A DNA stretch of 64,000 nt. Origin: a virus. Taxonomy: Duplodnaviria; Caudoviricetes. The position numbers were made by a program, and so were the translations under genes. The notes under the pieces are model-generated. The model was not told the origin of the DNA. It ran no database searches and saw nothing but the letters and a program-made list of their open reading frames with translations. Shown in pieces: positions 1 through 64,000 of this stretch. Positions within the stretch are counted from its first letter, which is position 1, and each line of letters opens with the position of its first letter. The DNA lies in IMG/VR virus record IMGVR_UViG_3300021514_000002, positions 64,001-128,000 of that record; one strand, given 5' to 3'.

Positions 1-254
1 CTGATACATTCCCATTATTCTTTCCTATATGTTATGTTAAACGTAGTTTGGTAATATGTGTAGAAACTTTTTAAATAGATCTTCTGGCATTCCCGTCCCC
101 ATGTATTCAAGTAAAGTATATACGTCAATTCCAAGACCGTGTGCAATTGCGCAAGTATTGCCCCGACCTTGTCGAATTGCATACTCCATTCCTTCTGGTG
201 TATTTGGAATATCGCTTAGTTCACAGTTATTAATCATGTTTTTTACCTTTTATA

Positions 255-758
255 TTATTCATCGATTTCTACAATGTTCATTGTTTCTTCGATACCTTTG
301 AAAAGATTGTCATTGAGAAGTGGATTTATCACTTCTACAGTAAATAAAGACGTTTCTACACCAATGTTGACATTATCCTTTAACAGACAAGATACGGATA
401 TAATATTTAAATCATTAACAATTTTATCGTCTGTGATTTTTCCTGATGCTGTAGGTAGAGAAACCACCTTATCTTTATCTTGACCTGTCAATATACTTTT
501 TAACATTATCCCATGTGGCGTATCAAAAACATTCATTTTTGCCATCACATATCCATCTTCTGAATATTCTAATTTGACAGTACCTACTGTTTTGGCTAGA
601 TCTACTTTGTCAAGTGGTAAAGGTGGATAGTTACCAAACGTGACAAAATTCTCACTAAGATTAAATTTGTCAACGGCTTTTTTTAATTCATCTTTTGGGT
701 AAATGATTCCATTGAGGTTTGGTGTATCACTAGCATATATTTTGGATTTTACTTTCAT
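255..758 (-). CDS. Prohead protease-like protein (T4 gp21-like, possibly degenerate)
   Basis: DTPNLNGIIYPKDELKKAV and VFDTPHGIMLKSIL resemble the N(L/R)NGRxYP and xDTPxGxxxKxLL motifs of T4-type prohead proteases. Confidence 0.5.
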   Translation of the reverse strand: MKVKSKIYASDTPNLNGIIYPKDELKKAVDKFNLSENFVTFGNYPPLPLDKVDLAKTVGTVKLEYSEDGYVMAKMNVFDTPHGIMLKSILTGQDKDKVVSLPTASGKITDDKIVNDLNIISVSCLLKDNVNIGVETSLFTVEVINPLLNDNLFKGIEETMNIVEIDE

Positions 759-780
759 ATGTTTACCTTATGTTTTATAT

Positions 781-855
781 TGGAGCTTAGGATGGGGTTT
801 GAACCCACGTTTCGACAATACCAATGTCGTGTTCTGCCAATTGAACTACCTAAGC
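781..855 (-). tRNA. tRNA-Thr(GGT)
   Basis: Cloverleaf GCTTAGG/CCTAAGC-T-CCA; anticodon arm CGACA-TT GGT AT-TGTCG; T loop TTCAAAC. Confidence 0.93.
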
Positions 856-860
856 AATAA

Positions 861-984
861 GTGTCATTTCGTTGGCATCGAACCAATCTTCTCCCACTGC
901 GGAATTACGTTACCATATTCAAGGAGGAATCGAACCCCAACAACCCTCGGGCGGGTGTTTTACCCGTTAAACTACAAACAACAC
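861..984 (-). ncRNA. tRNA-like RNA with two T-arms
   Basis: Closing stem GTGTTGTTT/AAATGACAC, D-arm GTTT-AACGGGTA-AAAC, two TTCGAT loops (GGGG/CCTC and TTGG/CCAA); lies 5 nt upstream of tRNA-Thr. Confidence 0.6.
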
Positions 985-990
985 TGTTCT

Positions 991-1218
991 TTAATTTTCT
1001 ATACTAATATAATAAGCCAATGGTGGTGTTATCGCCATGCCGCTTCTTGCATCAAATTCATGCTTTTCACAACAAATAACTTTGTATGGTTCACCTGTAT
1101 TCTCATCGTACTTAGTTTTTGTTTCGGTTACAACTTCATAACCACCTTGACAAAAACCACTATCACCATCAATGTATACAACATCACCAGCTTCTATATC
1201 ACTAAAAAAATCTTTCAT
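991..1218 (-). CDS. Hypothetical protein
   Basis: ORF in a tightly packed minus-strand run. Confidence 0.7.
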   Translation of the reverse strand: MKDFFSDIEAGDVVYIDGDSGFCQGGYEVVTETKTKYDENTGEPYKVICCEKHEFDARSGMAITPPLAYYISIEN

Positions 1219-1220
1219 CG

Positions 1221-1415
1221 TTAATCTTCTCTGATTATTTTAAAACCTTTAATTTCTGAAAAATCGGGAAACTGGTTCCCGTTATAAATTAATCGCCATG
1301 TTCCATCATCTAATTGATCAAGATGGATCATTTGTTTACTGGTTTTAACTGCTGTTACTTTAGATAATTCTAAAATTTCATCAGTACCTTCTACTTCTAT
1401 TGCACGTCTTGTCAT
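1221..1415 (-). CDS. Hypothetical protein
   Basis: ORF overlapping its neighbour by ATGA coupling. Confidence 0.7.
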   Translation of the reverse strand: MTRRAIEVEGTDEILELSKVTAVKTSKQMIHLDQLDDGTWRLIYNGNQFPDFSEIKGFKIIRED

Positions 1416-1702
1416 TTTAATATTTCCATCGCTCTATTAAAACTAGTAATGATATTTTTTTGTTTAACTTCTACATTTTTATCAAGATAATCTTCAACCA
1501 TTTCTTGAATGACTTCATCATATGATTCTAATTTCATTTCAGATTCAGAATCATTAATTTCTTTGATAATACTTGTTATCAATTCATCTGCGTTTTCACA
1601 ATCTCCCCGTAAAAAAACTGGGCAATCTTCACCACATTCACCACTCATGCCAACACTATGGCAGCTAAAGTTATATTGATCATCCCAATCATCATCTATC
1701 AT
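1412..1702 (-). CDS. Cys-rich acidic hypothetical protein (paralog of 1699-1905)
   Basis: GECGEDCPVFLRGDCE motif; C-terminus FNRAMEILK. Confidence 0.7.
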   Translation of the reverse strand: MIDDDWDDQYNFSCHSVGMSGECGEDCPVFLRGDCENADELITSIIKEINDSESEMKLESYDEVIQEMVEDYLDKNVEVKQKNIITSFNRAMEILK

Positions 1703-1905
1703 TTCAATATTTCCATCGCATCATCGAACGCATCATGTGGATTATAATCGTCTTCAATTAAACCCCAATCAATTAATTCTTCTATCAACCCTTGTTCTTT
1801 TAGCATGTCAACGATTTCATCTTCTATTGGGCAGTCAGCTTCACGTAAAACAGGACAATCCATACCACATCCCCCATTTATACTAATTGTATCACAACTA
1901 TTCAT
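1699..1905 (-). CDS. Cys-rich acidic hypothetical protein (paralog of 1412-1702)
   Basis: GGCGMDCPVLREADCP motif; C-terminus FDDAMEILK. Confidence 0.7.
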   Translation of the reverse strand: MNSCDTISINGGCGMDCPVLREADCPIEDEIVDMLKEQGLIEELIDWGLIEDDYNPHDAFDDAMEILK

Positions 1906-2171
1906 GTCATTTCCTTACTAAATTTGACTGCATTTTAGGAGTCGAACTGTACCAGTAAATTGCGTTTTATAATTCTGTTACGTATTCTAATGTAATATCT
2001 ACAATTTCTTCATTGCCATCATCAAATGTGTATATGACTATATTATTTGCGTCCATTGTTACGTCTAGCAATTTTGCATTGGGGGTAAACCCTTAGTACA
2101 TTTTCGTGCTATCGTGCTTTTACGGTATAAATCTTCAACCGCTTCATGTGTAATTTTTAACCTAAGCATTG

Positions 2172-2462
2172 TTATTCCTTATTCTTACTTTCACAGCGTG
2201 GACATTTTGCACCTGTTGGATAAGGTACACCATGAACTGCGCATTCATAGTACATTTCTGAACCAAACCCAGAGTAATAAGCTTTGTCTTGGGTTGTTTT
2301 ATAAATTTTTTCAAGTTTAATTGTAAGGTTATTTAAAGTCCTATGGATAAATTCACGATCTTTTTTGGATTCATTCATATATTCAAACCAATCATCGATC
2401 TTATTGATAGCTTTCTTATATTCTTCCAATACCAATTTCGTGTTTTTATTTTGTGTGCTCAT
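2172..2462 (-). CDS. Hypothetical protein with C-terminal Zn-binding motif
   Basis: CxxH...CxxC at the C-terminus. Confidence 0.65.
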   Translation of the reverse strand: MSTQNKNTKLVLEEYKKAINKIDDWFEYMNESKKDREFIHRTLNNLTIKLEKIYKTTQDKAYYSGFGSEMYYECAVHGVPYPTGAKCPRCESKNKE

Positions 2463-2672
2463 AAGTAATCCTATTTTATTGTAATTTCCCTTACCACCTT
2501 ATCGTGGCTAGTTAATACCATGTTAGCATATTTGATAATCTCTTCTTCTGCAGATTTTATATCATTATATCTGCCCATTATTTGTGACCACTTACCAAAA
2601 ATCCAAATGCCTTCAAATGACTGAATACAATAGGAACCATTATTTTTAATAACACGATATTTAAGTTTCATT

Positions 2673-2855
2673 TTATTTTGCCTTTGATATCTTTGTTGCA
2701 GCAACAATAATGCTTGCTACAAACGAAATAAGAAGAGTAAGAACAAATGGATACGTCCACCAATTTTCAAATACATGGCTATCTATTAATAGATAGCCGA
2801 ACCAAAAACATAACCACAAAGTAACAAATGGCAATAGCCACCATATATATTTCAT
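2673..2855 (-). CDS. Small two-helix membrane protein
   Basis: Two hydrophobic stretches. Confidence 0.6.
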   Translation of the reverse strand: MKYIWWLLPFVTLWLCFWFGYLLIDSHVFENWWTYPFVLTLLISFVASIIVAATKISKAK

Positions 2856-2857
2856 AA

Positions 2858-3328
2858 TTAATCCTTCAAATATTCATACGCAGTGAAATACTTTTCAAGA
2901 CGTTCAAAGTCTTTTTTACGCAAACCTTTCATACGCAAGATACGAGAATTGTGATCTAGATCTTCTCTTTTAACTAAACGTGCGTCAGTATTCATTGCAA
3001 GGATTTTAATATATTCCATATAAGGCATACCATCTTCGTGTGTCAGAGCTTTAACTGCGGCAAGAACGCGTTCAGAAAATCCCATAGCTCTAAGATTTTC
3101 AATAGTATAATCAGTATCTTCAATTAAATCATGAAGTACTGCTATTGTCATAAGTTCTTCATCATCCATGCCCACTTGAAACATTACATATAAGCAATGT
3201 AATACGTAATATTTTCCGCCTTTATCTTTGCGACCTTCAAATGCCTTTGATACTAATGTGATTGCTTTGTCTAACATGTTAATTTCCTTGAGTTTTTGTA
3301 TTATAACACAATTAATTATATTTTGCAA
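2858..3328 (-). CDS. HD-domain (p)ppGpp hydrolase-like protein (Mesh1/SpoT HD family)
   Basis: RKDKGGKYYVLHC, AVLHDLIEDT, VKxxDxxHN-like motifs. Confidence 0.82.
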   Translation of the reverse strand: MQNIINCVIIQKLKEINMLDKAITLVSKAFEGRKDKGGKYYVLHCLYVMFQVGMDDEELMTIAVLHDLIEDTDYTIENLRAMGFSERVLAAVKALTHEDGMPYMEYIKILAMNTDARLVKREDLDHNSRILRMKGLRKKDFERLEKYFTAYEYLKD

Positions 3329-3350
3329 CCTAAATTGATTACACTATTAC

Positions 3351-4763
3351 TTACCATTTCATTAAATAAGATAAGAATGTACGAACCCCAAATCCAGTTC
3401 CACCTGATTGGTTTGTACCAAACGGCTTATCAGCAAAAGCAGGTCCAGCAATATCTAAATGTAAATATTTTTTCTTTCCCTCTTCGGTCAATGCATTTGT
3501 CAAGAACAATCCCGCCTTATGACATCCTTGGTATTTTGTTCCCATGTTTGACAAGTCTGCAAGTTTGTCATCAACACCATCGAGCATAAATTTATGGAAT
3601 TCCGCGTTACAGAAAATTTCACCTTCTTTAAGTCCTACGGTTTTGATTTTATCTTTCATTTCATCTGCGAATCCGACCATGCCTGCCGCTTCTGCACCAA
3701 ATGCCGCCAATGCAGCACCTGTCAAGGTAGCGAACGTATACATTTCATCAAAATCTGGATTTTCTTCTTCAGCCAATACCATGTTGTCAAATAATACTAG
3801 GCGTCCTTCTGCATCGGTATTTTTAACATGAACGGTTTTCTTGTTCTTCATAGTAAGAACATCCCCAGGTTTATACGAGTGTTCATTAATCATATTTTCT
3901 GCTAAAGCAATATAGGCAGTTACATAATATGGTGAGCCGATTTCCACAAGACCTTTCATGATTCCCAAAACAGTCATAGCACCTGCTTTATCGCATTTCA
4001 TATTAACCATGCTGTCGGTTGGTTTAATAGAAAGCCCACCACTATCGTATGTCAATCCTTTACCAATTAATACCACATGTTTTGAAAAATCGCTTCTTCG
4101 TAATCCTTGCGGCGTGTATGTTAATTTTACGGTCATGGCAGGATGCGGGGACGAACGATTGACGGCAAGGTGTCCGTTCATTTCTAACTTTGATAATTCT
4201 GATTCGTCATATTTGGTGACTGTGATATTATCTACATCTGCAAACATATCAATAATTGTGTTAGTTATCGTAACAGAAGTCATATCTTCGGCGGTGCCAT
4301 TAACCATATCACGCGTAAAACATTGCGCGTTTGCACGGTTAGTGGCTCTGTGTATACATTGTTCTATCACTTCATCGTGAGCATCTTTTAGAACATTAGG
4401 ATAAAGGATAATTTTATTAAGAATGTTACTTTTTGGTTCTGATTTGTACTTTTGAAAACTATAATCACCTAAAACCAAACCTTCTAAAAACTCTTGACAA
4501 TTTGCAGGTACTTCAATATCTACAGATTCAATATTAAGATTATTAAGATGTTGCATTAGGTTGAAACCAGATTCCCGCCAATCATCTTGCAGCATATCTT
4601 CTTTTTGTAAAACGTAAACATAGCCAGCTGTGGCATCGGTATGTATTTTGAAACTTTCGCCAAGCATTACAATACTTGGAATTGTTTTGACTTTTTCTTT
4701 AGTAAGAAATTTTACGCCTAATTTTGATTTTTTTTGGTCATCTATCGCTAATATTAATTTCAT
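3351..4763 (-). CDS. Leucyl aminopeptidase (peptidase M17)
   Basis: GKGLTYDSGG, MKCDKAGA, NTDAEGRL, TLTGA, HLDIAG motifs. Confidence 0.95.
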   Translation of the reverse strand: MKLILAIDDQKKSKLGVKFLTKEKVKTIPSIVMLGESFKIHTDATAGYVYVLQKEDMLQDDWRESGFNLMQHLNNLNIESVDIEVPANCQEFLEGLVLGDYSFQKYKSEPKSNILNKIILYPNVLKDAHDEVIEQCIHRATNRANAQCFTRDMVNGTAEDMTSVTITNTIIDMFADVDNITVTKYDESELSKLEMNGHLAVNRSSPHPAMTVKLTYTPQGLRRSDFSKHVVLIGKGLTYDSGGLSIKPTDSMVNMKCDKAGAMTVLGIMKGLVEIGSPYYVTAYIALAENMINEHSYKPGDVLTMKNKKTVHVKNTDAEGRLVLFDNMVLAEEENPDFDEMYTFATLTGAALAAFGAEAAGMVGFADEMKDKIKTVGLKEGEIFCNAEFHKFMLDGVDDKLADLSNMGTKYQGCHKAGLFLTNALTEEGKKKYLHLDIAGPAFADKPFGTNQSGGTGFGVRTFLSYLMKW

Positions 4764-4805
4764 CTTACATCCTTTATATTGTATTTTCTCGCGTTACTAC
4801 ACTTC

Positions 4806-4834
4806 AGTATACAGGATTTAAAAAGGAATGTCAA
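4806..4834 (-). promoter_or_regulatory. sigma70-type promoter for the aminopeptidase block
   Basis: TTGACA-N17-TATACT on the minus strand. Confidence 0.7.
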
Positions 4835-4840
4835 TAATTT

Positions 4841-4916
4841 TGGTGGGAACGGTGGGAGTTGAACCCACGCCTTTCTGATTAAGAGTCAGATATACTAGCC
4901 ACTATACGACGTTCCC
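4841..4916 (-). tRNA. tRNA-Lys(CTT)
   Basis: GGGAACG/CGTTCCC-A-CCA; TCTGA-CT CTT AA-TCAGA. Confidence 0.95.
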
Positions 4917-4922
4917 GTTATT

Positions 4923-4998
4923 TGGTAGTCCCGCACGGAATCGAACCGTGTGTAGTCTTCTTTGTAAGAGAAGTGCGTCGCCATTCAGCATCGGGACT
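4923..4998 (-). tRNA. tRNA-Val(TAC)
   Basis: AGTCCCG/CGGGACT-A-CCA; CTTCT-CT TAC AA-AGAAG; TTCGATT T loop. Confidence 0.93.
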
Positions 4999-5179
4999 AG
5001 TGTTTATTTTTTCTGGCTATCATTAAAGACTAAAGGTTCACCTTCATCTTTTATAACGGCTTCAAGTAATCGTTTTGCTTCTTCAAAATATTCCATGGAT
5101 GATTCATCAACGCCATCTGCAGGACAAAAATAAATATTCATTTTCTTTTTCCGTTGTTTCATTTTCGTTCTCCGTTGTT

Positions 5180-5270
5180 TGGCTCCCTCGGGTGGATTCG
5201 AACCACCATAACGCTTTCAAGTATACGCTTGTTTAACAGACAAGTCTCTTACCAGTTAGAGTACAAGGGA
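5180..5270 (-). tRNA. tRNA-Asn(GTT) with 20-nt variable region
   Basis: TCCCTTG/CGAGGGA-G-CCA; CTTGT-CT GTT AA-ACAAG; variable region CGTATACTTGAAAGCGTTAT. Confidence 0.88.
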
Positions 5271-5277
5271 ATAAATT

Positions 5278-5353
5278 TGGCTGGCACGGTGGGATTCGAA
5301 CCCACATACACTTGTTTAACAGACAAGCCTCCTACCGGATAGAGCACACGCCA
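5278..5353 (-). tRNA. tRNA-Asn(GTT)
   Basis: TGGCGTG/CGTGCCA-G-CCA; same anticodon arm as the neighbouring Asn; 5-nt variable loop. Confidence 0.93.
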
Positions 5354-5469
5354 ATAACTTTTTACTTATCAAACCATAGATGTAAAATCCTTTCAACTTC
5401 ATCTAACAATTCGTTCATTTCTTTAATTAATTCATCTTTACTTTTCATTTCTTTTCCTATCTTTCAATT

Positions 5470-5557
5470 TGGTGCCAGCAGTAGGATTCGAACCTACAGT
5501 GAGTTTTCACCCGCCGGATTACAAAACCGGTGCAATACCTGATTATGCGATACTGGC
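5470..5557 (-). tRNA. tRNA-Thr(TGT) with long variable arm
   Basis: GCCAGTA/TGCTGGC-A-CCA; CCGGT-TT TGT AA-TCCGG with a U31-U39 mismatch; variable arm GTGA-AAAC-TCAC. Confidence 0.82.
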
Positions 5558-5718
5558 AATTGTACTACTTTGCGACATTTCAGCCCTCGTCAAATATAGC
5601 ACGTATTCGTTTACCTAAAGCAGCAGCCTGTTCTCTTACATGTTTAGAACTTTCAAGCTGTTCAGGTGTAATTTCTTTTTGTTCAAATTCTTTGGCACCT
5701 TCACCAACAAATTTTAAA

Positions 5719-6057
5719 TTAGGAAACGCTTCTTTCATGTTCATGTTTTTCACCTATATAATATTTTAATCTTTTAATAACTTCTTCGCTGTATTCTTTA
5801 CCTTTAGTATCTAATAAAGACATTTCAATTTTTAAAAGAATTGTTTTAATATTCCAGTTACTGATTAAACCGTTTTCATAAAAATCGATCCAATCAATAA
5901 CCATATTTTGTTTTTCAAATTCATCAATAATAAAATCAAGGGGTAAACCATGTGTTTCTACTATTTTAAAAACACCTTTTATTACTTGTTTATTATCTGA
6001 TGTTATCCCTGAAGTGTCAAGGTGTTTCTTTTTCCTACCGCGTTTGGCGATTTCATT
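5719..6057 (-). CDS. Small protein with an AlaRS-like segment; start codon uncertain
   Basis: Frame open from 6057 to 5719 reads GVFKIVETHGLPLDFIIDEFEKQNMVIDWIDF, resembling the F-x-L-YDTxGFPxD...VDxxGF segment of alanyl-tRNA synthetase; first in-frame ATG only at 5904. Confidence 0.5.
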   Translation of the reverse strand, partial: NEIAKRGRKKKHLDTSGITSDNKQVIKGVFKIVETHGLPLDFIIDEFEKQNMVIDWIDFYENGLISNWNIKTILLKIEMSLLDTKGKEYSEEVIKRLKYYIGEKHEHERSVS

Positions 6058-6060
6058 TCA

Positions 6061-6276
6061 TTATCCCCCGTCTTTAGATTCTTCAATAAGGTTTAAATGT
6101 TTTCTTATCCATCGCATGAATAATATTGCTTTGTCTTCACTATTAAATGCTGCAGTGCCTGCATCACTTATTGGTACAGGAAATTCAAATCCACATTCAG
6201 TAACGTACCATAATTCGCCTTCTTTATAAAATAAAAACTTTACTACTTTACCTTTAACCATATCTTTAATAGACAT
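6061..6276 (-). CDS. Hypothetical protein
   Basis: ORF with RBS between tRNA genes. Confidence 0.7.
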   Translation of the reverse strand: MSIKDMVKGKVVKFLFYKEGELWYVTECGFEFPVPISDAGTAAFNSEDKAILFMRWIRKHLNLIEESKDGG

Positions 6277-6294
6277 TTTCTTCTTCCTAGTTTG

Positions 6295-6367
6295 TGGAGC
6301 AGACGGGATTTGAACCCGCCGCAGAAAATCTTGCCAGAATTTCTCGTCCCCTTAGACATACTGCCCC
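6295..6367 (-). tRNA. tRNA-Ala(GGC), no encoded CCA
   Basis: GGGGCAG/CTGCTCC-A with G3-U70; loop CT GGC AA; followed by CAA instead of CCA. Confidence 0.87.
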
Positions 6368-6376
6368 GTTGTTGTT

Positions 6377-6451
6377 TGGTAGCCCCGTCAAGACTCGAAC
6401 TTGACTCTAACGGTTATCAGCCGTTTGTAATCACCCATATACTACGGGGCT
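6377..6451 (-). tRNA. tRNA-Ile(GAT)
   Basis: AGCCCCG/CGGGGCT-A-CCA; AACGG-CT GAT AA-CCGTT. Confidence 0.94.
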
Positions 6452-6517
6452 ATAGCCGTCTTTTACTGCTGTCATACAGCACCTACAAGTAGGAGGTCGA
6501 TTACAACGGTCGCCTAT
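6452..6517 (-). ncRNA. Structured RNA element abutting the 5' end of tRNA-Ile
   Basis: Closing stems ATAG/CTAT and CCGT/ACGG enclose hairpins CCTA-CTTG-TAGG and TGCTGT-ATG-ACAGCA. Confidence 0.4.
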
Positions 6518-6615
6518 TTTAATATAATCTTTATTCTTCCACTCAGTCCGGTAACTAGTATGGATGTGGGAGGCTCATTCAACCTGTGTACTATATTAAA
6601 ATTCTTTTATACTAA

Positions 6616-6939
6616 TTACTTCTTATCTGGATACTGTGCATCCAGTTCATCAATGTAAGCGTAAGGACTTTGCCCTGGCTTAAATATTTTGATATTCTTA
6701 AAACCATTATCTTCGGTAATAAGACTATCTTTTTCATCAATGGAACCACGATGTTTTGCACCATATTTTCCTTCAACTTTACCAGTCGCGGGATTTAAAT
6801 CACCCCATTTAATATGAGGATCTCCCATTGGTTCTACTGCATACGTTTTTCCTGTTCTGAAAGAAACAATCATATGTCTTCCAGTATCTTCGGTTTTTTC
6901 AAAAAACTTCTTTCTAAATTCTGGTGACAACATTGTCAT
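6616..6939 (-). CDS. Hypothetical protein (start trimmed to MTMLSPEF)
   Basis: The longer ORF call runs through tRNA-Lys; RBS AGGAG precedes the ATG at 6939. Confidence 0.7.
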   Translation of the reverse strand: MTMLSPEFRKKFFEKTEDTGRHMIVSFRTGKTYAVEPMGDPHIKWGDLNPATGKVEGKYGAKHRGSIDEKDSLITEDNGFKNIKIFKPGQSPYAYIDELDAQYPDKK

Positions 6940-6959
6940 TCTCCTTTTTATTATAAATT

Positions 6960-7035
6960 TGGTGGACTGCCCCAGCCACGATCTGGGAACCTCTCGATTA
7001 AAAGTCGAGTACTCTGCCAATTGAGTTAGCAGTCC
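6960..7035 (-). tRNA. tRNA-Lys(TTT) with atypical T loop
   Basis: GGACTGC/GCAGTCC-A-CCA; CTCGA-CT TTT AA-TCGAG; T arm CCCAG-ATCGTGG-CTGGG. Confidence 0.88.
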
Positions 7036-7040
7036 TAATC

Positions 7041-7664
7041 TTAATATTCTATTCCCCATTCATTTAATGTCGTTTTGACTCTGTTATAATTGTTACCCTT
7101 TGCCGCCAATCCAAGCTTTAATAAACATTGTCTAATATTACCAGTTTCTATATACGTTTTAACTATCTGCTCTGCCGTAATAGGTTCTTTAGTTACTTTC
7201 TTTTTATTTCTACCACGCCAAGTAAGTGTTAAACTATGACAATTGGGACATAACCCTTCAAGGTTCCCCCTTTCATTATTTTGATTATCCCCATCTTTAT
7301 GTTCTAGTTCAAGAACTAATGGTTGATTTAACCATCTGTCCAGTTTACATCTATTACATTTATGTTCCTGTTCAAGAAAAACTCGCTTACGAATCCTTCC
7401 AAACTTCAAACTACTAAAATCTTCCGCTAGTAGTTTAGTTTCCCAAGTCTTCTTTCGTTTTTCTATCATATTTTCTATTACTATTGGATCTAATAATGGG
7501 GTCTTCAATCTCCCCTCCTGCATAGCACTCTTAACGCTATTAGAAATTTTTCTTTTTGTTTCGGCAGTCTTGATTCTACTGTTTGCACATCCACGGGAAC
7601 AAAACTTCCCACTTCCGAACGTACCATCATGCTCTTTATTGCATTTTATATTTTTACATTTCAT
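7041..7664 (-). CDS. HNH homing endonuclease
   Basis: CNRC...LELEHKDGDNQNNERGNLEGLCPNCHS; inserted between tRNAs; late promoter TATAAATA at 7684-7691. Confidence 0.88.
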   Translation of the reverse strand: MKCKNIKCNKEHDGTFGSGKFCSRGCANSRIKTAETKRKISNSVKSAMQEGRLKTPLLDPIVIENMIEKRKKTWETKLLAEDFSSLKFGRIRKRVFLEQEHKCNRCKLDRWLNQPLVLELEHKDGDNQNNERGNLEGLCPNCHSLTLTWRGRNKKKVTKEPITAEQIVKTYIETGNIRQCLLKLGLAAKGNNYNRVKTTLNEWGIEY

Positions 7665-7720
7665 ATTCGTACCCCTTTTAACTTATTTATATCAATAGTT
7701 AAAAAGTGTGCGATTAAAAT

Positions 7721-7794
7721 TGGTGGAGCTACAGGGAATCGAACCCTGGTCTTCGCGGTGCAAGCGCAACGTAATCCCGTTATACTACAGCCCC
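7721..7794 (-). tRNA. tRNA-Ala(TGC)
   Basis: GGGGCTG/TAGCTCC-A-CCA with G3-U70; loop CT TGC AC. Confidence 0.95.
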
Positions 7795-7798
7795 AAAA

Positions 7799-7877
7799 TG
7801 TAGTCCCTATCGCTGACGTACTTCACATACGCTTAGGATGATTACCATCGTCCCAGTTATGATAGGATTTACCTACA
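7799..7877 (-). ncRNA. Structured three-way-junction RNA between tRNA-Lys and tRNA-Ala
   Basis: TGTAG/CTACA and TCCTATC/GATAGGG stems enclose GATG-GTAAT-CATC and GCGTA-TGTGAAG-TACGT hairpins. Confidence 0.45.
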
Positions 7878-7934
7878 CAAACTAATCTACTTGTTAAAGA
7901 ACAAATACACCATCAAGGGTATATTTTAAAAACT

Positions 7935-8020
7935 TGGTGGGGCCGCAGGGATTCGAACCCTGAATGCGTATTCCGCGCCGGATTAAAAGTCCGGTATCCT
8001 AGCCGTTAGATGACAGCCCC
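7935..8020 (-). tRNA. tRNA-Lys(TTT) with long variable arm
   Basis: GGGGCTG/CGGCCCC-A-CCA; CCGGA-CT TTT AA-TCCGG; 15-nt variable region with GCG-GAATA-CGC hairpin. Confidence 0.9.
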
Positions 8021-8027
8021 ATAAATC

Positions 8028-8642
8028 TTAAACTAATCTTTTGAATAATGCATCGTTACCGTTACATTTTTCTTTAAGTCGATCAATCCATTTTCTATTC
8101 TTAATCTTAAACATTCTAACAATTTTGTTTTTCTTGTTGTGATACTTACATACCACCCCTTCAAACGTCATATCTTCTAATGTTCCATTTTTAATAGAAG
8201 TAACTAAATCTTCTGTTAACACACCTTTGTATAAAACTTTGGGTATACCTACATCTTCAAATAATTCTATGAAGTGTAACGGTTCAACCATTCCACGTTT
8301 ATACACATTGACATCAATCAATGTCACTTGGTGTTCTTCGTTCATATCATGCGAGCCAGCAAATGAGCTCTCACCATGAAACTCAAAAAATACTACTACA
8401 CGTTCCCACTTCTTATTAGAAAATATTTCAGCTAATCGTTCCTGATGTTTTTCTAATATTATATCAACCGCTTCACCCAACATAGGATGTTTATTATCAA
8501 TCAGTTGATTTCTTGAACCAAATTTATAAAACCCTTTCTTCTTTGACCATTCTGCTCTTATATTAGAACCGTCAAGTTTATCAAACACTACTACTTTTGT
8601 TCTTTCTAACTTTGTACTTATTGATGGATATGATTTCATCAT
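8028..8642 (-). CDS. ATP-dependent RNA ligase family nucleotidyltransferase (standalone adenylation domain)
   Basis: Motif I DKLDGSN, FGSRN, FFEFHG, LIDV, motif IV FEGVVCK, motif V FKIK. Confidence 0.82.
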   Translation of the reverse strand: MMKSYPSISTKLERTKVVVFDKLDGSNIRAEWSKKKGFYKFGSRNQLIDNKHPMLGEAVDIILEKHQERLAEIFSNKKWERVVVFFEFHGESSFAGSHDMNEEHQVTLIDVNVYKRGMVEPLHFIELFEDVGIPKVLYKGVLTEDLVTSIKNGTLEDMTFEGVVCKYHNKKNKIVRMFKIKNRKWIDRLKEKCNGNDALFKRLV

Positions 8643-8667
8643 AAACCCCTTGTTTTTTGCGGGGCAT

Positions 8668-8700
8668 AAAAAAAGCCCCTTACTTTCGCTTGGGGCTTTT
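8668..8700 (-). terminator. Intrinsic terminator (attenuator 3:4 hairpin)
   Basis: AAAAGCCCC-AAGCGAAAGTAA-GGGGC followed by 7 T on the minus strand. Confidence 0.85.
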
Positions 8701-8722
8701 TTGAATTCTTTGGAAAATGTTT

Positions 8723-8824
8723 TTAAATAACTTTCTTTTCCTCAGTCAAAACCCCACGTTGCAGATTGGCATTAATAGCCACCGCATTCGTTTTAATTGT
8801 ATTGGTTTTGATTGTAACAAACAT
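8723..8824 (-). CDS. Attenuator leader peptide MFVTIKTNTIKTNAVAINANLQRGVLTEEKKVI
   Basis: 33-codon ORF (not in the supplied track) with AGGA RBS, upstream of the terminator; codons 3-20 encode only V/T/I/K/N/A; 1:2, 2:3 and 3:4 pairings present. Confidence 0.8.
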   Translation of the reverse strand: MFVTIKTNTIKTNAVAINANLQRGVLTEEKKVI

Positions 8825-8867
8825 TTTAATTTTTCCTAAAATTTCTAATTTCGTTTAAGTTATACAG

Positions 8868-8896
8868 ACTATATATCATCGTGTTCTTAATGTCAA
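8868..8896 (-). promoter_or_regulatory. sigma70-type promoter of the leader/RNA ligase/tRNA operon
   Basis: TTGACA-N17-TATAGT. Confidence 0.8.
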
Positions 8897-8913
8897 GCAT
8901 TTTCTGCAAATAT

Positions 8914-9138
8914 TTATTTTTTTGTCTGTATTCTTATTAATGCGGTCATTGCCTTGCTCAATTCTTCTTGTACGCCCTGCATATTATTTTGCTCTAATGC
9001 ATTTTTTAACGTTCTAAGGTTGCTTAATACCATATCAATTACAAGTGATTCTTTAGATCTTTTTTTACCGTAATCATCACCATATCCAGGCAATCCTTCT
9101 GTAATACCAGCAAGTTCCTTTAATCTTCCATTGTCCAT
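8914..9138 (-). CDS. Hypothetical late protein
   Basis: TATAAATA at 9163-9170 and GGAG RBS upstream. Confidence 0.7.
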   Translation of the reverse strand: MDNGRLKELAGITEGLPGYGDDYGKKRSKESLVIDMVLSNLRTLKNALEQNNMQGVQEELSKAMTALIRIQTKK

Positions 9139-9230
9139 ATCTAACTCCTTAATAGTTAATACTATTTATAAGGACAATAAAAAAGAGCACGAAAATGGGT
9201 TCTGTGGCATAAATTACAGTATATTGCTTA

Positions 9231-9491
9231 TTATATTTGTGTTTCTTTATAGGCGGTTAATCGTGCCATGCCCGTTTCTTTTGTTTCTTGTTTTGGCCAG
9301 TACATACATAGAGCATCTTTAACATTTTCGGGTAACCGTTCGTTTGGTTTTACAAAAATGAGAAATTCGTCATATTTACAATTCTCGGCGGCATTTGCTT
9401 CATCGTAAAATACCCCTTCACACATCCAAGTATCGTTAACTAATACACCTATGAGCCAAACACCTTCTTTTGTTTCCATATTTGTCACCAT
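9231..9491 (-). CDS. Hypothetical protein
   Basis: ORF in a minus-strand run. Confidence 0.6.
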   Translation of the reverse strand: MVTNMETKEGVWLIGVLVNDTWMCEGVFYDEANAAENCKYDEFLIFVKPNERLPENVKDALCMYWPKQETKETGMARLTAYKETQI

Positions 9492-9852
9492 TTTTCCATG
9501 ATTTCGTCTATTTTAGATACCATATCACTATTTTACTTAAAAGTTATTCTATTTGAATCTTCGGTGCTAAAATATTTAACATTGAGCACTGCATCATTAA
9601 ATAACGCGGCTGCTTCAACACATCTGGCTTTTTTGCGTTTCTTATCAACATAACAAATGAATACATGTTGTATATTATTATATGTAAAAAAATCACCAAG
9701 CTTCATCTTCGGCCATATCTTCGGCATCTTTCTAAGGGTATATTCTATATTATGGATTCAATTTTCTTGGAAATTGAATCCATAATATATTCTTTGTCGC
9801 TATCTAAAACATTGGATATGACTATAGTTAATTCTTTACGTTCATCCATGAT

Positions 9853-12093
9853 TTATACCCAATTAGCAAGAATTTCATCTACTTTAGAAGCCATCCCTAC
9901 ATCAAAGATGGTATCATATTCTTTGCCCTCTTGACGTTCATAGTCAATGGAATAGCCTCGTGCTTCGGCGTGTAAACGAAGTAGATCAAACATGTTAGGT
10001 TTATCAACCAACATGGATTCAATAGATTTTGCCATTAAAATAATACTTCCAGCTTTATTTTCCACGTTTGAATTGCGAAAAGAGCTTAATGAGACATCTG
10101 CCCAAATTATTTGATTTGTTTCTAAATCTAAAATCAATGGGATATTATACCTCGTATCACCATCAATATCAAATTTGTGCTTAACTGTAGTAGGTTCAAA
10201 TACTTTACCACTATTAACCTTATCGCGTCCCATAACACCTGCAAAACATTCAAAAGTATTAAATCCTTGACCAGTATATGAAATAACATTCATTACAACA
10301 TATCGTATATGATTACGACGCGCAGTGTCAATATCAATATCAATAAACTCTGCTGCGCCATTAGGTGCAGACTGAATATCGCCAGAATGTACGCCGCCAA
10401 CATCAGATAAGCGCGTATAAGATAACTGGCCTTTGTAGTTCCAATTAGCATCATAAGATACTGCGCTTAAATCAACATCAACACGATCATCTTTATTTTC
10501 TTTCCAATATAAGAACATTCTTGTTGCATTATTCTTTGCTAATGGTATATGAGAACCACGGGCAACCGTAACTAAACTTTTGCTTGCATTTCTTTGCACC
10601 AATGGCACTAAGTAACCTTTTAAATCTTTGTTAATATAAATATTACCCAAATCTTCAAGTTTAGCAAAGCGTTGTAATAATTCATTAGTGATTGTATTGA
10701 CGACATTGATTGCAAAATCCGCATCAATTGTATCACGTTCATCTTTAATAACTTGGATCTTCGCCAAGCTACCTTTAGGCATGAAGTAACGCTCGCCTGA
10801 ATTAATAGAACGATACTTAAAATGCGAAGACAATGTTAACAACATTGGCGTAGGTATTTTTTCTACCAATTCATTAAAAGTCGTTAACACGGGTACAGGT
10901 GCATCAAACGCACGCAACATCCAATCCATGCGTCGTGCAAACTCGCCGGGTCTGGTTGCCAAAATCGCAATCAAGTCCCGCTCAGCGATCCATGCATCGG
11001 AACCAGTAAGTGATTTAATAGTAACAACAAACTTTTCAACCTTGCTATTAAATGTTTCAATTGTGTCAGCACGATTTCTTAGCGTGTCACATGCATTGAA
11101 AGCATTTGGATATTTCTTGGCATACTTACCAATATGTAAAACTTCTGCAAGACGAATCCAACGCATTTTATAGCGAAGCATATCTTCTTCTGGACTATTT
11201 ACATTGTCCAGTAACCACATAATAACCCTGCGTTCTTTATTTGATAAACGGAAACGTGTAACTTCTTTCAAAGATACATCACCACCAGATAACTGAACAG
11301 CAAGACGCAATACGTCTGTTGCCGTTTTGATATAATCAATCAATATGTATGATGCTATGGTGGTGTAGTCACTATGTGAACCGTTCGGATCGTATGTATA
11401 ATCTACCGCAAGCCCAGCAATCAATGCTACGTTTTCTTTCATGGTAATCATATTTGATACACATGTAAACATGCTTGGATCTTCTTTGACTAACTTCGTA
11501 ATAATATCACGATTATCTTCTGAAATAGAAGACTTAGCTTCTAATAGATTCGTAAAGATTTGTTTAACATCTTCTACATTAATTAATTTAATAATTTTTA
11601 AAGGGGTAATATCTTCCAATACTGGACGATCATTTTCATCCGTAGTTTCATCTACTTGGCATTGACAAATTGGGCAGGCACCAAAATCATCCATATTAAA
11701 TAAACGCGTATCAATAACATGACCACATGAAAGTGGTTTAATGTCTTCTGGTACGCAATCAATTAAATTGGTCACAAATCCAATAATACGTCTGAAAAAA
11801 TATTCATCATCATCGGGAATATCCTGTGGGAAATTCTTAAATAATGGACGATACTTTACATGATCGCCAACCATTTTGGATAAGTTTTCGACTAACATTG
11901 TATGGAAATTTCTGAAATCGGTTTCAGTTAAGGTACGGATGGCACGAATAACATTACCATCTAGCGTATACCCAAGTTGAGATATATCTAATAAAAGATC
12001 GCGAATATGAACTGCTGGTGTTTTCCATGTTGATTCAGTAACTACGACAGACTGTTTGTATTGTAAAGCAATGGCATTTTGTAACACGTTCAT
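9853..12093 (-). CDS. Large protein with a helical N-terminal region and a C-terminal TerD-like domain
   Basis: C-terminal RVDVDLSAV...HSGDIQSAPNGAAEFIDID TerD-type acidic metal-binding motifs; internal CxxC. Confidence 0.7.
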   Translation of the reverse strand: MNVLQNAIALQYKQSVVVTESTWKTPAVHIRDLLLDISQLGYTLDGNVIRAIRTLTETDFRNFHTMLVENLSKMVGDHVKYRPLFKNFPQDIPDDDEYFFRRIIGFVTNLIDCVPEDIKPLSCGHVIDTRLFNMDDFGACPICQCQVDETTDENDRPVLEDITPLKIIKLINVEDVKQIFTNLLEAKSSISEDNRDIITKLVKEDPSMFTCVSNMITMKENVALIAGLAVDYTYDPNGSHSDYTTIASYILIDYIKTATDVLRLAVQLSGGDVSLKEVTRFRLSNKERRVIMWLLDNVNSPEEDMLRYKMRWIRLAEVLHIGKYAKKYPNAFNACDTLRNRADTIETFNSKVEKFVVTIKSLTGSDAWIAERDLIAILATRPGEFARRMDWMLRAFDAPVPVLTTFNELVEKIPTPMLLTLSSHFKYRSINSGERYFMPKGSLAKIQVIKDERDTIDADFAINVVNTITNELLQRFAKLEDLGNIYINKDLKGYLVPLVQRNASKSLVTVARGSHIPLAKNNATRMFLYWKENKDDRVDVDLSAVSYDANWNYKGQLSYTRLSDVGGVHSGDIQSAPNGAAEFIDIDIDTARRNHIRYVVMNVISYTGQGFNTFECFAGVMGRDKVNSGKVFEPTTVKHKFDIDGDTRYNIPLILDLETNQIIWADVSLSSFRNSNVENKAGSIILMAKSIESMLVDKPNMFDLLRLHAEARGYSIDYERQEGKEYDTIFDVGMASKVDEILANWV

Positions 12094-12120
12094 ATTATTA
12101 TCCTTTATTAGACGAAAAGA

Positions 12121-12297
12121 AAACGGGAATTGGACTCTCTATTTCGGGCTACCTTTGGGCGTGAACCCGCAGGTTGCGTTAGCTGATTTAGAAGGAAGAG
12201 AATTCCATAGCCGTTTATTTCAAATTTAAGTGTCAGGAATTGGAGACTCTAATTCACATTTAAAGTAGTTTAGAAGGAAGAGAACTTCATAGCTGAC
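12121..12297 (-). ncRNA. Two tandem copies of a structured RNA motif in the 5' leader of the TerD-domain gene
   Basis: Units 12232-12297 and 12121-12216 share CTATG..TTCTCTTCCTTCTAAA...AGAG..TCCAATTCC; closing stems differ but covary (GTCAG/CTGAC, AAACGG/CCGTTT). Confidence 0.75.
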
Positions 12298-12304
12298 GAA
12301 AGAT

Positions 12305-12333
12305 ATATTATAATAAAGGGGTTAAAATGTCAA
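12305..12333 (-). promoter_or_regulatory. sigma70-type promoter
   Basis: TTGACA-N17-TAATAT; predicted start about 12298, at the first RNA motif. Confidence 0.65.
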
Positions 12334-12343
12334 GGGTTTTTTA

Positions 12344-13108
12344 CTAAAAATTCAAAAAATTTATAACTTGTTGATTTTCTTGAATTCTTTTCTTAGCCAT
12401 TTCTATGTATTTTTGTGACAATTCAATACCAATGAAATCACGGTGTAGTTTTTTTGCAGCCAATGCGGTAGTTCCAGACCCCATGAAAGGATCAAGAATG
12501 GTTTTTGCTGTAGTTGAAGATATAATTCGTTCAGGTAATTCTATGGGAAAAGGCGCAGGATGTTCATTATTAGATTCTTGTCCAATATCCCAGACATCCC
12601 CAAACCCGTTTGCTTTATCTGCTAATTTAAAGTCAGGTTTGCATATCATGTATATTACTTCATATGTAGGAAGGAAATAACTTTTATTGAAGTTTATCCC
12701 TCCATTTCGTCGCCAAATTATGACTTGTCGTACAGGGAATCCTTCAAGAATATCATGCCTATCCTGTAATAATCCATTTTGTACACGCCATTTGTGGTTA
12801 TAAAAAATCGCACCATTTTCAGGAATAATACGGAACATTTCAGTTAAGCAATCACGTTGCCATTGGACATATTCATCATGGGGCATATTATCATTATGTT
12901 CTGAATAACCGTCTTTTAATGCTGCGTTTGGCCATTTACTACTTTTGGTGCCAATAGAACTTAGGCCATTCCCAGATGAATTTTTTATATTATATGGTGG
13001 GGATGTTACAATTAATTCAATGCTATTATCTGGAATTTCTTTCATTACTTGCAGCGAATCACCACAAATGAAATTATTTGTGAAGTCGGAAGGATATTGT
13101 AAAGTCAT
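12344..13108 (-). CDS. DNA methyltransferase, N4-C/N6-A beta class
   Basis: IVTSPPYN before HPAPFP and ILDPFMGSGTT. Confidence 0.92.
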   Translation of the reverse strand: MTLQYPSDFTNNFICGDSLQVMKEIPDNSIELIVTSPPYNIKNSSGNGLSSIGTKSSKWPNAALKDGYSEHNDNMPHDEYVQWQRDCLTEMFRIIPENGAIFYNHKWRVQNGLLQDRHDILEGFPVRQVIIWRRNGGINFNKSYFLPTYEVIYMICKPDFKLADKANGFGDVWDIGQESNNEHPAPFPIELPERIISSTTAKTILDPFMGSGTTALAAKKLHRDFIGIELSQKYIEMAKKRIQENQQVINFLNF

Positions 13109-13169
13109 ATTTTCTATCTTAATACGTTACATACAACAAGTCAATATTATTTTTCAAAATCTTGCCTGA

Positions 13170-13421
13170 TTATGTTAATCTAATTTCGTATTCAGTAATT
13201 GCATCTGCAAGTGTTGCAAAAATGTCTGCATCTAAAAATTCGTCAGTGCCTGCTTCGGTACCTAAACGGATATCATATTTAACAACCGTTCCTGTTGATA
13301 ATACATTTGCCCGAACTTGAACAATAACGCCAGTTTTTACTGCACTGTTGCAACTTCCACCTGGGGTAATAACCCAAATAGCTGTTTCTGGTTCATATGA
13401 ATATGCAATTGGTGATGCCAT
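13170..13421 (-). CDS. Hypothetical late protein
   Basis: CATAAATA at 13449-13456; AGGAG RBS. Confidence 0.65.
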   Translation of the reverse strand: MASPIAYSYEPETAIWVITPGGSCNSAVKTGVIVQVRANVLSTGTVVKYDIRLGTEAGTDEFLDADIFATLADAITEYEIRLT

Positions 13422-13638
13422 TGAAAATCTCCTAAAATATTTATAATGTATTTATGACAATTTACTTTTTATTGAATAAATCTTCAATAGAATCAAGATA
13501 ATCCTTTTCTGGATCTAATGCACGTTTAAGCATATTTTCTTGTTCAGGAGAAAGCGTTGGTTCTTTTTCAACACCAATATCGGATAGAATTTTGATTACA
13601 GCAACATCTTGTTTATTCATAGATGTATTTATAAATGC

Positions 13639-14802
13639 CTACGAAAGGCTAACCTTCCGTAGGACTTCTTTGCGTAAATCTTCGATAGCTTCGCCGATTT
13701 GTTTACCTTCCAATCTTTCCTTTTGTCCAGTTGTCAACATCTCAAACTCAACAACAATTCCTGCTTTAAACATCTTCAAGAATTTAAAGGCAATTGAATG
13801 AATAAAATGGTTATCAAAAATAATCAACGTAGTTGCTGTTTTATGAAACGTAGTAGGCAATTTCCATGCATGGACTTTGTCTAATACTTTAATAAAACCT
13901 TCCGCAGTATCAAAATCATTAGAATGATCCAAAATATCATTAATCATAGTGCAAGACATTTTTAATGCATTTTTAACAGATCTTGGAGCCTTCAATCGTT
14001 CAAGCATGTTTAATACTTGTTCAGTATTGGAGCCAGCAGCAAGAATTACCATTCGGTCAATAAAATCACTGAACAGTAAGACAGCCCTGTCTAGTGTTTC
14101 GTTGGTTTGAATTGGTAATTTGTTTTCATCAAACAATTCTGGAAACAATACATCAAGGGCATTAACATCATGTAGAACCATAAAAAACTGCATAGGAAAA
14201 TCTTCCATCACTGCTTTTTCTAATTCAGCGAAAACACGTTCTGGGGTTAATTCATCCAATTCACCAGACTTTGTTAGTTGTGCCATCAATTTGAGCGTAT
14301 CAGTAGAAACACTAAAATTGTATCGTGCTGCAAATCTTGCCACGCGAAGAACACGTACTGGATCTTCTGCAAACGCATCACTAACATGCCGAAGCAGACC
14401 GCTTTCTAAATCCTGCATCCCATTAAATGGATCAATAACAAAATGTGTACTTCGTGTCTCTTGGAATTTTTCCCAATTGTCACGGTTTACCGCCATTGAA
14501 TTGACAGTCAAATCCCGACGGAACAAGTCATCTCTCAATGTTACAGAAGGGTCAAAGTCGGTTTCAAAGCCATGGTAGCCAGAACCAATTTTCCGTTCGG
14601 TACGCGCCAGTGCAAATTCTTGACCTTTTTCGTCAAGGAAAACAGGAAAATCAGCGCCTACTTGTTGAAAGCCGTCAGCAAGCATTTCTTCTGGTGTTGA
14701 ACCAACAACAACAAAATCCATATCCTTAACTGGCCGACCGAGTAAGGTATCCCTGACGGCACCGCCGACTACGAAAGTTTCTGTGTGAGTGTGAGTTGTC
14801 AT
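13639..14802 (-). CDS. cca: tRNA nucleotidyltransferase (CCA-adding enzyme, class II)
   Basis: [39 protein letters not shown]. Confidence 0.93.
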
Positions 14803-14844
14803 AATAGGATTATTATAACAAAGGGTTACGCAAATGTCAAATGA

Positions 14845-15300
14845 TTATTGACACCAATCCTGTTTAGTACCACTACCATAGTATTCTACGGCAAGACCTT
14901 CATTTATAAGGGTTTTTCCTATATCATTACCACCAACTGATACGTTGGCAATAATCCTTGCGCCGTTTCTACCCCATTTATAGTTAGTAATTTTCATACG
15001 TGTATTATAACCTACAAGGTCAATCACACGGTCTCTTACTTTTAGTGCCATTTCAGCTTCTTTAACGCATTTAGCGCGATTAAGCTTGCCAGTAGTAGCA
15101 TAACTTTTTGCAGGCAGTTCTGGGGTATCAATACCGTATATACGAATGCTTACTTTGTTTAGTGGGGTTGGTAATCGCCATGATAAATCGGTTTTAATTG
15201 TATCGCCGTCGTAAACTTCTACGATAGGCAACAACATATAATTTTGTGCCGCAGCACTTGTTGAAATTAAAAATAGCCAAAGTGTAAGACTTTTTCTCAT
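14845..15300 (-). CDS. Thermonuclease (SNase-like) with signal peptide
   Basis: VYDGDTI, IRIYGIDTPE; hydrophobic N-terminus. Confidence 0.85.
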   Translation of the reverse strand: MRKSLTLWLFLISTSAAAQNYMLLPIVEVYDGDTIKTDLSWRLPTPLNKVSIRIYGIDTPELPAKSYATTGKLNRAKCVKEAEMALKVRDRVIDLVGYNTRMKITNYKWGRNGARIIANVSVGGNDIGKTLINEGLAVEYYGSGTKQDWCQ

Positions 15301-15626
15301 CTTGCTATTACAAACATAGGTTTGCCGCTTGGTGCTTTACCTGCGGGTTTGAATTTGGTTCCATGTGGAAGCATTGCAGTTTTTTGTCCGCCTGCCTGTT
15401 GTACTAAGATACCATCAGGAGACATTTTTGCTACGATAAACATACCTGTTTTTGTTTGGATAACATCACCCTGTGATGGGCTTGCAGCAGTCATTTTTTC
15501 TTTAAAGCCGCCTCGGGCTTGGGCATCCGCAGCATTTGCCATATCTTGTTCCCGTGCTTGTTTTGTTAATTGCAAATCACCAACATCTACTTCTATTAAA
15601 AATTGTTTAAATGATAATTTAGACAT
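15297..15626 (-). CDS. Hypothetical, possible head-internal protein
   Basis: N-terminal SFKQFLIE; in a unit downstream of CATAAATA (16172-16179). Confidence 0.65.
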   Translation of the reverse strand: MSKLSFKQFLIEVDVGDLQLTKQAREQDMANAADAQARGGFKEKMTAASPSQGDVIQTKTGMFIVAKMSPDGILVQQAGGQKTAMLPHGTKFKPAGKAPSGKPMFVIAR

Positions 15627-15627
15627 A

Positions 15628-15852
15628 TTAATCCTTTAATGCTGCTTCGTTTAATAAGAATTCTCTAAAGGTTATACTTTCTGCTACTTTCGTAGGAAGT
15701 CCTTTATGTTTAGTTTCGGCAAAATCACGAATTTCTTTTTCTGTCATGTTTTCGGCGGCTTTTTTTATCGCGGCACTGGGGCATTCGCCGTCTGTTTTAC
15801 ATTTTAGCACCATGGCCATAAACTTTTGTTGGTTTTTTGATTCTGCTGGCAT
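15628..15852 (-). CDS. Small basic protein (DUF3008-like)
   Basis: MPAESKNQQKFM...FAETKHKGLP pattern. Confidence 0.65.
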   Translation of the reverse strand: MPAESKNQQKFMAMVLKCKTDGECPSAAIKKAAENMTEKEIRDFAETKHKGLPTKVAESITFREFLLNEAALKD

Positions 15853-15853
15853 T

Positions 15854-16138
15854 TTATTTTCCTTCTACCTCGTTTCCTTGAATTTCTTCAAGTTCTTCAT
15901 TGGCTTCTTGTATTGCATTAAGCATAGCTTCTACAACACCACTAGTGTATATTAAATGTCTGGCTGATTGCCAAGCTCTTGGTTCATCTGAATTTTTGAT
16001 GAAGGAAATTGCTTTTTCTAAACGCTTAATAGCTGATTTTTTTGCAGTATCCAAAGCCATTCTACCGTAACCCTGAATTAGGATTTCAGATTTTTCAGGA
16101 TTTTCTTTATTTAATTGGTAAATTGATTCAAGTAGCAT
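15854..16138 (-). CDS. Hypothetical late protein
   Basis: First gene after CATAAATA. Confidence 0.65.
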   Translation of the reverse strand: MLLESIYQLNKENPEKSEILIQGYGRMALDTAKKSAIKRLEKAISFIKNSDEPRAWQSARHLIYTSGVVEAMLNAIQEANEELEEIQGNEVEGK

Positions 16139-16441
16139 ATTAATTATTTTCCATAAAATTTCATCTGATTGTATTTATGCGGCAGGTATTTTACAAGTAA
16201 TATTTTTGCTATTCTTGTAAAGCGATGATTTCATCACGTAGTTGTTCTGCTACTTCAAGTGACGTTTTAAAATCAGGATCAATCAATCCCTGTTCTTCAA
16301 TTTTTTCAATCATAGCTTCCATATTTTCTACTAATTCTGCTATTAATGTATCTCTATTCATTCTCACCATTCCTTATTTTTAGTGGTTTATTCTTTACTT
16401 ATATATCTATTGTAATTTTTATGTAATAAATTCTGAGAGAG

Positions 16442-16505
16442 AAATGTCCCTAATAAGGGACATTTCCGTTGATATCTTATTGTTTGACCCGTATTAGGGA
16501 CATTT
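16442..16505. repeat. Triple inverted repeat AAATGTCCCTAATA
   Basis: aaatgtccct-aata-agggacattt hairpin; second complement tattagggacattt at 16492-16505. Confidence 0.75.
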
Positions 16506-16738
16506 TATCCTAACAATAGTTGATTTCCATCAGCAGTAACAGGTACTACTTCGGCCAGCATCATTTGCTCTTCTGGTAGGTTGCTTTTTGCCATTTCAGC
16601 CAGCATTCGTTCATTAAATGGAGCAGATACTGCTACACCATTAACCTTTACCACGTAAAACACGGTATCTACATCATCTGTAATCATATTATCCATTTTT
16701 ATCTCCTAAAAATTATATACCTATTTACCATAATAATT

Positions 16739-17134
16739 TTACGAGGTACCTTCTTCTTTAAGAAAATCGTCAATAAAACTTTTTAATATTGTACAAGTTT
16801 CCATATCACATAACATACCATCAATGTGTGAACAGCCCTGTGTTTTGTATACAGCACATGATCCTACGGGGTCATTGTAAGATATATAGTAGTTGTTTTC
16901 TTCCATGCGGTTTTGTCTTACAGCTTCAGGTTGCCCTAAATTATGTGTAATATTCATATGGATGCGGTACGCTGTCCAAAAATTTTCAACGGACGATTCA
17001 ATATATTTTATTATATTTGCCCGTTCGGGTATTGTGTCTTTAATTCCCCATCCATCACTCAGCATTTGGTTAATATCGTCGTGCAATTCAGTCAAAAATT
17101 GCGTTTTTAGATGTTGGTCATTTAAATGTCGCAT
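16739..17134 (-). CDS. Hypothetical protein
   Basis: ORF coupled to the macrodomain gene. Confidence 0.6.
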   Translation of the reverse strand: MRHLNDQHLKTQFLTELHDDINQMLSDGWGIKDTIPERANIIKYIESSVENFWTAYRIHMNITHNLGQPEAVRQNRMEENNYYISYNDPVGSCAVYKTQGCSHIDGMLCDMETCTILKSFIDDFLKEEGTS

Positions 17135-17577
17135 ATGAATATATTTACATCAGGAAAATCTGAAGAGACCTTCTCAATGATAGGTTTAACTTCATCTTCC
17201 CATGAAAGTCCACCTAAACCACATCCTATCTTTGGCATATACACAGGAAGATCGAAAGCTTCTGCATATTCAACGGCAGCGTTTGTACATTTTGCAACAG
17301 CATGTGGATCGGCGTATCGTTTACCATCGCTACCATAGTTTATTTGCGTATAACCATTGGCTATAACTAATTTAGGATGTTCAGAACGCATATAAAATTC
17401 TGTAAGACCAAGCAAATGCTTTCCTGTACCATTTTCTTTATAAGATTCATAGACGAATGGCCATTTACGCATTATTGCAAGTGCAATTCCACTTCCCATG
17501 GCTCCCGATGTATTTACTCCTTGTAATATTATCCCTTCTTCTACAGTTGTAATGTTTTTTGTAATATATTCAATCAT
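17122..17577 (-). CDS. Macrodomain (ADP-ribose binding/hydrolase) protein
   Basis: QGVNTSGAMGSGIALAI and MPKIGCGLGG motifs. Confidence 0.9.
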   Translation of the reverse strand: MIEYITKNITTVEEGIILQGVNTSGAMGSGIALAIMRKWPFVYESYKENGTGKHLLGLTEFYMRSEHPKLVIANGYTQINYGSDGKRYADPHAVAKCTNAAVEYAEAFDLPVYMPKIGCGLGGLSWEDEVKPIIEKVSSDFPDVNIFICDI

Positions 17578-17693
17578 TTAATTCAACCCTTGTTTTGTGC
17601 TTTATTGTATTATATAACAAATAACTATTTTTGTCAACTTTTAAGTGTAATTGTATAAATACATTTATGTGTGGTGCTGCAAAGGGGGAAAAC

Positions 17694-18593
17694 ATGGGAA
17701 CAAGAATACAAGGTAAAAAAAATACTAAATTTACAAATGACGAAATTTATAAGTTGTGTATAAAATATAATATTGAGTTATTAGATAATGAATATGTTGG
17801 TAATAATTATTGCCATACTTGGTTTTGTAAAGAACATAAAAAAGAACAGGTTCAACGTTTAGATAAAATACAGAGAAGTGGTGGATTAAAATGTTGTAGT
17901 CATGCAAAAAAATTAGCAAGTAACAAACAAGAACTTGATGAAATAGAAAAACAACTCAATATTACTTTATTATCAGAATATTTTTCAAATAGTAAACCTC
18001 TAACATGGAAATGTAATAAACATAATAAAATTTTTAATAGATCGTTGCAAATTATTCGCAGAACCTCACAACCCCCATGTTGTAAATGTGAAGAAAAATT
18101 AACCATAGTAAAAAATATAATTGAACCATTGGGGTATGTTTTATTAGATAAGGAATATAGTGGCTCGACGCATACTTGGTATTGCGTCCATCATGATAGA
18201 ACATATTACAATAGACGTACTACATATAAGGATTTTGAACATGGACAATTATTAAAATGTTGTGCAAATGAAAGAAATAGTGGTAAAAATCACCCTAATT
18301 ATAATCATAATGTGACAGATGAACAACGTGCAAATGATCGACGTTCTCAAAAAAATAAAACTTGGAGACAACAAGTGATAAAGCGTGATAACTTAACATG
18401 TCAACGTTGTAGTATATCGGAAACTAAAATAGTTGCACATCATCTTGAAAATTATTTAGAAAATCCAGAACTACGATATGAACCATCTAATGGGATAACA
18501 TTGTGTGTCCCCTGTCATATAGCATTTCATTCTATATATGGCAAGGGGAATACAACAAAAATCCAAACCGAAGAATGGATCAACGATTACTAA
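17694..18593 (+). CDS. HNH homing endonuclease with Zn-ribbon repeats
   Basis: Repeated WxCxxH units; CQRC...AHHL...NGITLCVPCH; opposite strand to its neighbours; TATAAATA at 17654-17661; start moved to the ATG with a GGGGGA RBS. Confidence 0.85.
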   Translation: MGTRIQGKKNTKFTNDEIYKLCIKYNIELLDNEYVGNNYCHTWFCKEHKKEQVQRLDKIQRSGGLKCCSHAKKLASNKQELDEIEKQLNITLLSEYFSNSKPLTWKCNKHNKIFNRSLQIIRRTSQPPCCKCEEKLTIVKNIIEPLGYVLLDKEYSGSTHTWYCVHHDRTYYNRRTTYKDFEHGQLLKCCANERNSGKNHPNYNHNVTDEQRANDRRSQKNKTWRQQVIKRDNLTCQRCSISETKIVAHHLENYLENPELRYEPSNGITLCVPCHIAFHSIYGKGNTTKIQTEEWINDY

Positions 18594-19096
18594 TCAAAAC
18601 TGCCACCACTGTCACTTCCGCCACTATCATAGCTACCACCACTATCGTAAGAACTACCACTATCGTAAGATGGTTCTGGTGCTGAATAAGATGGTTCTGG
18701 GGTAGGAGCTATGTATGGTTCTGGTGCAACGTAGGTTTCACGAACTTCTTCTACTGCGGCGTCAATTGCCGACACATCATCCTCAATGCTGCTTGTTTCT
18801 TCAACAACATCGGCAGTAATTTCAGCTGCTTCTACATCTTGTGCATCAAAAACGTCAGTCAAAAGTGCGAGTAATATTAGGTCTTCAATCAGACTGTCAT
18901 CATTGACACTGTAATAACGACCACCACGACGATAATATTTCGCACGATAGTGACTGGTACTTTGGAAATGTTCTGAGTTTTTCTTTAATTGTTCAAGCAC
19001 GTCCGCCCTTTTTACCGCCTCGGTTGAAGGTGTTGGCGCAGCAAGAGTTTCTTTCTTCTTACCAAAGCCAAAAAATGATTTGATCCAATTCCACAT
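18590..19096 (-). CDS. Hypothetical protein with low-complexity SYDSGG/PEP tail
   Basis: C-terminal SYDSG repeats. Confidence 0.75.
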   Translation of the reverse strand: MWNWIKSFFGFGKKKETLAAPTPSTEAVKRADVLEQLKKNSEHFQSTSHYRAKYYRRGGRYYSVNDDSLIEDLILLALLTDVFDAQDVEAAEITADVVEETSSIEDDVSAIDAAVEEVRETYVAPEPYIAPTPEPSYSAPEPSYDSGSSYDSGGSYDSGGSDSGGSFD

Positions 19097-19187
19097 ATTT
19101 AAATCCTCTTATTTTATAGTTAACATTATTAATCTGTAATAATATTAACACAATAATAACTAAAATGCAAGCTTAATTGGTTAAAAA

Positions 19188-19535
19188 TTAACAACCTGGT
19201 AATTCATCTTCTTTTATTTCTATAACGATTTCGTCTAATGTTTCAACCACAAGATCAATTTCTATATCCCCATTTTCGAATCGCTTTTGCTCCTCAAAAG
19301 GGACAGCCATCGTTCTATAATGTTCCATCATGACACATTGTAATACACCTATCGCATCGTTTATTTCACCGTATGATTCACTATAGCACATTCGCAATAA
19401 ACGTGTAATAGAATAATTCAAATTTCCTTCCATGTTATTCAGATCATCATCTAATTCTAAATCTACTAATGCTTTATGTAAATTATCTATAACTGTATCT
19501 AGGGCATCTCTTTTTGATTGTTTAATGTATGGCAT
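19188..19535 (-). CDS. Conserved-type phage hypothetical protein
   Basis: MPYIK...GNLNYSITRL pattern. Confidence 0.7.
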   Translation of the reverse strand: MPYIKQSKRDALDTVIDNLHKALVDLELDDDLNNMEGNLNYSITRLLRMCYSESYGEINDAIGVLQCVMMEHYRTMAVPFEEQKRFENGDIEIDLVVETLDEIVIEIKEDELPGC

Positions 19536-19538
19536 GTG

Positions 19539-19961
19539 TTAATCTCCTATAACTTTCATTGCATCTTCATAATTTGTTATCGCGTGTGAAACATTAGGAA
19601 TAAATTTATCATTTAATGTATCTTTTACTAATTCCATTATTTCAAATGAACAATTGTCAGGATGTTTAATACTGTCCGCCTCTGGATTTTCTTCGCTTAA
19701 AGGATTCACTAAACATTCCCAAAGACCATATGTATTTCGTATCCACATTCCAAATCCAAGATGTTCCATGGCTAAATCACTACTATTAATACCCTTAAAA
19801 TATAATTTATCTTCTTCTGATAATCTATTAGTAATAATATCGTAAATAATCTCATCACGCGTTAGAAGCATGTCAGAAGTGAGACCAATCGTAACACCTT
19901 CTTCATATTCAAAATTTTTATCTTTTATTACATTATTTTCTTTAACTATATAATTTACCAC
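19539..19961 (-). CDS. Hypothetical protein (DUF6794-like)
   Basis: HLGFGMWIRNTYGLW...HPDNCS. Confidence 0.6.
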   Translation of the reverse strand: MVNYIVKENNVIKDKNFEYEEGVTIGLTSDMLLTRDEIIYDIITNRLSEEDKLYFKGINSSDLAMEHLGFGMWIRNTYGLWECLVNPLSEENPEADSIKHPDNCSFEIMELVKDTLNDKFIPNVSHAITNYEDAMKVIGD

Positions 19962-20251
19962 TCATCTTTCTCCAAAATCACACATCATTTTTGTATTATA
20001 ACGCGTATATTAATATTTTTCAACCAGTTATAGAATTTCCATTGAAGCATTAAATCGTTTATCATTAATACTAGTTTTTAATATCTTAATAACATCAGGC
20101 CATAACATACCAACGGTTATTTCAATATCATATACTAGGTTTAAATAAATTCTAAGTTCTTCTAAATTTTCAAAGGTATCAATATCTAACGATGAATCAT
20201 CTTGACCAATTAGTATACCAATTTGTACTATTGAAAATTGATACGAATCTG

Positions 20252-20827
20252 TCATTGTCTAATACCATATTCATCTAAATTATCAAAGAAGAAATCAACA
20301 AACACATCTTCTTCATTTTCGTTTTTAAAATTGAACACAGGGATTTCCATTTCATTGGCATAAGCAATCGCTTGTCCAGTACCACCCGTTTCTTTCGAGC
20401 GGGTTTCTTTTGTGGTACATCCATCTGGTGTCCAACATAAAATAAATTTGCTTGGTTCATCTAAACCAAACCCCATAACTTGTTGCATATTTCTAGCCAT
20501 GAATTTTTTTGTTGATTGTTTTATATGTTTCCATGATGCACCATATATGTCACCTGCAACTTCAAAAGCTTCAATTGGTATATTATATAACGGTGAATCT
20601 GAACCATTAAAACATTCCCATGGAAGATATATTTCTTTTTTGCCATTTGCTTTATCGCAACCATTTTCAAATGCATGATCGGCACCATCCGCAGCACCGC
20701 TGCGAAGTGTCATACCTAATTTACCTAACCAATATCCCCATCTTCTAAGACGTGATAATGGTGTTGCTTCCAAATGATCAATCATTGGACCTGGTGTTAA
20801 ACGAGCACCGATTCCAGTATAAAACAT
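20252..20827 (-). CDS. DprA/SLOG-like Rossmann-fold protein
   Basis: YTGIGAR, LRSGAADGAD, GGTGQA. Confidence 0.75.
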   Translation of the reverse strand: MFYTGIGARLTPGPMIDHLEATPLSRLRRWGYWLGKLGMTLRSGAADGADHAFENGCDKANGKKEIYLPWECFNGSDSPLYNIPIEAFEVAGDIYGASWKHIKQSTKKFMARNMQQVMGFGLDEPSKFILCWTPDGCTTKETRSKETGGTGQAIAYANEMEIPVFNFKNENEEDVFVDFFFDNLDEYGIRQ

Positions 20828-20833
20828 TATTAT

Positions 20834-21808
20834 CTAAAACCCCATCTTCTTTTCATTATCTTCATAATAAGATACGGTTGCTTCCATCATTGACTGTAAA
20901 CGTTTAGCCGCTTCATTAACCGTTTTACCAAAACATTCCACGGATATGATAAGTTCTTTTAAATGTGCTACAGAAAATCCTTTTGATAACTCGACCCAAG
21001 TTTCTAATTCCCGCTGATTATTATTAAGTCGTGGATTTTTGCATGAAAGGTAATGTTTTCTTGCTGCGTCTGTTGGCATTCCAATTTTTATAATTTCATC
21101 GAAACGGCTTGGACGATTTATAAATCGTTTATCAAGTCTTTGTGGATAATTTGTCGTTGCAACAAACACAACGTTATCGATTTGCAATTCGCCATCTAAC
21201 ATTGCTAACACTTCCGATTCGCCATATTCCTGAACGATAGCATCTATATCTTCAAAAATACAAACCAATGGACGCTTTGGTTCAATGCGCCGTAAAATAT
21301 CTAAACCACTAGATGTTAATGATGGGTTAACACAATATACGGTGATACCACCAGCATCAACGATCTGTTTAGATAACTGTTGAACTGTCGAAGTCTTGCC
21401 ACTACCAGGAGGTCCCCATAGCATAATACCGCGCTTCCATAAAAAACCGTAATCACGGAATATATCTTCGCGTCCCCAAAACTCTTCAATATGTTTTAAT
21501 ACGTGTTCGGAATTACTATCGGGAAGTACAATGAGATTATCTAAATTAATATCACGTTTGGAAAAATACACACCTGATGATGAAGAATGTTTAACAACAT
21601 ATTGCCCCGGTGTAAGTTCATCAACAGCAGATTCGGCAGGGAAGAAATCTTGTCCAGAGGTTGCCCACATTTTAACGTCTATCCTTTTGTCCTTATCCTC
21701 GTCTGAAGCTGATTCGTCTATAGAATCAGCACGTGGCGGATATTTCGCACCTGTGGATTGTTTATTGGTGTTGACAATTTCAACAAATTCATCTATATCA
21801 TCTTTCAT
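20834..21808 (-). CDS. AAA+ ATPase
   Basis: Walker A GPPGSGKT, Walker B IFEDID, TTNYP, RPSRFD. Confidence 0.93.
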   Translation of the reverse strand: MKDDIDEFVEIVNTNKQSTGAKYPPRADSIDESASDEDKDKRIDVKMWATSGQDFFPAESAVDELTPGQYVVKHSSSSGVYFSKRDINLDNLIVLPDSNSEHVLKHIEEFWGREDIFRDYGFLWKRGIMLWGPPGSGKTSTVQQLSKQIVDAGGITVYCVNPSLTSSGLDILRRIEPKRPLVCIFEDIDAIVQEYGESEVLAMLDGELQIDNVVFVATTNYPQRLDKRFINRPSRFDEIIKIGMPTDAARKHYLSCKNPRLNNNQRELETWVELSKGFSVAHLKELIISVECFGKTVNEAAKRLQSMMEATVSYYEDNEKKMGF

Positions 21809-22070
21809 TATTATACCTTAATTTATATGTGTTGTATCGAATTTATACCAGCCCATTTTATTCATTTCAGCTTCCGGTAATGATTGGACAGTTACACCAG
21901 CGCGGGTACATAATATAGTAACGTCGTCTGGTATAGTTGGTTGTAATTGTTCAGCAAACAATTGCATTTGTGTAGGATGAATATCATCGGGAAATGTTAT
22001 AACAACAACATCGCCAGCATGAGGACTTAGCGTCTGAAAAGCTATAGTAGCTTTATTATATACTTTATAA

Positions 22071-22526
22071 TCATCTTCCACTTAATAACTCCTTGACAAC
22101 TTTACTTGCCAATCCACCATCATATTGACCAGCGTAGTTATATTTTAACCACTTCATTACCGAACCCATTAACTTGGGCGAGATTTCATCAAGTGTAACA
22201 ATACGGGTTTGAACGGCGGTGCGAATATCTTCTTCTGTCATCTGTGATGGTAAATAGTGTGATAATAAATCATTTTCATCCCGTGCGTTCAGATATGAAT
22301 TTGATTCAGATTCTGCGTAACCCATTAACTCTGTATTATTTTTAACGAATTTTTTAATTACTGCGACAACTTCTTCATCCGTTGTTTCGCGATTACCTGC
22401 GTTCTTACCAATCATAATAGCCTCACCCAGTAGAGTGGTTAATAGCGTAGCTTCTACTGTTTGGCTATTTTTTCTTGCTTGTAGTTGGTCTTTTTTGATT
22501 TGTAATATAAGAGACATAGTTTCCAC
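22071..22526 (-). CDS. YqeY/GatB-C-domain protein
   Basis: AMK-type helical pattern, YLPSQMTEEDI, MGSVMK, YDG. Confidence 0.8.
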   Translation of the reverse strand: METMSLILQIKKDQLQARKNSQTVEATLLTTLLGEAIMIGKNAGNRETTDEEVVAVIKKFVKNNTELMGYAESESNSYLNARDENDLLSHYLPSQMTEEDIRTAVQTRIVTLDEISPKLMGSVMKWLKYNYAGQYDGGLASKVVKELLSGR

Positions 22527-22619
22527 CTATAGTTATTTGTAATAAGTATTACATAAGGAAATGCTAATGTCAAGGTTACGAATAGAAATATAGGGAAATA
22601 CTAATAGTAAAGTTATTAC

Positions 22620-23069
22620 TTACCAAGGAATCAAATCTTCGTAACAACCACCTGTATTGATTAGGTTACGAACTAGACTTGAGCTTACAAATATATTTTC
22701 AGGTGAGGGGGTTATATAAATGGTTTGTGCATTAAATCGTCGCGTGAATGTTTCATATGTCATTTCGTAATCGAAGTCGGTATTATTTCTTAAACCGCGT
22801 ACGATTACAACAGTTTGCTTCTGTTCTGTTATATAATCATTGATATTTCCAGTGAATCCTTCAACTTTAAACATATTCATATGGTGGGATAGTGTATTTC
22901 TTACCATATCAATTCGTTTATCGTGTGTAAACATATGTTCTTTAGTATCGCTATTCATTACCAAAACAGAAACAGATGTTCCCAGTGTAGTAATACTTGC
23001 TATCTTATTAATGATATCAAGATGTCCGTTAGTTATTGGGTCAAAGCTGCCGGGATATATGAATTTCAT
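22620..23069 (-). CDS. coaD: Phosphopantetheine adenylyltransferase-like
   Basis: YPGSFDPITNGHLDII, VRGLRNNTDFDYE, VSSSLVR. Confidence 0.85.
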   Translation of the reverse strand: MKFIYPGSFDPITNGHLDIINKIASITTLGTSVSVLVMNSDTKEHMFTHDKRIDMVRNTLSHHMNMFKVEGFTGNINDYITEQKQTVVIVRGLRNNTDFDYEMTYETFTRRFNAQTIYITPSPENIFVSSSLVRNLINTGGCYEDLIPW

Positions 23070-23085
23070 TTATGCTCTCCAAATT

Positions 23086-23111
23086 AAAAGGGGACATGTT
23101 TGTCCCCTTTT
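23086..23111. terminator. Intrinsic terminator (bidirectional form)
   Basis: aaaaggggaca-tgtt-tgtcccctttt. Confidence 0.8.
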
Positions 23112-23123
23112 AATATTGTTGGT

Positions 23124-24608
23124 TTACGTTGTGGCTTCCACCTGTTCACGCACTTCTTCAAACGTATATTCTTTAGTAATTTTACCATTTAAGAATACAG
23201 TTTTAAGTTGTGGATTAGGATAAACACCTTCTCTGTCAGTAAAGTAATTACCATTGACAGCATTTTTATATAACATCAATCGTCCGCGTTTACTCTTCTT
23301 ATTGGTTACGCCATCAGAAGTAATAGGATCTTTATAAACGTCGACATCTTCGCCGTCAATCTTCGCCCATGATGCTTTCATTGCAAATTGATTGGTATCG
23401 CGATCAACTTGTTGAAGCAATCCACCACCTTGACCCAAGACTACATTGTCAGAACTAAATCCATACCCAACTAATGTTGATAAGATATCTTCAATACTTT
23501 CAATATTAATACCATCACCTTGTAAAATACGAACATTATTCAGTACTTTATAACCCTTACTATTAACAGTGCTACCATAAGTAGAATCAATTAACATTGC
23601 AATTTTTGAAACAACTTCTGCAGGGTTTCCACTGTCTGGACGGATAACCAATTGTGAACCACAAGCCAAAACTTCTTCTTTTAGTTCCTTGCCCCACAAT
23701 TCACCAACAGCGTTATAGATGTCATATGAATCAGAGACCACTGAAATAATAGGATATTTTCCACCGAACTGTTTAAGCATATTACGATACGCAGCCAATT
23801 CGCCTTTTTTCATCCAAGTAGTAATAGAACTATGTTCAGCCGCTGGCACAGACCATGCTAACATGTTCCGTGTGTTGTAGTATTTCATGGCATAAATGAT
23901 ACCAGTAATAGTATCTGTACCCTTGAAATTAAGTAAGTGTGCAGAACCGCCGATACCAGCACTTTCTTTTGAACTTACGCCACGTGCGCCAAAGTCATGC
24001 AGTTTAAAATCTAAACCAGCCATAGCTGCTTCATCTGCCGTTTCTTCCATGTATTGACGGATAATCTGTTTAGAAGTCCAACTATTTGACGCAACAGTCA
24101 TAGGATACCAAACGGCTCTATGAATTGAAGTTTCAATATAAGAAGTCAACCATGGCACATTATCATCAGTATTTTCAATTGTAACAACTGCATTTTTGAA
24201 TGGTAGCACTGTACCTTCTGCGACTGCTTTTACTTCAACTGGTAAGTAACCATCTAAGTTATTGACGATATAGTCCCAACCTACGCGGTTGAAAGGCTCG
24301 CCATGTAAGAAGAAGAAAACTTCTGCTTGGTCGACCATTTCTTTGGTGACGCGCTTGGCTAGATATTTCTTTAGATAAATTTGTAAACCGTAGAAAACAG
24401 TACGTTCATATTTTCCACCGCGCGATTCAATATATGAAAACACACGTGTTGTGTTTGGAGGGTATTGTAACCAGTGACTGGCTTTATAAGAATCTACATC
24501 CAGTAAAATATTTTCTTCTGGATCAAAAGAATCAAAATCTAATTCGGGTGGGTTTGTTAGCCATTCTTGTGGAAAGCTAATTGGTTGTTCTAATGTTTTA
24601 ATATTCAT
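23124..24608 (-). CDS. nadV: Nicotinamide phosphoribosyltransferase
   Basis: DSYKASH, LHDFGARG, VPAAEHS, VSDSYD, IRPDSG, QGDGI. Confidence 0.96.
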   Translation of the reverse strand: MNIKTLEQPISFPQEWLTNPPELDFDSFDPEENILLDVDSYKASHWLQYPPNTTRVFSYIESRGGKYERTVFYGLQIYLKKYLAKRVTKEMVDQAEVFFFLHGEPFNRVGWDYIVNNLDGYLPVEVKAVAEGTVLPFKNAVVTIENTDDNVPWLTSYIETSIHRAVWYPMTVASNSWTSKQIIRQYMEETADEAAMAGLDFKLHDFGARGVSSKESAGIGGSAHLLNFKGTDTITGIIYAMKYYNTRNMLAWSVPAAEHSSITTWMKKGELAAYRNMLKQFGGKYPIISVVSDSYDIYNAVGELWGKELKEEVLACGSQLVIRPDSGNPAEVVSKIAMLIDSTYGSTVNSKGYKVLNNVRILQGDGINIESIEDILSTLVGYGFSSDNVVLGQGGGLLQQVDRDTNQFAMKASWAKIDGEDVDVYKDPITSDGVTNKKSKRGRLMLYKNAVNGNYFTDREGVYPNPQLKTVFLNGKITKEYTFEEVREQVEATT

Positions 24609-24655
24609 AGGAAATCCTCCTAAGTTGTTGTTATCCGCGAAGTCTATCTTCGCGG
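24608..24655 (-). promoter_or_regulatory. 5' UTR motif: G-ANAGA-C hairpin plus GGAGGATTTCC RBS hairpin (copy 1)
   Basis: CCGCGAAG-ATAGA-CTTCGCGG ... TAGGAGGATTTCCTATG; promoter TTGACT-N17-TATAAT at 24663-24691. Confidence 0.75.
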
Positions 24656-24914
24656 GTGTTGTATTATATATTACTATAGTATATTAGTCAAGCCTTATTT
24701 TGGCTTTGTAAATCCAATATTACTAATGCAAGATTGGCCAATTCTACATCATCTGTAAAATTATGAAGACAGGATTGTTTTGCTTCTGTTGTTACACCAT
24801 CATTTGAAAGTAACGAAAGCACATGTGGTGATGCTTTTTTTACTCTTGTGAGTAACTCATTAATTTCATCTTCGAATTCAACAAGATCAATCTGTAATTG
24901 TTTCATTTTACCCA

Positions 24915-25151
24915 TTATATTTTCCCCTTTTTAATACAAGTATAAACATCATCACGAAATTGTGTATCGTTCAGTCCCCATTCTAATGCAAGACATTGTA
25001 ATTCACTTGGTAATTCCATAAAGAAGCTTTTTAAATCTGTCTCGTCATAAGACTTTCCACATGCCTCATATATCGCATCATGGAGACCTGCCCCGTTATT
25101 ATTCGCAAAGACTTCTTTCACCATTGCAATTTTAAATTCTGGACTAAACAT
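24915..25151 (-). CDS. Hypothetical protein (tandem paralog)
   Basis: HDAIYEACG...EWGLNDTQFRDDVY, shared with 25162-25404. Confidence 0.75.
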   Translation of the reverse strand: MFSPEFKIAMVKEVFANNNGAGLHDAIYEACGKSYDETDLKSFFMELPSELQCLALEWGLNDTQFRDDVYTCIKKGKI

Positions 25152-25161
25152 TATAACCTTC

Positions 25162-25404
25162 CTATATTAGCGTTCCCGCTGCCTTTTGTGTTGTAATATA
25201 AACATAAACCTCGTCACCAAAGACGGTATCGCTTAGTCCCCATTCAACCGCAGTCATTTGAATACGATGAGGTAATTTTAAAAATAATGCTATCAATTTT
25301 TCTTTAGGATGTGAAATTCCACTGGCTTCGTACACAACATCATGGAAATCATCATAATCTTCATAATTTTCAAAAAGCGAATTAACTGTTGGCATCAAAT
25401 CCAT
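25162..25404 (-). CDS. Hypothetical protein (tandem paralog)
   Basis: HDVVYEASG...EWGLSDTVFGDEVY. Confidence 0.75.
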   Translation of the reverse strand: MDLMPTVNSLFENYEDYDDFHDVVYEASGISHPKEKLIALFLKLPHRIQMTAVEWGLSDTVFGDEVYVYITTQKAAGTLI

Positions 25405-25405
25405 A

Positions 25406-26554
25406 TTATTTCTCCGGCAATCTTGCTAACATTTGTTTTATAATGTGGTAATGATCTTCAAACATTTGATCTTCCATTTTTTCAAACACGTTCAATGGAA
25501 TCCATTTTGCTTTGTCAGCGTCGTCACTACCTTTAACCTTTGGTAATTCCCCCGCAGCCAACTCAATAATATAAGTATGTGTGATAATCCTGCCGCGCAG
25601 TGAACGTTCTGGATGTTCAAATACATGTGAGCTTTTAATACTTCCCTTCAGTACAGGAACAGGAACTTTAATTTTGGTTTCTTCGCGCAATTCACGAAGA
25701 GCACCGTCTATTGACCATTCCTTGTGATTTAAATAACCACCAGGCATCGCATATAATCCACGACCAGGCTCTGCTTTACGTCGTACTAATAATACGTGGC
25801 CTGCTTGAATTACCACCACATCCACTGTATTGAAGTATGGTTTATATGGTGCTACTACATAATTACGGCGCAAACATTCAATAGCGTTTCTTACTGCCGT
25901 TTCCGAACTACCAGTATATCGGGATATTTCGTTTTCTAAGAAATAATCTAACATAGCACTCATATCGTACATGCGATCATGTCCAATTTGAAAATTATAT
26001 TCGCGTACAAGTTGTTCATATTCACGTGTCAACATGAACGATTTTAAGTAATCATGAATTCCTTTTGGAAGATTGGTTCCAATTTTTCCATCAAAATCTT
26101 CGTTTTTGAATAAAGCTTCGCGGATATCTGTCGCATGTAAATCAGCAATATTATTTACGTTAATCGTTTTCCATTGTGGAAACATCTTAAGATAATAAGA
26201 GGTTTCATCTTTAGAATATCCAATGATACCATTTTTATCTTCATCGTTAATGTGTGGCTGAACGACTTCTTGTACTTGTTTAACCCACGCAGGATCGTTA
26301 TACATAACATCACGCAATGGTAAAATAGTAACTCTATCTTGTAATTCATAAGGTAACGATGAATAAATCATCTCAGCACGTTCATGCCATAGCCACGGAT
26401 TCTTAGGTGTACGTGGTTGATTAGCGGAGCCAATCAATATAATAACTTGATTTGCCATGTTTAAAGCTCTCATGACAGTTTCAATATGTGCATTATGTGC
26501 TGGTTGAAATCTACCAATATACATAATGTTATTGTATTCGTATTTTTGGTTCAT
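25406..26554 (-). CDS. nadM: Bifunctional NMN adenylyltransferase / Nudix hydrolase
   Basis: IGRFQPAHNAH (HIGH-type) plus Nudix box GG...ALRELREET; start moved to MNQKY. Confidence 0.93.
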   Translation of the reverse strand: MNQKYEYNNIMYIGRFQPAHNAHIETVMRALNMANQVIILIGSANQPRTPKNPWLWHERAEMIYSSLPYELQDRVTILPLRDVMYNDPAWVKQVQEVVQPHINDEDKNGIIGYSKDETSYYLKMFPQWKTINVNNIADLHATDIREALFKNEDFDGKIGTNLPKGIHDYLKSFMLTREYEQLVREYNFQIGHDRMYDMSAMLDYFLENEISRYTGSSETAVRNAIECLRRNYVVAPYKPYFNTVDVVVIQAGHVLLVRRKAEPGRGLYAMPGGYLNHKEWSIDGALRELREETKIKVPVPVLKGSIKSSHVFEHPERSLRGRIITHTYIIELAAGELPKVKGSDDADKAKWIPLNVFEKMEDQMFEDHYHIIKQMLARLPEK

Positions 26555-26599
26555 CTGGAAATCCTCCAAATAGTAATTATGATTAAGTCTGTCTCAATC
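26554..26599 (-). promoter_or_regulatory. 5' UTR motif (copy 2)
   Basis: GATTGAG-ACAGA-CTTAATC ... TGGAGGATTTCCAGATG. Confidence 0.72.
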
Positions 26600-27413
26600 G
26601 TTATTTGTAAATATTATAACACAATTTTCTTAATTGTGCCAATTATAATTAGTGTAAATTTCTGTAGTAGTTATTACATTTTGGTTGTATACAACCATCT
26701 ACAAAAAATAAATATTTTCTATGTAAACTACTACCACATTCATCACATATACTAATACTACCTTCCTTAATTATTCTACCGAGAGGTGCTATTAGCTCTG
26801 GTACGTCTGTTATTGGCTCTGGTACGTCTGGTAATTTTTTTTGTACTACACGAAGTTTTATATCCTTATAAAATAACATAATTTCTTTAGTGTGCCATTC
26901 TTTAATTAAATGTTTTAATCGTTCTGTTGTTAGTTCTGCCTTGAAATAAAAACAGACCTCGCGCTCATTATTTTCTCTATCTTTAATAGAAACATTTTTA
27001 TTGCAAAGAATCTTTAGTTCGCGACATTCCTTAAGAAAATTGACAGCTTCTGACGGTTCAAGTGAAATTTCCGCAGGCACACCACCTTTCTTTTTGGCTT
27101 CTGTAATTAGTGAATCCATTGCCAACATCATTTTATTTTTAATCGTCATTAACATCGTTTTGCCTTTTAATGTCTTTGATTTCTTTGGTTATGTTAACGA
27201 CCGCTGCGACTGCAACATCTCTTATAATAGTTATTGTTTGTTTAATTTCCGCTTCTGTTTTTAATTCCCATTCTTTTTCCGCATCATTAAAGTTGAGAAA
27301 AAGGAATACAATAAGAGCAGTAATCAAAACAGACCAAAATAAATTATCAATTATAATGAGTTGAACCACCCAAAGTATTAATATAACAAAACAACCCGCT
27401 AAGATAATTGGAA

Positions 27414-27692
27414 TCATTGTATTACCTCATAACATGTATAGCTTTCTCTACAAGCCCATAAACTACCATCAGAATGTCGTTGCATTTTAACAGTATTATA
27501 TGAGCGCCTACTATTATCAATATGAATAGGAGGTATAGATTCAACATTTGGTGTTGAATAAGAAATATCGTCATTAATACTATTTTTTACGCTATTCCCC
27601 GCACCGATAGCAATGATGAAAAGAATTGTTATAATTGCCATAACAACAATTAATTCAATTAATGTAAATCCTTTCTCTTTCATGTCTACCAT
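27414..27692 (-). CDS. Prepilin-type N-terminal methylation motif protein
   Basis: KGFTLIELIVVMAIITIL. Confidence 0.75.
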   Translation of the reverse strand: MVDMKEKGFTLIELIVVMAIITILFIIAIGAGNSVKNSINDDISYSTPNVESIPPIHIDNSRRSYNTVKMQRHSDGSLWACRESYTCYEVIQ

Positions 27693-28543
27693 TTCATTTT
27701 TTCCGTTAACACGCTAAAGAAGTTCCAGTCCTTTGGTCTCCAAATTTTAACTTCTTGCGGATGTTTTCTAACTCTAAATTCAACTATAGTACCAGCAGGC
27801 TTAGTACAGGTAAATATTGGTTGGCCATCGGCAATAATATCAATTCTTGGAACACGGTCGGTTAGTTCAACCTGTACCGTTATTATATCACGGCCTGTTG
27901 TAATAATAGGACGAGAAGTTAATGTATGTGGAATTAATGGAACAACCTGCATGATGTTAGTAGATGGGCTTACGATTGCACCACCTGCCGATAACGTCAT
28001 TGCAGTAGAACCAGTGGAGGATGATACCAGTACACCGCTACCTAATTGTTTACTAACAAAATGTTCATTAATAAACACTTCTGTTATAAGCGGCGCATTT
28101 ATCCCATTACCACTAACCACAAATTCGTTCATTGCTTTCATTTTAAATGGTTCTTTAAAACCTTCCCCATTTATAGAGTATTGGCCTTCAAGAATCATTC
28201 GTTTTTCAAGGATAACATTATTTTCATATAAAATGTCATCAAGATACTTATTTAAATTATGGGGGATTTCTTCTGTTAAAAATCCAAGCGTGCCTGTATT
28301 TAAACCAAGTACGGTAGAATTTTTATAATTAACAGATGCGCGCAATGCACCAAGCATCGTACCATCGCCACCAATAGAAACGATTAAAGCACGTTCTTCA
28401 AAACTATCAGGATACCAAAACGTTGTTGGAATCCCACGCGATTTGCCATAAGAATAAACAAGATCTGCCACCCGCTGGGTTTCGGCATCCTCACCTGGTT
28501 TACAAAAAATCATTATACAATCAAATGTAGTAGGCATATTCAT
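27686..28543 (-). CDS. nadK: NAD kinase
   Basis: GGDGT, GTLGFL, NE, STGSTAxxLSAGG. Confidence 0.93.
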   Translation of the reverse strand: MNMPTTFDCIMIFCKPGEDAETQRVADLVYSYGKSRGIPTTFWYPDSFEERALIVSIGGDGTMLGALRASVNYKNSTVLGLNTGTLGFLTEEIPHNLNKYLDDILYENNVILEKRMILEGQYSINGEGFKEPFKMKAMNEFVVSGNGINAPLITEVFINEHFVSKQLGSGVLVSSSTGSTAMTLSAGGAIVSPSTNIMQVVPLIPHTLTSRPIITTGRDIITVQVELTDRVPRIDIIADGQPIFTCTKPAGTIVEFRVRKHPQEVKIWRPKDWNFFSVLTEKMKW

Positions 28544-28553
28544 AATAAATTCC

Positions 28554-29495
28554 TTACTTGCTAAATTCTAACATTCTTTCTACAGGTTTAATTGCAGCTG
28601 CAATCATTTCATCAGAAAGATAATCAATTTCAACACCAGCGGTACCATTAATAGATTCTTGCACCAACTCAAGCGTGTTTTGTTTCATAAACGGACATGC
28701 GTTACACTGACATCCTGTATAAGTTGGTGCCAATCTAATGTCTAAATCTGGCCGAGCTTCACGCATATTATACAGCAAACCTTCTTCCGTTGCAACATAA
28801 ATTATCGCTTGCGTATTGGATGTTTTAGGTAAATCTTTAATAAATTGTAACATCTTACTTGTTGAACCCACCATATCTGCACGCTTTAATACTGGCAATG
28901 GTGATTCAGGATGTGCAATTAAGTACTTAGGGCCGTCTGACCATGTTCCCATAGCCTTGTTAATTTCATCTTCTTTAAATTTATCATGTACGTCGCAAAC
29001 TGCATCCCATACTGTCATATCGTATCCATATTGATAATTCAAATATGCGCCCATGTTTCTGTCAGGTGAAAATATAACTTTATTTCCTTTGGCAATTTCT
29101 GCGGCAACAACATCATCAACATTACGCGATGTTACGATAATATCTGCTAATGATTTCATTTTAGCGTCAGAATTGATATACATTACGTGTGTGGTTTCAT
29201 AGCCAGCCAGTGCATTAAAAAATCGTTGGTTGGCGTCCCATATTTCTAATAGTTGGAAGTTTGTTTGTTCAACTAAAGAGCATGATGACTCTGCGCTTGG
29301 TAGGATGACTTCTGTGTCAGGCACGATCATCTTAGCCGTTTCAGCCATGAACCTAACTCCCGCGAAAACAATACGTTCAGGGTTGATTTCTTTGGCTTTC
29401 ATTGCTAATTCTAATGAGTCACCAACAAAATCTGCCATTTGTTGGACTTCTGGAATCGTATAATAATGAGCGAGAACTAAAGTATTTTTATCCAT
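28554..29495 (-). CDS. nadA: Quinolinate synthase
   Basis: LAHYY, GDS, GVRFMAETAK, CSL, YINS, HPE, CPFMK. Confidence 0.92.
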   Translation of the reverse strand: MDKNTLVLAHYYTIPEVQQMADFVGDSLELAMKAKEINPERIVFAGVRFMAETAKMIVPDTEVILPSAESSCSLVEQTNFQLLEIWDANQRFFNALAGYETTHVMYINSDAKMKSLADIIVTSRNVDDVVAAEIAKGNKVIFSPDRNMGAYLNYQYGYDMTVWDAVCDVHDKFKEDEINKAMGTWSDGPKYLIAHPESPLPVLKRADMVGSTSKMLQFIKDLPKTSNTQAIIYVATEEGLLYNMREARPDLDIRLAPTYTGCQCNACPFMKQNTLELVQESINGTAGVEIDYLSDEMIAAAIKPVERMLEFSK

Positions 29496-29496
29496 G

Positions 29497-29841
29497 TTAC
29501 CCCTCCACGAAGGTACAAACCTTCTTCATTTTGCGAATGATAGTAATAAATTTACTGTCGATGGTATTGCTAAATGATCCGCCGAATTCTGGCTGAACGA
29601 ATTCAAAAGTTTTACGTCTTGGATTGTAAGTTCCATCGGGGTTTAATTTACGAATGGTTACAGTCCATCCTGCTGGATAGTAATCACCGGGACCATGACC
29701 ATAACCGTCCCCGTCCATTAAAGCACTTTCGACGATATACACATGACGATTAAGGTCTTTTGGAAATTTTGTAAAATGTGATGGGCTTTTAACATTGGCA
29801 AACGTAATAACATTACCAATTTGTAATTTTTGTGTGTTCAT
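29497..29841 (-). CDS. Hypothetical protein, first gene of the nadA-nadK unit
   Basis: GGYGHGPGDxYP-like motif; preceded by the UTR motif. Confidence 0.7.
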   Translation of the reverse strand: MNTQKLQIGNVITFANVKSPSHFTKFPKDLNRHVYIVESALMDGDGYGHGPGDYYPAGWTVTIRKLNPDGTYNPRRKTFEFVQPEFGGSFSNTIDSKFITIIRKMKKVCTFVEG

Positions 29842-29887
29842 CGGAAATCCTCCAATAAGTTGATACGGGTGGGGTCTATCCCCACCG
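29841..29887 (-). promoter_or_regulatory. 5' UTR motif (copy 3)
   Basis: GGTGGGG-ATAGA-CCCCACC ... ATTGGAGGATTTCCGATG; TTGACA at 29922-29927. Confidence 0.75.
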
Positions 29888-29923
29888 CTTATATTATATT
29901 TATATCATATTGTAGCCATAATG

Positions 29924-30475
29924 TCAAGCTAATTCGTTACAGATTAATCCACGTGTTTCGGTAAGAACCTGACCTAGCCAATTAGTGCCTTTCCATGTAG
30001 TAGGATTAAACGCATCTGGATTATCTTCAGCCAAGCCAACGCCCCAGATTTTATCAACAGGACTTGCTTCGACTAATAAATAATTGGCAGTTTTTTCTAA
30101 TGCTTCAAATAATTCTTCATTCTGTGAGAATTTTGCAAGATTCGCCCGTAATACGAAATCACGACAGACGGCATTCCAAGCTGCAGGATTAAAGTTTTTA
30201 ACACTGCGACCAATCATTTGTTGCGCTCGTGGATATTTTATAAATCCTGATTGTTTTGTTTCTGAACCAATACAATCCATAATTTCTGCTTCAGCAAAAA
30301 AATCACCAAACATTCTTGCCTTTGATGCCATCATGTATTGTTCGGCACAATTATATTCTATGCCTTCAATTTCAAATGGTGAATAAAACCATTGACTAAA
30401 TGGTCCACGCCAGAAACATAACGTCATATATTCTTCTGATGTTGGGTATTGATTAACTAATTCTAACGGTGTCAT
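29924..30475 (-). CDS. NADAR (YbiA-like) family protein
   Basis: FSQW, AEQYMMASKA, KFSQN, LVEASPVDKIWGVG, NWLGQVL. Confidence 0.9.
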   Translation of the reverse strand: MTPLELVNQYPTSEEYMTLCFWRGPFSQWFYSPFEIEGIEYNCAEQYMMASKARMFGDFFAEAEIMDCIGSETKQSGFIKYPRAQQMIGRSVKNFNPAAWNAVCRDFVLRANLAKFSQNEELFEALEKTANYLLVEASPVDKIWGVGLAEDNPDAFNPTTWKGTNWLGQVLTETRGLICNELA

Positions 30476-31646
30476 CTTTTATATCCTTTCTAGTTGGGCC
30501 GTAGCTCTTGTATTGGAAACGTATGCGTTTCATTGTAAAATCTTCTATGGCTTCCATTCCGTCTTCATTTAGTTGGTCAAGACACGTAATAGTATAAGCA
30601 CGTTTCGCACCACGCGGTGCATAGTTTAGAAAATCTTTATCTGTAATGCTTTGCATTAAGCGTGAATCTAAAATACCAAATCGTAATTCGCCTTGGAATT
30701 GATTTGGAATATTTGTTTCATCTACAATATCATAATATTCTGGCATTGCAGGGCGTTCATCATCTAGTGGACCAGCACCATGGCGTGTAGTATAAGCACG
30801 TGTAACATAATTAACAGTTACATCATGTTCCCCTGGAATCGTTTTAAGTATTTCGCTTATATTTTTCATGCCGCAATTTGAGCGTGTAACATGTGGAAAA
30901 TATCCATAGTCCATGTCAAGTAATAAACCTTGTGCACCTTCAAAGATAAGTGTGTTATTTTCAAAATATGAAGCGTCAACAACTTCTATATGTTGGAGCA
31001 TAAATTTACAATCATCTACAAAATCGTACATAACTTTATCATTATATAAGATTGACAAGAAATTTTCACCAACGTTATCCATGTTGATTCTTGTTGGTAT
31101 ATAATCTTCACGAATTGCATCTTGTTCCATTAACAGTCTATTTAACATTACATCTTTAGATAAATTATAAGATGTTAATAAATCATTAACGGTTAAATGT
31201 GAAAATGTAAGTTTTCGTTCTAGTGTTTCACCGAAACCAACCCCACAACTGCCATGGGCATCATCCCCACGCATCAATTCCAAGCTTTGATTTAATAACA
31301 TATCGAAAGGTGTTGTTATAATACTTTCAGGATCAATATATATTTTAGGTTCAATCCCAAATTCCTTAACAAATAATTCATATTCTTTTCTAAACAATAT
31401 TGGATTGCTTACAAAGAAACTACTTAAAAAAGTTGGAGAACCATTAAATGTTCCTGCTCCAAAGTGTGAAAATACATGTCGTTTCCCATCTGGCGTTACA
31501 ACAGTATGACCAGCTTGTGCCCCACCATTAGAACGAATAACAACAGCATCATTATACTGCGAAGAAAAATAATCAGTCATAAGACCTTTACCACTGTCAC
31601 CATAAGCAGAATCTATTATAGCTATTACGTTACTCATAATATTCAC
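30453..31646 (-). CDS. Adenylosuccinate synthetase-like protein
   Basis: GDSGKG, NGGAQAGHT, SCGVG, FEGAQGLLLD, TRHGAGP. Confidence 0.88.
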   Translation of the reverse strand: MNIMSNVIAIIDSAYGDSGKGLMTDYFSSQYNDAVVIRSNGGAQAGHTVVTPDGKRHVFSHFGAGTFNGSPTFLSSFFVSNPILFRKEYELFVKEFGIEPKIYIDPESIITTPFDMLLNQSLELMRGDDAHGSCGVGFGETLERKLTFSHLTVNDLLTSYNLSKDVMLNRLLMEQDAIREDYIPTRINMDNVGENFLSILYNDKVMYDFVDDCKFMLQHIEVVDASYFENNTLIFEGAQGLLLDMDYGYFPHVTRSNCGMKNISEILKTIPGEHDVTVNYVTRAYTTRHGAGPLDDERPAMPEYYDIVDETNIPNQFQGELRFGILDSRLMQSITDKDFLNYAPRGAKRAYTITCLDQLNEDGMEAIEDFTMKRIRFQYKSYGPTRKDIKDDTVRIS

Positions 31647-32585
31647 CTATTGAAATTGATTTATTGTTTGTATATAATTTTCTGTATTGTCAAATATATC
31701 ATAATTGAATGTTTCAGAATATCCACTTTTAATATATTTTTTTGCTTGTGTAAAAGTATTTCTTTTGTATTTTTTTAAAATATTGCTTTCCATTTTTTGT
31801 GGTATATTGCCATCTTCAAACCATTCATTAAATAATACAATAACCGTAAAATCTTTATTTACTTGTAAACGTTTAATTCTTACATCTATATCACCATTAG
31901 TAATTCCTATTTTATAAAATGTACACTCATCACTTACAAACTTAATATAGTAAAGTAATCCACCTTTTGTTGGAATGAATCCTCGCCTTGCACAATCAGG
32001 ACACCCATTCATATGTAAATGGTCATTGGGTCTTTGTGTAAAAATTCCATGAATATTGCATATAATCTTAACCTTTTTATGCGATGCTTTATAGTTAACT
32101 AAAGAATAATCATATAAATCTCCATGAACTTCTTTAGCCTCTTTCATAAAAATATCATTTGTTTTAGCACGTTTAATGAAACATCCAGGACACCCATTTC
32201 CACTTTTATGATAACAGGGAGGTTGTAAAAAAACACCATGTACATTACATATTATTTTAACTTTGCCCAATGCGCTTTCATAATTAACCAATGAATAATC
32301 ATATAAATCACCATGAACTTCGTTAGCTTCTATGATAAATTCATCTGTGGTTTTATATCTACCACTACATTTAGGACATTTATCACCTCTTATATGTTGT
32401 TTTGGTGTTTGTTTAAATATCCCATGTATTTTACATTTTATATCTACTTTAGTGTTCGTATTAACATATTCAATCAATGAATAATCATATAAATTGCCAT
32501 GTTTATTTTTAAAATCTTGAATGCATTGTTCTTTAGTTTTTCGTTTCATATAGGTATGTATGGTGATTGCGCAATCACCATACAT
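31647..32585 (-). CDS. Homing endonuclease-like protein (repeated xxHGxxYDYSLVxY units, C-terminal GIY-YIG/T5orf172-like domain)
   Basis: Three F...HGxLYDYSLxxY...CxxHG...CxxC repeats; LYYIKF...YKIGIT. Confidence 0.75.
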   Translation of the reverse strand: MYGDCAITIHTYMKRKTKEQCIQDFKNKHGNLYDYSLIEYVNTNTKVDIKCKIHGIFKQTPKQHIRGDKCPKCSGRYKTTDEFIIEANEVHGDLYDYSLVNYESALGKVKIICNVHGVFLQPPCYHKSGNGCPGCFIKRAKTNDIFMKEAKEVHGDLYDYSLVNYKASHKKVKIICNIHGIFTQRPNDHLHMNGCPDCARRGFIPTKGGLLYYIKFVSDECTFYKIGITNGDIDVRIKRLQVNKDFTVIVLFNEWFEDGNIPQKMESNILKKYKRNTFTQAKKYIKSGYSETFNYDIFDNTENYIQTINQFQ

Positions 32586-32607
32586 ACCTCCTATAAATAC
32601 ACCATTT

Positions 32608-33534
32608 TTAGAATCTTGTTACATCAGAAGCAGCGTCAAAAGCTTTTTCTTTAGCAGCAAGATCAGAAACTGCATCACGAACAACTATTGAAGTGTCACC
32701 ACTCCAGCTTTTCGCAACTTCTTCTTTATCGCGTCCTTCATTTATTTCAATGACAGAAACGATAAGTTCTGACAGTTTCGTATAATCAGATAAAATGATT
32801 ACATTTTGTCCAAGATGCTCTGCCCAACGTGCTCGTACCGTGTCAGCACCATATCTTTTAGCATAGTAACCTTCTTCGATAATGATGTGATAAACTTCAT
32901 ACATCTTTTGTGCAGCATCGACAGTTTCTTGGAATGGAATATCCGCTTGAACCCCCACATCACCAATAAAATCTTGAACACCGCGTTTCTCGGTTACTGT
33001 TGGTGGCAGTTCATCACCAATTGTAAACAAGTAACCTTTCTTACCGCGTTTTTCAAAGCAATCAATTGATGTGTGATATGCCGCAAAGTACATTGGCATA
33101 TCGTACGATTCATGATCGTTGCCGCCGCCGCCGTGTTCAATGTACATATTTTCTAATGCGTTTGCAATTGTTATATCAGCTTCAAATTGACTAACTTGTA
33201 GAGGCGCAGAATCACAAGAAACATCACCAATACCTGCTACCATAATATGTGGATCTGTTACAGGTTTGCGATCATAGATTTCTTGAAATAATACTCCAAG
33301 GCCTTCACGAATAAGTGTGTCCGCGATCATGCCCATTGAACCTGTTACATCACATCCAATGATAATAGCTGTTGATTCTGGATTTTCATCAGAATCCCGC
33401 GATTCGCGGTTTATGCCCTTTGGATCAAGGTCAGCGTGCATTGAACGGCTTCTGAAAATTTCTTCTGTGCGTTTTGTTTTTGTCGTAGCTGAATAACCTT
33501 TCCAGTCTCCAGCATCCCATCTTGATGTTCCCAT
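32608..33534 (-). CDS. von Willebrand factor A domain protein
   Basis: DVTGSMG MIDAS-type motif; GGGGNDHESY; FTIGDE. Confidence 0.85.
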   Translation of the reverse strand: MGTSRWDAGDWKGYSATTKTKRTEEIFRSRSMHADLDPKGINRESRDSDENPESTAIIIGCDVTGSMGMIADTLIREGLGVLFQEIYDRKPVTDPHIMVAGIGDVSCDSAPLQVSQFEADITIANALENMYIEHGGGGNDHESYDMPMYFAAYHTSIDCFEKRGKKGYLFTIGDELPPTVTEKRGVQDFIGDVGVQADIPFQETVDAAQKMYEVYHIIIEEGYYAKRYGADTVRARWAEHLGQNVIILSDYTKLSELIVSVIEINEGRDKEEVAKSWSGDTSIVVRDAVSDLAAKEKAFDAASDVTRF

Positions 33535-33549
33535 GATAATTCTCCTTCT

Positions 33550-34590
33550 TTAATATAATTGACTAATGTCATAATTGAATATAGTAAACTTTCGTTTACC
33601 GTAACAACGTTCTAACGTTGCATTCCAGCCTTCGTATTCTTCAAGTGCAGAAAAATTAGAAGGTGTTCTTATCCAGTTTACCATTTCAATTGGAATGTCC
33701 TTATTGAATAATAGTTTAGAACCACTTAAAGTAGGATCGCCTAAACATCCAATAGCAACAGCTTTCACAGCTTGCCTATCATAACATGTGTTAGCATTTT
33801 TATCAACCAACAGTTCACTGGGTAAAATCTTTATTAACTCAGACGGCATCGCCTTTAGTTTTGTGTTTTCTTTTACAGAATACCACCAACCACCCAATAA
33901 CATACACGTATGTTCTTTTGGGTTAACAAATATAGTTGATGGTAAAATAGAATTGTGCGTAATCCCACTAAAGTTTAAGAACATGGCGATGTTATATAAA
34001 GAACTAACTACCCATGCAGTATGTTTAGGTGGAAGTGTTTTGTTTGGTAGAAAATCAATCAAATCTTGCAGTAAGACGGCATCTTTAGGCTTATTCATTA
34101 CCACAACATAGCCAATATCAGTTTCGTCATTGCGAACGATACTTGGCATTAACTTCTTGAATTCGTTTTCAAATTTGGAATTTTTATACTTGATGCCTTT
34201 CATGGCGCTGATGCCATTAGCGTAAAGGTCTTTGTTTTCACCATCAATCACATATAGTATATATTTGCTACCAATATAAATACGGCCAAGTTCAAAGGTA
34301 CGGAATTTTTTATAAGTGAACCTAAAAGTCTTGCCTGTTTTTGTGGTATATTTTAAAGAAGCTAATCCGTTCCAAGTATTTGTCGCGATGCGACCTTTGG
34401 CGGTTTCGGCAAGTGCCATTAAGTGAATGAAAACATCTTTGGCTTTAGGATTGATATTTGTATCAGGATGCCATTTACCACGCAACTTTTTAAACTCGAG
34501 TTCAAAACTATCACGGGAAAATATCTTTTCGGGTGACAAAATGTTAACTTTTAATATTTCTGCTGCTGATAAATCTAATATTCTTGGCAT
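33550..34590 (-). CDS. J-domain-like / protein-kinase-like fusion
   Basis: N-terminal KWHPD; C-terminal degenerate kinase-like GITHNSILPSTIFVN...LLGGW. Confidence 0.65.
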   Translation of the reverse strand: MPRILDLSAAEILKVNILSPEKIFSRDSFELEFKKLRGKWHPDTNINPKAKDVFIHLMALAETAKGRIATNTWNGLASLKYTTKTGKTFRFTYKKFRTFELGRIYIGSKYILYVIDGENKDLYANGISAMKGIKYKNSKFENEFKKLMPSIVRNDETDIGYVVVMNKPKDAVLLQDLIDFLPNKTLPPKHTAWVVSSLYNIAMFLNFSGITHNSILPSTIFVNPKEHTCMLLGGWWYSVKENTKLKAMPSELIKILPSELLVDKNANTCYDRQAVKAVAIGCLGDPTLSGSKLLFNKDIPIEMVNWIRTPSNFSALEEYEGWNATLERCYGKRKFTIFNYDISQLY

Positions 34591-34816
34591 TAGGAAATCC
34601 TCCTTACGCGTTCGGTGCGAGTGGAGTCTTTCCCCACTGCATATGTTTCTATTTATACGTGTGTCATTATTCTGTAGATTCTTACACCCTCAAATGCTCT
34701 TACTCTTGGGTGAGTCCTTCCGCTACAGAAGTCTTCATTTATTCGCCTACCCACTTACCGAAGCATCATCCGCAGCGGAGCAAATACGAGGTGGTCTTTC
34801 CACTATCTCTGAATCT
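34590..34816 (-). promoter_or_regulatory. Long structured 5' leader with two G-AAAGA-C hairpins and the GGAGGATTTCC RBS (copy 4)
   Basis: Hairpins at 34791-34803 and 34617-34640; promoter TTGACA-N17-TATAGT at 34823-34851. Confidence 0.7.
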
Positions 34817-34854
34817 GTGTACACTATACATTAACAATTTTTAAATGTCAAACA

Positions 34855-35913
34855 TTATTTTGATAACTCATCATCTACCCATTTATTGAATGTTTGTAAT
34901 TTGCGATTACATCCAAATAAACATTCTTTAGATAATGGTACTGAAAATTGCTTCTTTGCATTAGCCACAACATCTGCCAAACTACCATCGGCAATATTTA
35001 GACCAGTGCTTGGAACATTATCACGTAACAAATGAGAGCAATTCCATACTTCACCTATTTCATTAATCGCTATTTCACTAAGTTGAATATAACACGGCAA
35101 TTTATCATTAATCGGAAAACGAATTCTTGGGTCAAATGTTTCAACATCATGCGCAGTGTCAAATAATACTTTTGTTTCAGCATCGTTATTTTCTTCTGTT
35201 AATGCACGCAATTGTGGAACGATTTCAGTAAACAGTTCGTGAACCTCAGTATTGTTTAGTAAAAACTCACCACCTACGCCTTTATAAGATGAGAAAAATA
35301 CAGCATAAAACTTTGGCCATCGCTTGTAGTACATACGAAGAAATTCAGGAATCTGTTTGTAATTTTGACGTGTAACTGTATACGTTAAACTAACGATTGG
35401 TCCACCAAACGGAATAACAACATTATCATGTATAAAATCTAAGTTGTCCGTCACACGTTCAAATGCGTTCTTGACTTGTGTGATTTTGTTGAAATATGCA
35501 GCATCTGTAGTATCCAACGACACTTTAAGTCTTTTGATAGAACGATATTGTTCAATAGATAACTGCTTCAAATTATTTGTATTAAGATGAAACTCAACAT
35601 TTGGATATTCGCTAACACATGGGAAAATCTCATCAAAGAATTTAACAACGGTTGGTTCGCCACCAGTAATATGTAAAACACCCCCGCCCATGTCAGAATA
35701 TTCTTTCACCATTTTATTGAACATGGGGAATTTCATTTCGGACGCTGTATGATGTTCATTACAATATGAACAATTCATGTTACATCTGTTAGTGATGTGT
35801 AATGACAGTCTACGTAATGGAGGACATTTGTTTTCACGAACCGCAATGACAGTTTCCCCTGCCCTCTTTTCGAACAAATCCCAATACTTTCCACCTAAAT
35901 TTAAATTATCCAT
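34855..35913 (-). CDS. Radical SAM protein
   Basis: CNMNCSYC, ITGGEP, VSLD, C-terminal Cys (SPASM/twitch-like). Confidence 0.9.
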   Translation of the reverse strand: MDNLNLGGKYWDLFEKRAGETVIAVRENKCPPLRRLSLHITNRCNMNCSYCNEHHTASEMKFPMFNKMVKEYSDMGGGVLHITGGEPTVVKFFDEIFPCVSEYPNVEFHLNTNNLKQLSIEQYRSIKRLKVSLDTTDAAYFNKITQVKNAFERVTDNLDFIHDNVVIPFGGPIVSLTYTVTRQNYKQIPEFLRMYYKRWPKFYAVFFSSYKGVGGEFLLNNTEVHELFTEIVPQLRALTEENNDAETKVLFDTAHDVETFDPRIRFPINDKLPCYIQLSEIAINEIGEVWNCSHLLRDNVPSTGLNIADGSLADVVANAKKQFSVPLSKECLFGCNRKLQTFNKWVDDELSK

Positions 35914-35918
35914 TATAG

Positions 35919-37874
35919 TTAAATTCCAATCATTTCTTTAAATTCGTCAATTCCAACAATGCGCGTTCCATTGTCACGCGCTTTTTTAACCTTGCCTGAA
36001 TTACTATTAGGATCTTTACAAATAAGCATAGTAGTCTTACCACTAACGCCACTTTGTACTTCACCGCCCAATTCTTCAATCTTAGCCCCCATGTCTTTAT
36101 CACGGAAACCAGTCATGCAAATCTTTTCACCTAACAAGATGGCATTCAAACTAACAGCTTTATCTTCCGCTATAGTAATGAATTCGTTTACATTTGCAAA
36201 GAAGTCTATGAATCTACTAATAACCATCACTGCTTGTTCTGCAGTTTTTGTATCAAATCCATCAACACTGGTAATAACATCAGGATCGTTACATTTGTAC
36301 AACCCATCGCGACCAAATGCCGTTTGTAATTTTTTCATTCTACGAACACCAATCCCGCGTTGATTTGATATTGCGCCCATGATTTTATACAGTGGAATAT
36401 TTGTTAGTTTTTCATGAAGACCATTGAATACTTTTGTACCATTCTTACCAAGAATATTTACCAATTCAGTTTCTGTGGCTGTAATAATACGAATAACATC
36501 GTACCCTTTGTTGTGAAGTTTTTCAATATTGCCCAATTTTAATAATGGGGCGTCAACTTTTTCAAAGAACCTAGTCATGCGCTTAATTGCAACAATGGGT
36601 AGGTCTTCTGGATTATCGAGAATCGCATCAACTTCATCACCATCGTCGTTTACGCTCCAATGCCATGGGTATTCGTCCGTTGGCATTTGTGGCTTGATGG
36701 CAGCGGTGACGACCCCCATGATGAATGGGATTACATCTCCAGACCTTGTAACGCGCAGTACCGCGCCAGGTCCAATATTGTTTGATTCAATAAATTTAGC
36801 GTTGAAGCCAGTTGCCCAACTAACAGTAACACCGCCCATTTCGGTTGGTTTAAGGTTAATACGAGGCTTCCAATATCCATGACTTGATGCATTATATTCA
36901 ACATCAATCACAGGAATTTCCATGATATTATCGGCAGATGTAATCTTATATTTAACCGTAAATGCGGGATTTAATGTGTCCCGTGTTGGATTCATTTCTG
37001 CACGCTTTGCTGCACTAACAACGTCCAATACAATGCCATCAATTTCATAAGGGGAATCTTGTTTACGTAATTTAAGCAGATTGGTTAATTTTTCATCAGT
37101 ACAATCTTTACCATCATATACAATATAATATGGGACTTCAAATCCTAATTTTTCAAGTTTTTTAAATTGTTCTACCTTAGATAATGTACTGCCTACGATT
37201 TCGTAAGCCACGAATTTAACAAAATCATAAATTTCTGGATCTTTTTCTTCTGCATTCATCACACCCGCAACCATGTTACGCGGGTTTTTGTATCGTTTAC
37301 CGTCTTTGCGGGTAAAAGTATTCCGCAAGTAAGGGAATGAAGCAAATTCAAAAATATTTTCGCCACGAACTGTGATTGTTTCTGTAATATCAGGAAGGTT
37401 TTTTGGCACCGAGCGCATTTTACGCATATGTCTGGAAATATCTGCACCTTCAACACCGTCACCACGACTATATGCAATTTGAAATTCACCGGTATTATCA
37501 AATACTATCATTCCACTGGTACCATCCAGTTTATCAGAAATAGCAATTTTTTCATCATTAAGCTTCCAATCCGATAACCATTTAGCCATGTCACCGACAT
37601 ATATTTGGTCAAGTGAACCCATGGTAAACGGTAGTTTTATTTTTTCGCCACGAACATCACTTCCAACACCAGTGAAGAATTTGTCGGATGGAACTTGTGC
37701 ATACACGAATTGGTACAAGAAATCATATTGCGCGTCTATCAGATACGATCCATTATCATCAATTTCATATAAGGTATTACACTCAACCAATATGTTCAAT
37801 AATGTTGATATATCCACTTCGTCAAAAGTTTGATCTGCAAATAAAGATAATGCTATTTTTTCGTATTTGTTCAT
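35919..37874 (-). CDS. ligA: NAD-dependent DNA ligase with BRCT domain
   Basis: MGSLDQ, SDKLDG, SRGDG, VRGE, NPRN, IDGIV, TRSGDVIP, BRCT with GKVKKA; start at MNKYEK. Confidence 0.95.
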   Translation of the reverse strand: MNKYEKIALSLFADQTFDEVDISTLLNILVECNTLYEIDDNGSYLIDAQYDFLYQFVYAQVPSDKFFTGVGSDVRGEKIKLPFTMGSLDQIYVGDMAKWLSDWKLNDEKIAISDKLDGTSGMIVFDNTGEFQIAYSRGDGVEGADISRHMRKMRSVPKNLPDITETITVRGENIFEFASFPYLRNTFTRKDGKRYKNPRNMVAGVMNAEEKDPEIYDFVKFVAYEIVGSTLSKVEQFKKLEKLGFEVPYYIVYDGKDCTDEKLTNLLKLRKQDSPYEIDGIVLDVVSAAKRAEMNPTRDTLNPAFTVKYKITSADNIMEIPVIDVEYNASSHGYWKPRINLKPTEMGGVTVSWATGFNAKFIESNNIGPGAVLRVTRSGDVIPFIMGVVTAAIKPQMPTDEYPWHWSVNDDGDEVDAILDNPEDLPIVAIKRMTRFFEKVDAPLLKLGNIEKLHNKGYDVIRIITATETELVNILGKNGTKVFNGLHEKLTNIPLYKIMGAISNQRGIGVRRMKKLQTAFGRDGLYKCNDPDVITSVDGFDTKTAEQAVMVISRFIDFFANVNEFITIAEDKAVSLNAILLGEKICMTGFRDKDMGAKIEELGGEVQSGVSGKTTMLICKDPNSNSGKVKKARDNGTRIVGIDEFKEMIGI

Positions 37875-38009
37875 AAATATCCACCAGTAATAATATTGAT
37901 TCAGTAGGTTCCCTACCCTATTAAGAACATTATATATTAATTGGGTTAAAAAGTCAAGACCTATATTCAATTAACATAAATAGGTGATATCAAAAAGGAT
38001 TTATTAAGA

Positions 38010-38606
38010 ATGTGGACATTTAGAGATTACCTATTAGAAGCTAACCAAACCCCTGAACAAGTCGCACAGACATTATTAAGCCAATGTATGCCATTTGTGA
38101 ACGCAGTGGGTGATGTTGAGTTTGATACTGTCCTTTATCGTGGAACTAATGCGAAAATTGAAGATTTCTTACCGCGTGAACGTACAAAAGCAGGTGGAGT
38201 AACGGGCGAATATTCTGGTGATAGAGGTGAAATGTTACGCAACTATTTTAATTCTACATGTGGCATCAATCTTGATAGTATTATTTTTGCTACTGGTGAT
38301 CCTGCCCTTGCCAAGACATTTGGTAATCCTTACGTTATCTTTCCAATAGGTGCGTTTAAATTTGCATATTCAAAAAGTGGAACGCCCTTACCACATATAA
38401 ACAACGAAAAAGATTTAGCAGCCGCAAAGATTGTATGTGGTATTGCGGACGACGTATCCGACGAAGGAATGCCTAACCAAGATTTCCAAAACGCAATAAG
38501 AAGCCATAACGAAGTATTGGTATATGCTAAGGGTTACTTGCCTATTAGTCTTTTGTTCTGGAAACAGAACGCACAGGCGATTTTAGAAGAACTGTCCTTT
38601 AGATAA
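38010..38606 (+). CDS. Hypothetical late protein (possible head-internal)
   Basis: CATAAATA at 37975-37982; N-terminal FRDYLLEA. Confidence 0.7.
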   Translation: MWTFRDYLLEANQTPEQVAQTLLSQCMPFVNAVGDVEFDTVLYRGTNAKIEDFLPRERTKAGGVTGEYSGDRGEMLRNYFNSTCGINLDSIIFATGDPALAKTFGNPYVIFPIGAFKFAYSKSGTPLPHINNEKDLAAAKIVCGIADDVSDEGMPNQDFQNAIRSHNEVLVYAKGYLPISLLFWKQNAQAILEELSFR

Positions 38607-39045
38607 CGTATTATGCTGCAGTTGGGTTTATTGAACCATCTTGTCCTGGCGCATCAATACCAGCCATACCACCAAATACATCAATAAATGAATTTAGTTT
38701 AGTTGTTTTAGACTTTCGTGGATTGGCTTTCCTTTTCTTAGCTGCTAAAATTTTAACCAACACCAGTTTATCCACCGCTAATATTTCATTTACTGTCATT
38801 TCGATGCCATCCTCATGCCGACTGTTCCCTGATGTGGATCTACTGCCCATCCTGCACGATCTTCGGTAGCCCCAGGATTACCCTTTTTCGCTTTATCTTT
38901 CATAACAATACGAATCTTTTTGGCTTTCTTGGTATTTGTCCCAGTTTTGGGGAATAAATCTTCTACTTTCATGTATTAAATAAGGTTATTACTACCTTGC
39001 CTCTCAAAATATTAACATATGTATTTATTAAGAGAGGTGCAATAG

Positions 39046-39834
39046 TTAAATTTCTATAGTAAGCGTATCATTGAAGTCTTTATTTAAACCATCCTCAACT
39101 TTGTAACCACGTGGATTACAAAGAACACGGGTGTCTCCAATCAGATAATCTGAACTACCATGTGTGTGACCATGCACCCAGATATTTGGTTGTGTTTCCA
39201 TAATATCTTCAAACAATTCAGATGCGTATGCACCATTTAAATCATCATTACGAAATCTTACATTAATAGATTGAAAACTTGGAAGATGATGCGTTACTAC
39301 TACAACTTTCTTACCATTTTCTTTCTGTTTGGTGATTTCGGGGAAGATATACTCTATTGCTTTGTGATGATCTCTCAAGGTATCCGCAGGTTCCAATTTA
39401 CGCTTCCATGCTTCGCCTATAGGTCCAGTACGAATCATTTTGTAATCATTCATCCAATGCCTCGCTTTTTCCATTGTCATTACATTGTAGTTATCGAAAT
39501 TAGTCCACATTGTAGCACACACGAACGCAACGTCATTGATCATAACAGTTTCCTTATCAACAACATAAAGATTTTCATGATCCAAGGTTGCATTCCATAA
39601 TTTCGCTAATGCTGTTGGAAAATTCGCACGGTAATACTCATGGTTGCCTAAAACCCAGATAACATTCTTAAAACGATCACATGTGTTGTTAATGAAGTCG
39701 CGGTAAGTGTAATCTTTTTTTATGAGACCAATGTCACCCGCAAGGACAACAATAGTTTCCTTTTCATTTTCCACTTCTGGAATAAAAAAATATCCAAATT
39801 CGAGATGGATATCGCTTAGAATTAAAATTTTCAT
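39046..39834 (-). CDS. Calcineurin-like metallophosphoesterase
   Basis: SDIHLE, AGDI, GNHEYY, THH, HGHTH, NPRGY. Confidence 0.92.
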   Translation of the reverse strand: MKILILSDIHLEFGYFFIPEVENEKETIVVLAGDIGLIKKDYTYRDFINNTCDRFKNVIWVLGNHEYYRANFPTALAKLWNATLDHENLYVVDKETVMINDVAFVCATMWTNFDNYNVMTMEKARHWMNDYKMIRTGPIGEAWKRKLEPADTLRDHHKAIEYIFPEITKQKENGKKVVVVTHHLPSFQSINVRFRNDDLNGAYASELFEDIMETQPNIWVHGHTHGSSDYLIGDTRVLCNPRGYKVEDGLNKDFNDTLTIEI

Positions 39835-40179
39835 ATGTTTCTCTTAATAAATCCTTAATTTCCTTAGCGTAACATAAAAAACGGCAATATGTACACTAAT
39901 TTCTTAAATTTAGTTAGAAATTGTTAAATTTTTAAACATGCGCGAACTGACTAATAAGAAACATTTGAATATTAACGGGAATATTGGGTAAATTTTTAGA
40001 TTTAAACGTGTCCGCTGCGGTTTCGGAAGAAAAAAGAAGTGCAATTTCTACATCTGTTGTCCACAACATTCGTTTTCCAAAGGAACACTGTTCAACACTA
40101 TACAAATATTTGTCATCCATTCCATATTTAGTTATAACATAAAATAAATTATCATGATCCATGTTACTATATCCTAAAC

Positions 40180-40455
40180 TTACTTTGCGCGAGTTTGTAC
40201 TAGCATAATATCTGTGCGATTATGTAAATGTTTAAGAATAAAAACATTTAAAGTGCGCTCAGACTTAAATGATATTGCGGACTTTTTATTTTTTGTCCAC
40301 GTGATAGTATTATTAACGTCGTCGTAATCCGCAACATAGAATATTTTACTATTTTTTCGTTTACCTATGAACCAAACCAAACTACCAGATTTTTTCCCCG
40401 CTGCTTTCCGTACAAGGTTAATTTTTTTACGGGCAGCTCTACTTTGGTTGGGCAT
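40180..40455 (-). CDS. Hypothetical basic protein
   Basis: ORF in a minus-strand run. Confidence 0.6.
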   Translation of the reverse strand: MPNQSRAARKKINLVRKAAGKKSGSLVWFIGKRKNSKIFYVADYDDVNNTITWTKNKKSAISFKSERTLNVFILKHLHNRTDIMLVQTRAK

Positions 40456-41215
40456 GTTAACTATTTAATAACATAACAGTTGCGGTGGCTATTGTAACTA
40501 CGAATGCAACAATAAATATTCCACCTACAACATGACAAAGTACCCTGTGTGGATGACATCCAGTTTCTTCTGGACATATTTCAGCATAATCTAATGCTTC
40601 TGCTTCTGCGTTCTTTTCTGCGACTGGTGGTTTTGTTTCCATAACTATGCTCCTATAAAACAATATAAAATTAATAAACCCATGAATGTTGCCCAAGTAA
40701 TAACAGAAAACATTTTGAACCATAACATTAGTGGACGAAGATCAACTTTACTAAAACATTTCGCCGCACATTTCAAACTTAACCATATAATGGTAAAGTT
40801 AACGCCAATTATAGTGAATAATATTAAACCAATTTCCCAATCCATAATTATTCCCCTCAAATATATTTAGTAGTATAATTTATCCTAATGTGATTACAGC
40901 ATCATCGAGAGCATTTTCAAATGCAACTTGTGCAATAATAAATTGTTTAGCAGCTTCTGATAATTTTGTATTATCTTCTATCTTTTCAGCACCATAGGCA
41001 AAATCTTCCAACGTATATGGTGCGTACTCGTAATCTACTTTATATTCATCTAATGTCATGATCTTTTACCTTTTATCTCATCATACCATACAGAAATGCC
41101 ACATATTATAAGGCCACATATCCCACAAAGTATGAAAGTTATACCCAATGTGATTGGCCAAAAAATAATACAACAAATTACAAAATATCCAAAATAGACA
41201 GGAACTCCTATTATT

Positions 41216-41812
41216 TTAAGAAATAAGAGAATTAATCCCAATACCATTCCGTAATTTATTGATTCCTTCTTTTGCCAATTGCCCATGATTGTCATTATAA
41301 CCCCATCTTAATTCAACTATATTGCCCATGTTACTGAAAACATTGGCAAAGATTTCTGGATAATTACCAAAGTAAAATATTGCAGAAGGTCTAGTATTTT
41401 GTTTCGCTTCTGGATTTTCACCACCAGATACGAACTGGATACGCCGTTGTACTAAACAACAAACTGCACAATTACTAAGATAATCATTAAAATAGCCAGT
41501 GTCTACGTTAGCACCAACAAGTACAATACTTTCTATTATATTTAATTTCTTTCTTTCAGTTATAAATTTATTACACCAAATTTTGGAATTAGAAGCCCCA
41601 TATGGGGGATTCATGAATATTCTACCTTTCCATGGACTATTAAGACCATCATCCTGTTCAGTATAGTGCATACTTGCAGGGACGGTTTTATCAGGATTGG
41701 CACATGGATCTAAGTCTATTCCACCTAAGACTTTAACAACCATGTCCAGTATATATTTTGGGGTATACCATTCTACGCTTTCTGATGATAAGTATTTAGC
41801 CTGTTCTTTCAT
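41216..41812 (-). CDS. Phage DNA N6-adenine methyltransferase
   Basis: EWYTP, DLDPCA, FMNPPYG. Confidence 0.88.
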   Translation of the reverse strand: MKEQAKYLSSESVEWYTPKYILDMVVKVLGGIDLDPCANPDKTVPASMHYTEQDDGLNSPWKGRIFMNPPYGASNSKIWCNKFITERKKLNIIESIVLVGANVDTGYFNDYLSNCAVCCLVQRRIQFVSGGENPEAKQNTRPSAIFYFGNYPEIFANVFSNMGNIVELRWGYNDNHGQLAKEGINKLRNGIGINSLIS

Positions 41813-42084
41813 ATTTTCTCTTTTTTATTTTTATTATGTTATTAATTTAATTATATTGTGTTCTGGCATACGATCCGCACTTAATATTTTTTCGACAACT
41901 TCTCTTTTTGTCCAACCTATACAGATTGATTTATTTCTAATCCAGATACATTCTGTTCTTTCAGGCGCAATATCGTAATCGAAAAGATACCACCCTATTT
42001 TATCCTTATGTTCGATAACAAATAAAGTATCTCCGTTACCGAGCGCACGAGCTACTAAGCCTTCGTTCAAACTTTGTAAATATG

Positions 42085-42632
42085 TCATTCTTCTTCCATT
42101 AATAGTTTCAGGTTTTTTAGCGTTCTTTCTTCAAGTTGGCGAATTCGTTCCATAGAAACCCCATACTTTTCAGAAAGATCTTTTAATGTGAGGGGAATAT
42201 CTATGAATTTCCGCCAGTGATTTGCATTTTTCGTAAATTGAAAAATAGCTTACGTTGTGGTTTTGTAGTAGCAACTTTTGATATCTTCCAATTATTCACA
42301 ACATATTCATATATTTCAGCCTTAATATAATGGACGGCATATGAAGTCAATTTTCCTTTATCTGGCTCAAACCGATGAACAGCTTTCATTAAACCAACGT
42401 TACCTTCTTGGATTAAATCTTCCAATGGTAAACCATAGTTTACGTATTTTTTAGCAATATAGACGACAAATCGTAAATGCGCTAAGACCATTTTCTGTGC
42501 TGCATCTAAGTCGTCATTATATATAAGACGATTCGCAAGTTCAACTTCTTCTTCCCTTGTCAACATAGGAATTTGTCCCAATGACGCCAAATAAGAACTT
42601 AAATTTCCTGTCGTGGTTAATCCTGTATTCAT
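42085..42632 (-). pseudogene. rpoH: RpoH (sigma32)-like gene, region 3 missing and region 4.2 in the -1 frame
   Basis: Regions 1.2-2 and the RpoH box [10 protein letters not shown] in 42632-42201; TLKDLSEKYGVSMERIRQLE in the -1 frame ending at 42085. Confidence 0.75.
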
Positions 42633-42984
42633 TTAATCCTCAACTAATCGATGTTGTATTACAAATTCACTACCAAAAGAAGTGACAAATTGCAATACAT
42701 TGGGTTTTTCGACGCGAATCGCACCATATTGCACATCAAATCCACAACTAAAGTCTTCGCCTATGATTGCGAAGTATGCAGAATCGTTGCCATTGGGTTC
42801 AAGTGTTATGTCTGTAATACGTGTTGAGGTTGTTTCATCCAAATCAATTTCGGTGAGTATTCCGCCAATCCACTTGCTTTTATTATCAATAAATCCATTC
42901 CACATTGGATATGTTTTGCCGTTTATTTCTTTCATTTGTTCTACCTATTAATTTCAAAGTCAAAATATACAGTATTCTGACCTA

Positions 42985-43027
42985 TATGTCAAGTCTAACA
43001 TGCCTTTGTGTTAGAACTCTTGACATA
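42985..43027. repeat. Inverted repeat at a strand switch, carrying back-to-back TTGACA hexamers
   Basis: tatgtcaag-tctaaca...tgttaga...cttgacata. Confidence 0.65.
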
Positions 43028-43101
43028 GCGTTTGGTTTCTGTTAGGGTAATAAAGTTAGTAAAATATATTGTAACATTATCACAACATAAGGTATAAACA
43101 A

Positions 43102-43635
43102 ATGACTAAAAAGAAAGATATTAAATGGAAATACATGAAGTTAGACGGTGCATTAAACCGTAACTATAAAGTTTCAGATCAAGGCGACATCGTTGCTTCT
43201 ACAACAATGAAACCATTAACCCAGAGCGACATGGGTAAAAAATGTGCAAAGAATGGCACAGATTACAAGAGTGTAAGTATTGTAGGCCGTAAAAATGGAG
43301 TTCGAGTTCACCGTATCGTGTGTGAAACTTTCCGTGGTGCTCCAAAGGGCGATAGAACCCAAGTTGGCCATCTTGACGAACACAAAGATAACAACGCGTT
43401 ATCTAATCTAAAATGGATTTCGCCAACAGAACGCTCCCGCGCTTATTTCGCCAACAACACCCTACCACGTTACACAACCGCTGTTGTTGTCCGTACTAAA
43501 AAGATGATCAACAAAGGTTTAACAAACGATAAAATTGCCCAAAAAACAGGCATGAGCGATTCTAACGTATCTGCGATTAAATTAGGCATCATCCATTCAG
43601 AAGTTAAACCATATACATCAAACCAGTTCGGTTAA
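43102..43635 (+). CDS. HNH endonuclease (NUMOD4/HNH_3 type) with C-terminal HTH
   Basis: YKVSDQG, VHRIVCETF, HLDEHKDNNALSNLKW. Confidence 0.8.
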   Translation: MTKKKDIKWKYMKLDGALNRNYKVSDQGDIVASTTMKPLTQSDMGKKCAKNGTDYKSVSIVGRKNGVRVHRIVCETFRGAPKGDRTQVGHLDEHKDNNALSNLKWISPTERSRAYFANNTLPRYTTAVVVRTKKMINKGLTNDKIAQKTGMSDSNVSAIKLGIIHSEVKPYTSNQFG

Positions 43636-43965
43636 TATGTTAGCATCGAAAGAAGAATACAAGGATTTGTTAGAAGAAACTAAGGACAAGGATTTGTCCG
43701 CTTTGGATGATACGGTTAAAAATACTGTTTCCAATATCATTTCCCGCGCACGAGAAAGGCGCAGCGATGGCAAGGAAATTTCCGATCCTTTATTGAATAC
43801 ATTAATTGAACAGTTGAGTAAAACAGTTAGGAATCGTAATAACCTTGAACATTTTCTTGAAAGTATCGCATGGTATGAAGAATATACTAGAAATAGGTAA
43901 TTAAAAGCTTGCATTTTACAAATATTTAGGTTACAATGGTGTATATTTGATAATTAGGATATTTT

Positions 43966-44982
43966 ATGAAACTTTTAACACACATCGGACTCATCTTACT
44001 GTTACTATGTAATGTAGCAACTGCCGAAGAATTTTCAATTGGTATTAAAGAAGCTAAACCCCTTGCTTATCAGGAAAACGGACAATGGAAAGGTATTAGT
44101 GTTGATTTAATTCAAGAACTTTCCAAAGAAATGAATTTTACTTATAAGTTCGTTTCCGTTAATAACATTACATCTTTAATAGATGCATCATCTAATGGTG
44201 CTGTTGATATGTCAATCGCTGCAATATCATTAACCCCTGAACGCGAAGAAGTTATTGATTTCTCGCACAAATACTTTACCACATCCATTGGTATCCTATC
44301 GAATGTAAATGATTCTTGGATAGACACTATATTATGGGTAATATCAAGGGTTGCATTAATTTTAATCGGATTTATTATCTCACTTTATGTAGTAGGCTAT
44401 ATCATTGATAAGGTTGATGGTAATGCCAATATTAAATCGCCACATGATGGTGCATGGTGGGCATTAGTAACTTTTACTACAACAGGGTATGGTGATGTTG
44501 TTCCGAAGACGAGCGCAGGTAAAGTCCTTGCGTCCATTTGGATGATAGCCAGTTTATTTTTATTATCAGCGTTTACAGGTTACGTGGCATCGGTTTTAAC
44601 TGTTAAAAATTTAACTGATACGCCAATGACACTTTCCACTCTATATAACGCTAACGTAGTTGCCGTTAACGGCTCTACTGGCCAACAGCGACTAAATGCT
44701 CTTGGTATTAAACACATTACGGTACCTGATCTTGAAATGGGATTAGAATTATTTAAATCTGGCAAAGTAAATGCCGTAGTACATGATGATACTATGTTAA
44801 ATTATGCAGCAAAATCAATGGATAATGTTCTAGTATCGTCTATCGCTAATAGCGAAGAAGATTATGCAATTACATTACCACCAAATTCCAAGTTGACACG
44901 CCGTGTTAATTTAGGTATACTACGCGTTCTTGCTTCCCCTACGTGGAAAGCGATTCGTTCACAATATAACGTCCTACAATAG
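43966..44982 (+). CDS. GluR0-like ligand-gated potassium channel
   Basis: Signal peptide, solute-binding halves flanking TM-pore-TM, with WWALVTFTTTGYGD filter. Confidence 0.88.
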   Translation: MKLLTHIGLILLLLCNVATAEEFSIGIKEAKPLAYQENGQWKGISVDLIQELSKEMNFTYKFVSVNNITSLIDASSNGAVDMSIAAISLTPEREEVIDFSHKYFTTSIGILSNVNDSWIDTILWVISRVALILIGFIISLYVVGYIIDKVDGNANIKSPHDGAWWALVTFTTTGYGDVVPKTSAGKVLASIWMIASLFLLSAFTGYVASVLTVKNLTDTPMTLSTLYNANVVAVNGSTGQQRLNALGIKHITVPDLEMGLELFKSGKVNAVVHDDTMLNYAAKSMDNVLVSSIANSEEDYAITLPPNSKLTRRVNLGILRVLASPTWKAIRSQYNVLQ

Positions 44983-44992
44983 GAGATACACA

Positions 44993-46672
44993 ATGTTTAA
45001 GAAATTAATCACTACGTTTTTAACAGCGGCCATTGTAATTGGCTTTACTATGCCAATTATGGTTACCGACGCAGGCGCGAAAGGCTTTAGAAGTAGTAGC
45101 AGCTTTTCACGTTCAAGTTTTCGGTCATCAAGTTCCGCAAAAAGTTCTAGAAAGATGTTTTCATCATATAGATCAAAATCAAACAATTCATCAAAGAAAC
45201 GCTTTTCTACATCAAAAGCAAAATCAACTTCTTCTTCAAATAAGAAGTATGCCACCAATAAGCGCGTTTCCAGTAATAAATTTACAGGAAATAAACAGAC
45301 TTCTGGTTATAAAAAAGTAGGGGCTGGAAAACAAACCCGCCGAGCTAAATCAGCCTTACGATCACAACGTGCCAAGTTTAAGAAGCCTTCTTATAGTTCA
45401 ACAGGTAAAATATCATCTGCCAAATATAAGCAATCTTATGGTAACCGTGCGTCATATCGTCGCGCTTCAAGCTATGATCGTAGCACCTATCATACCCGCC
45501 GTAACCAATATTATGGAGGTTATAGTGCACCTAGATACGCGTATTATGGTTCACCGTCGTATGGTATGTGGGATACAATTTTCTTGTACAGTATGTTAAG
45601 TAGCATGAACAATAATAGTAACGCTTCACAATTCGCATATAATCATCAAAACGATGCTGACTATCGTCAATGGCGTCGTGAAGCTAATAAACAAGCGCAA
45701 GAAAATGCTGAACTTCGTGCACAACTTGCACAAATGGATGCAGGTGCTTCTAAATATAAAGGTAACCCAATCAATGCAGATTTCATCCCTACTGGGGTTG
45801 ATGCCGATGTTGCTATGTCGCAAGAAGTACTTGCTTCACAGAAACCAAACTTACGTGTTTGTGTAGGTAGTAAGAATGGTACATACTTCCGTGTAACGGC
45901 AGGCGTATTAATGCAGGGCATTAATTCTGTTAATATTATTCCTGTTATAACCACAGGTACTGGTGAAATTCTTGATAACGTTGCATCTGGTAAGTGTGAT
46001 GCGGGTTTTGTGCAAGCTGATGGTTACTGGAACTATGTTGAAACAAACCAAGTCACTTCATTACCATTTGAACGCGTTAGTTCACCTTATAAAGAAGCGG
46101 TTCATTTAATTTGTAACGCAAAAGGTCCAACTGCAATTAGCAAACTTTCTTCAAAGAATAAAGTTTGGTTCCCTGCTAAGTCAGGTGCTGCTGAAACATG
46201 GAAGAACTTCATTGGTGAAGACTCTGACTATGGAAAGATCCAAACTGTGTTAACAAACAAGTCTATGACTGTTGGTTCATATGAAGAAGCTATCATGAAA
46301 GTTGGCAATGATAAAAATTCTTGTGCAATGTATGTTGGTGCACCAGGCGCTTCTAAATTAGTACGTAATATCGATGCAGCGGCAAAGAAATCAAATCTCG
46401 TATTGATTGATATTAACGACAATGACCTAAATGATACTACCGATCCATCAGGTTCATCAGTTTATAAATTTGGTGACATTGATGCGTATAAGCAATTGAA
46501 CCGTCAAGCAAGTTGTTATGGTTGGTGTTCAGGTGATATCCAAAGTCTTTATGTTAATGCTGATTTCATTGTATCCAATAAGTGGAAGAAAGTTAACAGT
46601 ACTACATATCCATCATTAGCAGTTGACCTAATGGGTATGCAACCTGAAATTGAAACTGCAATTCGTTATTAA
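44993..46672 (+). CDS. Exported protein: Ser/Arg/Lys-rich region fused to a TAXI/TRAP-type solute-binding domain
   Basis: Hydrophobic N-terminus; low-complexity basic region; GSKNGTY, TTGTGEIL, GFVQAD, YKEAVHL. Confidence 0.7.
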   Translation: MFKKLITTFLTAAIVIGFTMPIMVTDAGAKGFRSSSSFSRSSFRSSSSAKSSRKMFSSYRSKSNNSSKKRFSTSKAKSTSSSNKKYATNKRVSSNKFTGNKQTSGYKKVGAGKQTRRAKSALRSQRAKFKKPSYSSTGKISSAKYKQSYGNRASYRRASSYDRSTYHTRRNQYYGGYSAPRYAYYGSPSYGMWDTIFLYSMLSSMNNNSNASQFAYNHQNDADYRQWRREANKQAQENAELRAQLAQMDAGASKYKGNPINADFIPTGVDADVAMSQEVLASQKPNLRVCVGSKNGTYFRVTAGVLMQGINSVNIIPVITTGTGEILDNVASGKCDAGFVQADGYWNYVETNQVTSLPFERVSSPYKEAVHLICNAKGPTAISKLSSKNKVWFPAKSGAAETWKNFIGEDSDYGKIQTVLTNKSMTVGSYEEAIMKVGNDKNSCAMYVGAPGASKLVRNIDAAAKKSNLVLIDINDNDLNDTTDPSGSSVYKFGDIDAYKQLNRQASCYGWCSGDIQSLYVNADFIVSNKWKKVNSTTYPSLAVDLMGMQPEIETAIRY

Positions 46673-46681
46673 GGAAATATA

Positions 46682-47350
46682 ATGTTATCATATTTGAAAA
46701 AGAAACTCGGCATGGAAAAGGAAGTTCCTGCCGCCGAACGGTTTTATTCACCACTAAGGATTGGTTTGCATAGTACTATTGATATGTCTACTGTTGATTG
46801 GTTAATGGCGCAAGAAGGATTGAACAAATCCATGAAGCTTCCCGTACCAACATTTACAATTCTTGCAATCGGTGAATCAGATGTTGATGGTGATACAATA
46901 TACAACATCTACATGATCGATCAAGCCGATGAAGAGTTTATATTACAATTATTTTGTGTAACAAAATCTGGTACAATGAATGTTGTTGAAGCCACTTTGT
47001 TTAAACAAGTTGTAAATATAGTTCCATTGACTGAAAGTGATTGGTCTGAAAACATGGATGCAATTGGATTCAATACTATCGAATTGGATGACAATACATA
47101 CAATAGATTGTGGTCAGAAGATTATGATGGTAAAATTGATTTAATTGACTTTAATGAGAAAGTTGTTGAATCTGATAAGATAACAAGTTATACTAACCAC
47201 TACATGCTGTACAGCAGAAAGTTCATTGGTATTACTGGTACAGAAGAAACAGAAATGCTGCTCGCTGGTGTTGAAGAAACAGACGAAACAGCTGAAATCA
47301 CGATGATGTTGGGACTACCTGTTCCATTGTCAAATATTAATATACAATAA
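46682..47350 (+). CDS. YjfK/DUF2491-like protein
   Basis: SPLRIGLHS N-terminus and LG.PVPLSNI C-terminus match my recollection of E. coli YjfK. Confidence 0.65.
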   Translation: MLSYLKKKLGMEKEVPAAERFYSPLRIGLHSTIDMSTVDWLMAQEGLNKSMKLPVPTFTILAIGESDVDGDTIYNIYMIDQADEEFILQLFCVTKSGTMNVVEATLFKQVVNIVPLTESDWSENMDAIGFNTIELDDNTYNRLWSEDYDGKIDLIDFNEKVVESDKITSYTNHYMLYSRKFIGITGTEETEMLLAGVEETDETAEITMMLGLPVPLSNINIQ

Positions 47351-47362
47351 AGGATACAAATT

Positions 47363-48118
47363 ATGTTAGGTAAATTTTTTAAACATTACGGTAAAAGTAA
47401 GATCCAACAGGGAATCCAATCATTAAATGATGCTATTGTATCATTTGATCCAGAAGGCGCTACAAGCGCAGCCATTGCTGAAATGGAAGAAAATTTTGAT
47501 TCTATTAATAAAGAATTTTCTAAAGCTAAACAAGAATGGGCACGTGAACAGAAAGAAGCAGATGAAATTGAAAAGCTTCGTGACCAACGCATGGCTGCAG
47601 CAGAACATATTTCTGGTCAATTAGAAGCCAGTCCAGACAATGCACAATTAGATGCTGCATTGACGCAATTGCTTGATTCGCTGGAAGAAATGGCCGACGA
47701 TATTACGCGCGAAGTTGAAGAAGCTGTTGACGCTAAAGAAGTTATGGATGAACTGGATTTAACTGTTAAGATGTATGCTGATAAGTTGAAGTCTGCACGT
47801 TCTGATATGAAGAAAGCAGCTAATTCAATGAAGAAAGCTCAACGTCAAGAAGAACGCGCTGAAGAAAAAGCCGCGCGTGCTGCACAACAAGCAGGTATTA
47901 CAAGTTCTGCTAATGGTTTATCATCCGCACTTGAATCTATGAACCGTCAAGCACAAGAAGCACAAGCCAATGCCGATGCCGCAAAACGCAAGGCTCAACT
48001 TTTAGGTAAGTCAGAAGTTGAAGAAAACGATGCTATTGCCGCAGCCATGGCCGCTGTTTCAGGCGAAGCACCAAAGCCAACGTCTGCAAAAGATCGTCTT
48101 GCTGCGCTTCGTAAGTAA
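47363..48118 (+). CDS. PspA/IM30-like coiled-coil protein
   Basis: Long Ala/Glu-rich coiled coil; DPEG...I.EME N-terminus; ends RLAALRK. Confidence 0.72.
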   Translation: MLGKFFKHYGKSKIQQGIQSLNDAIVSFDPEGATSAAIAEMEENFDSINKEFSKAKQEWAREQKEADEIEKLRDQRMAAAEHISGQLEASPDNAQLDAALTQLLDSLEEMADDITREVEEAVDAKEVMDELDLTVKMYADKLKSARSDMKKAANSMKKAQRQEERAEEKAARAAQQAGITSSANGLSSALESMNRQAQEAQANADAAKRKAQLLGKSEVEENDAIAAAMAAVSGEAPKPTSAKDRLAALRK

Positions 48119-48130
48119 GTAAAAACTGAT

Positions 48131-48158
48131 AAAAGGGAGGCACTATGCCTCCCTTTTT
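48131..48158 (+). terminator. Intrinsic terminator
   Basis: aaaagggaggca-cta-tgcctcccttttt. Confidence 0.85.
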
Positions 48159-48174
48159 ATTTCGAGGAAATAGA

Positions 48175-48465
48175 ATGGAACACTTTAATAAATTATCACC
48201 CAGTGAAGCAGAACGTCTTGCTATATTGCTTGAAGAAATGGGCGAAGCACAACAGGCCATTGGAAAGATATTACGCCATGGTTATGAAAGCACACATCCT
48301 GATGGTGGCGAAACCAATCGTGAAATGCTTGAAAGAGAATTAGGCGATGTTCACTACGCCGTTGTTAATCTTTATGTATGTAATGACATAAACGAAGTCG
48401 CTGTGCATGAAGCAGCTCGGGAAAAATCTGAAAACATAACGAAATATTTACATCACAATGAATAA
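48175..48465 (+). CDS. MazG-like nucleotide pyrophosphohydrolase
   Basis: LLEEMGEAQQAIGKILRHG...ERELGDV. Confidence 0.7.
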   Translation: MEHFNKLSPSEAERLAILLEEMGEAQQAIGKILRHGYESTHPDGGETNREMLERELGDVHYAVVNLYVCNDINEVAVHEAAREKSENITKYLHHNE

Positions 48466-48874
48466 AATTACAACCACTATCAAAGCTGCCTTCGCTAAAT
48501 ATTTTTATCCAATTACAGCTACGGTAAATTGGTTCAAAAGATTAAATTATATCGTTAATCATTACGATCAAGACAAGATTGAAATGATAGGTAAATTAGA
48601 ATATGCTGAATCAAACGCCGCTGAAGCAGTACAATTAATTAAAGAACGTACTAATATTCATGCTGATGTTGATGTTAAGTTAAATACTCCAACACAAGTT
48701 ATTGCCATTGGTCGTTACAGGAATCATGACTATATTCAGGTATTTTCTATACATGCTAATGACTTTAGTGAATTAGTACTTCGGCTAAAAAGCATGGAAA
48801 AATATGGCAATCTTCAACGCATTGATTCGCCTATTGAATTACGTGGTGTTTTTGAACGGGATGTTAGTTGGTAA
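48458..48874 (+). CDS. Hypothetical protein
   Basis: ORF coupled to the preceding gene. Confidence 0.65.
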   Translation: MNKITTTIKAAFAKYFYPITATVNWFKRLNYIVNHYDQDKIEMIGKLEYAESNAAEAVQLIKERTNIHADVDVKLNTPTQVIAIGRYRNHDYIQVFSIHANDFSELVLRLKSMEKYGNLQRIDSPIELRGVFERDVSW

Positions 48875-49788
48875 ATTATAACTTACTTGTTAATTTATCA
48901 ATAGTTGCTTGTTGTTCTTCAATCTTTCCTTCTTGCTGCAATAGAACGCTATTGACTTCAACTAATAATTTAATCGTCGGCGTATTAAGCTCTGAACTAA
49001 GCCCCATTATATGATTAGTTATTCTTTCTGAAATTTTATTAAGACTCATAAAGTTTAGAAACCTCATAACACCATTGACACTGACAAACTTCACCATCAT
49101 TATCATAATAAGCGCCTGATTTATCACCACATTGTGGACAGTTAGCAACGTCAAGTAAAGTTTTAGCTTCGTTAAGTTGTTCTGTTTGTTGCAGTAATGC
49201 TTTCTTTACTTCTTCATAGAAACCAACGTCTGCAAACTTACGTGTTGCCGTCGCGTATTCAATAAACGCATCCAAACCATTTAATACTTTATTCATTGTA
49301 TATTCTCCATAAATTTTATTCTTCTAAAGCCCATAGTAATCTGATTATTTCAACGGCTGCTTTACTTCTAGCGGTTGATTTACTAGGACACCCGCAATCG
49401 CATGGTTCCCATAAGAATTCATCCTTATTATCTTGTACAATTTCTACAATAGCTTTATGTATTTTAAGCTCTTGTTTAAGTTTAATATTTTCTAGTTCAA
49501 GATCTGATGGTTCAAAGTAATCATCAAATGTTGGAATTTTTGGCCATTTCTGTTTATCATTTTCCATATTATAACACATCCCAGAAAGTAATCCACCAAG
49601 CTGTTCGTTGGCTTCCTTTCTTAAAATGTATTAATCCATCTTTATAATACATTTGCATTGGTGGTTCAAATGGCCGTTTACTGTTTGCTATTTTTACAGC
49701 AACAACAACTTTATTAATTAAGGTTAATATTACCATCAAAGACATGAAAATTGCAAATATTGCAATAACATTTTCACCATTTAATATT

Positions 49789-50238
49789 TTATCCATTATA
49801 TATCTCCCATGCTGCAGTAATAATCGCATCTTCTCTGGAGATTTTTGATATTACACATCCTGATACATTATCCAAGACATTAGCTTTATAATTAACGACC
49901 CATGTATTGTCCATAGGGAGTTCATTCTGTTCAATTTCAATATATTTAAATAAATCAAATAACTTTAATAATTGATCATTGTTTGTATAGGGATCTGGCA
50001 TTGATTCAAGGCAATAAGTGTAATGACCAAAAACTCTTGGTTCATTTGTCTCAACAAATACATCTATATCGCATACACATTCTCTTAGATACACAGGCCA
50101 AAGAATCGTGCGTTTATCTTCTTTCTGCCATGGATCAATTACTATTTGCCCAGATTCAAAATCTGGCGAACATAATGCAGTACCAAGTATTTGTAATCCT
50201 TGTGCTGTATAAATTGTTTTAAGTTTATCTATTTGCAT
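49789..50238 (-). CDS. Hypothetical protein
   Basis: ORF in a run of small minus-strand genes. Confidence 0.6.
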   Translation of the reverse strand: MQIDKLKTIYTAQGLQILGTALCSPDFESGQIVIDPWQKEDKRTILWPVYLRECVCDIDVFVETNEPRVFGHYTYCLESMPDPYTNNDQLLKLFDLFKYIEIEQNELPMDNTWVVNYKANVLDNVSGCVISKISREDAIITAAWEIYNG

Positions 50239-51056
50239 ATTGTTATCTAATAGTTTAATTTTTCCGCAAGAGTTTTAGCATATTCAATTTGTTGTTCAAT
50301 GTCTTCAAAGTCACCATTAACGTAAAGACGGACATCGTGCGTGAAGTCTTCTGATCCAATAAAAACTTCACCGCGCTCAGAACCAACTTCCCATTCTTTT
50401 GTTTCATTTCTTTTCTTATTCATTTTTAACCCTTGCTATTTTCTCAAACATTTCTAGGCCACAATTTTGGCACAGGTCAACTTCAACTGTATTCATATCA
50501 CCCCATACTGAACTGTAACCACCTGTAAAGTCTATATGAATAAACTCTTGTATATTCATAATATCATCATATACTTTTTTACATTTATCACATTCGATGG
50601 AAGTTATTTGTTTATATGTAGTTGGAACATCTTTAGTGTGTATCATAATGTTTAATTCCCCTCTTCCATATCTAACATTATTCTAATGTAAATATATACA
50701 ATTACTACTACCCCTGTTGGCACTATAGATATAAGTACAAGTGACACCGGCATCTCATTCCACATATGAAGAACTACCCCATCGGCTCTACTAAAGTATA
50801 ATAGTGTTGTTAAAAATACACCAAGACATAATATGATAAGGATATCAACGCGTTTCATCTTCAATCCTGAAGTTTGCACGACCATTTTCTACAATATCAT
50901 CGACGAAATCTAAACACATGTCAATTTCTTCTGGTGTGGCATCATATAAATCATCTGAATATCTAATCACCTCACGATCAATATATCCTTTATCAACATA
51001 ATGTAGTGCTATCTTTTTTAATTCTGCTTCGGTCATAATTATTATTCCTAAAAAGA

Positions 51057-51144
51057 TGACAAGATGTCGGTGGCTTGGTGGTAATCCTGCAAGTACAAGC
51101 CCGTTAATGCTTCCATCTTGTGCTAGGATGCCAACATCTTGTCA
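51057..51144 (-). ncRNA. Rod-like hairpin RNA
   Basis: 14-bp terminal stem TGACAAGATGTTGG/CCGACATCTTGTCA plus inner stems TCCT/AGGA and AGCACAAG/CTTGTACT; strand uncertain. Confidence 0.5.
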
Positions 51145-51148
51145 AAAC

Positions 51149-51272
51149 TGGCGGACGGGTAGGACGTTACCCCTACTGCTCTCTTTCTACTGAATCCGAT
51201 TCCCCGCTTAAGTTCAGGGTTCGCGCGATGGACTTGCCCTCGCTGCATGTCTAACTTTCCACACTGCCGTCC
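51149..51272 (-). ncRNA. Oversized tRNA-like RNA ending in CCA
   Basis: GGACGG...GTAGG-GGTAACGT-CCTAC-CCGTCC-G-CCA. Confidence 0.65.
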
Positions 51273-51771
51273 ATAAAATATTTTATATCTTACCATACTA
51301 TTAACTACCGTGTCAACTACAATAGTTCTTGACAATTAGGTTATGATTTGATATAGTAAGGCTGTGAAATAAACATTGAATTAAAACGTAAAGGTCTTAA
51401 ACAACATATGCATATTAACACTATACTAACAGATAGAACTAATCTTAACAATTATTTGTTCATATCTTTAATCGTGATGAATATTTTTGATTTTATTACA
51501 ACCTATATAGGTATTATGTATTTTGGTGCAAGAGAAGTGAATCTTGTTATGGCTACAGCCATTGAACTAGTCGGCACAGTATGGGCAATCTTTGGGGGTG
51601 AAGGCATTGGTTTTTGGATATATCTATTATCATTATTACCATACAGTCAAAGGAAAGACGTTATGGGTAACTCCAAGAACAACGTGGTTCCTTGTTGGAT
51701 TTAATATAATGTTTTTAGGTGTGGTTATCAATAACCTTGTTCGTATTTCGATGAAAATGTAAGGAAATAAA

Positions 51772-52023
51772 ATGGATAACGGAAAATATATTGTATTAAA
51801 CAGTAATAACATCATCATCTTTGATGCTACTTTGTCGCATAAAGAAGTTGCGGCAGGTTTTACTAATAGTGAAGTTACATCTGCAGGTTTCATTGTGACT
51901 GATGTTGACAGCGATGGCGAAGTGCGTGTTCAATGTTTCGGTAAAAGTGTTACGTTAGGTGGGATACCTTCTGATCCAGAAAACGATACCAGCCTTGCTA
52001 AGTATGCAATTGGTCGGTATTAA
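51772..52023 (+). CDS. Hypothetical protein
   Basis: AAGGA RBS; clean ORF. Confidence 0.65.
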   Translation: MDNGKYIVLNSNNIIIFDATLSHKEVAAGFTNSEVTSAGFIVTDVDSDGEVRVQCFGKSVTLGGIPSDPENDTSLAKYAIGRY

Positions 52024-52334
52024 TACAATCCTTCGCTAAATAATTCGGTGTCACTACCATTACGATCAGCATTAAAAGGTTGGCCCGATTCTTTAACAAC
52101 TTGAAGGGCTTCTTCCCTTGTCAAAAACTCACCAAATTGATTAATGAATTCTTGTTCCCAACGTTCATTTTTTCTTAATGGTTTGAATTCTTCATCCATG
52201 TGTTGAATTTGGTTGCGCATAACACTATCAAAATGTCTTGCACCGCAAAGAATCACGTCATTAAAACGATTCGCAGCACATACAACAATTTGTTGTGGTT
52301 TTATAAGCCCATTATCTGTCCAGTAATCACCCAT
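52020..52334 (-). CDS. Conserved-type phage hypothetical protein
   Basis: IVVCAANR...GARHFD...FINQFGEFLTREEA...LFSEGLY. Confidence 0.7.
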   Translation of the reverse strand: MGDYWTDNGLIKPQQIVVCAANRFNDVILCGARHFDSVMRNQIQHMDEEFKPLRKNERWEQEFINQFGEFLTREEALQVVKESGQPFNADRNGSDTELFSEGLY

Positions 52335-53589
52335 TAAATTTGTTTCATCGTTTTAGTTGACCATGCCTGTGCTAAAGCATTTACCTCATTTCCTAAAATC
52401 CATTGACCTGTTTCCACAAAAAACCAAGTACTGAAAAGTAAGGTTTTGCGTATTTCTACGGTTCGTTTCTTTTTCCACCAGAATATACCAGTTTCAATGT
52501 CGATTGTAGCATGGAATACTTCATTACCAACATTATTCTTTGTAATGGCTGTTAATTCAAAATTACTAATTTTCATACTGCTTCCCTACTACCAAGTTAA
52601 TGTGCTAATCCAAATCTTAGCATCTTGGCCTGTGATTTCCTTAAATGTTTCTTTTAATCTATCAATTTCCCCTTGATTCCATTGAAATGGATTGGGCTTG
52701 TCTGTGCCACTAGTAGCATAGAAAAAACCTATAACAGCAAGTGGATCGTTACGACCTTCGTGATAAGGTGCACACATTTGTAATTCTTCATCTTCAACCA
52801 ATTCGTCTACGTCTACGTTTTTAAAATCCATACGATGCAATCCTACCATGATGGCAGCTTGGTAATCAACTTTCATTATTTAATTCCTGTACTTTGTTTT
52901 AGTAATTCGTATGCCAATGTTTCCAATGCAGTCCATTCTTCCATTCCAACCTCAACTAATAATCCTTTAAGTTCAAGATCATTAATGGCTTGCCTGATTA
53001 AGGTTGGATCAAAGACACCAGATAGTTCTGATGGTGTTTCACTTTTTAACACTGTTCGCATTTGTTTTGTTATTTCGGCCATGCTTATTTTCCTTAACCC
53101 TGTTGATACCCGGTGATACTATAAGTAGGCAATATCCAATAATTCCATTCAAATGCTTCGTATTTACCTTTACGGTCGCGACGCCGGAACCAAACAGTTG
53201 CAGTTTCATCGGGTTCCATTGTTGGAAATATTACTTTAATGCCACCTGCGCGCAGTTCTAATACTTCTGCTTCTTCACCGCGACACAATTTACCATCTTG
53301 GAATACCCAGATTATATCACCTTTCTTCATGTTATTACCTATTAAGTTAATAAGTCAATGGATATTTCATCCGCGACTTCTGGTACGTGTTGCTCTTCTT
53401 CAAATTCAATTTGTGAAGTATTACATGCACCTGTTGATTCCAAGAAACGTTTGATGGTATAATCGTCCCCGCGAAAGCGGACACGATTGCCCACTGTTAC
53501 TATTTTACCTGTACTATCATAATGCATTGTATTATCCTTATGTTTCTTTGAAAGTGTAGCTTAACACAACTTAAATCATAAATCAACCC

Positions 53590-53618
53590 TTGACTTTGCA
53601 ACCTAATTTTATTATAGT
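53590..53618 (+). promoter_or_regulatory. sigma70-type promoter
   Basis: TTGACT-N17-TATAGT. Confidence 0.7.
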
Positions 53619-53648
53619 GTGTACCTTAAATAAAAAAGAGGAAATAAC

Positions 53649-53900
53649 ATGGGATTTTGGAAATCATTAGGATATTCAATATCACTAATTATAGGTTTAC
53701 TATTAGTGGTATTTGACTATTTTTTAGTAACGCCAATGAAGGCAAGCACGGCGGTGCTACAACTTGAAGATTCAGCCGCCTTATATGCTATTGGTGAAAA
53801 GGCTGCTACGTCAAATGTAAGTACTGTCATCTTTGTGGTTGGCTTACTATTGATTACAGGAAGTGTATATAAACTATTAACAGGAAAAATCAAAAAATGA
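53649..53900 (+). CDS. Two-helix membrane protein coupled to the SPFH gene
   Basis: Two hydrophobic segments; ATGA overlap. Confidence 0.7.
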   Translation: MGFWKSLGYSISLIIGLLLVVFDYFLVTPMKASTAVLQLEDSAALYAIGEKAATSNVSTVIFVVGLLLITGSVYKLLTGKIKK

Positions 53901-54916
53901 AAACATCAACAAAACTATTATCAATGCTGGTACCAATCGCCCTATTAACAGGTTGTCTTGGACCAGCAGAACTTCCAGTTACGGAAGAGATTAAACCAAA
54001 CGAAACGGCTTTCGTGATACCCTTAGAAGGTGCGTCAAAGTCTGGCCAAGGTAAATTTGATTCAGTAGATTTCTTACAAGAAAAGAAAGTTGCTGCCAAA
54101 CGCATCTATATTCCACTTAAAAAGATTTCCACTGGTAGAATGTGGTGGAGTTATAGATGGATTCCAACAGTACGTGTTATTAAAGTTGACCGCGCCCCTG
54201 TTACTTTAGTATGGGAAGACGATAACGCGATTAAAGTAGAATCAAGAGATTCTATTGGTTTTGGTGTAGGTCTAAATATTACCGCCATGGTTAAAGAATC
54301 TGATACTGCCAAATTCTTATATTACTATCCGTCAGGTGATCTTGATATCGTTCTTGCTAATATTGTTCGTTCTAAATCTACCGAATTATTAGGTAATAAG
54401 TTCGCTAAATATGACCTTGAAGGTGGTGAGATTACAGATCCTGAAACAGGCAAAAAAGTACTTGTTGAAGGTGCACGTCAAAAGAAAGGTGAAGTTGTCT
54501 CCGAAACTAAGGTAGCGTTAATTGAATACTTTGTTGAAACTGGTGTTACTATTTCTACTTTTGGTTTAGTTGGTGGACTGTCTTATGAAGATAATGAAAT
54601 TCAGATAGCAATTAATAAAAACTTCAAGTCTGAATTGGATATTAAGAACAAGGCGAATATTCGTCTGGGACAGGAAGAAACTAATGCCAATTTGATTGCT
54701 ATTGCCACCGCTGAAAAAGAGGCGGCTAACCAGTTTAAACTTGCCGCAGAGGCGCGTACTAAACAGGTTCGTTTAGAAATTGAACGTATGGCAGCAGAAG
54801 CTGATCTTGCTCGCGCTAAACGATGGGATGGTAAGCTACCAGATGATATGTTGATGTTACCAGCAGGCGCAGATCCTGGATTCATATTGAATTTGAAAGG
54901 CAAACCTGCCAAGTAA
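53897..54916 (+). CDS. SPFH/Band 7-like lipoprotein
   Basis: Lipobox LLTGC; C-terminal AE-rich coiled coil and WDGKLP. Confidence 0.8.
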   Translation: MKTSTKLLSMLVPIALLTGCLGPAELPVTEEIKPNETAFVIPLEGASKSGQGKFDSVDFLQEKKVAAKRIYIPLKKISTGRMWWSYRWIPTVRVIKVDRAPVTLVWEDDNAIKVESRDSIGFGVGLNITAMVKESDTAKFLYYYPSGDLDIVLANIVRSKSTELLGNKFAKYDLEGGEITDPETGKKVLVEGARQKKGEVVSETKVALIEYFVETGVTISTFGLVGGLSYEDNEIQIAINKNFKSELDIKNKANIRLGQEETNANLIAIATAEKEAANQFKLAAEARTKQVRLEIERMAAEADLARAKRWDGKLPDDMLMLPAGADPGFILNLKGKPAK

Positions 54917-54935
54917 TCTTATCCTTAATAACCAT

Positions 54936-54968
54936 AAAAAAAGGGTGCCTTTAAAGGCACCCTTTTTT
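54936..54968 (+). terminator. Intrinsic terminator
   Basis: Perfect palindrome gggtgccttt/aaaggcaccc flanked by A and T runs. Confidence 0.88.
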
Positions 54969-55029
54969 ATTGCTTGACAATTAGGTTACAATTTGTTATA
55001 GTGTATACATCTTAACAAATGAGGTAAAA

Positions 55030-55440
55030 ATGATGCAATTAACTATTATCGGATACCGTCCTAATAACAACGAATATGCTTGTGGTTGTCATGTAGGATC
55101 TTCTGACTCAGATTTTCAAATCAATTACCCAAAAAGTAAAGTTTCTGCAATTAAAGATCTTGCAAATATTTTATTTGATGACATGTGCGGTGACTGTGAT
55201 GATGCGCCATATGAAATTACTATTTTAATTGATGGCATCGAACCTTCTAACAAAGAACAAATGGATATTGTTGAAAATGTTATGGAACAAGCTAAAATTC
55301 GTGCAAATGAATTATTTACCGAACATCAACGAAAAAATGATGAATATAACCGACGCATTAAGGAAGAAGAAGCTAAGAAACAGCGCGAACGGGATCTTAA
55401 ACAGTTAGCTGAACTTAAAGCTAAATTAGAGGTTGAATAA
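55030..55440 (+). CDS. Hypothetical protein
   Basis: GAGG RBS; promoter upstream. Confidence 0.7.
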   Translation: MMQLTIIGYRPNNNEYACGCHVGSSDSDFQINYPKSKVSAIKDLANILFDDMCGDCDDAPYEITILIDGIEPSNKEQMDIVENVMEQAKIRANELFTEHQRKNDEYNRRIKEEEAKKQRERDLKQLAELKAKLEVE

Positions 55441-56021
55441 TGGGCAAAATTAAATCCACTGAACATACAACAAAACGAATCATAGCCATGGTAGAATCTG
55501 GGGAGTATGATCCTGCTGTCATTCAACATATGATCGATTCTATTATAGTGAATCGGGATCAGCGCATTCAACAATTGAAAAAGAAAATACAACCAAAAGA
55601 ATTTAATATGTCCATAAAGATTGTCACTGGAGCATTGCGAGCATGTATTAATGATCATGGTCCAATTTCATCAAAGTGGATTGGTTCCGCAGCTAAGCGA
55701 ATTTATGGCAATTGTCAGCAAGCTGTCAATGAATCCATTCCCGTGGTAAGAATAGATAACCCTGCGGTTAGTGTTGTCTACGATCAGACTACTACCCATA
55801 AATTGACAGTGGCACGAGATGGTAATATCAGGATTAAAATAGCTAAAGGGTCTTCTGATGCGGTAGGTGATTATATTATTGACGCATTAAAAAAGGTAGC
55901 AGAAAAAGCCCTTGAGTTAGACATGGGTACGTTACGTGGTAGTGTTGATAAGAGCGATTTACATAATAAAATCACTCTTTACACTAATTCAAAAAAAGAA
56001 TATGTTACGTTCACTTATTAA
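55440..56021 (+). CDS. Hypothetical protein
   Basis: Coupled ORF. Confidence 0.65.
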   Translation: MGKIKSTEHTTKRIIAMVESGEYDPAVIQHMIDSIIVNRDQRIQQLKKKIQPKEFNMSIKIVTGALRACINDHGPISSKWIGSAAKRIYGNCQQAVNESIPVVRIDNPAVSVVYDQTTTHKLTVARDGNIRIKIAKGSSDAVGDYIIDALKKVAEKALELDMGTLRGSVDKSDLHNKITLYTNSKKEYVTFTY

Positions 56022-56084
56022 ATCCTTGACTTTGTAACCTAATTCGGGCATAATATACACATCTTAACGATAAAGGAAAAGACA

Positions 56085-56738
56085 ATGTTTGATGAAAAAG
56101 AAGAGAAACATGAAAGCTTTGGTATGATGGGATTTTCCCGTGTTCAATGTTCTGGTGATGGTCAGGTTCTACATGGTTCTGATTTGAAACATAACACCAT
56201 AATCCGCATGACTCTTTCCCATGGTACAAAGAAACGTGGTCTGTCACATGACTGGTATCATGCAGAAGACACAATCGTAGAAGTTGAAATGTCACAGAAT
56301 CAATTTTCTGAAATGATTACTTCTATGAACATGGGTTCTGGTATTCCTGTGACCTTGAACTATACAGAAAAGGATGGTCGTTTAGAATCCCCTGAATTTG
56401 TTTCTGTTGTAGAAATCCATGAAAATGAATTTAAACAACAGACCAAAGATACTGTCAAGGATATGGAAGACTTGCTTACTGCCATGAAAGATCTCTTATC
56501 AGGTTCTGGTACTGTCAAGAAAGCAGACCGTGAAACCATGATTAATCAGGCAGAAAAAGTTGTCCGTGAAATCGGTTCTAACATGCCTTATATGGAAAAA
56601 TGTTTCGCTGAATCCATGGACAAAGTTGTTACTGATGCCAAGGGTAATATCGAAGCATTCTATCAACATCGTGTTATTGCCGCAGGACTTGAAGCCTTAG
56701 AAAATGGCAATGAACCTAAGTTAATCGAAAAAAACTAA
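56085..56738 (+). CDS. Conserved-type phage hypothetical protein
   Basis: AAGGA RBS; TTGACT promoter upstream. Confidence 0.75.
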   Translation: MFDEKEEKHESFGMMGFSRVQCSGDGQVLHGSDLKHNTIIRMTLSHGTKKRGLSHDWYHAEDTIVEVEMSQNQFSEMITSMNMGSGIPVTLNYTEKDGRLESPEFVSVVEIHENEFKQQTKDTVKDMEDLLTAMKDLLSGSGTVKKADRETMINQAEKVVREIGSNMPYMEKCFAESMDKVVTDAKGNIEAFYQHRVIAAGLEALENGNEPKLIEKN

Positions 56739-57084
56739 CATGTATAGTATATTATCTTATATCGCCATCTTCATAGTAATAACGATAGGTATATTACTAC
56801 GTCGCAGGAAAACCCGCGTGCGCAAAATTATAGTTGCATCTTTCAATGAAATACTATATAATAGATCTAGCGTAAAATTGTTTCTTCAAGGTAAACTCAA
56901 ACAACCCGATGGAAATATCACATTGGATGAGTTCTATGAACAATGTAAGAAGAATAATATTGAAGAATATATGCCAATGGATAACGAAAACAAGAAATAT
57001 GTTAATAGTATACTATATCAACATCTTACTGGAAAGATGTTAATTAAAAAAGAATAATCTAAAAAATAATAATTAATAATTTAA

Positions 57085-58722
<1,638 letters not shown>

Positions 58723-59042
58723 CACAGGTATAAACGGGAATAGACAATGGACACGATGACAACAAATGCAGCCAAGATTTTATTGGCAGCAAATTACAAA
58801 GGTGCGGAATACTTAGGTATGGATGGTTATATGAACCCGTGCATCTACGTAGGCCGCGAGCCAATTGTCATTGAAGCTTTATACGATACTGCCGAAGGCA
58901 ACGAACAGGCTGATGTTATTGAAAATTGGTTAAAAACTAACTGTTATCAACTATGGTCAGATATGATGCCAGACAGCGGTACTCGTATTGAATGGCTTAA
59001 ACTTTGTTTGGAACAGTTAAAATTTACAGTGCATGATTAATT

Positions 59043-59324
59043 ATGAATAACGTTAACGCCCAAAACTACTGCGATGATCCACCTGATATCGAAGCTTGGT
59101 TTGATAAAGGCATAGAACAAGGTGCAACGCACATGTTTGTGGTGTGTGAAAACGTAAACATTAGTCCTGTTTATACAATACCCCCTAACGACATTAGTCC
59201 TGTCTATGTAATACCCCCTACCGATTTTCATCGTATTGAACAACTATGTTGTATTGCTGGACATATTATGAATCTATATGACCTTTCACGACCATTTAAA
59301 GAACAGAAAGGAAATTATGAATAG
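59043..59324 (+). CDS. Hypothetical protein with an internal 11-aa duplication
   Basis: NISPVYTIPPN / DISPVYVIPPT. Confidence 0.6.
   Translation: MNNVNAQNYCDDPPDIEAWFDKGIEQGATHMFVVCENVNISPVYTIPPNDISPVYVIPPTDFHRIEQLCCIAGHIMNLYDLSRPFKEQKGNYE
59158..59223 (+). repeat. 33-bp tandem duplication
   Basis: acattagtcctgtttatacaataccccctaacg / acattagtcctgtctatgtaataccccctaccg. Confidence 0.9.
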
Positions 59325-59572
59325 TATTGAAGATTGTTTAAATTGTTTGGTTGAGACTTTTAGTGAATGCCACGATGTCAGGTGTGTTCCCAGTGTACTT
59401 ATAGGTGGTGGGTTTGTATATCGTGTAACTGTTACTAATTTGCCCAACGCAAATGTTTATTCTTGTAGAGATACGTCATATTTAAAAGCGTTCATTGGTG
59501 TCATTGGTAAAATTAAATTAGATGTAGACATGTCCACATGTCGGACTTCAAAAGATGTTTAAATAAATTTAC

Positions 59573-59711
59573 GGACGGAGAAGCGGGGTAAATGCGGACA
59601 TGGAAACTAAGCTGACTTGGAATACCCGCCATAATTGTGCATGTCGCGGCCATTTGAGCGTACAATCTTAGGCAAGGTTAGCGATTGGGTTCGAATCCCA
59701 CCCGTCCACCA
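59573..59711 (+). ncRNA. Oversized tRNA-like RNA with canonical T loop and CCA
   Basis: GGACGG...TGGG-TTCGAAT-CCCA-C-CCGTCC-A-CCA; no standard anticodon arm. Confidence 0.75.
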
Positions 59712-59837
59712 TTTTAAATAGAGTGATGTATATGAATACAGATCAAACCATAATATTAGCAATCTTCTTATCATTTGTTCTTTTTGCAGGCAATCCTGAT
59801 TTAATGGACGTGTTTATACAATGGATAATAAAAAATC

Positions 59838-60227
59838 ATGATTAAACGAATCATTCCTGAACACGATCTTTTGGCATTAGAAAATGCAAGGGTTAAATTA
59901 TATAAATTGTTTCCTGATTTGGATCCTGCTACTATTATAGAATTACATAGCATAACTGCCCCAATGTGGAAAGTTGCCAACAAGAAATATCCTATAGTAA
60001 CGGATAGTGATTCTTCTGATAATGAAGAAAAAATTCGTACTTATGAAGCGTTTTTGCATAAATTGCAGATGTTTGTCCAAGTGACACTGGATAAGAAATC
60101 GGTTAGCAAATTAATATCAAATGCTTGTGATTGGAGTTATGCTCATCGTGTAGGCAATGGTCAATATTCAGACAGAGAACAACAAGCTATTATTGACAAA
60201 GTATTTAAGAAATTAACCGATACTTAA
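59838..60227 (+). CDS. Hypothetical protein
   Basis: Clean ORF. Confidence 0.65.
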   Translation: MIKRIIPEHDLLALENARVKLYKLFPDLDPATIIELHSITAPMWKVANKKYPIVTDSDSSDNEEKIRTYEAFLHKLQMFVQVTLDKKSVSKLISNACDWSYAHRVGNGQYSDREQQAIIDKVFKKLTDT

Positions 60228-60431
60228 CCATATGCCCATAACCAATCAAACTGCAGTAATTCAAGCACTTGCTAATATAAGATTAGAATCCCTTATAGTA
60301 TCAGACGATATATTAAGATTGATTGAAAAGGGGATGACTGATGCCGTTATTGATACTACATATATTTTAAATTATCTGCGCAGTTAATGGGCGATTATGT
60401 ATAAATAATCAATAACAATGAGGAATTGATT

Positions 60432-60674
60432 ATGAAAGTATCTGATATCTTAAAAGAAGCTGTTATTGATATTACTCCAGAGCTTAAACAACGACAAGAT
60501 GACCGCGAAGAACAGGCACGCGCTAAACGTTCTAAAGACCGTCTGGCCAAGCAGCAAGCCCGTAGAAAGGACAAAAAAGATCCAGATGAATTGGGTACGA
60601 AACGCCGTTCTAAACTAAGTCAGGTAGACCAGTTAAGGGATATTGCCAGACAACTTCGTAACCAAAATACTTAA
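60432..60674 (+). CDS. Basic late protein (possible head-internal)
   Basis: TATAAATA at 60400-60407; N-terminal KVSDILKEA; GAGG RBS. Confidence 0.65.
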   Translation: MKVSDILKEAVIDITPELKQRQDDREEQARAKRSKDRLAKQQARRKDKKDPDELGTKRRSKLSQVDQLRDIARQLRNQNT

Positions 60675-60878
60675 TCTACCACCATCATTGCATCTTCAAA
60701 ACTGTCCGTTTTGTCTTCTGGAAGCATAATATATTCTATTGATAATTGTTGTTTGCCAGTGCCGCAACTAAAATCCACAAAGGTCGCTGAACAGATAAAG
60801 CAGCTCTTATCATTAATAATATTACTAAGATGCTGTTTCATTTTTGTTTGATTTTCGGCAGTTGCATCGTTTGAATTT

Positions 60879-61334
60879 TTATTCGCCATTCTTCAAGCCC
60901 TTGATTTTATCAGATAAATCCTTTGAATATAGGTATACCCACTCGCTTTCATTTAATGGATGATTTGTCATTGCAATCCAATCGTCTTGCATCACTACCA
61001 GAACTGCTTCAATTGCCGCGTTCCATGCTTCGGGGGTTGTGGAGTTTGGCGCGCCACTGTATTTTGATTTCCACCATTCTTTAAATTTTAGTTCACTTTG
61101 GTCATCCAGTGGCTTGTCTATTAATATTTCTATCATCTTTCTTTTCCATTCTGTTTTTAATGGGCGTTCGTTTTCAAGGATATCATTACAAAAATTAGAT
61201 AATAAAACAAAACATTCACTTTGTTGTTCTGGTGGTTTGTATGTTGCATTTGTAATATGCCAATCAATATCATCCTGCCAATGTTCTGGAATAACTTCTT
61301 TAATTTGTCGTGCTACTTCTGCTGCATGTCTCAT
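60879..61334 (-). CDS. Hypothetical protein
   Basis: ORF in a minus-strand run. Confidence 0.6.
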   Translation of the reverse strand: MRHAAEVARQIKEVIPEHWQDDIDWHITNATYKPPEQQSECFVLLSNFCNDILENERPLKTEWKRKMIEILIDKPLDDQSELKFKEWWKSKYSGAPNSTTPEAWNAAIEAVLVVMQDDWIAMTNHPLNESEWVYLYSKDLSDKIKGLKNGE

Positions 61335-61394
61335 ATTTTATTCTCACTTATTTTATTGCGATAGTGTTATGAAAGTTTATAACAACGATTTTCA

Positions 61395-61853
61395 TTATTC
61401 GTCTTTCAATTCTGGGTTTTCATATATATTGCCAATAATTTCAAAATCAAAGTCAGGTATTAAACCACACCCAAAATTTATAAAGTTGAATATTGGAATA
61501 CCTTGTGGTTGTATTGCACTTCTATCTTGTGCTATACTAACATCAACATTTCTATAAACACACCACGATCCGTTAAAATTTCCCATTCTAACTTCACCCG
61601 TCCATGTTTCTGGAATTTCTTTATTATGTGATTTATTGAGCACTGTAATAATATCACCTGCATAGATTGGTGTCTCAACCTTGGTTTCTAATCCAGTGCA
61701 CAACATTAAAATAAATTCATCGCTTTCGCGCATGACATTATTAGCATAATCAAGAACATCAATACGACCATTTAAGTTAAGTTTATAACCATCCGCAAGT
61801 TGATAAATCATCATATTAAAACGTTTATCCCATGCCCTACATTTAATATTCAT
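61395..61853 (-). CDS. YopX family protein
   Basis: IKCRAWDK...CTGL...IYAGDI...EIIGNIYENPEL. Confidence 0.85.
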   Translation of the reverse strand: MNIKCRAWDKRFNMMIYQLADGYKLNLNGRIDVLDYANNVMRESDEFILMLCTGLETKVETPIYAGDIITVLNKSHNKEIPETWTGEVRMGNFNGSWCVYRNVDVSIAQDRSAIQPQGIPIFNFINFGCGLIPDFDFEIIGNIYENPELKDE

Positions 61854-62220
61854 TTTTTAATCTTCTATTACTTGAATACATCTAATTTGACCTGGTGGTA
61901 TCCATACTCTACCATCGGAACCATTGGTAAATTTAAGACCAAAATTCACCCAAAATCCATCTTTTAAATCCTCAAAATTATCAGCAGTATAATCATCAAT
62001 AGGCAAAATATTAGGGTTAATAGACGCTTTGTAATGCTTGCTCATTCTTCTTTCTCCATTAAATCATAAGGGCAACCGTTTTGCATACAAACATTTTTGT
62101 CCTTTAAAGACCTATCACCACAATGGGCACATCTAACCCCCTCCACTTTATTTAAAGCCCATGTCGCATCTTCATAAGGTTCTTCTTTTTCGTGGTGTGT
62201 ATCTTGTTCGGGATATTCGC

Positions 62221-62634
62221 TCATGTTTTACTCTTTATTGGGACATCATAGGTGTGTGGATATAAATAATTTCGATTTTCGGGAGGATATCCTGTGGTCA
62301 TATGGATAGAATTATCTGTAACATTCTTATCTCTTTTTTGTAAGGCGTTAATTTCACACTCGTATCTTCTTAGCCGAACTTCCGCATAATTAATCAATGT
62401 TAATAAATCGGTTTCATCATCAAATTCCGTTAAGGTTTTTATTAAACGAAGCTTTGCCGCATTTAAGTTTGGCAATAATATTTCACTAACATTACTCACC
62501 GTTTTATATGTCTCAATAAGACTATCCCGTTTTTTGATTTCGTTTAATAAAATAGAAATCAATGATGTTTCTTGGTTCCAATCAGCTACGTCTATGCTTT
62601 CTAGATATTTCGCAGCTTCATCTATTACGCTCAT
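62221..62634 (-). CDS. Hypothetical protein
   Basis: ORF in a coupled minus-strand run. Confidence 0.6.
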   Translation of the reverse strand: MSVIDEAAKYLESIDVADWNQETSLISILLNEIKKRDSLIETYKTVSNVSEILLPNLNAAKLRLIKTLTEFDDETDLLTLINYAEVRLRRYECEINALQKRDKNVTDNSIHMTTGYPPENRNYLYPHTYDVPIKSKT

Positions 62635-63594
62635 ATATCACCTTTTCTTGTAGATCTTCAATAGTCGCGTCGGAAAACCCAGTTTCCCACCCTTTACCAA
62701 AAATAAAAAATTTACGTTCAACCTGAAGCACTAATACCGGCGTTTTACAAAATCTATTTTCGATTCTATATTGCGTCTTACCTGTTAATATAGATTTCAT
62801 CCTATTGGTTTCCCAAAAAACGGCTGTTCCTCAATTTGATGAACAATACGATCATGTTTAACTTTAGCATCAAACACATGACCGCAACAATTACCAATAG
62901 TTCTCTCGCCTATGCCGTAATACGGTGTTTTTGCTTCTTTCCCACATTCGTCACAATAGACTCTGGTTACTGGTTCTGGTTGTGTTACTCGCATATATCA
63001 CCTTCGTTTGATATTTTCTTAAATTTCGTTGTTACGTTTTTTCTACTTCCTGAATAGTAATAACTCGACTGTCATATACATACTTTTCCACTGATTCGCC
63101 GTCTTGTAATGTTGTTACTTCTGTATCGGCATTGTCTTCGGTAATTACAATCTTTACCTCGTTGTTGTTGGCACAACAGGCGTCAATCGTTACACTGGTT
63201 GTCATCTTCTGATTCCTTTAAAGGTTGGTTAATATTTAGAATGATACTTCTGTTCGTTTTGTTTCCCATGTCACCATGTCACCATCTGTTTTAGAGATGG
63301 TACCATTGTCTGATTCATTATTGATTAATGATCCAACTTCTTCAATTAAGGCAGGGGTACAGGACAAGTCCAGAACTTCAATTGTAATGGTTACTACTGT
63401 TTTTGTGGCTTTCATACTATTCTCACGTATTAGGTTTATTAATTAAACAGGTTAACATAACGCCCCTGATTTGTCAATATTACTGCCGAGAGTTTTTCGG
63501 TTTACGTGGATGCTTTCGTCGAATTCCATGATAAATATCCACGCAGATACGCAGGCCAGCCAAGCCAACCAATAACATGATAATATAAGGCCAC

Positions 63595-63915
63595 TTATCG
63601 ACCATACTTTTCTTCAATTGCGTTTTTTACTGCATCACGAAGTGTATTGCCTTCGCCTTCTATATAATAATTTCCAGTTGGATCATCTGTCATTAATATG
63701 TAGACAATGCATGTTTTTTCTTCTTTATCGCGTTCAACTTCCATATTAAAATGGTCAAATACTTCCAATAAAGTATCGGCATTGTCTAATGTGAAGTCTG
63801 TGTATACCCAGTTACCACCATTAGGTCTAGTTCCAATTTGAAATACGCCATCTTTCCAATGGTAGATCATATATCCCATGTCTTCTGCAAGATATTTAAG
63901 ATATCTATCGTTCAT
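63595..63915 (-). CDS. Hypothetical protein
   Basis: Clean ORF near the window end. Confidence 0.6.
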   Translation of the reverse strand: MNDRYLKYLAEDMGYMIYHWKDGVFQIGTRPNGGNWVYTDFTLDNADTLLEVFDHFNMEVERDKEEKTCIVYILMTDDPTGNYYIEGEGNTLRDAVKNAIEEKYGR

Positions 63916-64000
63916 AATTGATTGGCCAATAGCGCAGTATCTTCTTCTTTGGATTCAAGACCAAGGGATTCGCTTTCACCATAACAATTTCCCGCTGCAT

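Follow-up and report, generated by a model that had tools for sequence, protein, structure and literature searches.

A candidate leader-peptide attenuator ahead of an RNA ligase and a tRNA array in a giant deep-sea phage

Leader-controlled operons and phage tRNA genes

Control by a short leader reading frame is a known design for amino-acid synthesis genes. In E. coli, thrL and the leaders of ilvGMEDA and ilvBN consist of a short ORF whose regulatory codons specify two or more amino acids, a segment 2 that lies in the last leader codons and mimics the 3' arm of the terminator, and an intrinsic terminator immediately 5' of the first gene. Expression of translation components can also follow the state of the cognate tRNA. 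The pheM leader of pheST responds to a single isotype and regulates a synthetase, and the T-box riboswitches of aminoacyl-tRNA synthetase genes bind uncharged tRNA directly, without translation. Replacing or repairing the tRNA pool during infection is a plausible purpose of phage tRNA genes and ligases. The genome of phage T4 combines tRNA genes with an RNA ligase (Pnk and Rnl1, acting against PrrC), and T5-type tRNA arrays offset the loss of host tRNAs. We know of no leader-peptide attenuator described for the tRNA systems of T4 or T5, and the literature searched contained no published case of such an attenuator for tRNA genes.

The locus described here comes from a giant phage of deep-sea vents (genome 363.5 kb, 36% GC) with 45 tRNAs that cover all 20 amino acids. 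It lies on the minus strand of the window, the whole 64,000-nucleotide stretch of this genome that was analysed. The element shares the features of thrL and the ilv leaders listed above, and the thr leader (L021) has an identical layout and behaves identically in a folding control. The phage-borne element differs from these leaders in heading tRNA genes and an RNA ligase instead of amino-acid biosynthesis enzymes, and its family samples six, fourteen or twenty isotypes where thrL and ilv sample one to three. Its stop codon separates segment 2 from segment 3, always 24-28 nt from the terminator stem, and an added layer of pairings (4:5 and 5:6) would gate the ribosome binding site (RBS). Like pheM and the T-boxes, it links the translation apparatus to tRNA state, but the product of the phage operon is the sensed class of molecule itself, and sensing would depend on translation, unlike in T-boxes. 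No T-box or other Rfam family matched the locus. Its pairing of tRNA genes with an RNA ligase recalls T4, and its phage-carried tRNA array recalls T5; the ligase is here a 204-aa PF09414 protein.

Anatomy of the leader and the operon behind it

The earlier note proposed a leader-peptide transcription attenuator from promoter to ligase RBS, and the anatomy is complete, with each element found where it had been placed. Between 8896 and 8640 the order is promoter, Shine-Dalgarno sequence, 33-codon ORF, terminator and RBS-masking hairpin, followed by the ligase and ten tRNAs. The promoter is of the sigma-70 type (8868..8896; TTGACA at 8896-8891, a 17-nt spacer and TATAGT at 8873-8868) and matches 11 of the 12 consensus positions. 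The sequence AGGA (8834..8837) lies 9 nt 5' of the leader ATG, and the ORF comprises 33 codons and a stop (8723..8824; coding 8726-8824). Its control region, codons 3-20 (8765..8818), consists exclusively of Val, Thr, Ile, Lys, Asn and Ala codons. These 18 consecutive codons specify the same six isotypes as the ten downstream tRNAs (Lys x3, Ala x2, Asn x2, Ile, Thr and Val), as had been claimed. The run is the joint longest of its kind in all six frames of the genome; just one further run reaches 18 codons, and it lies on the strand opposite a gene.

Segment 1, TCAAAACC (8804..8811), pairs with segment 2, GGGGTTTTGA (8746..8755), in the minimum-energy fold and in the RNAalifold consensus, and an inner hairpin between them (8761..8785) appears in both as well. 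Segment 2 can instead pair with the 5' arm of the terminator, forming an antiterminator. The leader stop codon (8723..8725) is followed by segments 3 and 4, an intrinsic terminator (8668..8702) composed of A6-GCCCC, a 12-nt loop and GGGGC-T7. Segment 5, GCCCC (8665-8661), forms a hairpin with GGGG (8649-8646) that spans 8646..8665 and masks the ligase RBS, AAGGGG (8651-8646); its alternative partner is the terminator arm GGGGC. The claimed pairings (1:2, 2:3, 3:4 and freed GGGGC with GCCCC) are thus all present.

The first gene 3' of the attenuator, with its ATG at 8642, encodes the RNA ligase (8028..8642). It matches the PF09414 profile (35.2 bits, cut-off 27) and phrog_548, an RNA ligase family, and has the KxDG motif; a comparison with solved structures gave no sequence match. 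The 25 nt between the T-tract and the ligase ATG leave no room for a promoter. The tRNA array (4841..8020) contains Lys-UUU (7935-8020), Ala-UGC (7721-7794), a second Lys-UUU (6960-7035), Ile-GAU (6377-6451), Ala-GGC (6294-6367), Thr-UGU (5470-5557), two copies of Asn-GUU (5278-5353 and 5180-5270), Val-UAC (4923-4998) and Lys-CUU (4841-4916), interspersed with small ORFs and an HNH endonuclease gene (7041-7664). The distal tRNAs may also be driven independently of the attenuator, from a promoter-like site within the array (TTGACA-17-GATAAT, 5992..6020) and from a TATAAATA motif at 7691-7684. The earlier note had matched the leader codons to the phage's own tRNA set. This is true of the local ten-tRNA array and not of the whole set, since the phage's 45 tRNAs serve every amino acid.

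Conservation, covariation and folding of the leader RNA

The anatomy is conserved in related phages, and this comparison strengthens the earlier observation. The leader was found at 16 related loci, directly before tRNA-Val/Thr/Thr at one of them (L233) and before the ligase at the other 15, where ligase identity is 57-96%; the ORF has 44 protein-cluster representatives among 1.84 billion proteins. The relatives inspected have a TTGAC-type promoter at the equivalent position and purine-rich Shine-Dalgarno-like motifs before the leader start. At all 16 loci the ORF keeps its frame, its indels being multiples of 3 nt long, a start codon and Shine-Dalgarno sequence are present at each, and the C-terminal tail varies. 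The stop codon is 24-28 nt from the terminator stem in 15/15 loci measured and mostly 21 nt 3' of segment 2. These comparisons indicate that the leader is conserved as a reading frame and not merely as RNA.

A terminator is present in every relative, with stems and loops that differ, and the alternative pairings covary with them. Matched segment 2-terminator arm duplexes come to -15.7 kcal/mol and mismatched ones to -11.7 kcal/mol, and 0/20,000 permutations were as good; the covarying pairs include GGGG/CCCC, GAGG/CCTC, GTCAGG/CCTGAC and GTCGGGCTTC/GAAGCCCGAC. In the same comparison of matched with mismatched partners, pairing 4:5 covaries (0/20,000 permutations as good), as does the RBS-masking pairing 5:6 (33/20,000); this GCCCC layer is weaker in L230, L231 and L235. 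No covariation was found for 1:2 (p about 0.11), where segment 1 is almost invariant across relatives. In the inner hairpin, one GC pair is replaced by CG in three sequences and by AU in one.

The control run contains a 15-nt tandem repeat (a duplication of TIKTN), and the genome holds one other run of this length, so that a low-complexity, AT-rich ORF lying near a terminator by chance was considered. The comparative data refute such an origin and leave it a negligible probability: the element is conserved in 16 loci and 44 protein clusters, its pairings covary, and two more leaders match their arrays.

The leader RNA folds better than its shuffles (z = -3.6), and its minimum-energy fold contains 1:2, the terminator and the RBS hairpin. 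In folding calculations the 2:3 antiterminator forms in a transcript truncated at 8691 and is thermodynamically favoured over 1:2 when no ribosome is present. Equilibrium folding returns the terminator with P = 0.999 at every ribosome position; the proven E. coli thr attenuator gives the same in this calculation, so this value counts neither for nor against attenuation.

The element is probably a thr/ilv-type ribosome-mediated attenuator that decides whether transcription from a strong host-type promoter continues into the ligase and tRNA array. Host RNA polymerase would transcribe the leader as a ribosome translates the 33-codon ORF. When translation is smooth, the ribosome would reach the stop codon and occupy the space between segment 2 and the terminator, blocking 2:3, and the terminator would form and end transcription at about 8668. 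A ribosome stalled anywhere in codons ~3-20 (Val, Thr, Ile, Lys, Asn or Ala) would leave segment 2 available to the 5' arm of the terminator, and transcription would continue past it. In the read-through RNA, the freed 3' arm could bind GCCCC (8665-8661) and expose the ligase RBS. The quantity sensed would be the charged tRNA supply of six isotypes, read by what amounts to an OR gate over isotypes. As drawn, this scheme fits plain supply-and-demand feedback on tRNA level and a trigger by host nucleases equally well.

Leader codons, further leaders and tRNA supply

Across the family, 282/295 control-region residues (95.6%) are T, K, V, I, N or A; the proteome reaches 39.7% and the leader tails 27%. 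Single-nucleotide codon differences comprise 40 synonymous changes, 41 nonsynonymous ones that stay within the six-residue set and 13 that leave it, where random mutation would be expected to yield 24%, 32% and 42%. Substitutions within the set therefore look nearly neutral, and those that leave it look selected against. The match to the array persists in relatives. It is imperfect: Phe, Met or Leu occupies some control positions, and the leader does not always have a counterpart for the stray tRNAs of its array (Phe in L229, Tyr in L230, Thr in L239). A constraint on RNA structure could account for some of the agreement with the six isotypes, since most of the Ala and Val codons, among them the conserved Ala-Val-Ala, belong to the inner hairpin's GC-rich stem.

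The same genome has a second leader (L236:2945-3091, minus strand) at the head of its other tRNA array, 39.9 kb ahead of the window. That array carries the remaining 14 isotypes, and the leader draws on the 14 complementary amino acids, Trp, Cys, His and Tyr among them. Of 171,898 stop-free 35-codon windows, no other combines at most two residues of the six-residue set with all 14 other residue types. Its homologues precede Pro/Gln/Glu/Gly/Asp/His/Phe/Arg arrays. Ile in the second leader is encoded by AUA, not AUU or AUC; ATA accounts for 0/37 Ile codons in the control regions of the first family, 5/6 in the second (read by eye) and 30% genome-wide. A possible permuted tRNA-Lys in the 14-isotype array would be another imperfection of the match. 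A third leader (L228) accompanies a mixed array and has all 20 amino acids within its first 45 residues, a content found in 0.8% of proteome windows. Each further leader mirrors its own array.

The attenuator might instead report general translation capacity, or the coupling of transcription and translation, with its codon set a by-product of an A-rich unstructured leader and a GC hairpin. The first control run is indeed A-rich, its Ala-Val-Ala core is the conserved hairpin stem, and equilibrium folds are alike for all ribosome positions. We regard this as distinctly improbable: the second leader has no such richness in A and is built on the other 14 residues, the two leader families split in their use of ATA, out-of-set replacements appear to be disfavoured while within-set ones look nearly neutral, and it is a mixed array that has the leader with all 20 residues.

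The second leader also bears on whether these promoter-ORF-terminator units are stand-alone micropeptide or small-RNA genes beside tRNA arrays, merely ended by the terminator. Its terminator is followed by a conserved promoter, and its core is invariant at the peptide level, which hints at an extra constraint; gene callers annotate the ORFs. Segment 2-terminator arm covariation would be purposeless in such a gene, however, and so fixed a spacing from stop to terminator, a ligase without its own promoter, and a leader-1 peptide that varies freely within its residue set with an unconserved tail leave this explanation very improbable.

The earlier note placed both ligase and tRNAs under the attenuator as a host-defence alarm, in which anticodon nucleases (PrrC, RloC, PARIS or colicin-like) cleave host tRNAs such as those for Lys, Asn and Thr, and the stalling of ribosomes in the leader leads to a repair ligase and replacement tRNAs. 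The ligase is the first gene past the attenuator in 15 loci, CCA-adding-enzyme-like genes (PF01743) lie close by in relatives, and the leader is rich in Lys and Asn, whose tRNAs are known nuclease targets. The link to the ligase is nevertheless not essential, since L233 has its leader directly before tRNA genes and no leader was found at more distant ligase homologues. Leaders for 14 further isotypes and for all 20 go far beyond the target range of any known nuclease. A defence alarm is unlikely on these grounds, and general control of tRNA supply is the better fit given the breadth of the second and third leaders. From the anatomy and the codon match we infer that leader translation, stalling and regulated termination would close a loop: as the products of the operon are the very tRNAs sensed, the circuit would act in this phage as a negative-feedback controller of tRNA supply.

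Leader locus and downstream operon

The single contig, of 363,531 bp with 36% GC and with the window as its bases 64001-128000, belongs to a jumbo phage that occurs in hydrothermal-vent, cold-seep and marine-sediment metagenomes. It encodes 45 tRNAs covering all 20 amino acids, together with a tmRNA (genome 233835-234219), and the proposal in the earlier note that the leader codons match the phage's own tRNA set therefore fails for the set as a whole. The tRNAs are instead split into two groups that have no isotype in common. Genome positions 54795-72020 hold tRNAs for Thr, Val, Ala, Lys, Asn and Ile only, and positions 2172-23552 hold only Met/CAU, Arg, Gly, Trp, Cys, Leu, Gln, Ser, Asp, Phe, His, Glu, Tyr and Pro. 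Two tRNAs with a CUA anticodon (amber suppressors, labelled Pyl by ARAGORN) are found at 252271-252344 and 252952-253023. A pair of permuted tRNA halves, in the order 3′ half, 11-nt spacer and 5′ half, is found on the minus strand at 10860-10945; the joined halves (10945-10860) are called tRNA-Lys(UUU) by ARAGORN and, if functional, would put a Lys gene inside the 14-isotype array.

The first leader lies on the minus strand of the window. A promoter (TTGACA-17-TATAGT, 8896-8868, 11 of 12 consensus positions) precedes a Shine-Dalgarno (SD) motif AGGA (8837-8834) located 5′ of the leader start, and the 33-codon leader ORF (8824-8723) is thus promoter-proximal with its own SD and start codon. A terminator (A6-GCCCC, 12-nt loop, GGGGC-T7; 8702-8668) separates the leader from the ligase gene, whose ATG is at 8642 and whose ribosome binding site (RBS) is covered by a small second hairpin (GCCCC at 8665-8661 with GGGG at 8649-8646). 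Only 25 nt lie between the T-tract and the ligase ATG, leaving no room for a ligase promoter. The first gene after the leader encodes a predicted RNA ligase of 204 aa that belongs to Pfam PF09414 (35.2 bits against a curated cut-off of 27) and to phrog_548 (RNA ligase, E = 3e-13), with a KLDG near its N-terminus as nucleotidyl-transferase motif I (KxDG); a sequence search of the PDB gave no relative among solved structures. A tRNA-Lys begins 8 nt after the ligase stop codon and is followed in the same direction by nine further tRNAs, an HNH endonuclease and small ORFs. Leader codons 3-20 are 18 of 18 consecutive Val, Thr, Ile, Lys, Asn or Ala codons, and the ten downstream tRNAs are Lys (three), Ala (two), Asn (two), Ile, Thr and Val. 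The earlier note is accurate on the ORF, its codon run, the promoter, SD, terminator, ligase and tRNAs, coordinates included. Promoter-like sites also occur inside the array at 6020-5992 and, as TATAAATA, at 7691-7684.

Several other features of the locus can be described. Three of its tRNAs, at 5180-5270 (Asn), 5470-5557 (Thr) and 7935-8020 (Lys), are 86-91 nt long; tRNAs for Asn, Thr and Lys normally have no long variable arm, and these three may contain insertions or introns. An ATG directly follows the terminator T-tract (TTTTTTT-ATG-CCCC, 8665-8667) and is conserved in close relatives. Only one related locus (L025) has it in frame with the ligase, and there the gene caller used it; the ATG probably belongs to the RNA structure rather than marking a start. 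A homologue of M17 leucyl-aminopeptidase (3351-4763, minus strand; PF00883, E = 5.5e-87) lies just past the tRNA array, and a 746-aa protein with a weak match to a prokaryotic RING finger (9853-12093, minus strand) is encoded upstream; both are kept near the locus in relatives.

Conservation, RNA pairing and codon composition of leader 1

The leader is found with the closer relatives of the ligase. Homologues at about 50% identity, comprising those in IMG/VR and most metagenome matches, have no leader, and a scan of viral contigs with the ligase gave only relatives at ≤53% identity, all without it. Among distant jumbo phages (L001-L020, about 2550-3000; ligase about 50% identical), a conserved Cys-rich gene lies upstream with its stop codon overlapping or directly adjoining the ligase start, which suggests translational coupling in place of a leader. 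Homologues of 57-96% identity have the leader, and 15 distinct loci share the order promoter, SD, ORF, terminator and ligase. A profile search of all DNA available added one more, in locus L233, where tRNA-Val, Thr and Thr follow the leader immediately and the ligase comes 2 kb later; it is thus the tRNA array, and not the ligase, that the leader accompanies. The search for the leader in related phages that the earlier note had called for located it in 16 loci. A profile of the 16 peptides matched 44 cluster representatives (50% identity clusters) among 1.84 billion proteins, nearly all of 29-38 residues with the same make-up and mostly from vent, seep and marine-sediment metagenomes. A blastn search of the phage GenBank collection gave no relative of the locus. 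The DNA pattern TCAAAACC-N40-65-GGGGTTTTG was unspecific, hitting at least 120 chance loci, in none of which nhmmer found a true leader. Neither Rfam nor PHROGs holds a family for the leader or its peptides, respectively. An Rfam scan of 4000-10000 at E ≤ 1 returned only tRNAs and chance-level matches, with no match to a T-box riboswitch (Stem I specifier, antiterminator bulge).

The proposed switch includes an antiterminator (2:3) that excludes the terminator (3:4). Folding of the transcript up to 8691 pairs segment 2 with the 5′ arm of the terminator. The two partners change together across the family, as GGGG/CCCC, GAGG/CCTC, GTCAGG/CCTGAC, GTCGGGTTTTGA/TCAAAACCCGAC and GTCGGGCTTC/GAAGCCCGAC, with compensatory changes in several clades. 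Matched 2:3 duplexes average -15.7 kcal/mol, compared with -11.7 kcal/mol for mismatched ones, and none of 20,000 permutations was as good; the covariation signal is as strong as that of the terminator itself. These findings bear out the antiterminator proposed in the earlier note. In its two pairings at the ligase RBS, too, matched segments beat mismatched ones (0 and 33 of 20,000 permutations as good for 4:5 and 5:6, respectively); these pairings are weak in three loci. The permutation tests, which ignore relatedness, show segments changing together between clades. A GC stem and T-tract lie 22-37 nt before the ligase ATG in all relatives.

The anti-antiterminator (1:2), in which segment 1 lies inside the translated region, is a predicted pairing. 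The minimum-energy fold of the full leader (z = -3.6) contains 1:2, formed by TCAAAACC with GGTTTTGA around an inner hairpin, followed by the terminator and the RBS hairpin. RNAalifold independently recovers 1:2 and the inner hairpin, and one pair of its consensus is CG instead of GC in three sequences and AU in another. The 1:2 pairing is almost invariant and therefore gives no covariation signal; it is weaker thermodynamically than 2:3, and in L231 and L233 its partners are other or unclear.

The reading frame of the leader is conserved together with these pairings. A start codon and an SD-like motif are present throughout the 16 related loci, and the lengths from start to segment 2 differ by multiples of three. 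The tail past segment 2 is unconserved. In all 15 loci measured, the stop codon is 24-28 nt 5′ of the terminator stem, and it mostly follows segment 2 by 21 nt. About four codons separate the end of the restricted run from segment 2, and a stalled ribosome could come no closer without covering segment 2. When halted at the conserved stop codon, a ribosome would sit between segments 2 and 3 and hinder 2:3. This geometry fits a kinetic switch. Folding at equilibrium with a ribosome footprint, a check proposed in the earlier note, gave a terminator probability of 0.999 at every position, and the proven E. coli thr attenuator (L021) was equally insensitive, so that this calculation counts neither for nor against the switch.

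Across the family, 282 of 295 residues of the control region (95.6%) belong to the six isotypes Val, Thr, Ile, Lys, Asn and Ala, compared with 39.7% in the long ORFs of the phage and 27% in leader tails. The downstream arrays of relatives hold the same six isotypes, and the codon cluster is thus cognate to the products of the operon. Among one-base codon differences between aligned leaders, 40 are synonymous, 41 stay within the six and 13 involve an outside residue, as against 24%, 32% and 42% predicted for random mutation of the leader codons. Replacements within the set thus look nearly neutral and those out of it look selected against, a pattern expected of regulatory codons and not of a folded protein. 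The run within the window is itself less telling. An 18-codon run of this kind occurs twice in the six frames of the whole genome (the other is antisense to a gene), and the leader run includes a 15-nt tandem duplication, which by itself lowers its worth to that of some 13 codons; runs of at least 13 such codons number eight in the genome. The decisive evidence is therefore comparative. RNA structure explains part of the composition, as the Ala-Val-Ala core also forms a hairpin stem. Some control positions hold Phe, Met or Leu, and stray tRNAs in the arrays are not always mirrored by leader codons. By wobble rules, leader 1 would sample Val-GAC, Val-UAC, Thr-UGU, Thr-GGU, Thr-CGU, Ile-GAU, Lys-UUU, Asn-GUU, Ala-UGC and Ala-GGC, which is nearly every isoacceptor of the six-isotype group. 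Frame, stop spacing and substitution pattern suggest indirectly that the leader may be translated and that read-through may rise when cognate charged tRNAs are scarce.

Leaders of the other tRNA arrays

The genome was scanned for terminators whose 5′ arm has an upstream complement, and the second-best match lies 39.9 kb before the window, where it leads the other tRNA array. This element (L236, a stretch of the same genome, 2880-3135, minus strand; genome about 23886-24230) comprises tandem promoters, an ORF, a terminator and a perfectly complementary antiterminator. The ORF (L236:2945-3091, minus strand) has 48 codons, of which codons 38-41 are complementary to the following terminator. Its residues 1-36 include all 14 isotypes of its array and just two residues of the six-isotype set, each an Ile with the codon ATA. 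At most two residues of the six together with all 14 other types occur in only two of the 171,898 stop-free 35-codon windows over six frames, and these two overlap within leader 2. The design is kept in eight homologous peptides and in two DNA loci (L238 and L239), whose arrays hold Pro, Gln, Glu, Gly, Asp, His, Phe, Arg, Tyr and Trp, with an extra stray Thr and a CUA suppressor; in L239 the CUA tRNA lies inside the array.

The Ile codons of the two families differ. By our own reading of the sequences, ATA encodes 5 of 6 Ile residues in the leader 2 family, compared with 0 of 37 in the leader 1 family and 30% of Ile codons genome-wide. The 14-isotype array has four CAU-anticodon tRNAs. ARAGORN labels tRNA-Ile2 as Met, and one of the four may be a reader of AUA. 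Compared with E. coli by blastn, two have no match, and one is similar to a tRNA-Met gene family whose median copy number of 4 per genome fits the initiator tRNA. The tRNA at genome 3277-3353 has C4-G69 and C5-G68, which we take to be TilS determinants.

A conserved promoter lies 3′ of the leader 2 terminator. Between a conserved promoter and the array's first tRNA lies a structured RNA, likewise conserved, of about 130 nt with a shared GGTTGAAATTCC motif (L236:2591-2736, minus strand; L238:8395-8540; L239:8408-8555; L228:3675-3830). Compensatory changes occur in 8 of its 24 predicted pairs across the four sequences, and it has no match in Rfam.

A third type of leader is found in a relative (L228) whose ligase is 65% identical and is not preceded by a leader. 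Its tRNAs lie mixed in one array (Glu, Glu, Asp, ligase, Gln, Tyr, Asn, Ala, Ile, Val, Lys, His, Phe) headed by a 56-codon ORF (L228:3422-3589, plus strand; element 3360-3650). The layout of terminator and antiterminator is alike, with the terminator 5′ arm complementary to codons ~46-49, and the stop codon lies 27-30 nt from the terminator in both the second and third leaders. All 20 amino acids appear within residues 1-45, as they do in 0.8% of proteome windows. Three leader compositions thus accompany three kinds of array. A scan of tRNA-carrying loci and the whole genome for a terminator, an antiterminator, a short ORF and a nearby tRNA gave no kind beyond these three families.

Implications for a proposed control of phage tRNA supply

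The simplest reading of these sequences is that leader 1 is an attenuator of the thr/ilv style whose regulatory codons are those read by the tRNAs of the array it would gate. It shares with the trp, thr, his and ilv attenuators an SD-led short ORF, a cluster of cognate codons, a terminator before the first gene and a 2:3 antiterminator. Read-through would yield the tRNAs of the array and so close a self-limiting loop, and the many different codons of the leader would make it an OR gate over isotypes. A broader reading, which we hold to be somewhat probable, is that the tRNA genes of this jumbo-phage lineage are sorted into arrays, each gated by its own leader peptide with codons sampling nearly every isoacceptor encoded. 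A shortfall of any tRNA would switch on the array that supplies it, and the new tRNAs would switch it off. Such control would cover six isotypes at leader 1, the other fourteen and the AUA-reading Ile at the second array, and all twenty in the relative with the mixed array. Shortfalls could come from codon-usage mismatch with the host, tRNA decay induced by infection, or defence nucleases. A repair role for the operon is plausible given the ligase as its first gene; the breadth of the second and third leaders argues for general supply control over repair. The promoter-like sites within the first array and the promoter past the leader 2 terminator indicate that the attenuators may add to a basal level of tRNA rather than act as on/off gates.

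Leader-peptide attenuation is known for amino-acid biosynthesis genes and for a few synthetase or resistance genes. Full-text searching of the literature found no description of it for phage or bacterial tRNA genes. The class of attenuation is classic; applying it to tRNA arrays, and dividing the codon sets among leaders, is new as far as can be told. Classic attenuation logic appears here to control tRNA genes themselves, in a virus. The finding gives a handle on a widespread family of unannotated small ORFs, and the leaders, as compact natural sensors of defined tRNA sets, could possibly be used as reporters. The finding bears on why large phages carry many tRNAs and on how the timing of their production is decided. 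If the array-matched codon sets are what they seem, the phage would gauge decoding capacity for each codon class and top up only what is short.

Follow-up and report, generated by a model that had tools for sequence, protein, structure and literature searches.

Textbooks and reviews restrict long variable arms in bacteria to the tRNAs for Leu, Ser, Tyr and Sec (PMC7609411). Phage tRNAs, for their part, are now recognized as counter-defence tools, and the defence systems closest to the present case are PARIS, described together with Ocr (PMC12409363), and OLD, described together with Gam (PMC12445682). Among phage tRNAs for Lys, Thr and Asn, those of phage T5 are the only ones shown to neutralize PARIS, and they escape by base substitutions. 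Likewise, the escape of a phage tRNA-Thr from P2 OLD depends on changes in the anticodon stem, a shortened stem and an altered CNG motif being required (PMC12445682). In fact, all the published mechanisms of phage-tRNA escape that we found use substitutions in the anticodon arm or the D loop. The T5 tRNAs are 75-78 nt long with 5-nt variable loops in AY543070, which rules them out as long-armed tRNAs, and our literature searches found no published description of a long-armed viral class of Lys, Thr or Asn tRNAs. A preliminary description of the DNA studied here named Lys-UUU, Thr-UGU and Asn-GUU as targets of the PARIS nuclease AriB, in accordance with the literature, and Lys-UUU as that of PrrC, which PMC2610378 presents as an anticodon nuclease acting on tRNA-Lys.

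These three anticodons are each found on a tRNA with a long variable arm in the window, that is, the whole stretch of 64,000 nucleotides of phage DNA that was analysed (Table 1). ARAGORN called all three genes on the minus strand at the positions proposed in the preliminary description, and the parsing of the variable regions agrees with the proposed lengths of 15, 16 and 20 nt for Lys, Thr and Asn. Scores against RF00005 amount to 57.5, 55 and 56 bits, in the same order (E about 1e-9), the gathering score being 29, and each tRNA shows the bacterial-type features of a 7-bp acceptor stem, a 5-bp T stem, U33 and a T loop of sequence UUCGAAU, together with an encoded CCA end and an A15-U48 pair. 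All three have the class II architecture, a variable region of at least 10 nt with a stem-loop, the stem of Asn being imperfect. The GCG/CGC stem of Lys and the GTGA/TCAC stem and U31-U39 mismatch of Thr, also described beforehand, were recovered in the parse and in the ARAGORN drawing of Thr, and the short-arm copies announced for the Lys and Asn anticodons are present as well. The long gene is the sole Thr-UGU gene, no short copy being found in the whole 363-kb phage genome. An intron can be ruled out as the origin of the extra nucleotides because the insert separates the anticodon stem from the T stem; in our scan of prokaryote genomes, the tRNA-Lys genes with introns were archaeal and had their inserts within the anticodon loop.

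Table 1. Position of the tRNA genes, their variable arms and neighboring features in the window.
Feature	Position	Strand	Remarks
Long tRNA-Lys(UUU)	7935..8020	-	86 nt; A73; CCA encoded; ARAGORN and Rfam; cloverleaf is the MFE fold
Long tRNA-Lys variable arm	7963..7977	-	15 nt: C, GCG stem, GAAUA loop, CGC, AUU tail
Long tRNA-Thr(UGU)	5470..5557	-	88 nt; G1-C72, C2-G71; A73; U31.U39 mismatch; ARAGORN and Rfam
Long tRNA-Thr variable arm	5498..5513	-	16 nt; two pairing registers possible
Long tRNA-Asn(GUU)	5180..5270	-	91 nt; 20-nt variable region; U1-A72; G73; ARAGORN and Rfam
Long tRNA-Asn variable region	5208..5227	-	20 nt; CGUA...UAU frame, imperfect stem, GAAA loop
Short tRNA-Asn(GUU)	5278..5353	-	76 nt; 7 nt off the long Asn copy, anticodon arm identical; ARAGORN
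Short tRNA-Lys(UUU)	6960..7035	-	76 nt; unusual T loop, AUCGUGG; ARAGORN
Sigma-70-like promoter match	5992..6020	-	TTGACA-17-GATAAT; upstream of the Thr/Asn tRNA group; match to consensus alone
HNH endonuclease ORF	7041..7664	-	within the tRNA cluster; PHROG matches
RNA-ligase-family ORF	8028..8642	-	204 aa; PHROG 548; Pfam PF09414, 35.2 bits; ends 7 nt upstream of long tRNA-Lys
tRNA nucleotidyltransferase (CCA-adding enzyme) ORF	13639..14802	-	PHROG 2244, E 1.8e-99

The arms of the wider viral family are built to a common design, usually with one unpaired nucleotide, a stem of 3-4 bp, a loop that is often of the GNRA type and a tail of 3-4 nt, the last base of which pairs with position 15. 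Lys fits this design (GAAUA loop, AUU tail), and so does Thr in the register GGU-GAAA-ACU with a CACU tail, the form typical of the viral family; in its other register Thr pairs GGUGA with UCACU around an AAAC loop, ARAGORN drawing GUGA/UCAC. Asn fits loosely (GAAA loop, UUAU tail): its arm pairs weakly when folded in isolation and its cloverleaf shows no advantage over shuffles (z -1.1), and the CGUA...UAU frame is common to long Asn tRNAs on other viral contigs. Within the family, at least 3 bp can be formed by 82-87% of the arms but by 31-43% of shuffled sequences; every pair type is represented, and the most frequent loop is GAAA. RNAalifold, run on 37 long Lys tRNAs, retains the arm helix in its consensus, and the compensatory changes in this helix include double changes at two pairs, 18 at one and 13 at the other. 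This pattern indicates that the long arm is under selection. The closest complete relative (G001, 344 kb) keeps long-form genes with the window anticodons, Lys at about 78% identity with compensatory changes in the arm, and also has Thr-UGU in the long form only, while Lys-UUU, Asn-GUU, Glu, Met, Ile-GAU and Gln-UUG each occur there in both long and short copies.

The distribution of such tRNAs was surveyed by targeted scans of IMG/VR, one each for Lys-UUU, Thr-UGU and Asn-GUU, the Lys scan being repeated on prokaryote genomes; in place of raw counts, we used the share of true tRNAs among the matches listed and the bystander tRNAs in the fetched loci. Of the matches listed from IMG/VR, 95/116 (Lys), 67/120 (Thr) and 107/117 (Asn) were true long-armed tRNAs, against about 10/120 of those listed for Lys in prokaryote genomes, several of which lie in phage-like tRNA arrays. 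Judged by these scans, the long-armed Lys/Thr/Asn class appears widespread, mostly viral and rare in cells, with a shared and covarying extra-arm design that breaks the limit to Leu, Ser, Tyr and Sec. In loci not chosen on these anticodons, 22 of 153 Lys, Thr and Asn tRNAs were long versus 48 of 943 with other class-I anticodons (OR 3.1, p 1e-4), a modest effect uncorrected for relatedness, half of the loci having been picked for carrying some long-armed tRNA. In the sampled viral contigs, roughly 1 in 7 to 1 in 10 of the Lys-UUU, Thr-UGU and Asn-GUU tRNAs break the textbook limit. Isoacceptors differ in their long share (Gly-UCC 6/59 versus Gly-GCC 0/45; Thr-UGU 9/59 versus Thr-GGU 1/20) and, as the members of each pair have the same synthetase, this argues against simple synthetase tolerance. 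Long arms were also found on Ile-UAU, Cys-GCA, Gly-UCC, Met, Trp, Glu and Gln tRNAs, and about half of the viral tRNA-Leu are without one.

Amino-acid identity in E. coli resides in the anticodon and A73 for Lys, the anticodon and G73 for Asn, and the anticodon with G1-C72 and C2-G71 for Thr (PMC9976931). Each of these sets is present in the corresponding long tRNA of the window, and the viral families likewise keep their cognate marks: A73 in 72/93 Lys, G1:C72 in 88/89 Thr, G73 in 104/116 Asn and U1:A72 in 32/38 Gln tRNAs. The long-armed genes of the window are very probably functional cognate tRNAs for Lys, Thr and Asn, and are presumably expressed and charged.

To these observations on the genes, their fold, conservation, covariation, identity marks and distribution we add a tentative proposal, possible but short of probable as a whole, in which working cognate tRNAs of a widespread, mostly viral class are protected by the arm from tRNA-cutting defence. 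The arm would alter the shape of the tRNA beside the anticodon stem, and defence enzymes that attack tRNAs at this place by cutting or disabling them, whether of the Toprim PARIS AriB/P2 OLD type or PrrC-like, would bind or cut it poorly, while synthetases, which read mainly the anticodon and the acceptor end, would still charge it; the phage lineage would deliberately keep two architectures, long and short for Lys-UUU and Asn-GUU and long only for Thr-UGU. The long tRNAs of the window bear the anticodons of known nuclease targets, for PARIS as for OLD, and among viral tRNAs the AriB target anticodons show an approximately 3-fold enrichment in long arms. The far higher frequency of the class in viruses than in cells also suggests a protective role. 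In addition, viral Lys tRNAs keep the AriB-type site U39C40 more frequently when long than when short (58/91 versus 40/115, p 4e-5), and Thr behaves likewise (p 0.045). The genes also lie in a context of tRNA maintenance, with a predicted RNA ligase beside the long Lys gene and a putative CCA enzyme nearby. We may hypothesize, with more reserve and as a rather doubtful refinement, that the arm is a shape-based shield beside positions 40-48 which would block docking of Toprim anticodon-stem nucleases, so that a host-like cut site could be kept, and that phages would hedge with shielded and ordinary copies. Against such a shield stand the ordinary 5-nt variable loops of the T5 tRNAs proven to escape, as well as the long arms on anticodons with no known link to a nuclease, such as Ile-UAU, Cys-GCA and Gly-UCC. 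Moreover, the window tRNAs differ from those of E. coli at positions important for T5 escape (41, 39 and 16), with C41 and C16 in Lys, C41 and U31.U39 in Thr and A39 in Asn, and since they already carry escape-type substitutions the arm may not be needed for escape. On balance, evasion of tRNA-targeting defence is a conceivable role for the arm, which we put forward with caution.

The arm could instead be a structural or historical trait with no part in defence, either a hairpin that stabilizes the fold under incomplete host modification or a scaffold spread by duplication and anticodon change, which persists since it is harmless. We regard this as unlikely, even though many anticodons bear long arms and arm gain and loss look fluid in phages, because about half of the viral tRNA-Leu have lost theirs. 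The bodies of long Lys, Thr and Asn tRNAs are also as similar to each other as to their short cognates, and the codons read by the enriched anticodons end in A or are abundant; for such codons, phages often hold duplicate genes that are free to diverge. Drift, however, leaves unexplained that the stem is well formed and covaries, that GNRA-type loops recur and that the tail is conserved, as well as the rarity in cells, the bias among anticodons and isoacceptors, and the pairing of long and short copies conserved in two diverged phages. As for descent from tRNA-Tyr or tRNA-Ser, a nearest-neighbor comparison of tRNA bodies was uninformative, every class giving 0.71-0.74 identity.

Alternatively, the arm might mark the tRNA as self, as a handle for phage factors (a repair ligase, a CCA enzyme, a modification enzyme or a synthetase-like protein), or might spare phage tRNAs from a phage-encoded removal of host tRNAs. 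Loops of the GNRA type are classic modules of recognition, most members of the class are viral, and the phage encodes the predicted RNA ligase just upstream of the long Lys gene and the putative CCA enzyme; elsewhere in the genome it also encodes a 192-aa ORF resembling a class-II synthetase core. Nevertheless, the adjacency of ligase and tRNA is conserved neither in the closest complete relative nor in 20 relatives, unrelated phages that differ greatly in gene content share the arm design, and a candidate partner protein was not found. The search for a phage synthetase dedicated to the long tRNAs gave no ThrRS-type match, just the 192-aa core fragment. A self mark of this kind is improbable.

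The preliminary description also considered that SerRS or LeuRS might charge these tRNAs, and extended to TyrRS this would mean that AAA, ACA and AAY are partly decoded as Ser, Leu or Tyr in deliberate mistranslation. Ser identity does depend chiefly on the variable arm, the anticodon being ignored (PMC9976931); G73 is found in the long Asn, which also agrees with a Bacillus phage tRNA-Ser(UGA) at 25/26 positions of the D arm, anticodon stem and arm base; the Thr arm has, in one register, a Ser-like 3' tail of 0-1 nt; and the long Lys carries A73 and A15-U48, both Leu identity elements. The full tRNA-Ser set (G1-C72, G2-C71, G73 and about one unpaired 3' nucleotide in the arm) is nevertheless absent from the window: G2-C71, conserved in bacterial tRNA-Ser, is lacking in Thr (C2-G71, with A73) and in Asn (U1-A72 and C2-G71, though with G73), and Lys has A73 and a 3-nt tail. 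Of the tRNA-Leu marks (A73, A15-U48, G18G19 and A20a), Lys and Thr have the first two but D loops unlike those of Leu, and Asn has G73. The family arm leaves 3-4 unpaired 3' nucleotides, versus one in Ser and two in Leu, and the cognate marks are conserved in hundreds of viral examples. Furthermore, about 14% of the codons used by the phage itself are AAA, AAU/AAC or ACA, and no short copy could stand in for the long Thr-UGU; as the long tRNAs read the commonest codons of the phage, deliberate mischarging is unlikely on this ground too, and with the cognate acceptor-end marks kept by the three tRNAs and their families we consider mistranslation very improbable. That the long-armed genes are decaying duplicates out of use, as the poorly paired Asn arm, its z-score and the existence of short Lys and Asn copies might suggest, is exceedingly improbable, given that helices, T loop, U33, CCA end and A15-U48 are all intact, that Thr-UGU is present in long form only and that the relative keeps the same-anticodon long genes with compensated arms.

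If the arm does protect, it would represent a new principle of counter-defence, a second general route beside base substitutions, and would offer a ready means of building nuclease-proof tRNAs. Should it not protect, isotype calls that are sensitive to long arms may mislabel such genes. The class II synthetases of Lys, Asn and Thr face the variable region of the tRNA, and a non-protective arm would thus raise the question of how they fit an extra helix.

The question is directly testable in cultured carriers, namely Serratia phage BF and probably phiKZ. The tRNA cluster of the window gave no match to a cultured-phage collection by megablast or blastn, single tRNAs giving short matches only. 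However, the tRNA-Lys(UUU) of phage BF (KY630187, 87 nt) shares its anticodon arm with the window Lys and likewise has a 15-nt variable arm. Other long-armed tRNAs occur in Erwinia pEa_SNUABM phages, and as tRNA-Asn in phiKZ-like and XacN1 phages; that of phiKZ itself, which aligns with the long Asn of a relative across its arm, is probably long-armed too. In these genomes they are annotated plainly as tRNA-Lys or tRNA-Asn, uncommented. The hosts of the cultured carriers belong to Enterobacterales or Pseudomonas.

Among known tRNAs, allo-tRNAs (PMC5389517) and nematode nev-tRNAs (PMC3333845) share with those of the window a long variable arm on a non-Leu/Ser anticodon, but they keep Ser/Leu identity and mistranslate, whereas the window tRNAs keep cognate marks. 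Allo-tRNAs have, moreover, an 8/4 or 9/3 acceptor/T branch, and the 7/5 branch of all three window tRNAs rules out their being allo-tRNAs. Bacterial class II tRNA-Tyr is alike in arm geometry, with one unpaired 5' base, a 3-bp stem and 3-4 unpaired 3' bases, but has UUCG loops and UUC tails where the long-arm family has mostly GNRA loops and CAYC tails, and the anticodon and discriminator/acceptor marks in the window are those of Lys, Thr and Asn. The phage tRNA-Thr(UGU) resistant to P2 OLD (PMC12445682) has the UGU anticodon in common with the window Thr, in which the U31.U39 mismatch shortens the stem. Finally, the anti-PARIS tRNAs of T5 have the same three anticodons and are likewise phage-encoded in a tRNA cluster with HNH endonucleases, but in contrast to these tRNAs, which have ordinary loops and escape by substitution, the tRNAs of the window add an arm of 15-20 nt that might confer resistance.

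All eleven tRNA genes called by ARAGORN in the window lie on the minus strand, and three of them, reading Lys, Thr and Asn codons, carry a variable region extended into an extra hairpin. The preliminary description was accurate in every checkable detail: coordinates and lengths were recovered by ARAGORN and Rfam, the variable regions by a structural parse, the U31-U39 mismatch of tRNA-Thr in its predicted structure, and short copies with the same anticodon were found for Lys and Asn; the long-armed genes are real. Each has a 7-bp acceptor stem, a 5-bp T stem, the T loop UUCGAAU and an encoded CCA, and the core fold is kept, since A15 pairs with a U at the arm end in all three. The arm of tRNA-Lys reads C-GCG-GAAUA-CGC-AUU (loop GAAUA, tail AUU), that of tRNA-Thr has two possible folds, GGUGA/UCACU or the family register GGU-GAAA-ACU-CACU, and that of tRNA-Asn pairs imperfectly around a GAAA loop within a CGUA...UAU frame common to long Asn tRNAs on other contigs. 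On these features the three are somewhat divergent members of a viral long-armed family.

Coordinates of the long-armed tRNAs, their variable regions and related genes (window positions; G000:C1, coordinates in the window's own whole genome)
Feature	Position	Strand	Remarks
tRNA-Lys(UUU), long	7935-8020	-	86 nt; ARAGORN; Rfam tRNA model 57.5 bits (threshold 29)
Variable region, long Lys	7963-7977	-	15 nt; structural parse
tRNA-Thr(UGU), long	5470-5557	-	88 nt; ARAGORN; Rfam tRNA model 55 bits (threshold 29)
Variable region, long Thr	5498-5513	-	16 nt; structural parse
tRNA-Asn(GUU), long	5180-5270	-	91 nt; ARAGORN; Rfam tRNA model 56 bits (threshold 29)
Variable region, long Asn	5208-5227	-	20 nt; structural parse
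tRNA-Lys(UUU), short	6960-7035	-	same anticodon as long copy
tRNA-Asn(GUU), short	5278-5353	-	7 nt from long copy; anticodon arm identical
tRNA-Met(CAU), long	G000:C1:2344-2433		outside window; 90 nt, non-canonical arm
tRNA-Trp(CCA), long	G000:C1:5682-5768		outside window; 87 nt, non-canonical arm
tRNA-Glu(UUC), long	G000:C1:22831-22915		outside window; 85 nt, non-canonical arm; clear ortholog in G001
tRNA-Leu (CAA, UAA), short	G000:C1:10753-10830, 17762-17839		outside window; both 78 nt; reverse of the long-arm oddity

The long-armed tRNAs form a large, mostly viral class in which cognate identity is kept and a compact arm is added. IMG/VR was scanned with patterns joining the anticodon loop to the T loop over a long gap, a match being counted as true when ARAGORN called a long-armed tRNA with the targeted anticodon. 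Among the matches listed, this held for 95 of 116 for Lys-UUU, 107 of 117 for Asn-GUU, 67 of 120 for Thr-UGU (a noisier 6-base pattern), 52 of 116 for Gln-UUG (also 6-base) and 18 of 117 for Arg-UCU. When the same Lys pattern was run over 185,579 prokaryote species genomes, the 120 matches listed comprised 87 non-tRNA sequences, about 20 intron-bearing tRNAs of archaea and about 10 long-armed Lys tRNAs of bacteria, several of the last lying within arrays of 10-16 tRNAs resembling phage DNA. In an unbiased control of 394 viral tRNAs, the only anticodons with non-canonical long arms were Lys-UUU (2/14) and Ile-UAU (2/8). Among cultured phages, Serratia phage BF and the Erwinia pEa_SNUABM phages encode an 87-nt tRNA-Lys(UUU) with the anticodon arm of the window tRNA-Lys, and the long tRNA-Asn of a relative aligns through its arm with tRNA-Asn of phiKZ-like and XacN1 phages; GenBank names them plainly tRNA-Lys or tRNA-Asn. 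No description of a long-armed Lys/Thr/Asn class was found in the literature searched, including the main publications on tRNAs of phages and on nucleases that cut tRNA, and the class appears to be unpublished.

Other anticodons are also affected. In more distantly related megaphages of 300-480 kb, long-armed tRNA-Gly(UCC) and tRNA-Val(UAC) take the place of Lys/Thr/Asn (loci L001, L002, L005 and L010, about 84 nt; L013:7998-8085), and phage BF also has a tRNA-Gly(UCC) of 83-85 nt. Ile-UAU has the highest long-arm fraction among class-I anticodons, and its long-armed tRNAs on unrelated viral contigs (L053, L075/L834:13347-13438, L128, L194, L201) are conserved in arm sequence around CCAGAUUAGCG.

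Across 4,265 well-parsed viral tRNAs, the long Lys, Thr and Asn arms have a design in common, namely one unpaired base, a stem of 3-4 bp, a loop most frequently GAAA or another GNRA type, and a 3' tail of 3-4 nt, commonly CAUC, CAC or CACC. Pairing of 3 bp or more is seen in 82-87% of long viral arms versus 31-43% of shuffled arms, and all Watson-Crick pair types are seen at every stem position. An RNAalifold consensus built from 37 long Lys tRNAs, among them the ones from the window, phage BF and G001 (the closest complete relative found), contains the arm helix, with 18 and 13 compensatory double changes at two of its pairs. This geometry is like that of tRNA-Tyr (3 unpaired nt on the 3' side) and unlike that of tRNA-Ser (1 nt) or tRNA-Leu (2 nt); only about half of the tRNA-Leu genes across the viral contigs sampled have a long arm. 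At the acceptor end, the long-armed families carry the marks of their cognate amino acid: A73 in 72/93 Lys, G1:C72 in 88/89 and U73 in 74/89 Thr, G73 in 104/116 and U1:A72 in 72/116 Asn, and U1:A72 in 32/38 Gln. Likewise, the three window tRNAs fit published identity sets (PMC9976931), with UUU and A73 in Lys, GUU and G73 in Asn, and UGU, G1-C72 and C2-G71 in Thr.

Structure, identity marks, conservation and codon demand give good support to the view that the window tRNAs would be working and cognately charged. The preliminary description had offered charging by SerRS or LeuRS, and hence deliberate mistranslation, as an alternative. The Thr arm is indeed Ser-like in one register, G73 is present in the long tRNA-Asn, and the D arm and 5' strand of the anticodon stem of this tRNA match tRNA-Ser(UGA) of Bacillus phage 0524phi7-1 (L850:144-233) at 25 of 26 positions, both arms beginning CGUA. 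Nevertheless, such mistranslation is unlikely, as about 14% of the phage's own coding sequence consists of Lys, Asn and ACA codons, few Ser or Leu marks are present and the arm geometry differs from Ser. The acceptor stems of the tRNA-Asn and the Bacillus phage tRNA-Ser are completely different, and their likeness may stem from a chimera or from a scaffold common to both.

The window covers positions 64001-128000 of a 363,531-bp IMG/VR virus record rated complete, a genome with 45 tRNA genes and one tmRNA. The window (35% G+C) encodes an NAD-dependent ligase, NAMPT, GroEL, a CCA-adding enzyme, an RNA-ligase-family gene and HNH endonucleases, which are phage hallmarks. The codons read by long-armed tRNAs are among the commonest (per 1000, GAA 59.6, AAA 52.6, AAU 43.3 and ACA 28.3, ranks 1, 2, 4 and 10). 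The same arrangement is seen in G001, whose 344-kb record has terminal repeats: Thr-UGU in long form only, one long and one short gene each for Lys-UUU and Asn-GUU, and further, often adjacent, pairs for Glu-UUC, Met, Ile-GAU and Gln-UUG. Between the two phages, the long tRNA-Lys genes that match best share about 78% identity, a figure for Lys and not for Thr or Asn, and each of the three arms has retained a hairpin despite a changed sequence. Among the IMG/VR loci listed, a short same-anticodon copy stands beside the long one in 29/93 for Lys, 29/103 for Asn and only 6/67 for Thr, so that long Thr-UGU is usually the sole copy; no short Thr-UGU gene was found in the window's whole genome.

Several further features of the tRNA complement were observed. 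The T loop of the short tRNA-Lys, AUCGUGG, is non-canonical (A54 and U58 in place of U54 and A58), and since the 88%-identical G001 ortholog of this tRNA (L834:10863-10938, minus strand) keeps an odd loop, AUCGUUG, with anticodon CUU, the same scaffold has switched between two Lys anticodons. A tRNA-Ala(GGC) called by ARAGORN at 6294-6367 (minus strand) narrowly misses the list of hits from the window-wide Rfam search at the gathering threshold, scores 31.3 bits in the genome search and is without a complete encoded CCA. Elsewhere lie a 192-aa ORF in the upstream tRNA region (G000:C1:18737-19315, minus strand; L713:737-1315), whose match to the Asp/Lys/Asn class II synthetase core (PF00152, 26.5 bits) is confined to the motif 1-2 portion, two tRNAs with the amber-reading anticodon CUA (G000:C1:252271-252344 and 252952-253023) and a permuted tmRNA (G000:C1:233835-234219, tag AANDAFFEETRLAA).

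That the arm protects against tRNA nucleases, as had been proposed, is a reasonable and testable idea rather than a finding, and we consider it possible but somewhat doubtful. The targets given in the preliminary description for AriB, the PARIS nuclease, are borne out by the literature: in E. coli it cuts Lys-UUU and Thr-UGU as prime and Asn-GUU and Thr-CGU as secondary targets, between positions 40 and 41, reading U36-A-A-U-C/A41 and also contacting U16-U17, while Thr-UGU is the preferred target of the P2 OLD nuclease, which cuts Lys-UUU, Asn-GUU and Val-UAC as well (PMC12445682). In a census of loci not chosen on Lys/Thr/Asn anticodons, the long form accounted for 22/153 tRNAs with one of these three and for 48/943 with any other class-I anticodon (odds ratio 3.1, p 1e-4, relatedness ignored), which fits a nuclease link. 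There, the long-arm share of Val-UAC was also above average, and Ala-UGC, Asp-GUC, Arg-UCU, Gly-GCC and Glu-CUC were never long. Synthetase tolerance alone does not explain the pattern, because isoacceptors of one synthetase differ (Gly-UCC versus Gly-GCC, Thr-UGU versus Thr-GGU). U39C40 is kept more often in long than in short viral Lys (58/91 versus 40/115, p 4e-5) and Thr (40/89 versus 27/91, p 0.045), kinship being ignored in both, as would follow if the arm took the place of mutations at the cut site; between long and short viral Asn no significant difference in this retention was found.

Against protection, Ile-UAU and Cys-GCA, which to our knowledge have no link to AriB or P2 OLD-type nucleases, are as enriched for long arms as the AriB targets. 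Moreover, the window tRNAs carry substitutions (C41 and C16 in Lys, C41 and a weakened stem in Thr, A39 in Asn) of a kind that already lowers cleavage in E. coli/T5 tests, and the arm may therefore not be needed for escape. A further point against protection is that ordinary 5-nt variable loops are found in the tRNAs of T5 that are proven to defeat PARIS.

What the first reader, a model, noticed from the sequence alone, without database searches (positions are those of the whole stretch)
9853..12333. TerD-domain giant preceded by two tandem copies of an unnamed structured RNA
Seen: the roughly 200-nt leader holds two units, with sense consensus stem-CUAU-G(G/A)A-N-UUCUCUUCCUUCUAAA-[variable]-AGAG..UCCAAUUC-stem. 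The closing stems differ completely but still pair, and unit 1 carries an extra 30-nt hairpin insert. The first unit starts at the predicted transcription start. The conserved UCCUU loop is complementary to the gene's AAGGA RBS. Established: TerD-fold domains bind Ca2+ and occur in stress and anti-phage ter clusters, and Ro60/TROVE proteins sit beside tandem Y RNAs. Inference: either an autoregulatory tandem switch or a ribonucleoprotein in which the 746-aa helical protein binds these RNAs, possibly in RNA repair given the ligase, CCA enzyme and tRNAs nearby.
Basis: partly seen in the sequence, partly recalled or inferred. Interest (0 to 1): 0.72.

Follow-up and report, generated by a model that had tools for sequence, protein, structure and literature searches.

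The report
Ro-like TerD protein with partner RNAs
A giant phage carries two copies of a small folded RNA in front of a gene for a Ro60-shaped protein with a TerD domain, and this RNA-gene pair recurs in phages and many bacteria, which points to an undescribed RNA-protein particle resembling Ro60 with its Y RNAs.

Summary
Between a sigma-70-like promoter (12333-12305, minus strand) and the 746-aa gene (12093-9853) lie two units of one structured RNA. Each has a closing stem P1, GCUAU, a covarying stem P2, an invariant CUUCCUUCUA loop, a variable insert, P2', (A)UUUC and P1'. No Rfam family matches it.

A covariance model built only from bacterial copies finds both window units (47.6 and 45.5 bits). 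Starting from the protein, the RNA lies beside the gene in 74 of 80 viral loci (214 of 214 hits on the gene's strand). It also does so in 30 of 30 Paenibacillaceae loci and 3 of 3 other bacterial loci. It lies 5' or 3' of the gene, in arrays of 1 to 8. Pairing is kept in 94-97% of cells, against 35-51% in slid controls.

In the AlphaFold model, residues about 175-500 match Ro60/TROVE best of all PDB folds (Z 10.5-13.6). Residues about 519-690 are a TerD sandwich (Z 15-17).

The best reading is a Ro60/Y-RNA-like particle with its own RNA family, TerD standing where Ro60 has vWA. Binding is inferred, not shown. The anti-RBS switch idea is not supported as the general function.

This scan reached the same reading earlier on other genomes.

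The parts
12305..12333 (-). Sigma-70-like promoter, TTGACA-17-TAATAT. It would start transcription at about 12298, the foot of unit 1.
   Evidence: Consensus scan, 10 of 12 positions. The same TTGACA promoter stands at the same distance in L121 and L122. A consensus match only.
12229..12299 (-). RNA unit 1. P1 is GUCAG (12297-12293) with CUGAC (12236-12232). It carries GCUAU, stem P2, the CUUCCUUCUA loop and a short 15-nt apical segment.
   Evidence: Sequence. R1 scores 65.7 bits. R2, built from bacterial copies only, scores 47.6 bits, E 5e-11.
12119..12217 (-). RNA unit 2. P1 is ACGG with CCGU. Same core, with a 43-nt apical segment.
   Evidence: Sequence. R1 scores 97 bits. R2 scores 45.5 bits, E 2e-10.
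12148..12177 (-). Insert hairpin of unit 2: GCAACC-UGC-GGGU..GCCC-AAA-GGUAGC.
   Evidence: Kept in L121 and L122 with compensatory changes, A-U to G-C and C-G to U-A (alignment A1). Also in the minimum-energy fold.
12113..12123 (-). U-rich tract UUUUCUUUUCG after unit 2. It may be a partial terminator or the 3' end of the RNA.
   Evidence: Sequence. U tracts also follow unit 2 in L121 and L122. Across the family, a U run of 4 or more follows 39% of last or isolated units against 20% of internal ones. A weak signal.
12101..12106 (-). Shine-Dalgarno AAAGGA, 7 nt before the ATG at 12093.
   Evidence: Sequence.
9853..12093 (-). Gene for the 746-aa protein P0001.
   Evidence: ORF. More than 2000 homologues. 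AlphaFold model with pLDDT 90.7.
11641..11733 (-). Zinc-knuckle / RING-like insert, residues 121-151 (C-x-H-x14-C-x2-C).
   Evidence: Pfam Prok-RING_4 at 25.3 bits, just under the cut-off of 27. It matches 55 of 67 homologues. It is absent from the L166 homologue.
10594..11571 (-). Ro60/TROVE-like helical-repeat domain, residues about 175-500.
   Evidence: VIA-align gives Z 11.1-13.6 over 315-346 residues to six Ro60 entries, with the next unrelated fold at Z 7.4. In an exhaustive search with the domain alone, Ro60 ranks first and second (Z 11.4 and 10.5). No Pfam TROVE match.
10024..10539 (-). TerD-like beta-sandwich, residues about 519-690.
   Evidence: VIA-align Z 15.3-16.7 to TerD structures 3ibz, 2qng and 2qz7. 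Foldseek probability 1.00.

Best explanation
The two units are members of a widespread, uncatalogued family of small structured RNAs. This family is the constant genomic companion of one uncharacterised protein family: a Ro60/TROVE-like helical ring, often with a zinc knuckle, plus a C-terminal TerD sandwich.

The most likely mechanism has these steps:
1. In this phage the RNAs are transcribed from the promoter at 12333-12305 together with the gene. They fold into stem / internal loop / stem hairpins.
2. The ring protein binds them through the conserved P1 - GCUAU/(A)UUUC internal loop - P2 region, as Ro60 binds the bulged stem of Y RNAs.
3. The invariant single-stranded CUUCCUUCUA loop and the variable apical insert (tRNA-like in some copies) are displayed. 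They gate the protein or tether it to another RNA or enzyme.
4. TerD stands where Ro60 has its vWA/MIDAS domain, as a cation- or ligand-binding module.
5. The particle would act in RNA surveillance or repair during phage-host conflict.

Shown here: the RNA family, its structure, its exclusive linkage to the gene, and the two folds. Inferred: binding, the binding surface, the role of the loop, and the biological function.
For: RNA structure:
- On 85 bacterial copies, 97.1% of cells are paired against 42-51% when partners are slid. There are 395 double-change cells and a covariation score of 0.50 against 0.09 or less.
- On 150 phage copies found through the protein, the figures are 94.1% against 35-51%, and 0.853 against 0.204 or less.

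Linkage, starting from the protein:
- 74 of 80 viral loci carry the RNA, and all 214 hits are on the gene's strand.
- 30 of 30 Paenibacillaceae loci carry it.
- Variovorax, Leptospira and one more locus carry it, 3 of 3.

Linkage, starting from the RNA:
- 70 of 120 bacterial pattern hits have the gene within the 8-kb locus.

Specificity:
- Five whole bacterial genomes (about 30 Mb) have hits only beside the gene.
- Of 100 viral loci that hold the exact 16-mer, 95 do not match the model.

Signs of action in trans:
- The RNA lies 3' of the gene in many loci.
- Arrays reach 8 copies.
- This phage has a third copy at genome position 12902-12996. It lies 63 kb from the only gene copy, directly after a tRNA-Ser, and has a T-arm-like hairpin.
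- No protein-coding neighbour is conserved in 73 bacterial loci.

Fold and parallels:
- Ro60 is the best match for residues 175-500, and TerD for 519-690.
- Ten of the 30 invariant residues of the N-terminal part are Arg or Lys.
- Thermus phage phiLo has two Y-like RNAs just 5' of its Ro60 gene, and they bind it (PMC12135203).
- Bacterial Y RNAs lie within 4 kb of the Ro60 gene on the same strand (PMC4201824).
- In Variovorax the gene has a TGGCAC-N5-TTGCA sigma-54 promoter and a divergent RtcR gene nearby. This recalls the Salmonella rsr-yrlBA-rtcBA operon.
Against:
- The TROVE likeness is by fold only, with Z 10.5-13.6. This is in a range where helical repeats can match by arrangement alone. 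Foldseek on the domain alone gives E 0.15 and TM about 0.3. No sequence or profile match to TROVE or to any Ro60 structure was found.
- In this window both units sit in the 5' leader and end 26 nt before the start codon, so a cis-regulatory effect here is not excluded.
- The RtcR link was seen in one locus only.
- 6 of 80 viral loci showed no RNA within 2.5 kb of the gene.
Confidence: 0.65

Rival explanations
1. The RNA is a cis-acting autoregulatory leader. The protein, or a ligand or ion, binds the tandem hairpins in its own mRNA and controls termination at the U tract or access to the RBS. The RNA has no role apart from the mRNA.
For: - In this window and in most bacterial loci the units lie between promoter and start codon, often ending 0-30 nt before it.
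- A U-rich tract follows unit 2.
- U runs are somewhat more common after last units, 39% against 20%.
- This reading could hold together with the particle reading.
Against: - The RNA lies 3' of the gene in at least 11 pattern-found bacterial loci, in all three protein-found ones, and in many phage loci.
- Copies lie far from the gene in this phage and in others.
- The loop is invariant whatever the RBS. Homologues in L166 and L129 have no Shine-Dalgarno sequence at all.
- No alternative terminator/antiterminator pairing is conserved.
Confidence: 0.2
2. The RNA array is an inhibitor of the protein, in the manner of type III toxin-antitoxin systems. It neutralises a harmful activity until infection or stress lowers RNA levels.
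For: - Tandem RNA units followed by a U-rich tract stand before a single protein gene.
- The gene is sporadic, as conflict systems often are: 1 of 201 genomes in one order and 37 of 136 in Paenibacillaceae.
- It is a two-part module with no other conserved neighbour.
Against: - The units are not near-identical direct repeats. Their stems differ and covary.
- They can lie 3' of the gene.
- The protein shows no nuclease fold.
- Lytic jumbo phages carry the module.
Confidence: 0.07
3. The RNA is a riboswitch for an ion or metabolite, for example one linked to the TerD domain. It occurs in tandem for a cooperative response.
For: - Tandem arrangement in a 5' leader.
- Highly conserved unpaired nucleotides.
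Against: - It is linked to one protein family only, not to a set of transport or metabolic genes.
- It is often 3' of the gene or in arrays of up to 8.
- There is no conserved expression platform.
- No Rfam riboswitch matches even at E 10.
Confidence: 0.04
4. The units are repeated genomic elements (terminators, REP-like or mobile-element ends) that happen to lie near the gene.
For: Hairpin shape, multiple copies, and some U tails.
Against: - The same 10-nt loop and internal-loop sequence are kept across many phyla and phages, with compensatory stem changes.
- In five whole bacterial genomes the element occurs only beside this gene.
- All 214 of 214 hits share the gene's strand.
Confidence: 0.02

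Closest known systems
Ro60 (Rsr) with Y RNAs in bacteria and phages: Salmonella rsr-yrlBA-rtcBA, Deinococcus Rsr/Yrn1, Thermus phage phiLo Ro60 with Yrl1/Yrl2 (PMC4201824, PMC12135203)
   Same: - A ring-like helical-repeat protein whose gene is flanked, on the same strand and on either side, by one or more small stem / internal loop / stem RNAs.
- Often two RNAs in tandem. In phage phiLo there are two RNAs just 5' of the gene, as here.
- Some RNA copies carry tRNA-like arms.
- One bacterial locus is next to RtcR and has a sigma-54 promoter.
- Ro60 is the best structural match of residues 175-500.
   Different: - No sequence or profile match to TROVE.
- The C-terminal domain is a TerD beta-sandwich, not vWA/MIDAS.
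- There is an extra N-terminal part of about 170 residues with a zinc knuckle.
- The RNA lacks the GNCGAA motif of bacterial Y RNAs. It has its own invariant GCUAU, (A)UUUC and CUUCCUUCUA elements.
- No Rfam Y RNA or YrlA match, even at E 10.
TerD-family proteins of the tellurite-resistance (ter) clusters (PDB 2kxt, 3ibz, 2qz7)
   Same: The fold of residues 519-690 (Z 13.5-16.7). Invariant acidic positions D539, D541, D572, E582 and D585 stand in a DVDLS...SGD...EFIDID pattern. From memory, this recalls the Ca2+ sites of TerD.
   Different: - Here it is a domain fused behind a 500-residue helical module, not a stand-alone protein of about 190 aa.
- No ter-cluster genes lie nearby.
- Pfam TerD misses this protein and hits 3 of 67 homologues.
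Type III toxin-antitoxin systems (ToxIN and relatives)
   Same: An array of small RNA units transcribed ahead of one protein gene. A two-part module with patchy distribution in bacteria and phages.
   Different: - Type III antitoxins are near-identical short direct repeats, which the toxin, an endoribonuclease, cuts apart.
- Here the units differ and covary.
- They may lie 3' of the gene.
- The protein has no nuclease fold.

Membership tests
Ro60 / TROVE proteins (Pfam PF05731) | Sequence match to the TROVE profile | tested here: not met
   No TROVE hit for P0001 or for any of 67 homologues at E up to 1. A profile of A3 finds no Ro60 chain in the PDB. PF05731 is not found in the phage genome, while the control genomes ring.
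Ro60 / TROVE proteins (Pfam PF05731) | Helical-repeat (HEAT-like) ring fold | tested here: met
   Six Ro60 entries at Z 11.1-13.6 with 315-346 aligned residues; the next unrelated fold is at Z 7.4. In an exhaustive search with the domain alone, Ro60 ranks first and second of 48,161 chains (Z 11.4 and 10.5). Caveats: this Z range can arise among helical repeats, and Foldseek TM is only about 0.3. Ring closure was not measured.
Ro60 / TROVE proteins (Pfam PF05731) | C-terminal vWA domain with MIDAS site | tested here: not met
   Residues 519-690 are a TerD-type beta-sandwich (Z 15-17).
Ro60 / TROVE proteins (Pfam PF05731) | Binds Y RNA on the outer surface and misfolded RNA ends in the central hole | not testable with these tools
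   No protein-RNA prediction or experiment was available.
Bacterial Y RNAs (YrlA/YrlB, Yrn1; PMC4201824) | Encoded within about 4 kb of the ring-protein gene, on the same strand | tested here: met
   Both window units lie directly 5' of the gene. All 214 of 214 hits in 74 of 80 viral loci are on the gene's strand. 30 of 30 Paenibacillaceae loci carry them.
Bacterial Y RNAs (YrlA/YrlB, Yrn1; PMC4201824) | Long stem formed by the 5' and 3' ends, interrupted by a bulge or internal loop | tested here: met
   P1 (5 bp), the GCUAU/(A)UUUC internal loop, then P2 (about 10 bp with a bulge). Supported by covariation.
Bacterial Y RNAs (YrlA/YrlB, Yrn1; PMC4201824) | Conserved GNCGAA(N0-1)G motif; match to the Rfam Y RNA / YrlA models | tested here: not met
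   Neither window unit holds CGAA. No Rfam match of any family at E up to 10 in 12050-12380 or, at gathering thresholds, in ten bacterial loci.
Bacterial Y RNAs (YrlA/YrlB, Yrn1; PMC4201824) | tRNA-like domain in one of the RNAs | tested here: inconclusive
   Not seen in the two window units. The phage's third copy has a T-arm-like hairpin CUUGG-UUCGAUA-CCAAG and an anticodon-arm-like hairpin. A copy in L163 has GGAGGUUCGACUCCUCC.
TerD family (Pfam PF02342) | Profile match and TerD beta-sandwich fold | tested here: inconclusive
   The fold is met (Z 13.5-16.7). The Pfam profile is not matched by P0001 and is matched by 3 of 67 homologues, best E 1.3e-4. Some sources name homologues 'TerD family protein'.
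Prok-RING_4 (Pfam PF14447) | Profile match above the curated cut-off | tested here: inconclusive
   25.3 bits against a cut-off of 27 for P0001. 55 of 67 homologues match at E up to 1. Only four zinc ligands are visible: C123, H125, C140, C143.
Riboswitches | Always in 5' leaders, with an expression platform, before functionally related genes of several families | tested here: not met
   Often 3' of the gene, and tied to one protein family only.
Type III toxin-antitoxin | Near-identical direct RNA repeats 5' of an endoribonuclease toxin | tested here: not met
   The units differ in both stems. The protein folds are TROVE-like and TerD.

The most novel reading that the evidence does not exclude
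This would be a second lineage of ring-protein/small-RNA particle, separate from Ro60/Y RNA, spread over many bacterial phyla and jumbo phages. Its RNA displays an invariant pyrimidine loop (CUUCCUUCUA) that loosely resembles the 3' tail of 16S rRNA. The loop would work as a decoy or tether for an RNA or an enzyme of the translation apparatus. The TerD domain would couple the particle to a Ca2+ or nucleotide signal. Phages would carry it to protect or hijack host RNA metabolism during infection.
Probability: 0.2. Interest if true: 0.9.

Novelty: new variant of a known kind. Interest (0 to 1): 0.8.

Why it matters
Ro60 with its Y RNAs is one of the few RNA-protein particles shared by animals, bacteria and phages, and its function in bacteria is still only partly understood.

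The system here is built on the same plan but has different parts: its own RNA family and a TerD domain in place of vWA. It is present in about a quarter of one bacterial family and in many large phages. That gives an independent system in culturable bacteria (Paenibacillus, Brevibacillus, Pseudomonas, Variovorax) for asking what such particles do.

It also adds a well-supported structured RNA family that is missing from Rfam. And it assigns a likely role to a large protein family that is currently annotated only as 'hypothetical', 'RING finger family 4' or 'TerD family'.

Tried and rejected
**Searches that gave nothing**
- Rfam found nothing at the leader at E up to 10, nothing but tRNAs in the window at gathering thresholds, and nothing at ten bacterial loci.
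- blastn of the region against the phage collection gave no match.
- The search for related loci with the single protein gave no relatives. The alignment A3 was needed.
- phmmer and a profile search against PDB sequences gave only spurious hits.
- Foldseek with the N-terminal domain alone found nothing at E up to 0.001. The Ro60 rows have E 0.15 and probability 0.93-0.97.

**Sequencing runs**
- No RNA holder is listed. The five holders are metagenome DNA runs.

**Checks on chance and on the model**
- The exact 16-mer in viral contigs is mostly chance. 95 of the 100 loci tested have no structured match.
- Two low-scoring R1 hits were dropped. L133:4368 looks like a tRNA T-arm and acceptor end. 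L163:12037 turned out to be part of a longer true copy with a tRNA-like insert.

**Ideas rejected**
- The anti-RBS pairing idea does not hold as a general function (see the rival explanations).
- A conserved protein neighbour in bacteria: none was found. The largest cluster covers 6 of 73 loci.
- U tract as a general terminator: only a modest enrichment.
- RtcB and Pfam TROVE are not found in the phage genome.

**Literature**
- No paper in the searchable library links TerD with TROVE/Ro60 or names this RNA.
- Two papers that might describe the protein's architecture are not held: Burroughs and Aravind 2016 (PMC5062991) and Anantharaman et al. 2012 (PMC4104200).
- The claim of novelty carries that caveat.

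**Not attempted**
- Complex prediction was not used, because it does not take RNA.
Full report
**1. What is in the window**

The window is bases 64001-128000 of a 363.5-kb virus record, a jumbo phage. DNA runs that hold the region come from hydrothermal-vent and marine metagenomes.

On the minus strand the features run in this order:
- a DNA methylase gene ending at 12344;
- a sigma-70-like promoter, TTGACA-17-TAATAT, at 12333-12305;
- RNA unit 1 at 12299-12229;
- RNA unit 2 at 12217-12119;
- a U-rich tract;
- AAAGGA at 12106-12101;
- the ATG at 12093 of a 746-aa ORF that ends at 9853.

Both units hold the exact 16-mer TTCTCTTCCTTCTAAA. That is 2 matches against 0.06 expected. Their closing stems differ but pair: GUCAG/CUGAC and ACGG/CCGU. 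The 30-nt hairpin insert (12177-12148) belongs to the gene-proximal unit. No Rfam family matches, even at E 10.

**2. The RNA is a real, conserved structure**

Homologues of the protein at 73% and 71% identity have the same promoter and the same two units. Their stems and the insert hairpin carry compensatory changes.

A first covariance model, R1, built from these six units, found more copies beside homologues of 20-36% identity in other jumbo phages. They were often in tandem.

These came from Paenibacillus, Brevibacillus, Bacillus, Pseudomonas, Acidobacteriota, Bacteroidota, Cyanobacteria, Saccharimonadales and others.

The consensus is:
- P1, 5 bp, whose last two pairs are G-C;
- GCUAU;
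- P2, about 10 bp with a bulge, whose two apical pairs are the conserved C-G and U-A;
- UCCUUCUA, followed by 6 to 77 variable nucleotides;
- P2';
- (A)UUUC;
- P1'.

Covariation on two alignments:

| Alignment | Cells paired | Paired with partners slid | Cells changed on both sides | Covariation score | Score with partners slid |
|---|---|---|---|---|---|
| 85 bacterial copies | 97.1% | 42-51% | 395 | 0.50 | at most 0.09 |
| 150 phage copies found through the protein | 94.1% | 35-51% | 655 | 0.853 | at most 0.204 |

Both alignments were fitted to the model, which leans the counts towards the structure. The slid-partner controls were made on the same alignments.

A second model, R2, was built only from bacterial copies. 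It scores the two window units at 47.6 and 45.5 bits.

**3. The RNA goes with one gene**

Starting from the RNA pattern:
- 70 of 120 bacterial loci hold a homologue of the protein within 8 kb.
- Of 60 loci with a model hit, 55 hold the gene, always on the same strand.
- In about 44 of these the RNA is 5' of the gene, often ending 0-30 nt before the start codon. In about 11 it is 3'.

Starting from the protein:

| Sample | Loci with the RNA | Notes |
|---|---|---|
| Viral loci, 2.5-kb flanks | 74 of 80 | all 214 hits on the gene's strand; 1-8 copies per locus |
| Paenibacillaceae | 30 of 30 | 2-3 tandem units 5' of the gene; 37 of 136 genomes in the family have the gene |
| Variovorax, Leptospira, one more | 3 of 3 | RNA lies 3' of the gene |

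Further points:
- Five whole bacterial genomes (about 30 Mb) have hits only beside the gene.
- Of 100 viral loci that hold the exact 16-mer, 95 do not match R2.
- No protein-coding neighbour is conserved in 73 bacterial loci.
- The gene is sporadic. It was found in 1 of 201 genomes of one order.

In this phage there is one gene copy but a third strong RNA copy at genome position 12902-12996. It lies outside the window, directly after a tRNA-Ser(UGA). It has a T-arm-like hairpin and folds well (z -3.95). A weak fourth hit lies at 319908-319981.

**4. The protein**

Pfam gives only a sub-threshold Prok-RING_4 match at residues 121-151. PHROGs gives a family of unknown function. There are more than 2000 homologues, named 'hypothetical', 'RING finger family 4 domain-containing' or 'TerD family'.

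The AlphaFold model built from 67 sequences has pLDDT 90.7 and pTM 0.85.

- **Residues 519-690** match TerD structures: Foldseek probability 1.00, VIA Z 13.5-16.7.
- **Residues about 175-500** match Ro60 from Thermus phage phiLo, Xenopus, human and Deinococcus. Foldseek probability is 0.98-1.00, and Z is 11.1-13.6 over 315-346 residues. The next unrelated fold is at Z 7.4.
- **The N-terminal part folded alone** (pLDDT 82.8) has Ro60 of phiLo (Z 11.4) and Deinococcus Rsr (Z 10.5) as the two best of 48,161 PDB representatives. The next match is at Z 8.4 over about 107 residues.

Foldseek on that domain model is weak: E 0.15 and TM about 0.3. No sequence-level link to TROVE exists. The likeness is therefore the best available match, not proof of homology.

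Ten of the 30 invariant positions of the N-terminal part are Arg or Lys. The zinc knuckle is missing in some homologues.

**5. How it most likely works**

The layout parallels Ro60 with Y RNAs:
- Bacterial Y RNAs lie within 4 kb of the Ro60 gene on the same strand. One of them mimics tRNA (PMC4201824).
- Thermus phage phiLo has two Y-like RNAs just 5' of its Ro60 gene. They bind the protein and, together with it, host PNPase (PMC12135203).
- In Variovorax the gene studied here has a perfect sigma-54 promoter (TGGCACGGGCATTGCA) and a divergent RtcR gene close by. The same regulator drives rsr-yrlBA-rtcBA in Salmonella. This was seen in one locus only.

In the close phage relatives the gene keeps an RNA ligase, and in one of them also a CCA-adding enzyme, as neighbours.

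My reading is that the RNAs are partner RNAs of the ring protein. The conserved internal loop and stems would be the protein's binding site. The invariant pyrimidine loop and the variable insert would be the displayed, functional end. TerD would replace vWA as the metal- or ligand-binding module.

The RNA family, its structure, the linkage and the folds are shown. Binding, the binding surface and the function are inferred.

A cis effect on this phage's own gene remains possible, because here the RNAs are part of the leader. It cannot explain the copies 3' of the gene or the distant copies. Pairing of the loop with the RBS is not a general feature.

**6. Comparison and novelty**

The system works like Ro60/Y RNA but fails membership on defining features:
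- no TROVE profile match;
- no vWA domain;
- no GNCGAA motif;
- no Rfam Y RNA match.

I found no paper in the held library that describes the protein architecture together with an RNA, or the RNA itself. Two relevant comparative-genomics papers could not be read.

Earlier notes of this scan, on other genomes, reached the same reading. I had formed mine before reading them, and I re-tested the main claims here. They are not independent evidence.

**7. Verdict**

The anti-RBS switch is not.

I classify this as a new variant of a known kind. Interest is 0.8.

Noticed in passing
G000:C1:12902-12996 (minus strand; outside the window; L370:1501-1595): A third strong copy of the RNA family lies 63 kb from the gene, directly after a tRNA-Ser(UGA) in another tRNA cluster. 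Its apical insert has a T-arm-like hairpin (CUUGG-UUCGAUA-CCAAG) and an anticodon-arm-like hairpin. The fold z-score is -3.95.
   Followed up: partly
window 781-8020, minus strand: An array of 11 tRNA genes (Thr, Lys, Val, Asn x2, Thr, Ala, Ile, Lys, Ala, Lys) is interleaved with an HNH endonuclease gene (7041-7664) and followed by a short RNA ligase gene (8028-8642). ARAGORN calls several genes of 86-91 nt Asn, Thr or Lys, so they may be mis-typed long-arm tRNAs.
   Followed up: no
window 9746-9789: A perfect 20-bp palindrome with a 4-nt loop lies 64 nt downstream of the gene's stop codon. It reads as a hairpin on both strands and may be a bidirectional terminator or a protein-binding site.
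   Followed up: no
L366:6929-6944 and 4023-5675 (Variovorax, LR594667.1): The bacterial homologue has a textbook sigma-54 promoter (TGGCACGGGCATTGCA) about 60 nt before its start codon, and a divergent RtcR activator gene 1.3 kb away. Two RNA units lie 3' of the gene, behind a 93-aa ORF. The arrangement echoes the Salmonella rsr-yrlBA-rtcBA operon.
   Followed up: partly
L163:11967-12107 (344-kb phage, IMGVR_UViG_3300032254_000001): A 141-nt member of the RNA family carries a 77-nt insert with a tRNA T-arm (GGAGGUUCGACUCCUCC). This phage has copies both beside its homologue (L242) and about 20 kb away (L139).
   Followed up: partly
L370:1597-1691 (own genome, outside the window): The tRNA that ARAGORN calls Ser(UGA), 95 nt with an encoded CCA, is matched best by the Rfam tRNA-Sec model. 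The score is below threshold (35.9 bits against 47).
   Followed up: no
L419, L411, L412, L405 (viral contigs): Some phages carry arrays of 4 to 8 units of the RNA family around the gene, with inserts of up to about 80 nt. That is far more than the two units in this window.
   Followed up: no
L199 and L376 (437-kb phage, IMGVR_UViG_3300031133_000383): This phage has two paralogues of the protein about 170 kb apart. The divergent one (23% identity) has the RNA units 3' of it. The closer one (40%) showed none within 2.5 kb.
   Followed up: no

Follow-up and report, generated by a model that had tools for sequence, protein, structure and literature searches.

Several translational operators consist of a hairpin with a specific loop that lies immediately upstream of or on the ribosome site of an enzyme's own mRNA, as in thrS (ThrRS), T4/RB69 gene 43, and the MS2 replicase. 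In these operators, the stems are free, the loops are fixed, and binding competes with the 30S subunit; in the MS2 operator, the start codon lies within the hairpin. CsrA/RsmA leaders carry two hairpin loops with a GGA on the Shine-Dalgarno (SD) sequence and a spacing compatible with a dimer. Two-hairpin riboswitches with tiny conserved loops also exist, such as guanidine-II (mini-ykkC), in which ACGR kissing tetraloops are joined by a variable linker near the ribosome site. In the context of NAD biosynthesis and salvage genes, the NAD+-I (nadA motif) and NAD+-II (pnuC motif) riboswitches have been described, of which NAD+-II also involves the SD sequence, and operators of NrtR (Nudix-related transcriptional regulator), conserved DNA palindromes at promoters, control nadM, nadV, and prs. 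Lambdoid nut sites, which act in N-type antitermination, contain a GNRA-like boxB pentaloop (GAAAA/GAAGA type) and, together with boxA and terminators farther downstream, occur once in each early operon. T4-type PeSL cassettes reportedly combine an early promoter with a stem-loop before many unrelated genes in plastic regions.

Here we describe a leader of NAD genes in a 363,531-bp phage genome, of which a stretch of 64,000 nucleotides (the window) was analyzed. It resembles the thrS, gene 43, and MS2 operators in its possible working, including the start codon within a hairpin, but shares no homology or membership with them; unlike the thrS type, one element serves a whole pathway in up to four operons and is common to phages and bacteria. 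With CsrA/RsmA leaders it shares two loops, a GGA on the SD sequence, dimer-compatible spacing, and occurrence in Gammaproteobacteria, but its upstream loop always reads A-N-A-G-A, without GGA, and the element is strictly pathway specific and far better conserved. Its two small hairpins recall guanidine-II, but the loops are unlike each other and unlike ACGR, and the internal loop or pseudoknot of NAD+-I and NAD+-II is absent. NrtR boxes control the same genes in other bacteria; in contrast to them, the leader has free stems with common G-U pairs, is meaningful on one strand, and adjoins each ribosome site, intercistronic ones included.

Four NAD operons share one leader

The initial annotation described four transcription units with a common leader, in which an ANAGA pentaloop is followed by GGAGGATTTCC. 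In the window, this 11-mer occurs four times without mismatch, always on the minus strand (24620-24610, 26567-26557, 29853-29843, and 34603-34593), where 0.53 copies are expected at up to one mismatch. The whole genome contains only these four, confirming that the sequence stands at no other gene start, and GGAGGA is present at 7 of 570 predicted starts. An ATG begins 0 to 2 nt after every copy, opening nadV, nadM-Nudix, the orf114-nadA-nadK unit, and an operon led by a J-domain/kinase-like gene (operon 4) (Table 1). The nadM start was corrected to the ATG at 26554 from the TTG at 26569 in the ORF list. Hairpins with a G-ANAGA-C apex and a stem of at least 7 bp (P1) also number exactly four genome-wide, all in these leaders, and each P1 loop lies 20 to 23 nt upstream of GGAGGATTTCC. 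Two models, R1 and R2, matched these four leaders and no other site in the phage genome.

The GGAGGATTTCC region had been thought able to fold, and a second hairpin (P2) is indeed part of the minimum-energy structure in three of the four leaders; the exception is the operon 4 leader, whose minimum-energy fold is an alternative pairing of P1 with the SD region. In agreement with the earlier placement of three hairpins near transcription starts, predicted consensus sigma-70-like promoters end 7 (nadV), 13 (nadM), and 12 (orf114) nt upstream of P1. The genome has about 90 promoter-like sites, of which just these four carry the leader element; the element is thus not a general early-gene cassette. 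Terminators were not predicted between the four units except after nadV.

Table 1. Features of the four leader-bearing units
Feature	Position	Strand	Basis or remark
Predicted sigma-70-type nadV promoter, TTGACT-17-TATAAT	24663..24691	-	11/12 consensus
nadV leader P1, 8-bp stem CCGCGAAG/CTTCGCGG, loop ATAGA	24635..24655	-	R1 60.5 bits, E 3.8e-12 (leader match, P1 included)
nadV leader P2, TAGGA[GGATT]TCCTA	24608..24622	-	Minimum-energy fold; contains SD GGAGG and first base of ATG (24608-24606); flanking pair covaries across copies
nadV, nicotinamide phosphoribosyltransferase, 494 aa	23124..24608	-	Pfam NAMPT_N 1e-30, NAPRTase 1.4e-51
Palindromic terminator-like hairpin directly after nadV stop	23083-23114		Predicted
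Predicted nadM operon promoter, TTGGCA-18-TATAAT with TG extension	26613..26642	-
nadM leader P1, GATTGAG/CTTAATC, one G-U pair, loop ACAGA	26581..26599	-	R1 45.7 bits
nadM leader P2, 8-bp hairpin, loop GGATT	26552..26572	-	Fold; ATG (26554-26552) in 3' arm
nadM operon, nadM-Nudix and three small ORFs	24688..26554	-
nadM-Nudix, NMN adenylyltransferase and ADP-ribose pyrophosphatase type	25406-26554	-	Pfam CTP_transf_like, NUDIX
nadM operon small ORFs	25162-25404, 24915-25151, 24688-24915	-	Match only unknown-function PHROGs
Predicted orf114-nadA-nadK promoter, TTGACA-17-TATAAA	29899..29927	-	Read from sequence; absent from promoter scan list, as -10 ends in A
orf114 leader P1, GGTGGGG/CCCCACC, loop ATAGA	29868..29886	-	R1 58.2 bits
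orf114 leader P2, 8-bp hairpin, two G-U pairs, loop GGATT	29838..29858	-	Fold; ATG (29841-29839) within 3' arm
Operon 3, orf114 to last ORF	26649..29841	-	Pfam
orf114	29497-29841	-	First gene of operon 3
nadA, quinolinate synthase	28554-29495	-	Pfam NadA 2e-78
nadK, NAD kinase	27686-28543	-	Pfam NAD_kinase
Pilin-like ORF of operon 3	27414-27692	-	Pfam N_methyl
Two further ORFs of operon 3	27139-27417, 26649-27155	-
Predicted operon 4 promoter, TTGACA-17-TATAGT	34823..34851	-	Promoter scan
Extra 4-bp P1-like hairpin, GTGG-AAAGA-CCAC	34791..34803	-	19 nt after predicted -10
Operon 4 leader spacer, ~150 nt	34639..34790	-
Operon 4 leader P1, AGTGGGG/CTCCACT, one G-U pair, loop AAAGA	34620..34638	-	R1 45.8 bits
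Operon 4 leader P2, AGGA[GGATT]TCCT	34592..34604	-	ATG at 34590-34588
Operon 4, five genes	29924..34590	-
J-domain/kinase-like protein	33550-34590	-	Operon 4
orf308	32608-33534	-	Operon 4
T5orf172/HNH-type endonuclease	31647-32585	-	Operon 4
Adenylosuccinate-synthetase-like (PurA-like) protein	30453-31646	-	Operon 4
NADAR	29924-30475	-	Operon 4

The stems covary around a conserved P1 apex

Across 55 distinct leaders, P1 is a hairpin of variable stem sequence with the apex R-G-[A-N-A-G-A]-C-Y. It is followed by a single-stranded, G-poor linker (11 to 21 nt in canonical copies and down to 4 to 6 nt elsewhere) and by P2, a weak hairpin in which the AUG is often paired. The P2 pentaloop begins with the SD GGA in nearly all leaders (GGAUU, GGAGU, GGAAC, GGAGC, and GGAGA were found), with no invariant base beyond GGA, and the P2 stems vary (e.g., GUAA/UUAC, UAAA/UUUA, and AAGG/CCUU elsewhere). 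The shared motif thus stands as an element, but the identical 11-mer does not serve as its definition: GGAGGATTTCC is only this lineage's version of P2.

In this set, 92.5% of cells pair, compared with 58.6% in shuffles, and slid pairing registers drop to 34 to 51%. Changes on both sides were found for 11 of the 12 pairs, including all five of P2. Since G-U pairs, which are valid on the sense strand only, are frequent in the stems, the structure is confined to the sense RNA, consistent with the RNA-level function proposed earlier. The A-N-A-G-A loop and its G-C and R-Y closing pairs persist even though the stems and linker have changed to saturation, and outside the SD sequence the only invariant bases are those of the P1 apex. 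Watson-Crick complementarity between the P1 and P2 loops, as in loop-loop or pseudoknot pairing, was not found.

The leader precedes NAD genes in many phages and in Gammaproteobacteria

The element is not private to this 364-kb vent phage. Many uncultured phages have the same architecture before nadV, nadM-Nudix, nadA, and a few ORFs that lead operons, and in Gammaproteobacteria (among them Thiothrix, Methylococcales, Budvicia, Microbulbifer, and Cellvibrio) it stands before chromosomal nadM and nadV. Well over 100 leaders from phages and bacteria, a sample biased by retrieval with patterns requiring AGAC and partly GGAGGATTTCC, support both the NAD-gene specificity and the position on the ribosome site. 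In a viral pattern scan, all matches with a real stem preceded an NAD operon, whereas about 35 stemless matches did not. The unbiased check of upstream pentaloops covered nadV loci only (80), at which ATAGA occurred 45 times, AGAGA 6 times, and ACAGA and AAAGA 3 times each. At least 48 of the 80 viral nadV loci carry the element; the 57 distinct leaders at such loci precede nadV (33), nadM (21), or small ORFs of NAD operons (3).

The bacterial leaders (22 nadV and 1 nadA) all come from Gammaproteobacteria as GTDB delimits them, with Burkholderiales included. Among the genomes sampled from this class, the motif was present in 2 of 151 and in 2 of the 7 with nadV. In Thiothrix fructosivorans, nadM has a copy of its own downstream of the promoter, and another copy lies in the gap from the nadM stop to the nadV start; the element is therefore judged to act per cistron. 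At the bacterial loci, nadM-Nudix is the sole conserved neighbor (18 of 23), and none of the adjacent genes is a dedicated regulator. The NadV proteins that come with the motif fall into two clades, one of phages and one of Gammaproteobacteria, at about 50% identity, and the NadV proteins of KVP40, XacN1, RsoM2USA, and G075 fall outside these clades and lack the motif. This distribution shows that the leader has been co-inherited with one NadV lineage over a long time. Within the motif clade, three nadV genes lack the motif and come from genomes without a NadM-Nudix match, although these are small MAGs searched with one query protein, the NadM of the window. NadM and NadV are not sufficient for the motif, which the NadM-NadV pairs of KVP40 and G075 lack.

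No Rfam 15 family covers the leader

At gathering thresholds, an Rfam 15 scan of the window returned only tRNAs. Permissive scans of 24500-35000 (E up to 10) and of five other leader-bearing loci (E up to 5) left every leader unmatched, and neither NAD+-I, NAD+-II, nor any other Rfam 15 model matched. The leader is therefore an uncatalogued control element, as had been suspected, and it is not described in the searchable literature.

Three other kinds of element were rejected. A lambdoid nut site does not fit a P1 loop that starts with A and is not GNRA-like, nor an element that repeats per cistron on the ribosome site, also inside a bacterial operon, in units with hardly any predicted terminators. 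A PeSL-type mobile cassette is at odds with carriage at NAD operons only and with promoterless copies in bacterial chromosomes. An NrtR DNA operator is contradicted by stem sequences that are wholly different between copies and use G-U pairs, and by conserved bases that lie in an asymmetric loop.

A candidate translational operator of an NAD regulon

The leader very probably sets the translation level of the NAD enzymes. On balance, the sequence evidence makes it probable that the leaders are a cis-acting mRNA element controlling translation initiation of NAD genes and that a protein, rather than a metabolite, reads them; we infer transcription starts, translation effects, and any binding. P2 would limit 30S access, and P1, which ends about 25 to 35 nt upstream of the AUG, where the ribosome footprint begins, would be the sequence-specific recognition site of a trans-acting reader whose binding shifts the balance between a masked and an open ribosome site. 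In the phage, host-type early promoters would transcribe all four operons, and the shared leader would tie their translation to one signal; the leaders would mark a regulon because copies of one conserved element would control NAD-pathway genes. The best candidate readers are NadM-Nudix and NadV, two enzymes that invariably accompany the element and may exert feedback in the manner of ThrRS on thrS, with NAD-pathway ligands possibly competing for the protein. To our knowledge, NadM and NadV have no known RNA-binding activity. A protein reader is suggested by a P1 apex that is small for a metabolite pocket and by loops that lack complementarity. That this protein is tied to the regulon is suggested by the conserved nadM-Nudix neighbor, and the joint lack of motif and NadM match in three genomes fits such a reader. 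A dedicated phage-encoded reader, which the initial annotation had considered, is unlikely because bacterial chromosomes have this leader too, with nadM as the sole conserved neighbor of nadV.

A minimal riboswitch, in which the RNA itself takes up an NAD-pathway metabolite (NAD+, NMN, ADP-ribose, nicotinamide, or PRPP), is in our view unlikely. By connecting the P1 and P2 loops, the ligand might fix the hairpin that masks the SD sequence and AUG, so that translation rises when NAD falls. This mechanism agrees with the strict confinement of the element to one pathway in phages and bacteria alike, with the lack of a dedicated regulator gene beside the bacterial loci, and with loop bases that stay invariant next to stems and a linker that vary freely; by analogy with guanidine-II-like riboswitches, small size is also compatible with a metabolite reader. 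It would also fit the PRPP cost reported for NARP2 (bioRxiv 10.1101/2024.02.11.579819). However, because P2 has no invariant base beyond GGA, the pocket would consist of a 5-nt loop with its two closing pairs, leaving very little room for a ligand the size of a dinucleotide; the lack of loop complementarity and of Rfam matches also counts against it.

Two further explanations appear quite improbable. In one, which the earlier analysis had raised, a host global RNA-binding protein, above all CsrA/RsmA, would bridge both loops as a dimer and repress translation. P2 has the textbook-like GGA in a short hairpin loop over the SD sequence, but SD function alone explains it equally well; P1 agrees with A-N-G-G-A at 4 of 5 positions, with the variable base at N, and the P1-P2 spacing suits a dimer, but P1 has AGA where CsrA needs GGA, and no ANGGA occurs in the 80-locus tally or the model matches, although drift to GGA would be expected. 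CsrA is encoded by all five motif-bearing bacterial genomes tested but by none of the five motif phages checked; it is near universal in a class in which the motif is rare, and its usual sites are degenerate and not pathway specific. In the other, there is no sensor, and a constitutive expression cassette (a stabilizing 5' hairpin, then a standby linker and a strong, structured ribosome site) would have spread with its genes by recombination, like T4-type promoter-stem-loop cassettes. Hairpins protect mRNA at the 5' end, and the phage P1 lies close to or at the predicted one; this, the unstructured G-poor linker, and co-inheritance with one NadV lineage are compatible with such a cassette. Yet a stabilizer needs no invariant loop, most promoter-like sites in the genome lack the element, bacterial copies also stand between cistrons rather than at a 5' end, and unrelated genes (nadA, J-kinase-like, and small ORFs) are preceded by it only when in NAD operons.

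More tentatively, and with less confidence than we place in a protein-read operator, the leader may sense NAD status, as a new minimal riboswitch class or as a feedback switch between enzyme and RNA. Such a sensor would keep costly NAD-rebuilding genes quiet until NAD+ falls, and the phages that carry it would begin to reconstitute NAD at the very moment when NAD-depleting host immunity (Thoeris, SIR2, DSR, and similar systems) fires.

An additional hairpin in the operon 4 leader

The operon 4 leader is about 230 nt long. Its extra hairpin, GTGG-AAAGA-CCAC, occupies the position held by P1 in the other leaders and is not followed by a P2; 4-bp ANAGA hairpins of this kind number four in the whole genome, and this one is possibly a relic or a second copy. 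The spacer behind it has no Rfam match and is not present in the syntenic leader of phage contig G005, in which the J-kinase-like, orf308, and PurA-like genes follow the same leader with 49 to 56% identity. The 238-nt stretch comprising the operon 4 leader and first codons (34585-34822) has a folding z of -2.4.

The NAD operons of the phage share a two-hairpin leader

The leader consists of a hairpin with an ANAGA loop (P1), a linker, and a hairpin carrying the Shine-Dalgarno (SD) GGA in its pentaloop (P2), whose core in this phage is the 11-mer GGAGGATTTCC. Four exact minus-strand copies of the 11-mer were found in the window, where 0.53 were expected at up to 1 mismatch, and no further copy exists in the entire 363,531-bp genome (36% G+C). 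An ATG lies 0 to 2 nt behind all four. When the genome was searched for ANAGA pentaloops closed by G-C on a stem of at least 7 bp, four hairpins were returned, each 20 to 23 nt upstream of an 11-mer, and their P1 stems have no sequence relation to one another. Strong predicted sigma-70-like promoters end 7 to 13 nt 5' of the hairpin in three of the four leaders; about 90 comparable promoter-like sites in the genome lack the motif. The usual SD of this phage is AGGA or AGGAG; of its 570 predicted starts, 7 carry GGAGGA. These genome-wide counts of 11-mers, hairpins, promoters, and SD sequences place the leader observation far beyond chance. The initial annotation had described four operons with a common leader, a loop-to-11-mer distance of 20 to 23 nt, and a hairpin close to the predicted transcription start in three cases, all of which was borne out.

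By Pfam, the leader-bearing units are nadV; nadM-Nudix; orf114-nadA-NAD kinase; and operon 4, which encodes a J-domain/kinase-like protein, orf308, a homing-type endonuclease, an adenylosuccinate-synthetase-like (PurA-like) protein, and NADAR. With four operons and about 18 genes, the regulon of this phage is among the largest of the element. The operon 4 leader is about 230 nt long, with an additional 4-bp AAAGA hairpin right behind its predicted promoter. The spacer between this mini-hairpin and the true motif matches nothing in Rfam and is missing from G005, a syntenic phage contig.

The element precedes NAD genes in other phages and in Gammaproteobacteria

When IMG/VR was scanned for the loop together with the 11-mer, 50 loci matched the pattern; 13 of them (11 distinct leaders) had a real stem at the loop. 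In all 13, an ATG follows the 11-mer, and the gene behind it is nadM, nadV, nadA, J-kinase-like, or a small ORF heading a nadM or nadV operon. The stemless matches had no such NAD-gene context. In this genome, a covariance model built from 15 leaders (R1) recovered the four copies alone (E ≤ 1.5e-8; next match, E 5); in five other large phage contigs, it detected 1 to 4 copies each. Its matches included variants with compensatory P2 changes, such as AGA...TCT replacing GGA...TCC. Across phage and bacterial genomes, model matches precede NAD genes, mainly nadV and nadM, in agreement with the NAD regulon originally proposed.

The same pattern was applied to bacterial contigs at one genome per species. 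Proper hairpins were found in 22 nadV leaders and 1 nadA leader, all from Gammaproteobacteria in the GTDB sense (Thiothrix, Methylococcales/Crenothrix, Cellvibrio, Microbulbifer, Marinicella, Budvicia aquatica, Oleiphilaceae, Thiodiazotropha, and one Burkholderiales MAG contig); chance matches were scattered across all phyla. Whole-genome scans of five carrier bacteria gave one copy each before nadV, plus an extra copy in Thiothrix fructosivorans immediately behind the nadM promoter; the nadV copy of this species is intergenic, after the stop of nadM and before the start of nadV. Cultured carriers are Budvicia aquatica DSM 5075, Thiothrix fructosivorans ATCC 49748, T. caldifontis DSM 21228, and Microbulbifer variabilis. 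Among an even sample of 151 Gammaproteobacteria scanned with an improved model (R2), the element was present in 2 genomes, at 2 copies each, and nadV in 7.

In the NadV tree, motif-bearing genes fall into two clades, one of phages and one of Gammaproteobacteria, and KVP40, XacN1, RsoM2USA, and one bacterial gene are outsiders lacking the motif. The nadV loci of these three phages contained no motif, RsoM2USA having just a P2-like SD hairpin. The motif is also missing from three bacterial nadV genes that fall within the motif clade. No NadM-Nudix homologue was found in those three genomes with the window NadM as the query, a weak absence since the genomes are small MAGs. In the bacterial loci, nadV has a single conserved neighbor, nadM-Nudix, which immediately precedes it in 18 of 23.

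The window region had no near-identity DNA match in the cultured-phage collection, where the best NadV was 55% identical, and a related-loci search with NadM as the single query protein returned none. The phage DNA was found in hydrothermal-vent metagenomes, a setting that fits Thiotrichales-like hosts as a habitat match only. No RNA sequencing runs containing the region, or nadV alone, were listed.

Covariation supports an RNA structure

The identical 11-mer had been taken as the shared signature. Weaker model matches and the 80 viral nadV loci surveyed revealed instead that it is one lineage's version of P2, whose stem varies elsewhere. The P1 stem spans 3 to 11 bp of free sequence beneath the apex R-G-[A-N-A-G-A]-C-Y; about 80% of copies have U at the N position, and the others C, A, or G. 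In canonical copies, the linker measures 11 to 21 nt, with 9% G; it shrinks to as little as 4 to 6 nt in some phage variants. P2 has a freely varying stem of 3 to 9 bp (GGA/UCC, GUAA/UUAC, UAAA/UUUA, or AAGG/CCUU) and a pentaloop that opens with the SD GGA (GGAUU, GGAGU, GGAAC, GGAGC, or GGAGA), and the AUG frequently falls within its 3' arm.

An alignment of 55 distinct leaders replaced an R1-derived version in which variant P2 hairpins were misaligned. In it, 92.5% of cells pair, versus 58.6% in shuffles, and slid registers fall to 34 to 51%. Eleven of 12 pairs changed on both sides, which, together with frequent G-U pairs, upholds the earlier suggestion that stem covariation marks an RNA-level element. 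Since G-U pairs are frequent and the loop is asymmetric, the structure belongs to the sense RNA and not to DNA. The two-hairpin fold is the minimum-energy structure in 32 of 38 canonical leaders; a competing fold, in which P1 pairs with the SD region, has the lowest energy in just a few copies, that of operon 4 among them. No loop-loop, loop-linker, or pseudoknot pairing that holds across copies was seen by eye.

Comparison with known RNAs and candidate mechanisms

No Rfam 15 model matches any leader, consistent with the initial failure to assign a named family. An rsmX match upstream of the G005 leader was dismissed at 23.9 bits against a 56-bit threshold. The P1 loop misfits what we take to be the defining positions of a tRNA anticodon arm mimic, the T-loop, ANTAR, TRAP, and the PyrR site. 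Full-text literature searches turned up no description of the element; the NARP1/2 and NARP3 papers make no mention of a leader, hairpin, UTR, or riboswitch, and the papers containing the 11-mer merely list it among unrelated primers. Functionally, the element comes nearest to the thrS, gene 43, and MS2 operators. Its nearest look-alikes are CsrA leaders and guanidine-II, whose defining features fail in the element. Together, the alignments and searches argue that the element is a genuine cis-regulatory RNA of genes for NAD salvage and biosynthesis, strongly conserved and not yet catalogued, which we class as a new family among translational leader/operator RNAs.

The element places an RNA structure on the ribosome site of each leader-bearing cistron, and apart from the SD, no bases but those of the P1 apex are invariant. 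P2 would limit 30S access, and P1, bordering the ribosome footprint on its 5' side, would serve as a recognition hairpin whose occupancy tunes initiation. On circumstantial grounds, feedback by NadM-Nudix or NadV would be the most economical protein model, since no dedicated regulator gene lies beside the bacterial loci and these enzymes consistently accompany the element.

Other readers of the leader were weighed against this model. The looped GGA had suggested a CsrA-like protein, but the P1 loop is never GGA, even when any upstream pentaloop was tallied, and the five motif phages checked have no CsrA gene; a CsrA operator is therefore improbable. We give similarly little credence to a purely structural cassette with no sensor, against which stand the invariance of the loop amid diverged surroundings and the presence of the element between cistrons. 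Direct binding of a metabolite by the leader, as in a riboswitch, would require a very small candidate pocket with no tertiary pairing found. We consider it unlikely yet worth retaining, because guanidine-II sets a precedent for minimal two-hairpin switches.

NARP2, composed of nadV and an NMN adenylyltransferase, is a recently recognized phage counter-defense that, as its authors noted, burns PRPP and overproduces NAD+ (bioRxiv 10.1101/2024.02.11.579819). Literature searches found nothing published on the control of phage NAD reconstitution. The element, a compact RNA under strong conservation, occupies the ribosome sites of precisely the NARP2 genes. It makes regulation of the pathway directly accessible to experiment in phages and bacteria alike. 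If it senses NAD status, it would represent a new sensor class.

The wider regulon and other features of the genome

In this phage, the element also covers nadA, NAD kinase, NADAR, and the J-kinase-like/orf308/PurA-like trio, and it can serve directly as a search model for NAD regulon members whose function is unknown. G005 carries leaders in the same arrangement, before J-kinase-like, orf308, and PurA-like; before nadA-nadK; before nadM; and before nadV. Since all four leader units are syntenic, the wider regulon is conserved and not an accident of one genome. The trio, 49 to 56% identical in G005, is tied to NAD metabolism by its position behind the element and may represent an undescribed NAD-linked pathway. 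A J-kinase-like homologue (36% identical) is also present in contig L015. The operon 4 endonuclease is probably a recent insertion, as it is missing at that place in the G005 operon.

The phage encodes nadA and NAD kinase, and its genome had no match to quinolinate phosphoribosyltransferase (PF01729) or NAD synthase (PF02540). Four further contigs (G004, G005, L004, and L093) have nadA behind the leader. A radical SAM gene immediately precedes operon 4, and in KVP40 radical SAM genes adjoin nadV.

Features of the phage genome. Positions refer to the window, except those marked G000:C1, which refer to the whole genome.
Feature	Position	Description
tRNA gene cluster	781-8020, minus strand	11 genes: Thr x2, Lys x3, Val, Asn x2, Ala x2, Ile
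nadM start, SD spacing and homologues	26554	ATG; 382 aa
nadM start, mechanical ORF list	26569	TTG, inside leader
ORF in nadA-nadK operon	27414-27692	92 aa; type IV pilin-like N-terminal methylation motif (PF07963, 1.7e-9)
nadA	28554-29495	Quinolinate synthase
PurA-like gene	30453-31646	Adenylosuccinate-synthetase-like; PHROG 1211, PurZ-type annotation
Endonuclease	31647-32585	T5orf172/HNH-type homing endonuclease inside operon 4, between orf308 and PurA-like gene
orf308	32608-33534	PHROG 2971, unknown function
J-domain/kinase-like gene	33550-34590	
Enclosing stretch of operon 4 leader	34585-34822	238 nt; moderate folding, z = -2.4
Operon 4 leader spacer	34639-34790	About 150 nt; higher G+C
Radical SAM gene	34855-35913	Directly upstream of operon 4
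DnaA-box-like sites	G000:C1 ~153050-153151, 165620-165722, 168180-168282, minus strand	Outside window; three promoter-like sites, then GC hairpin, then 1-2 repeats of TTATCCACAGG

The DnaA-box-like sites could be a phage replication origin or a DnaA-titrating region.
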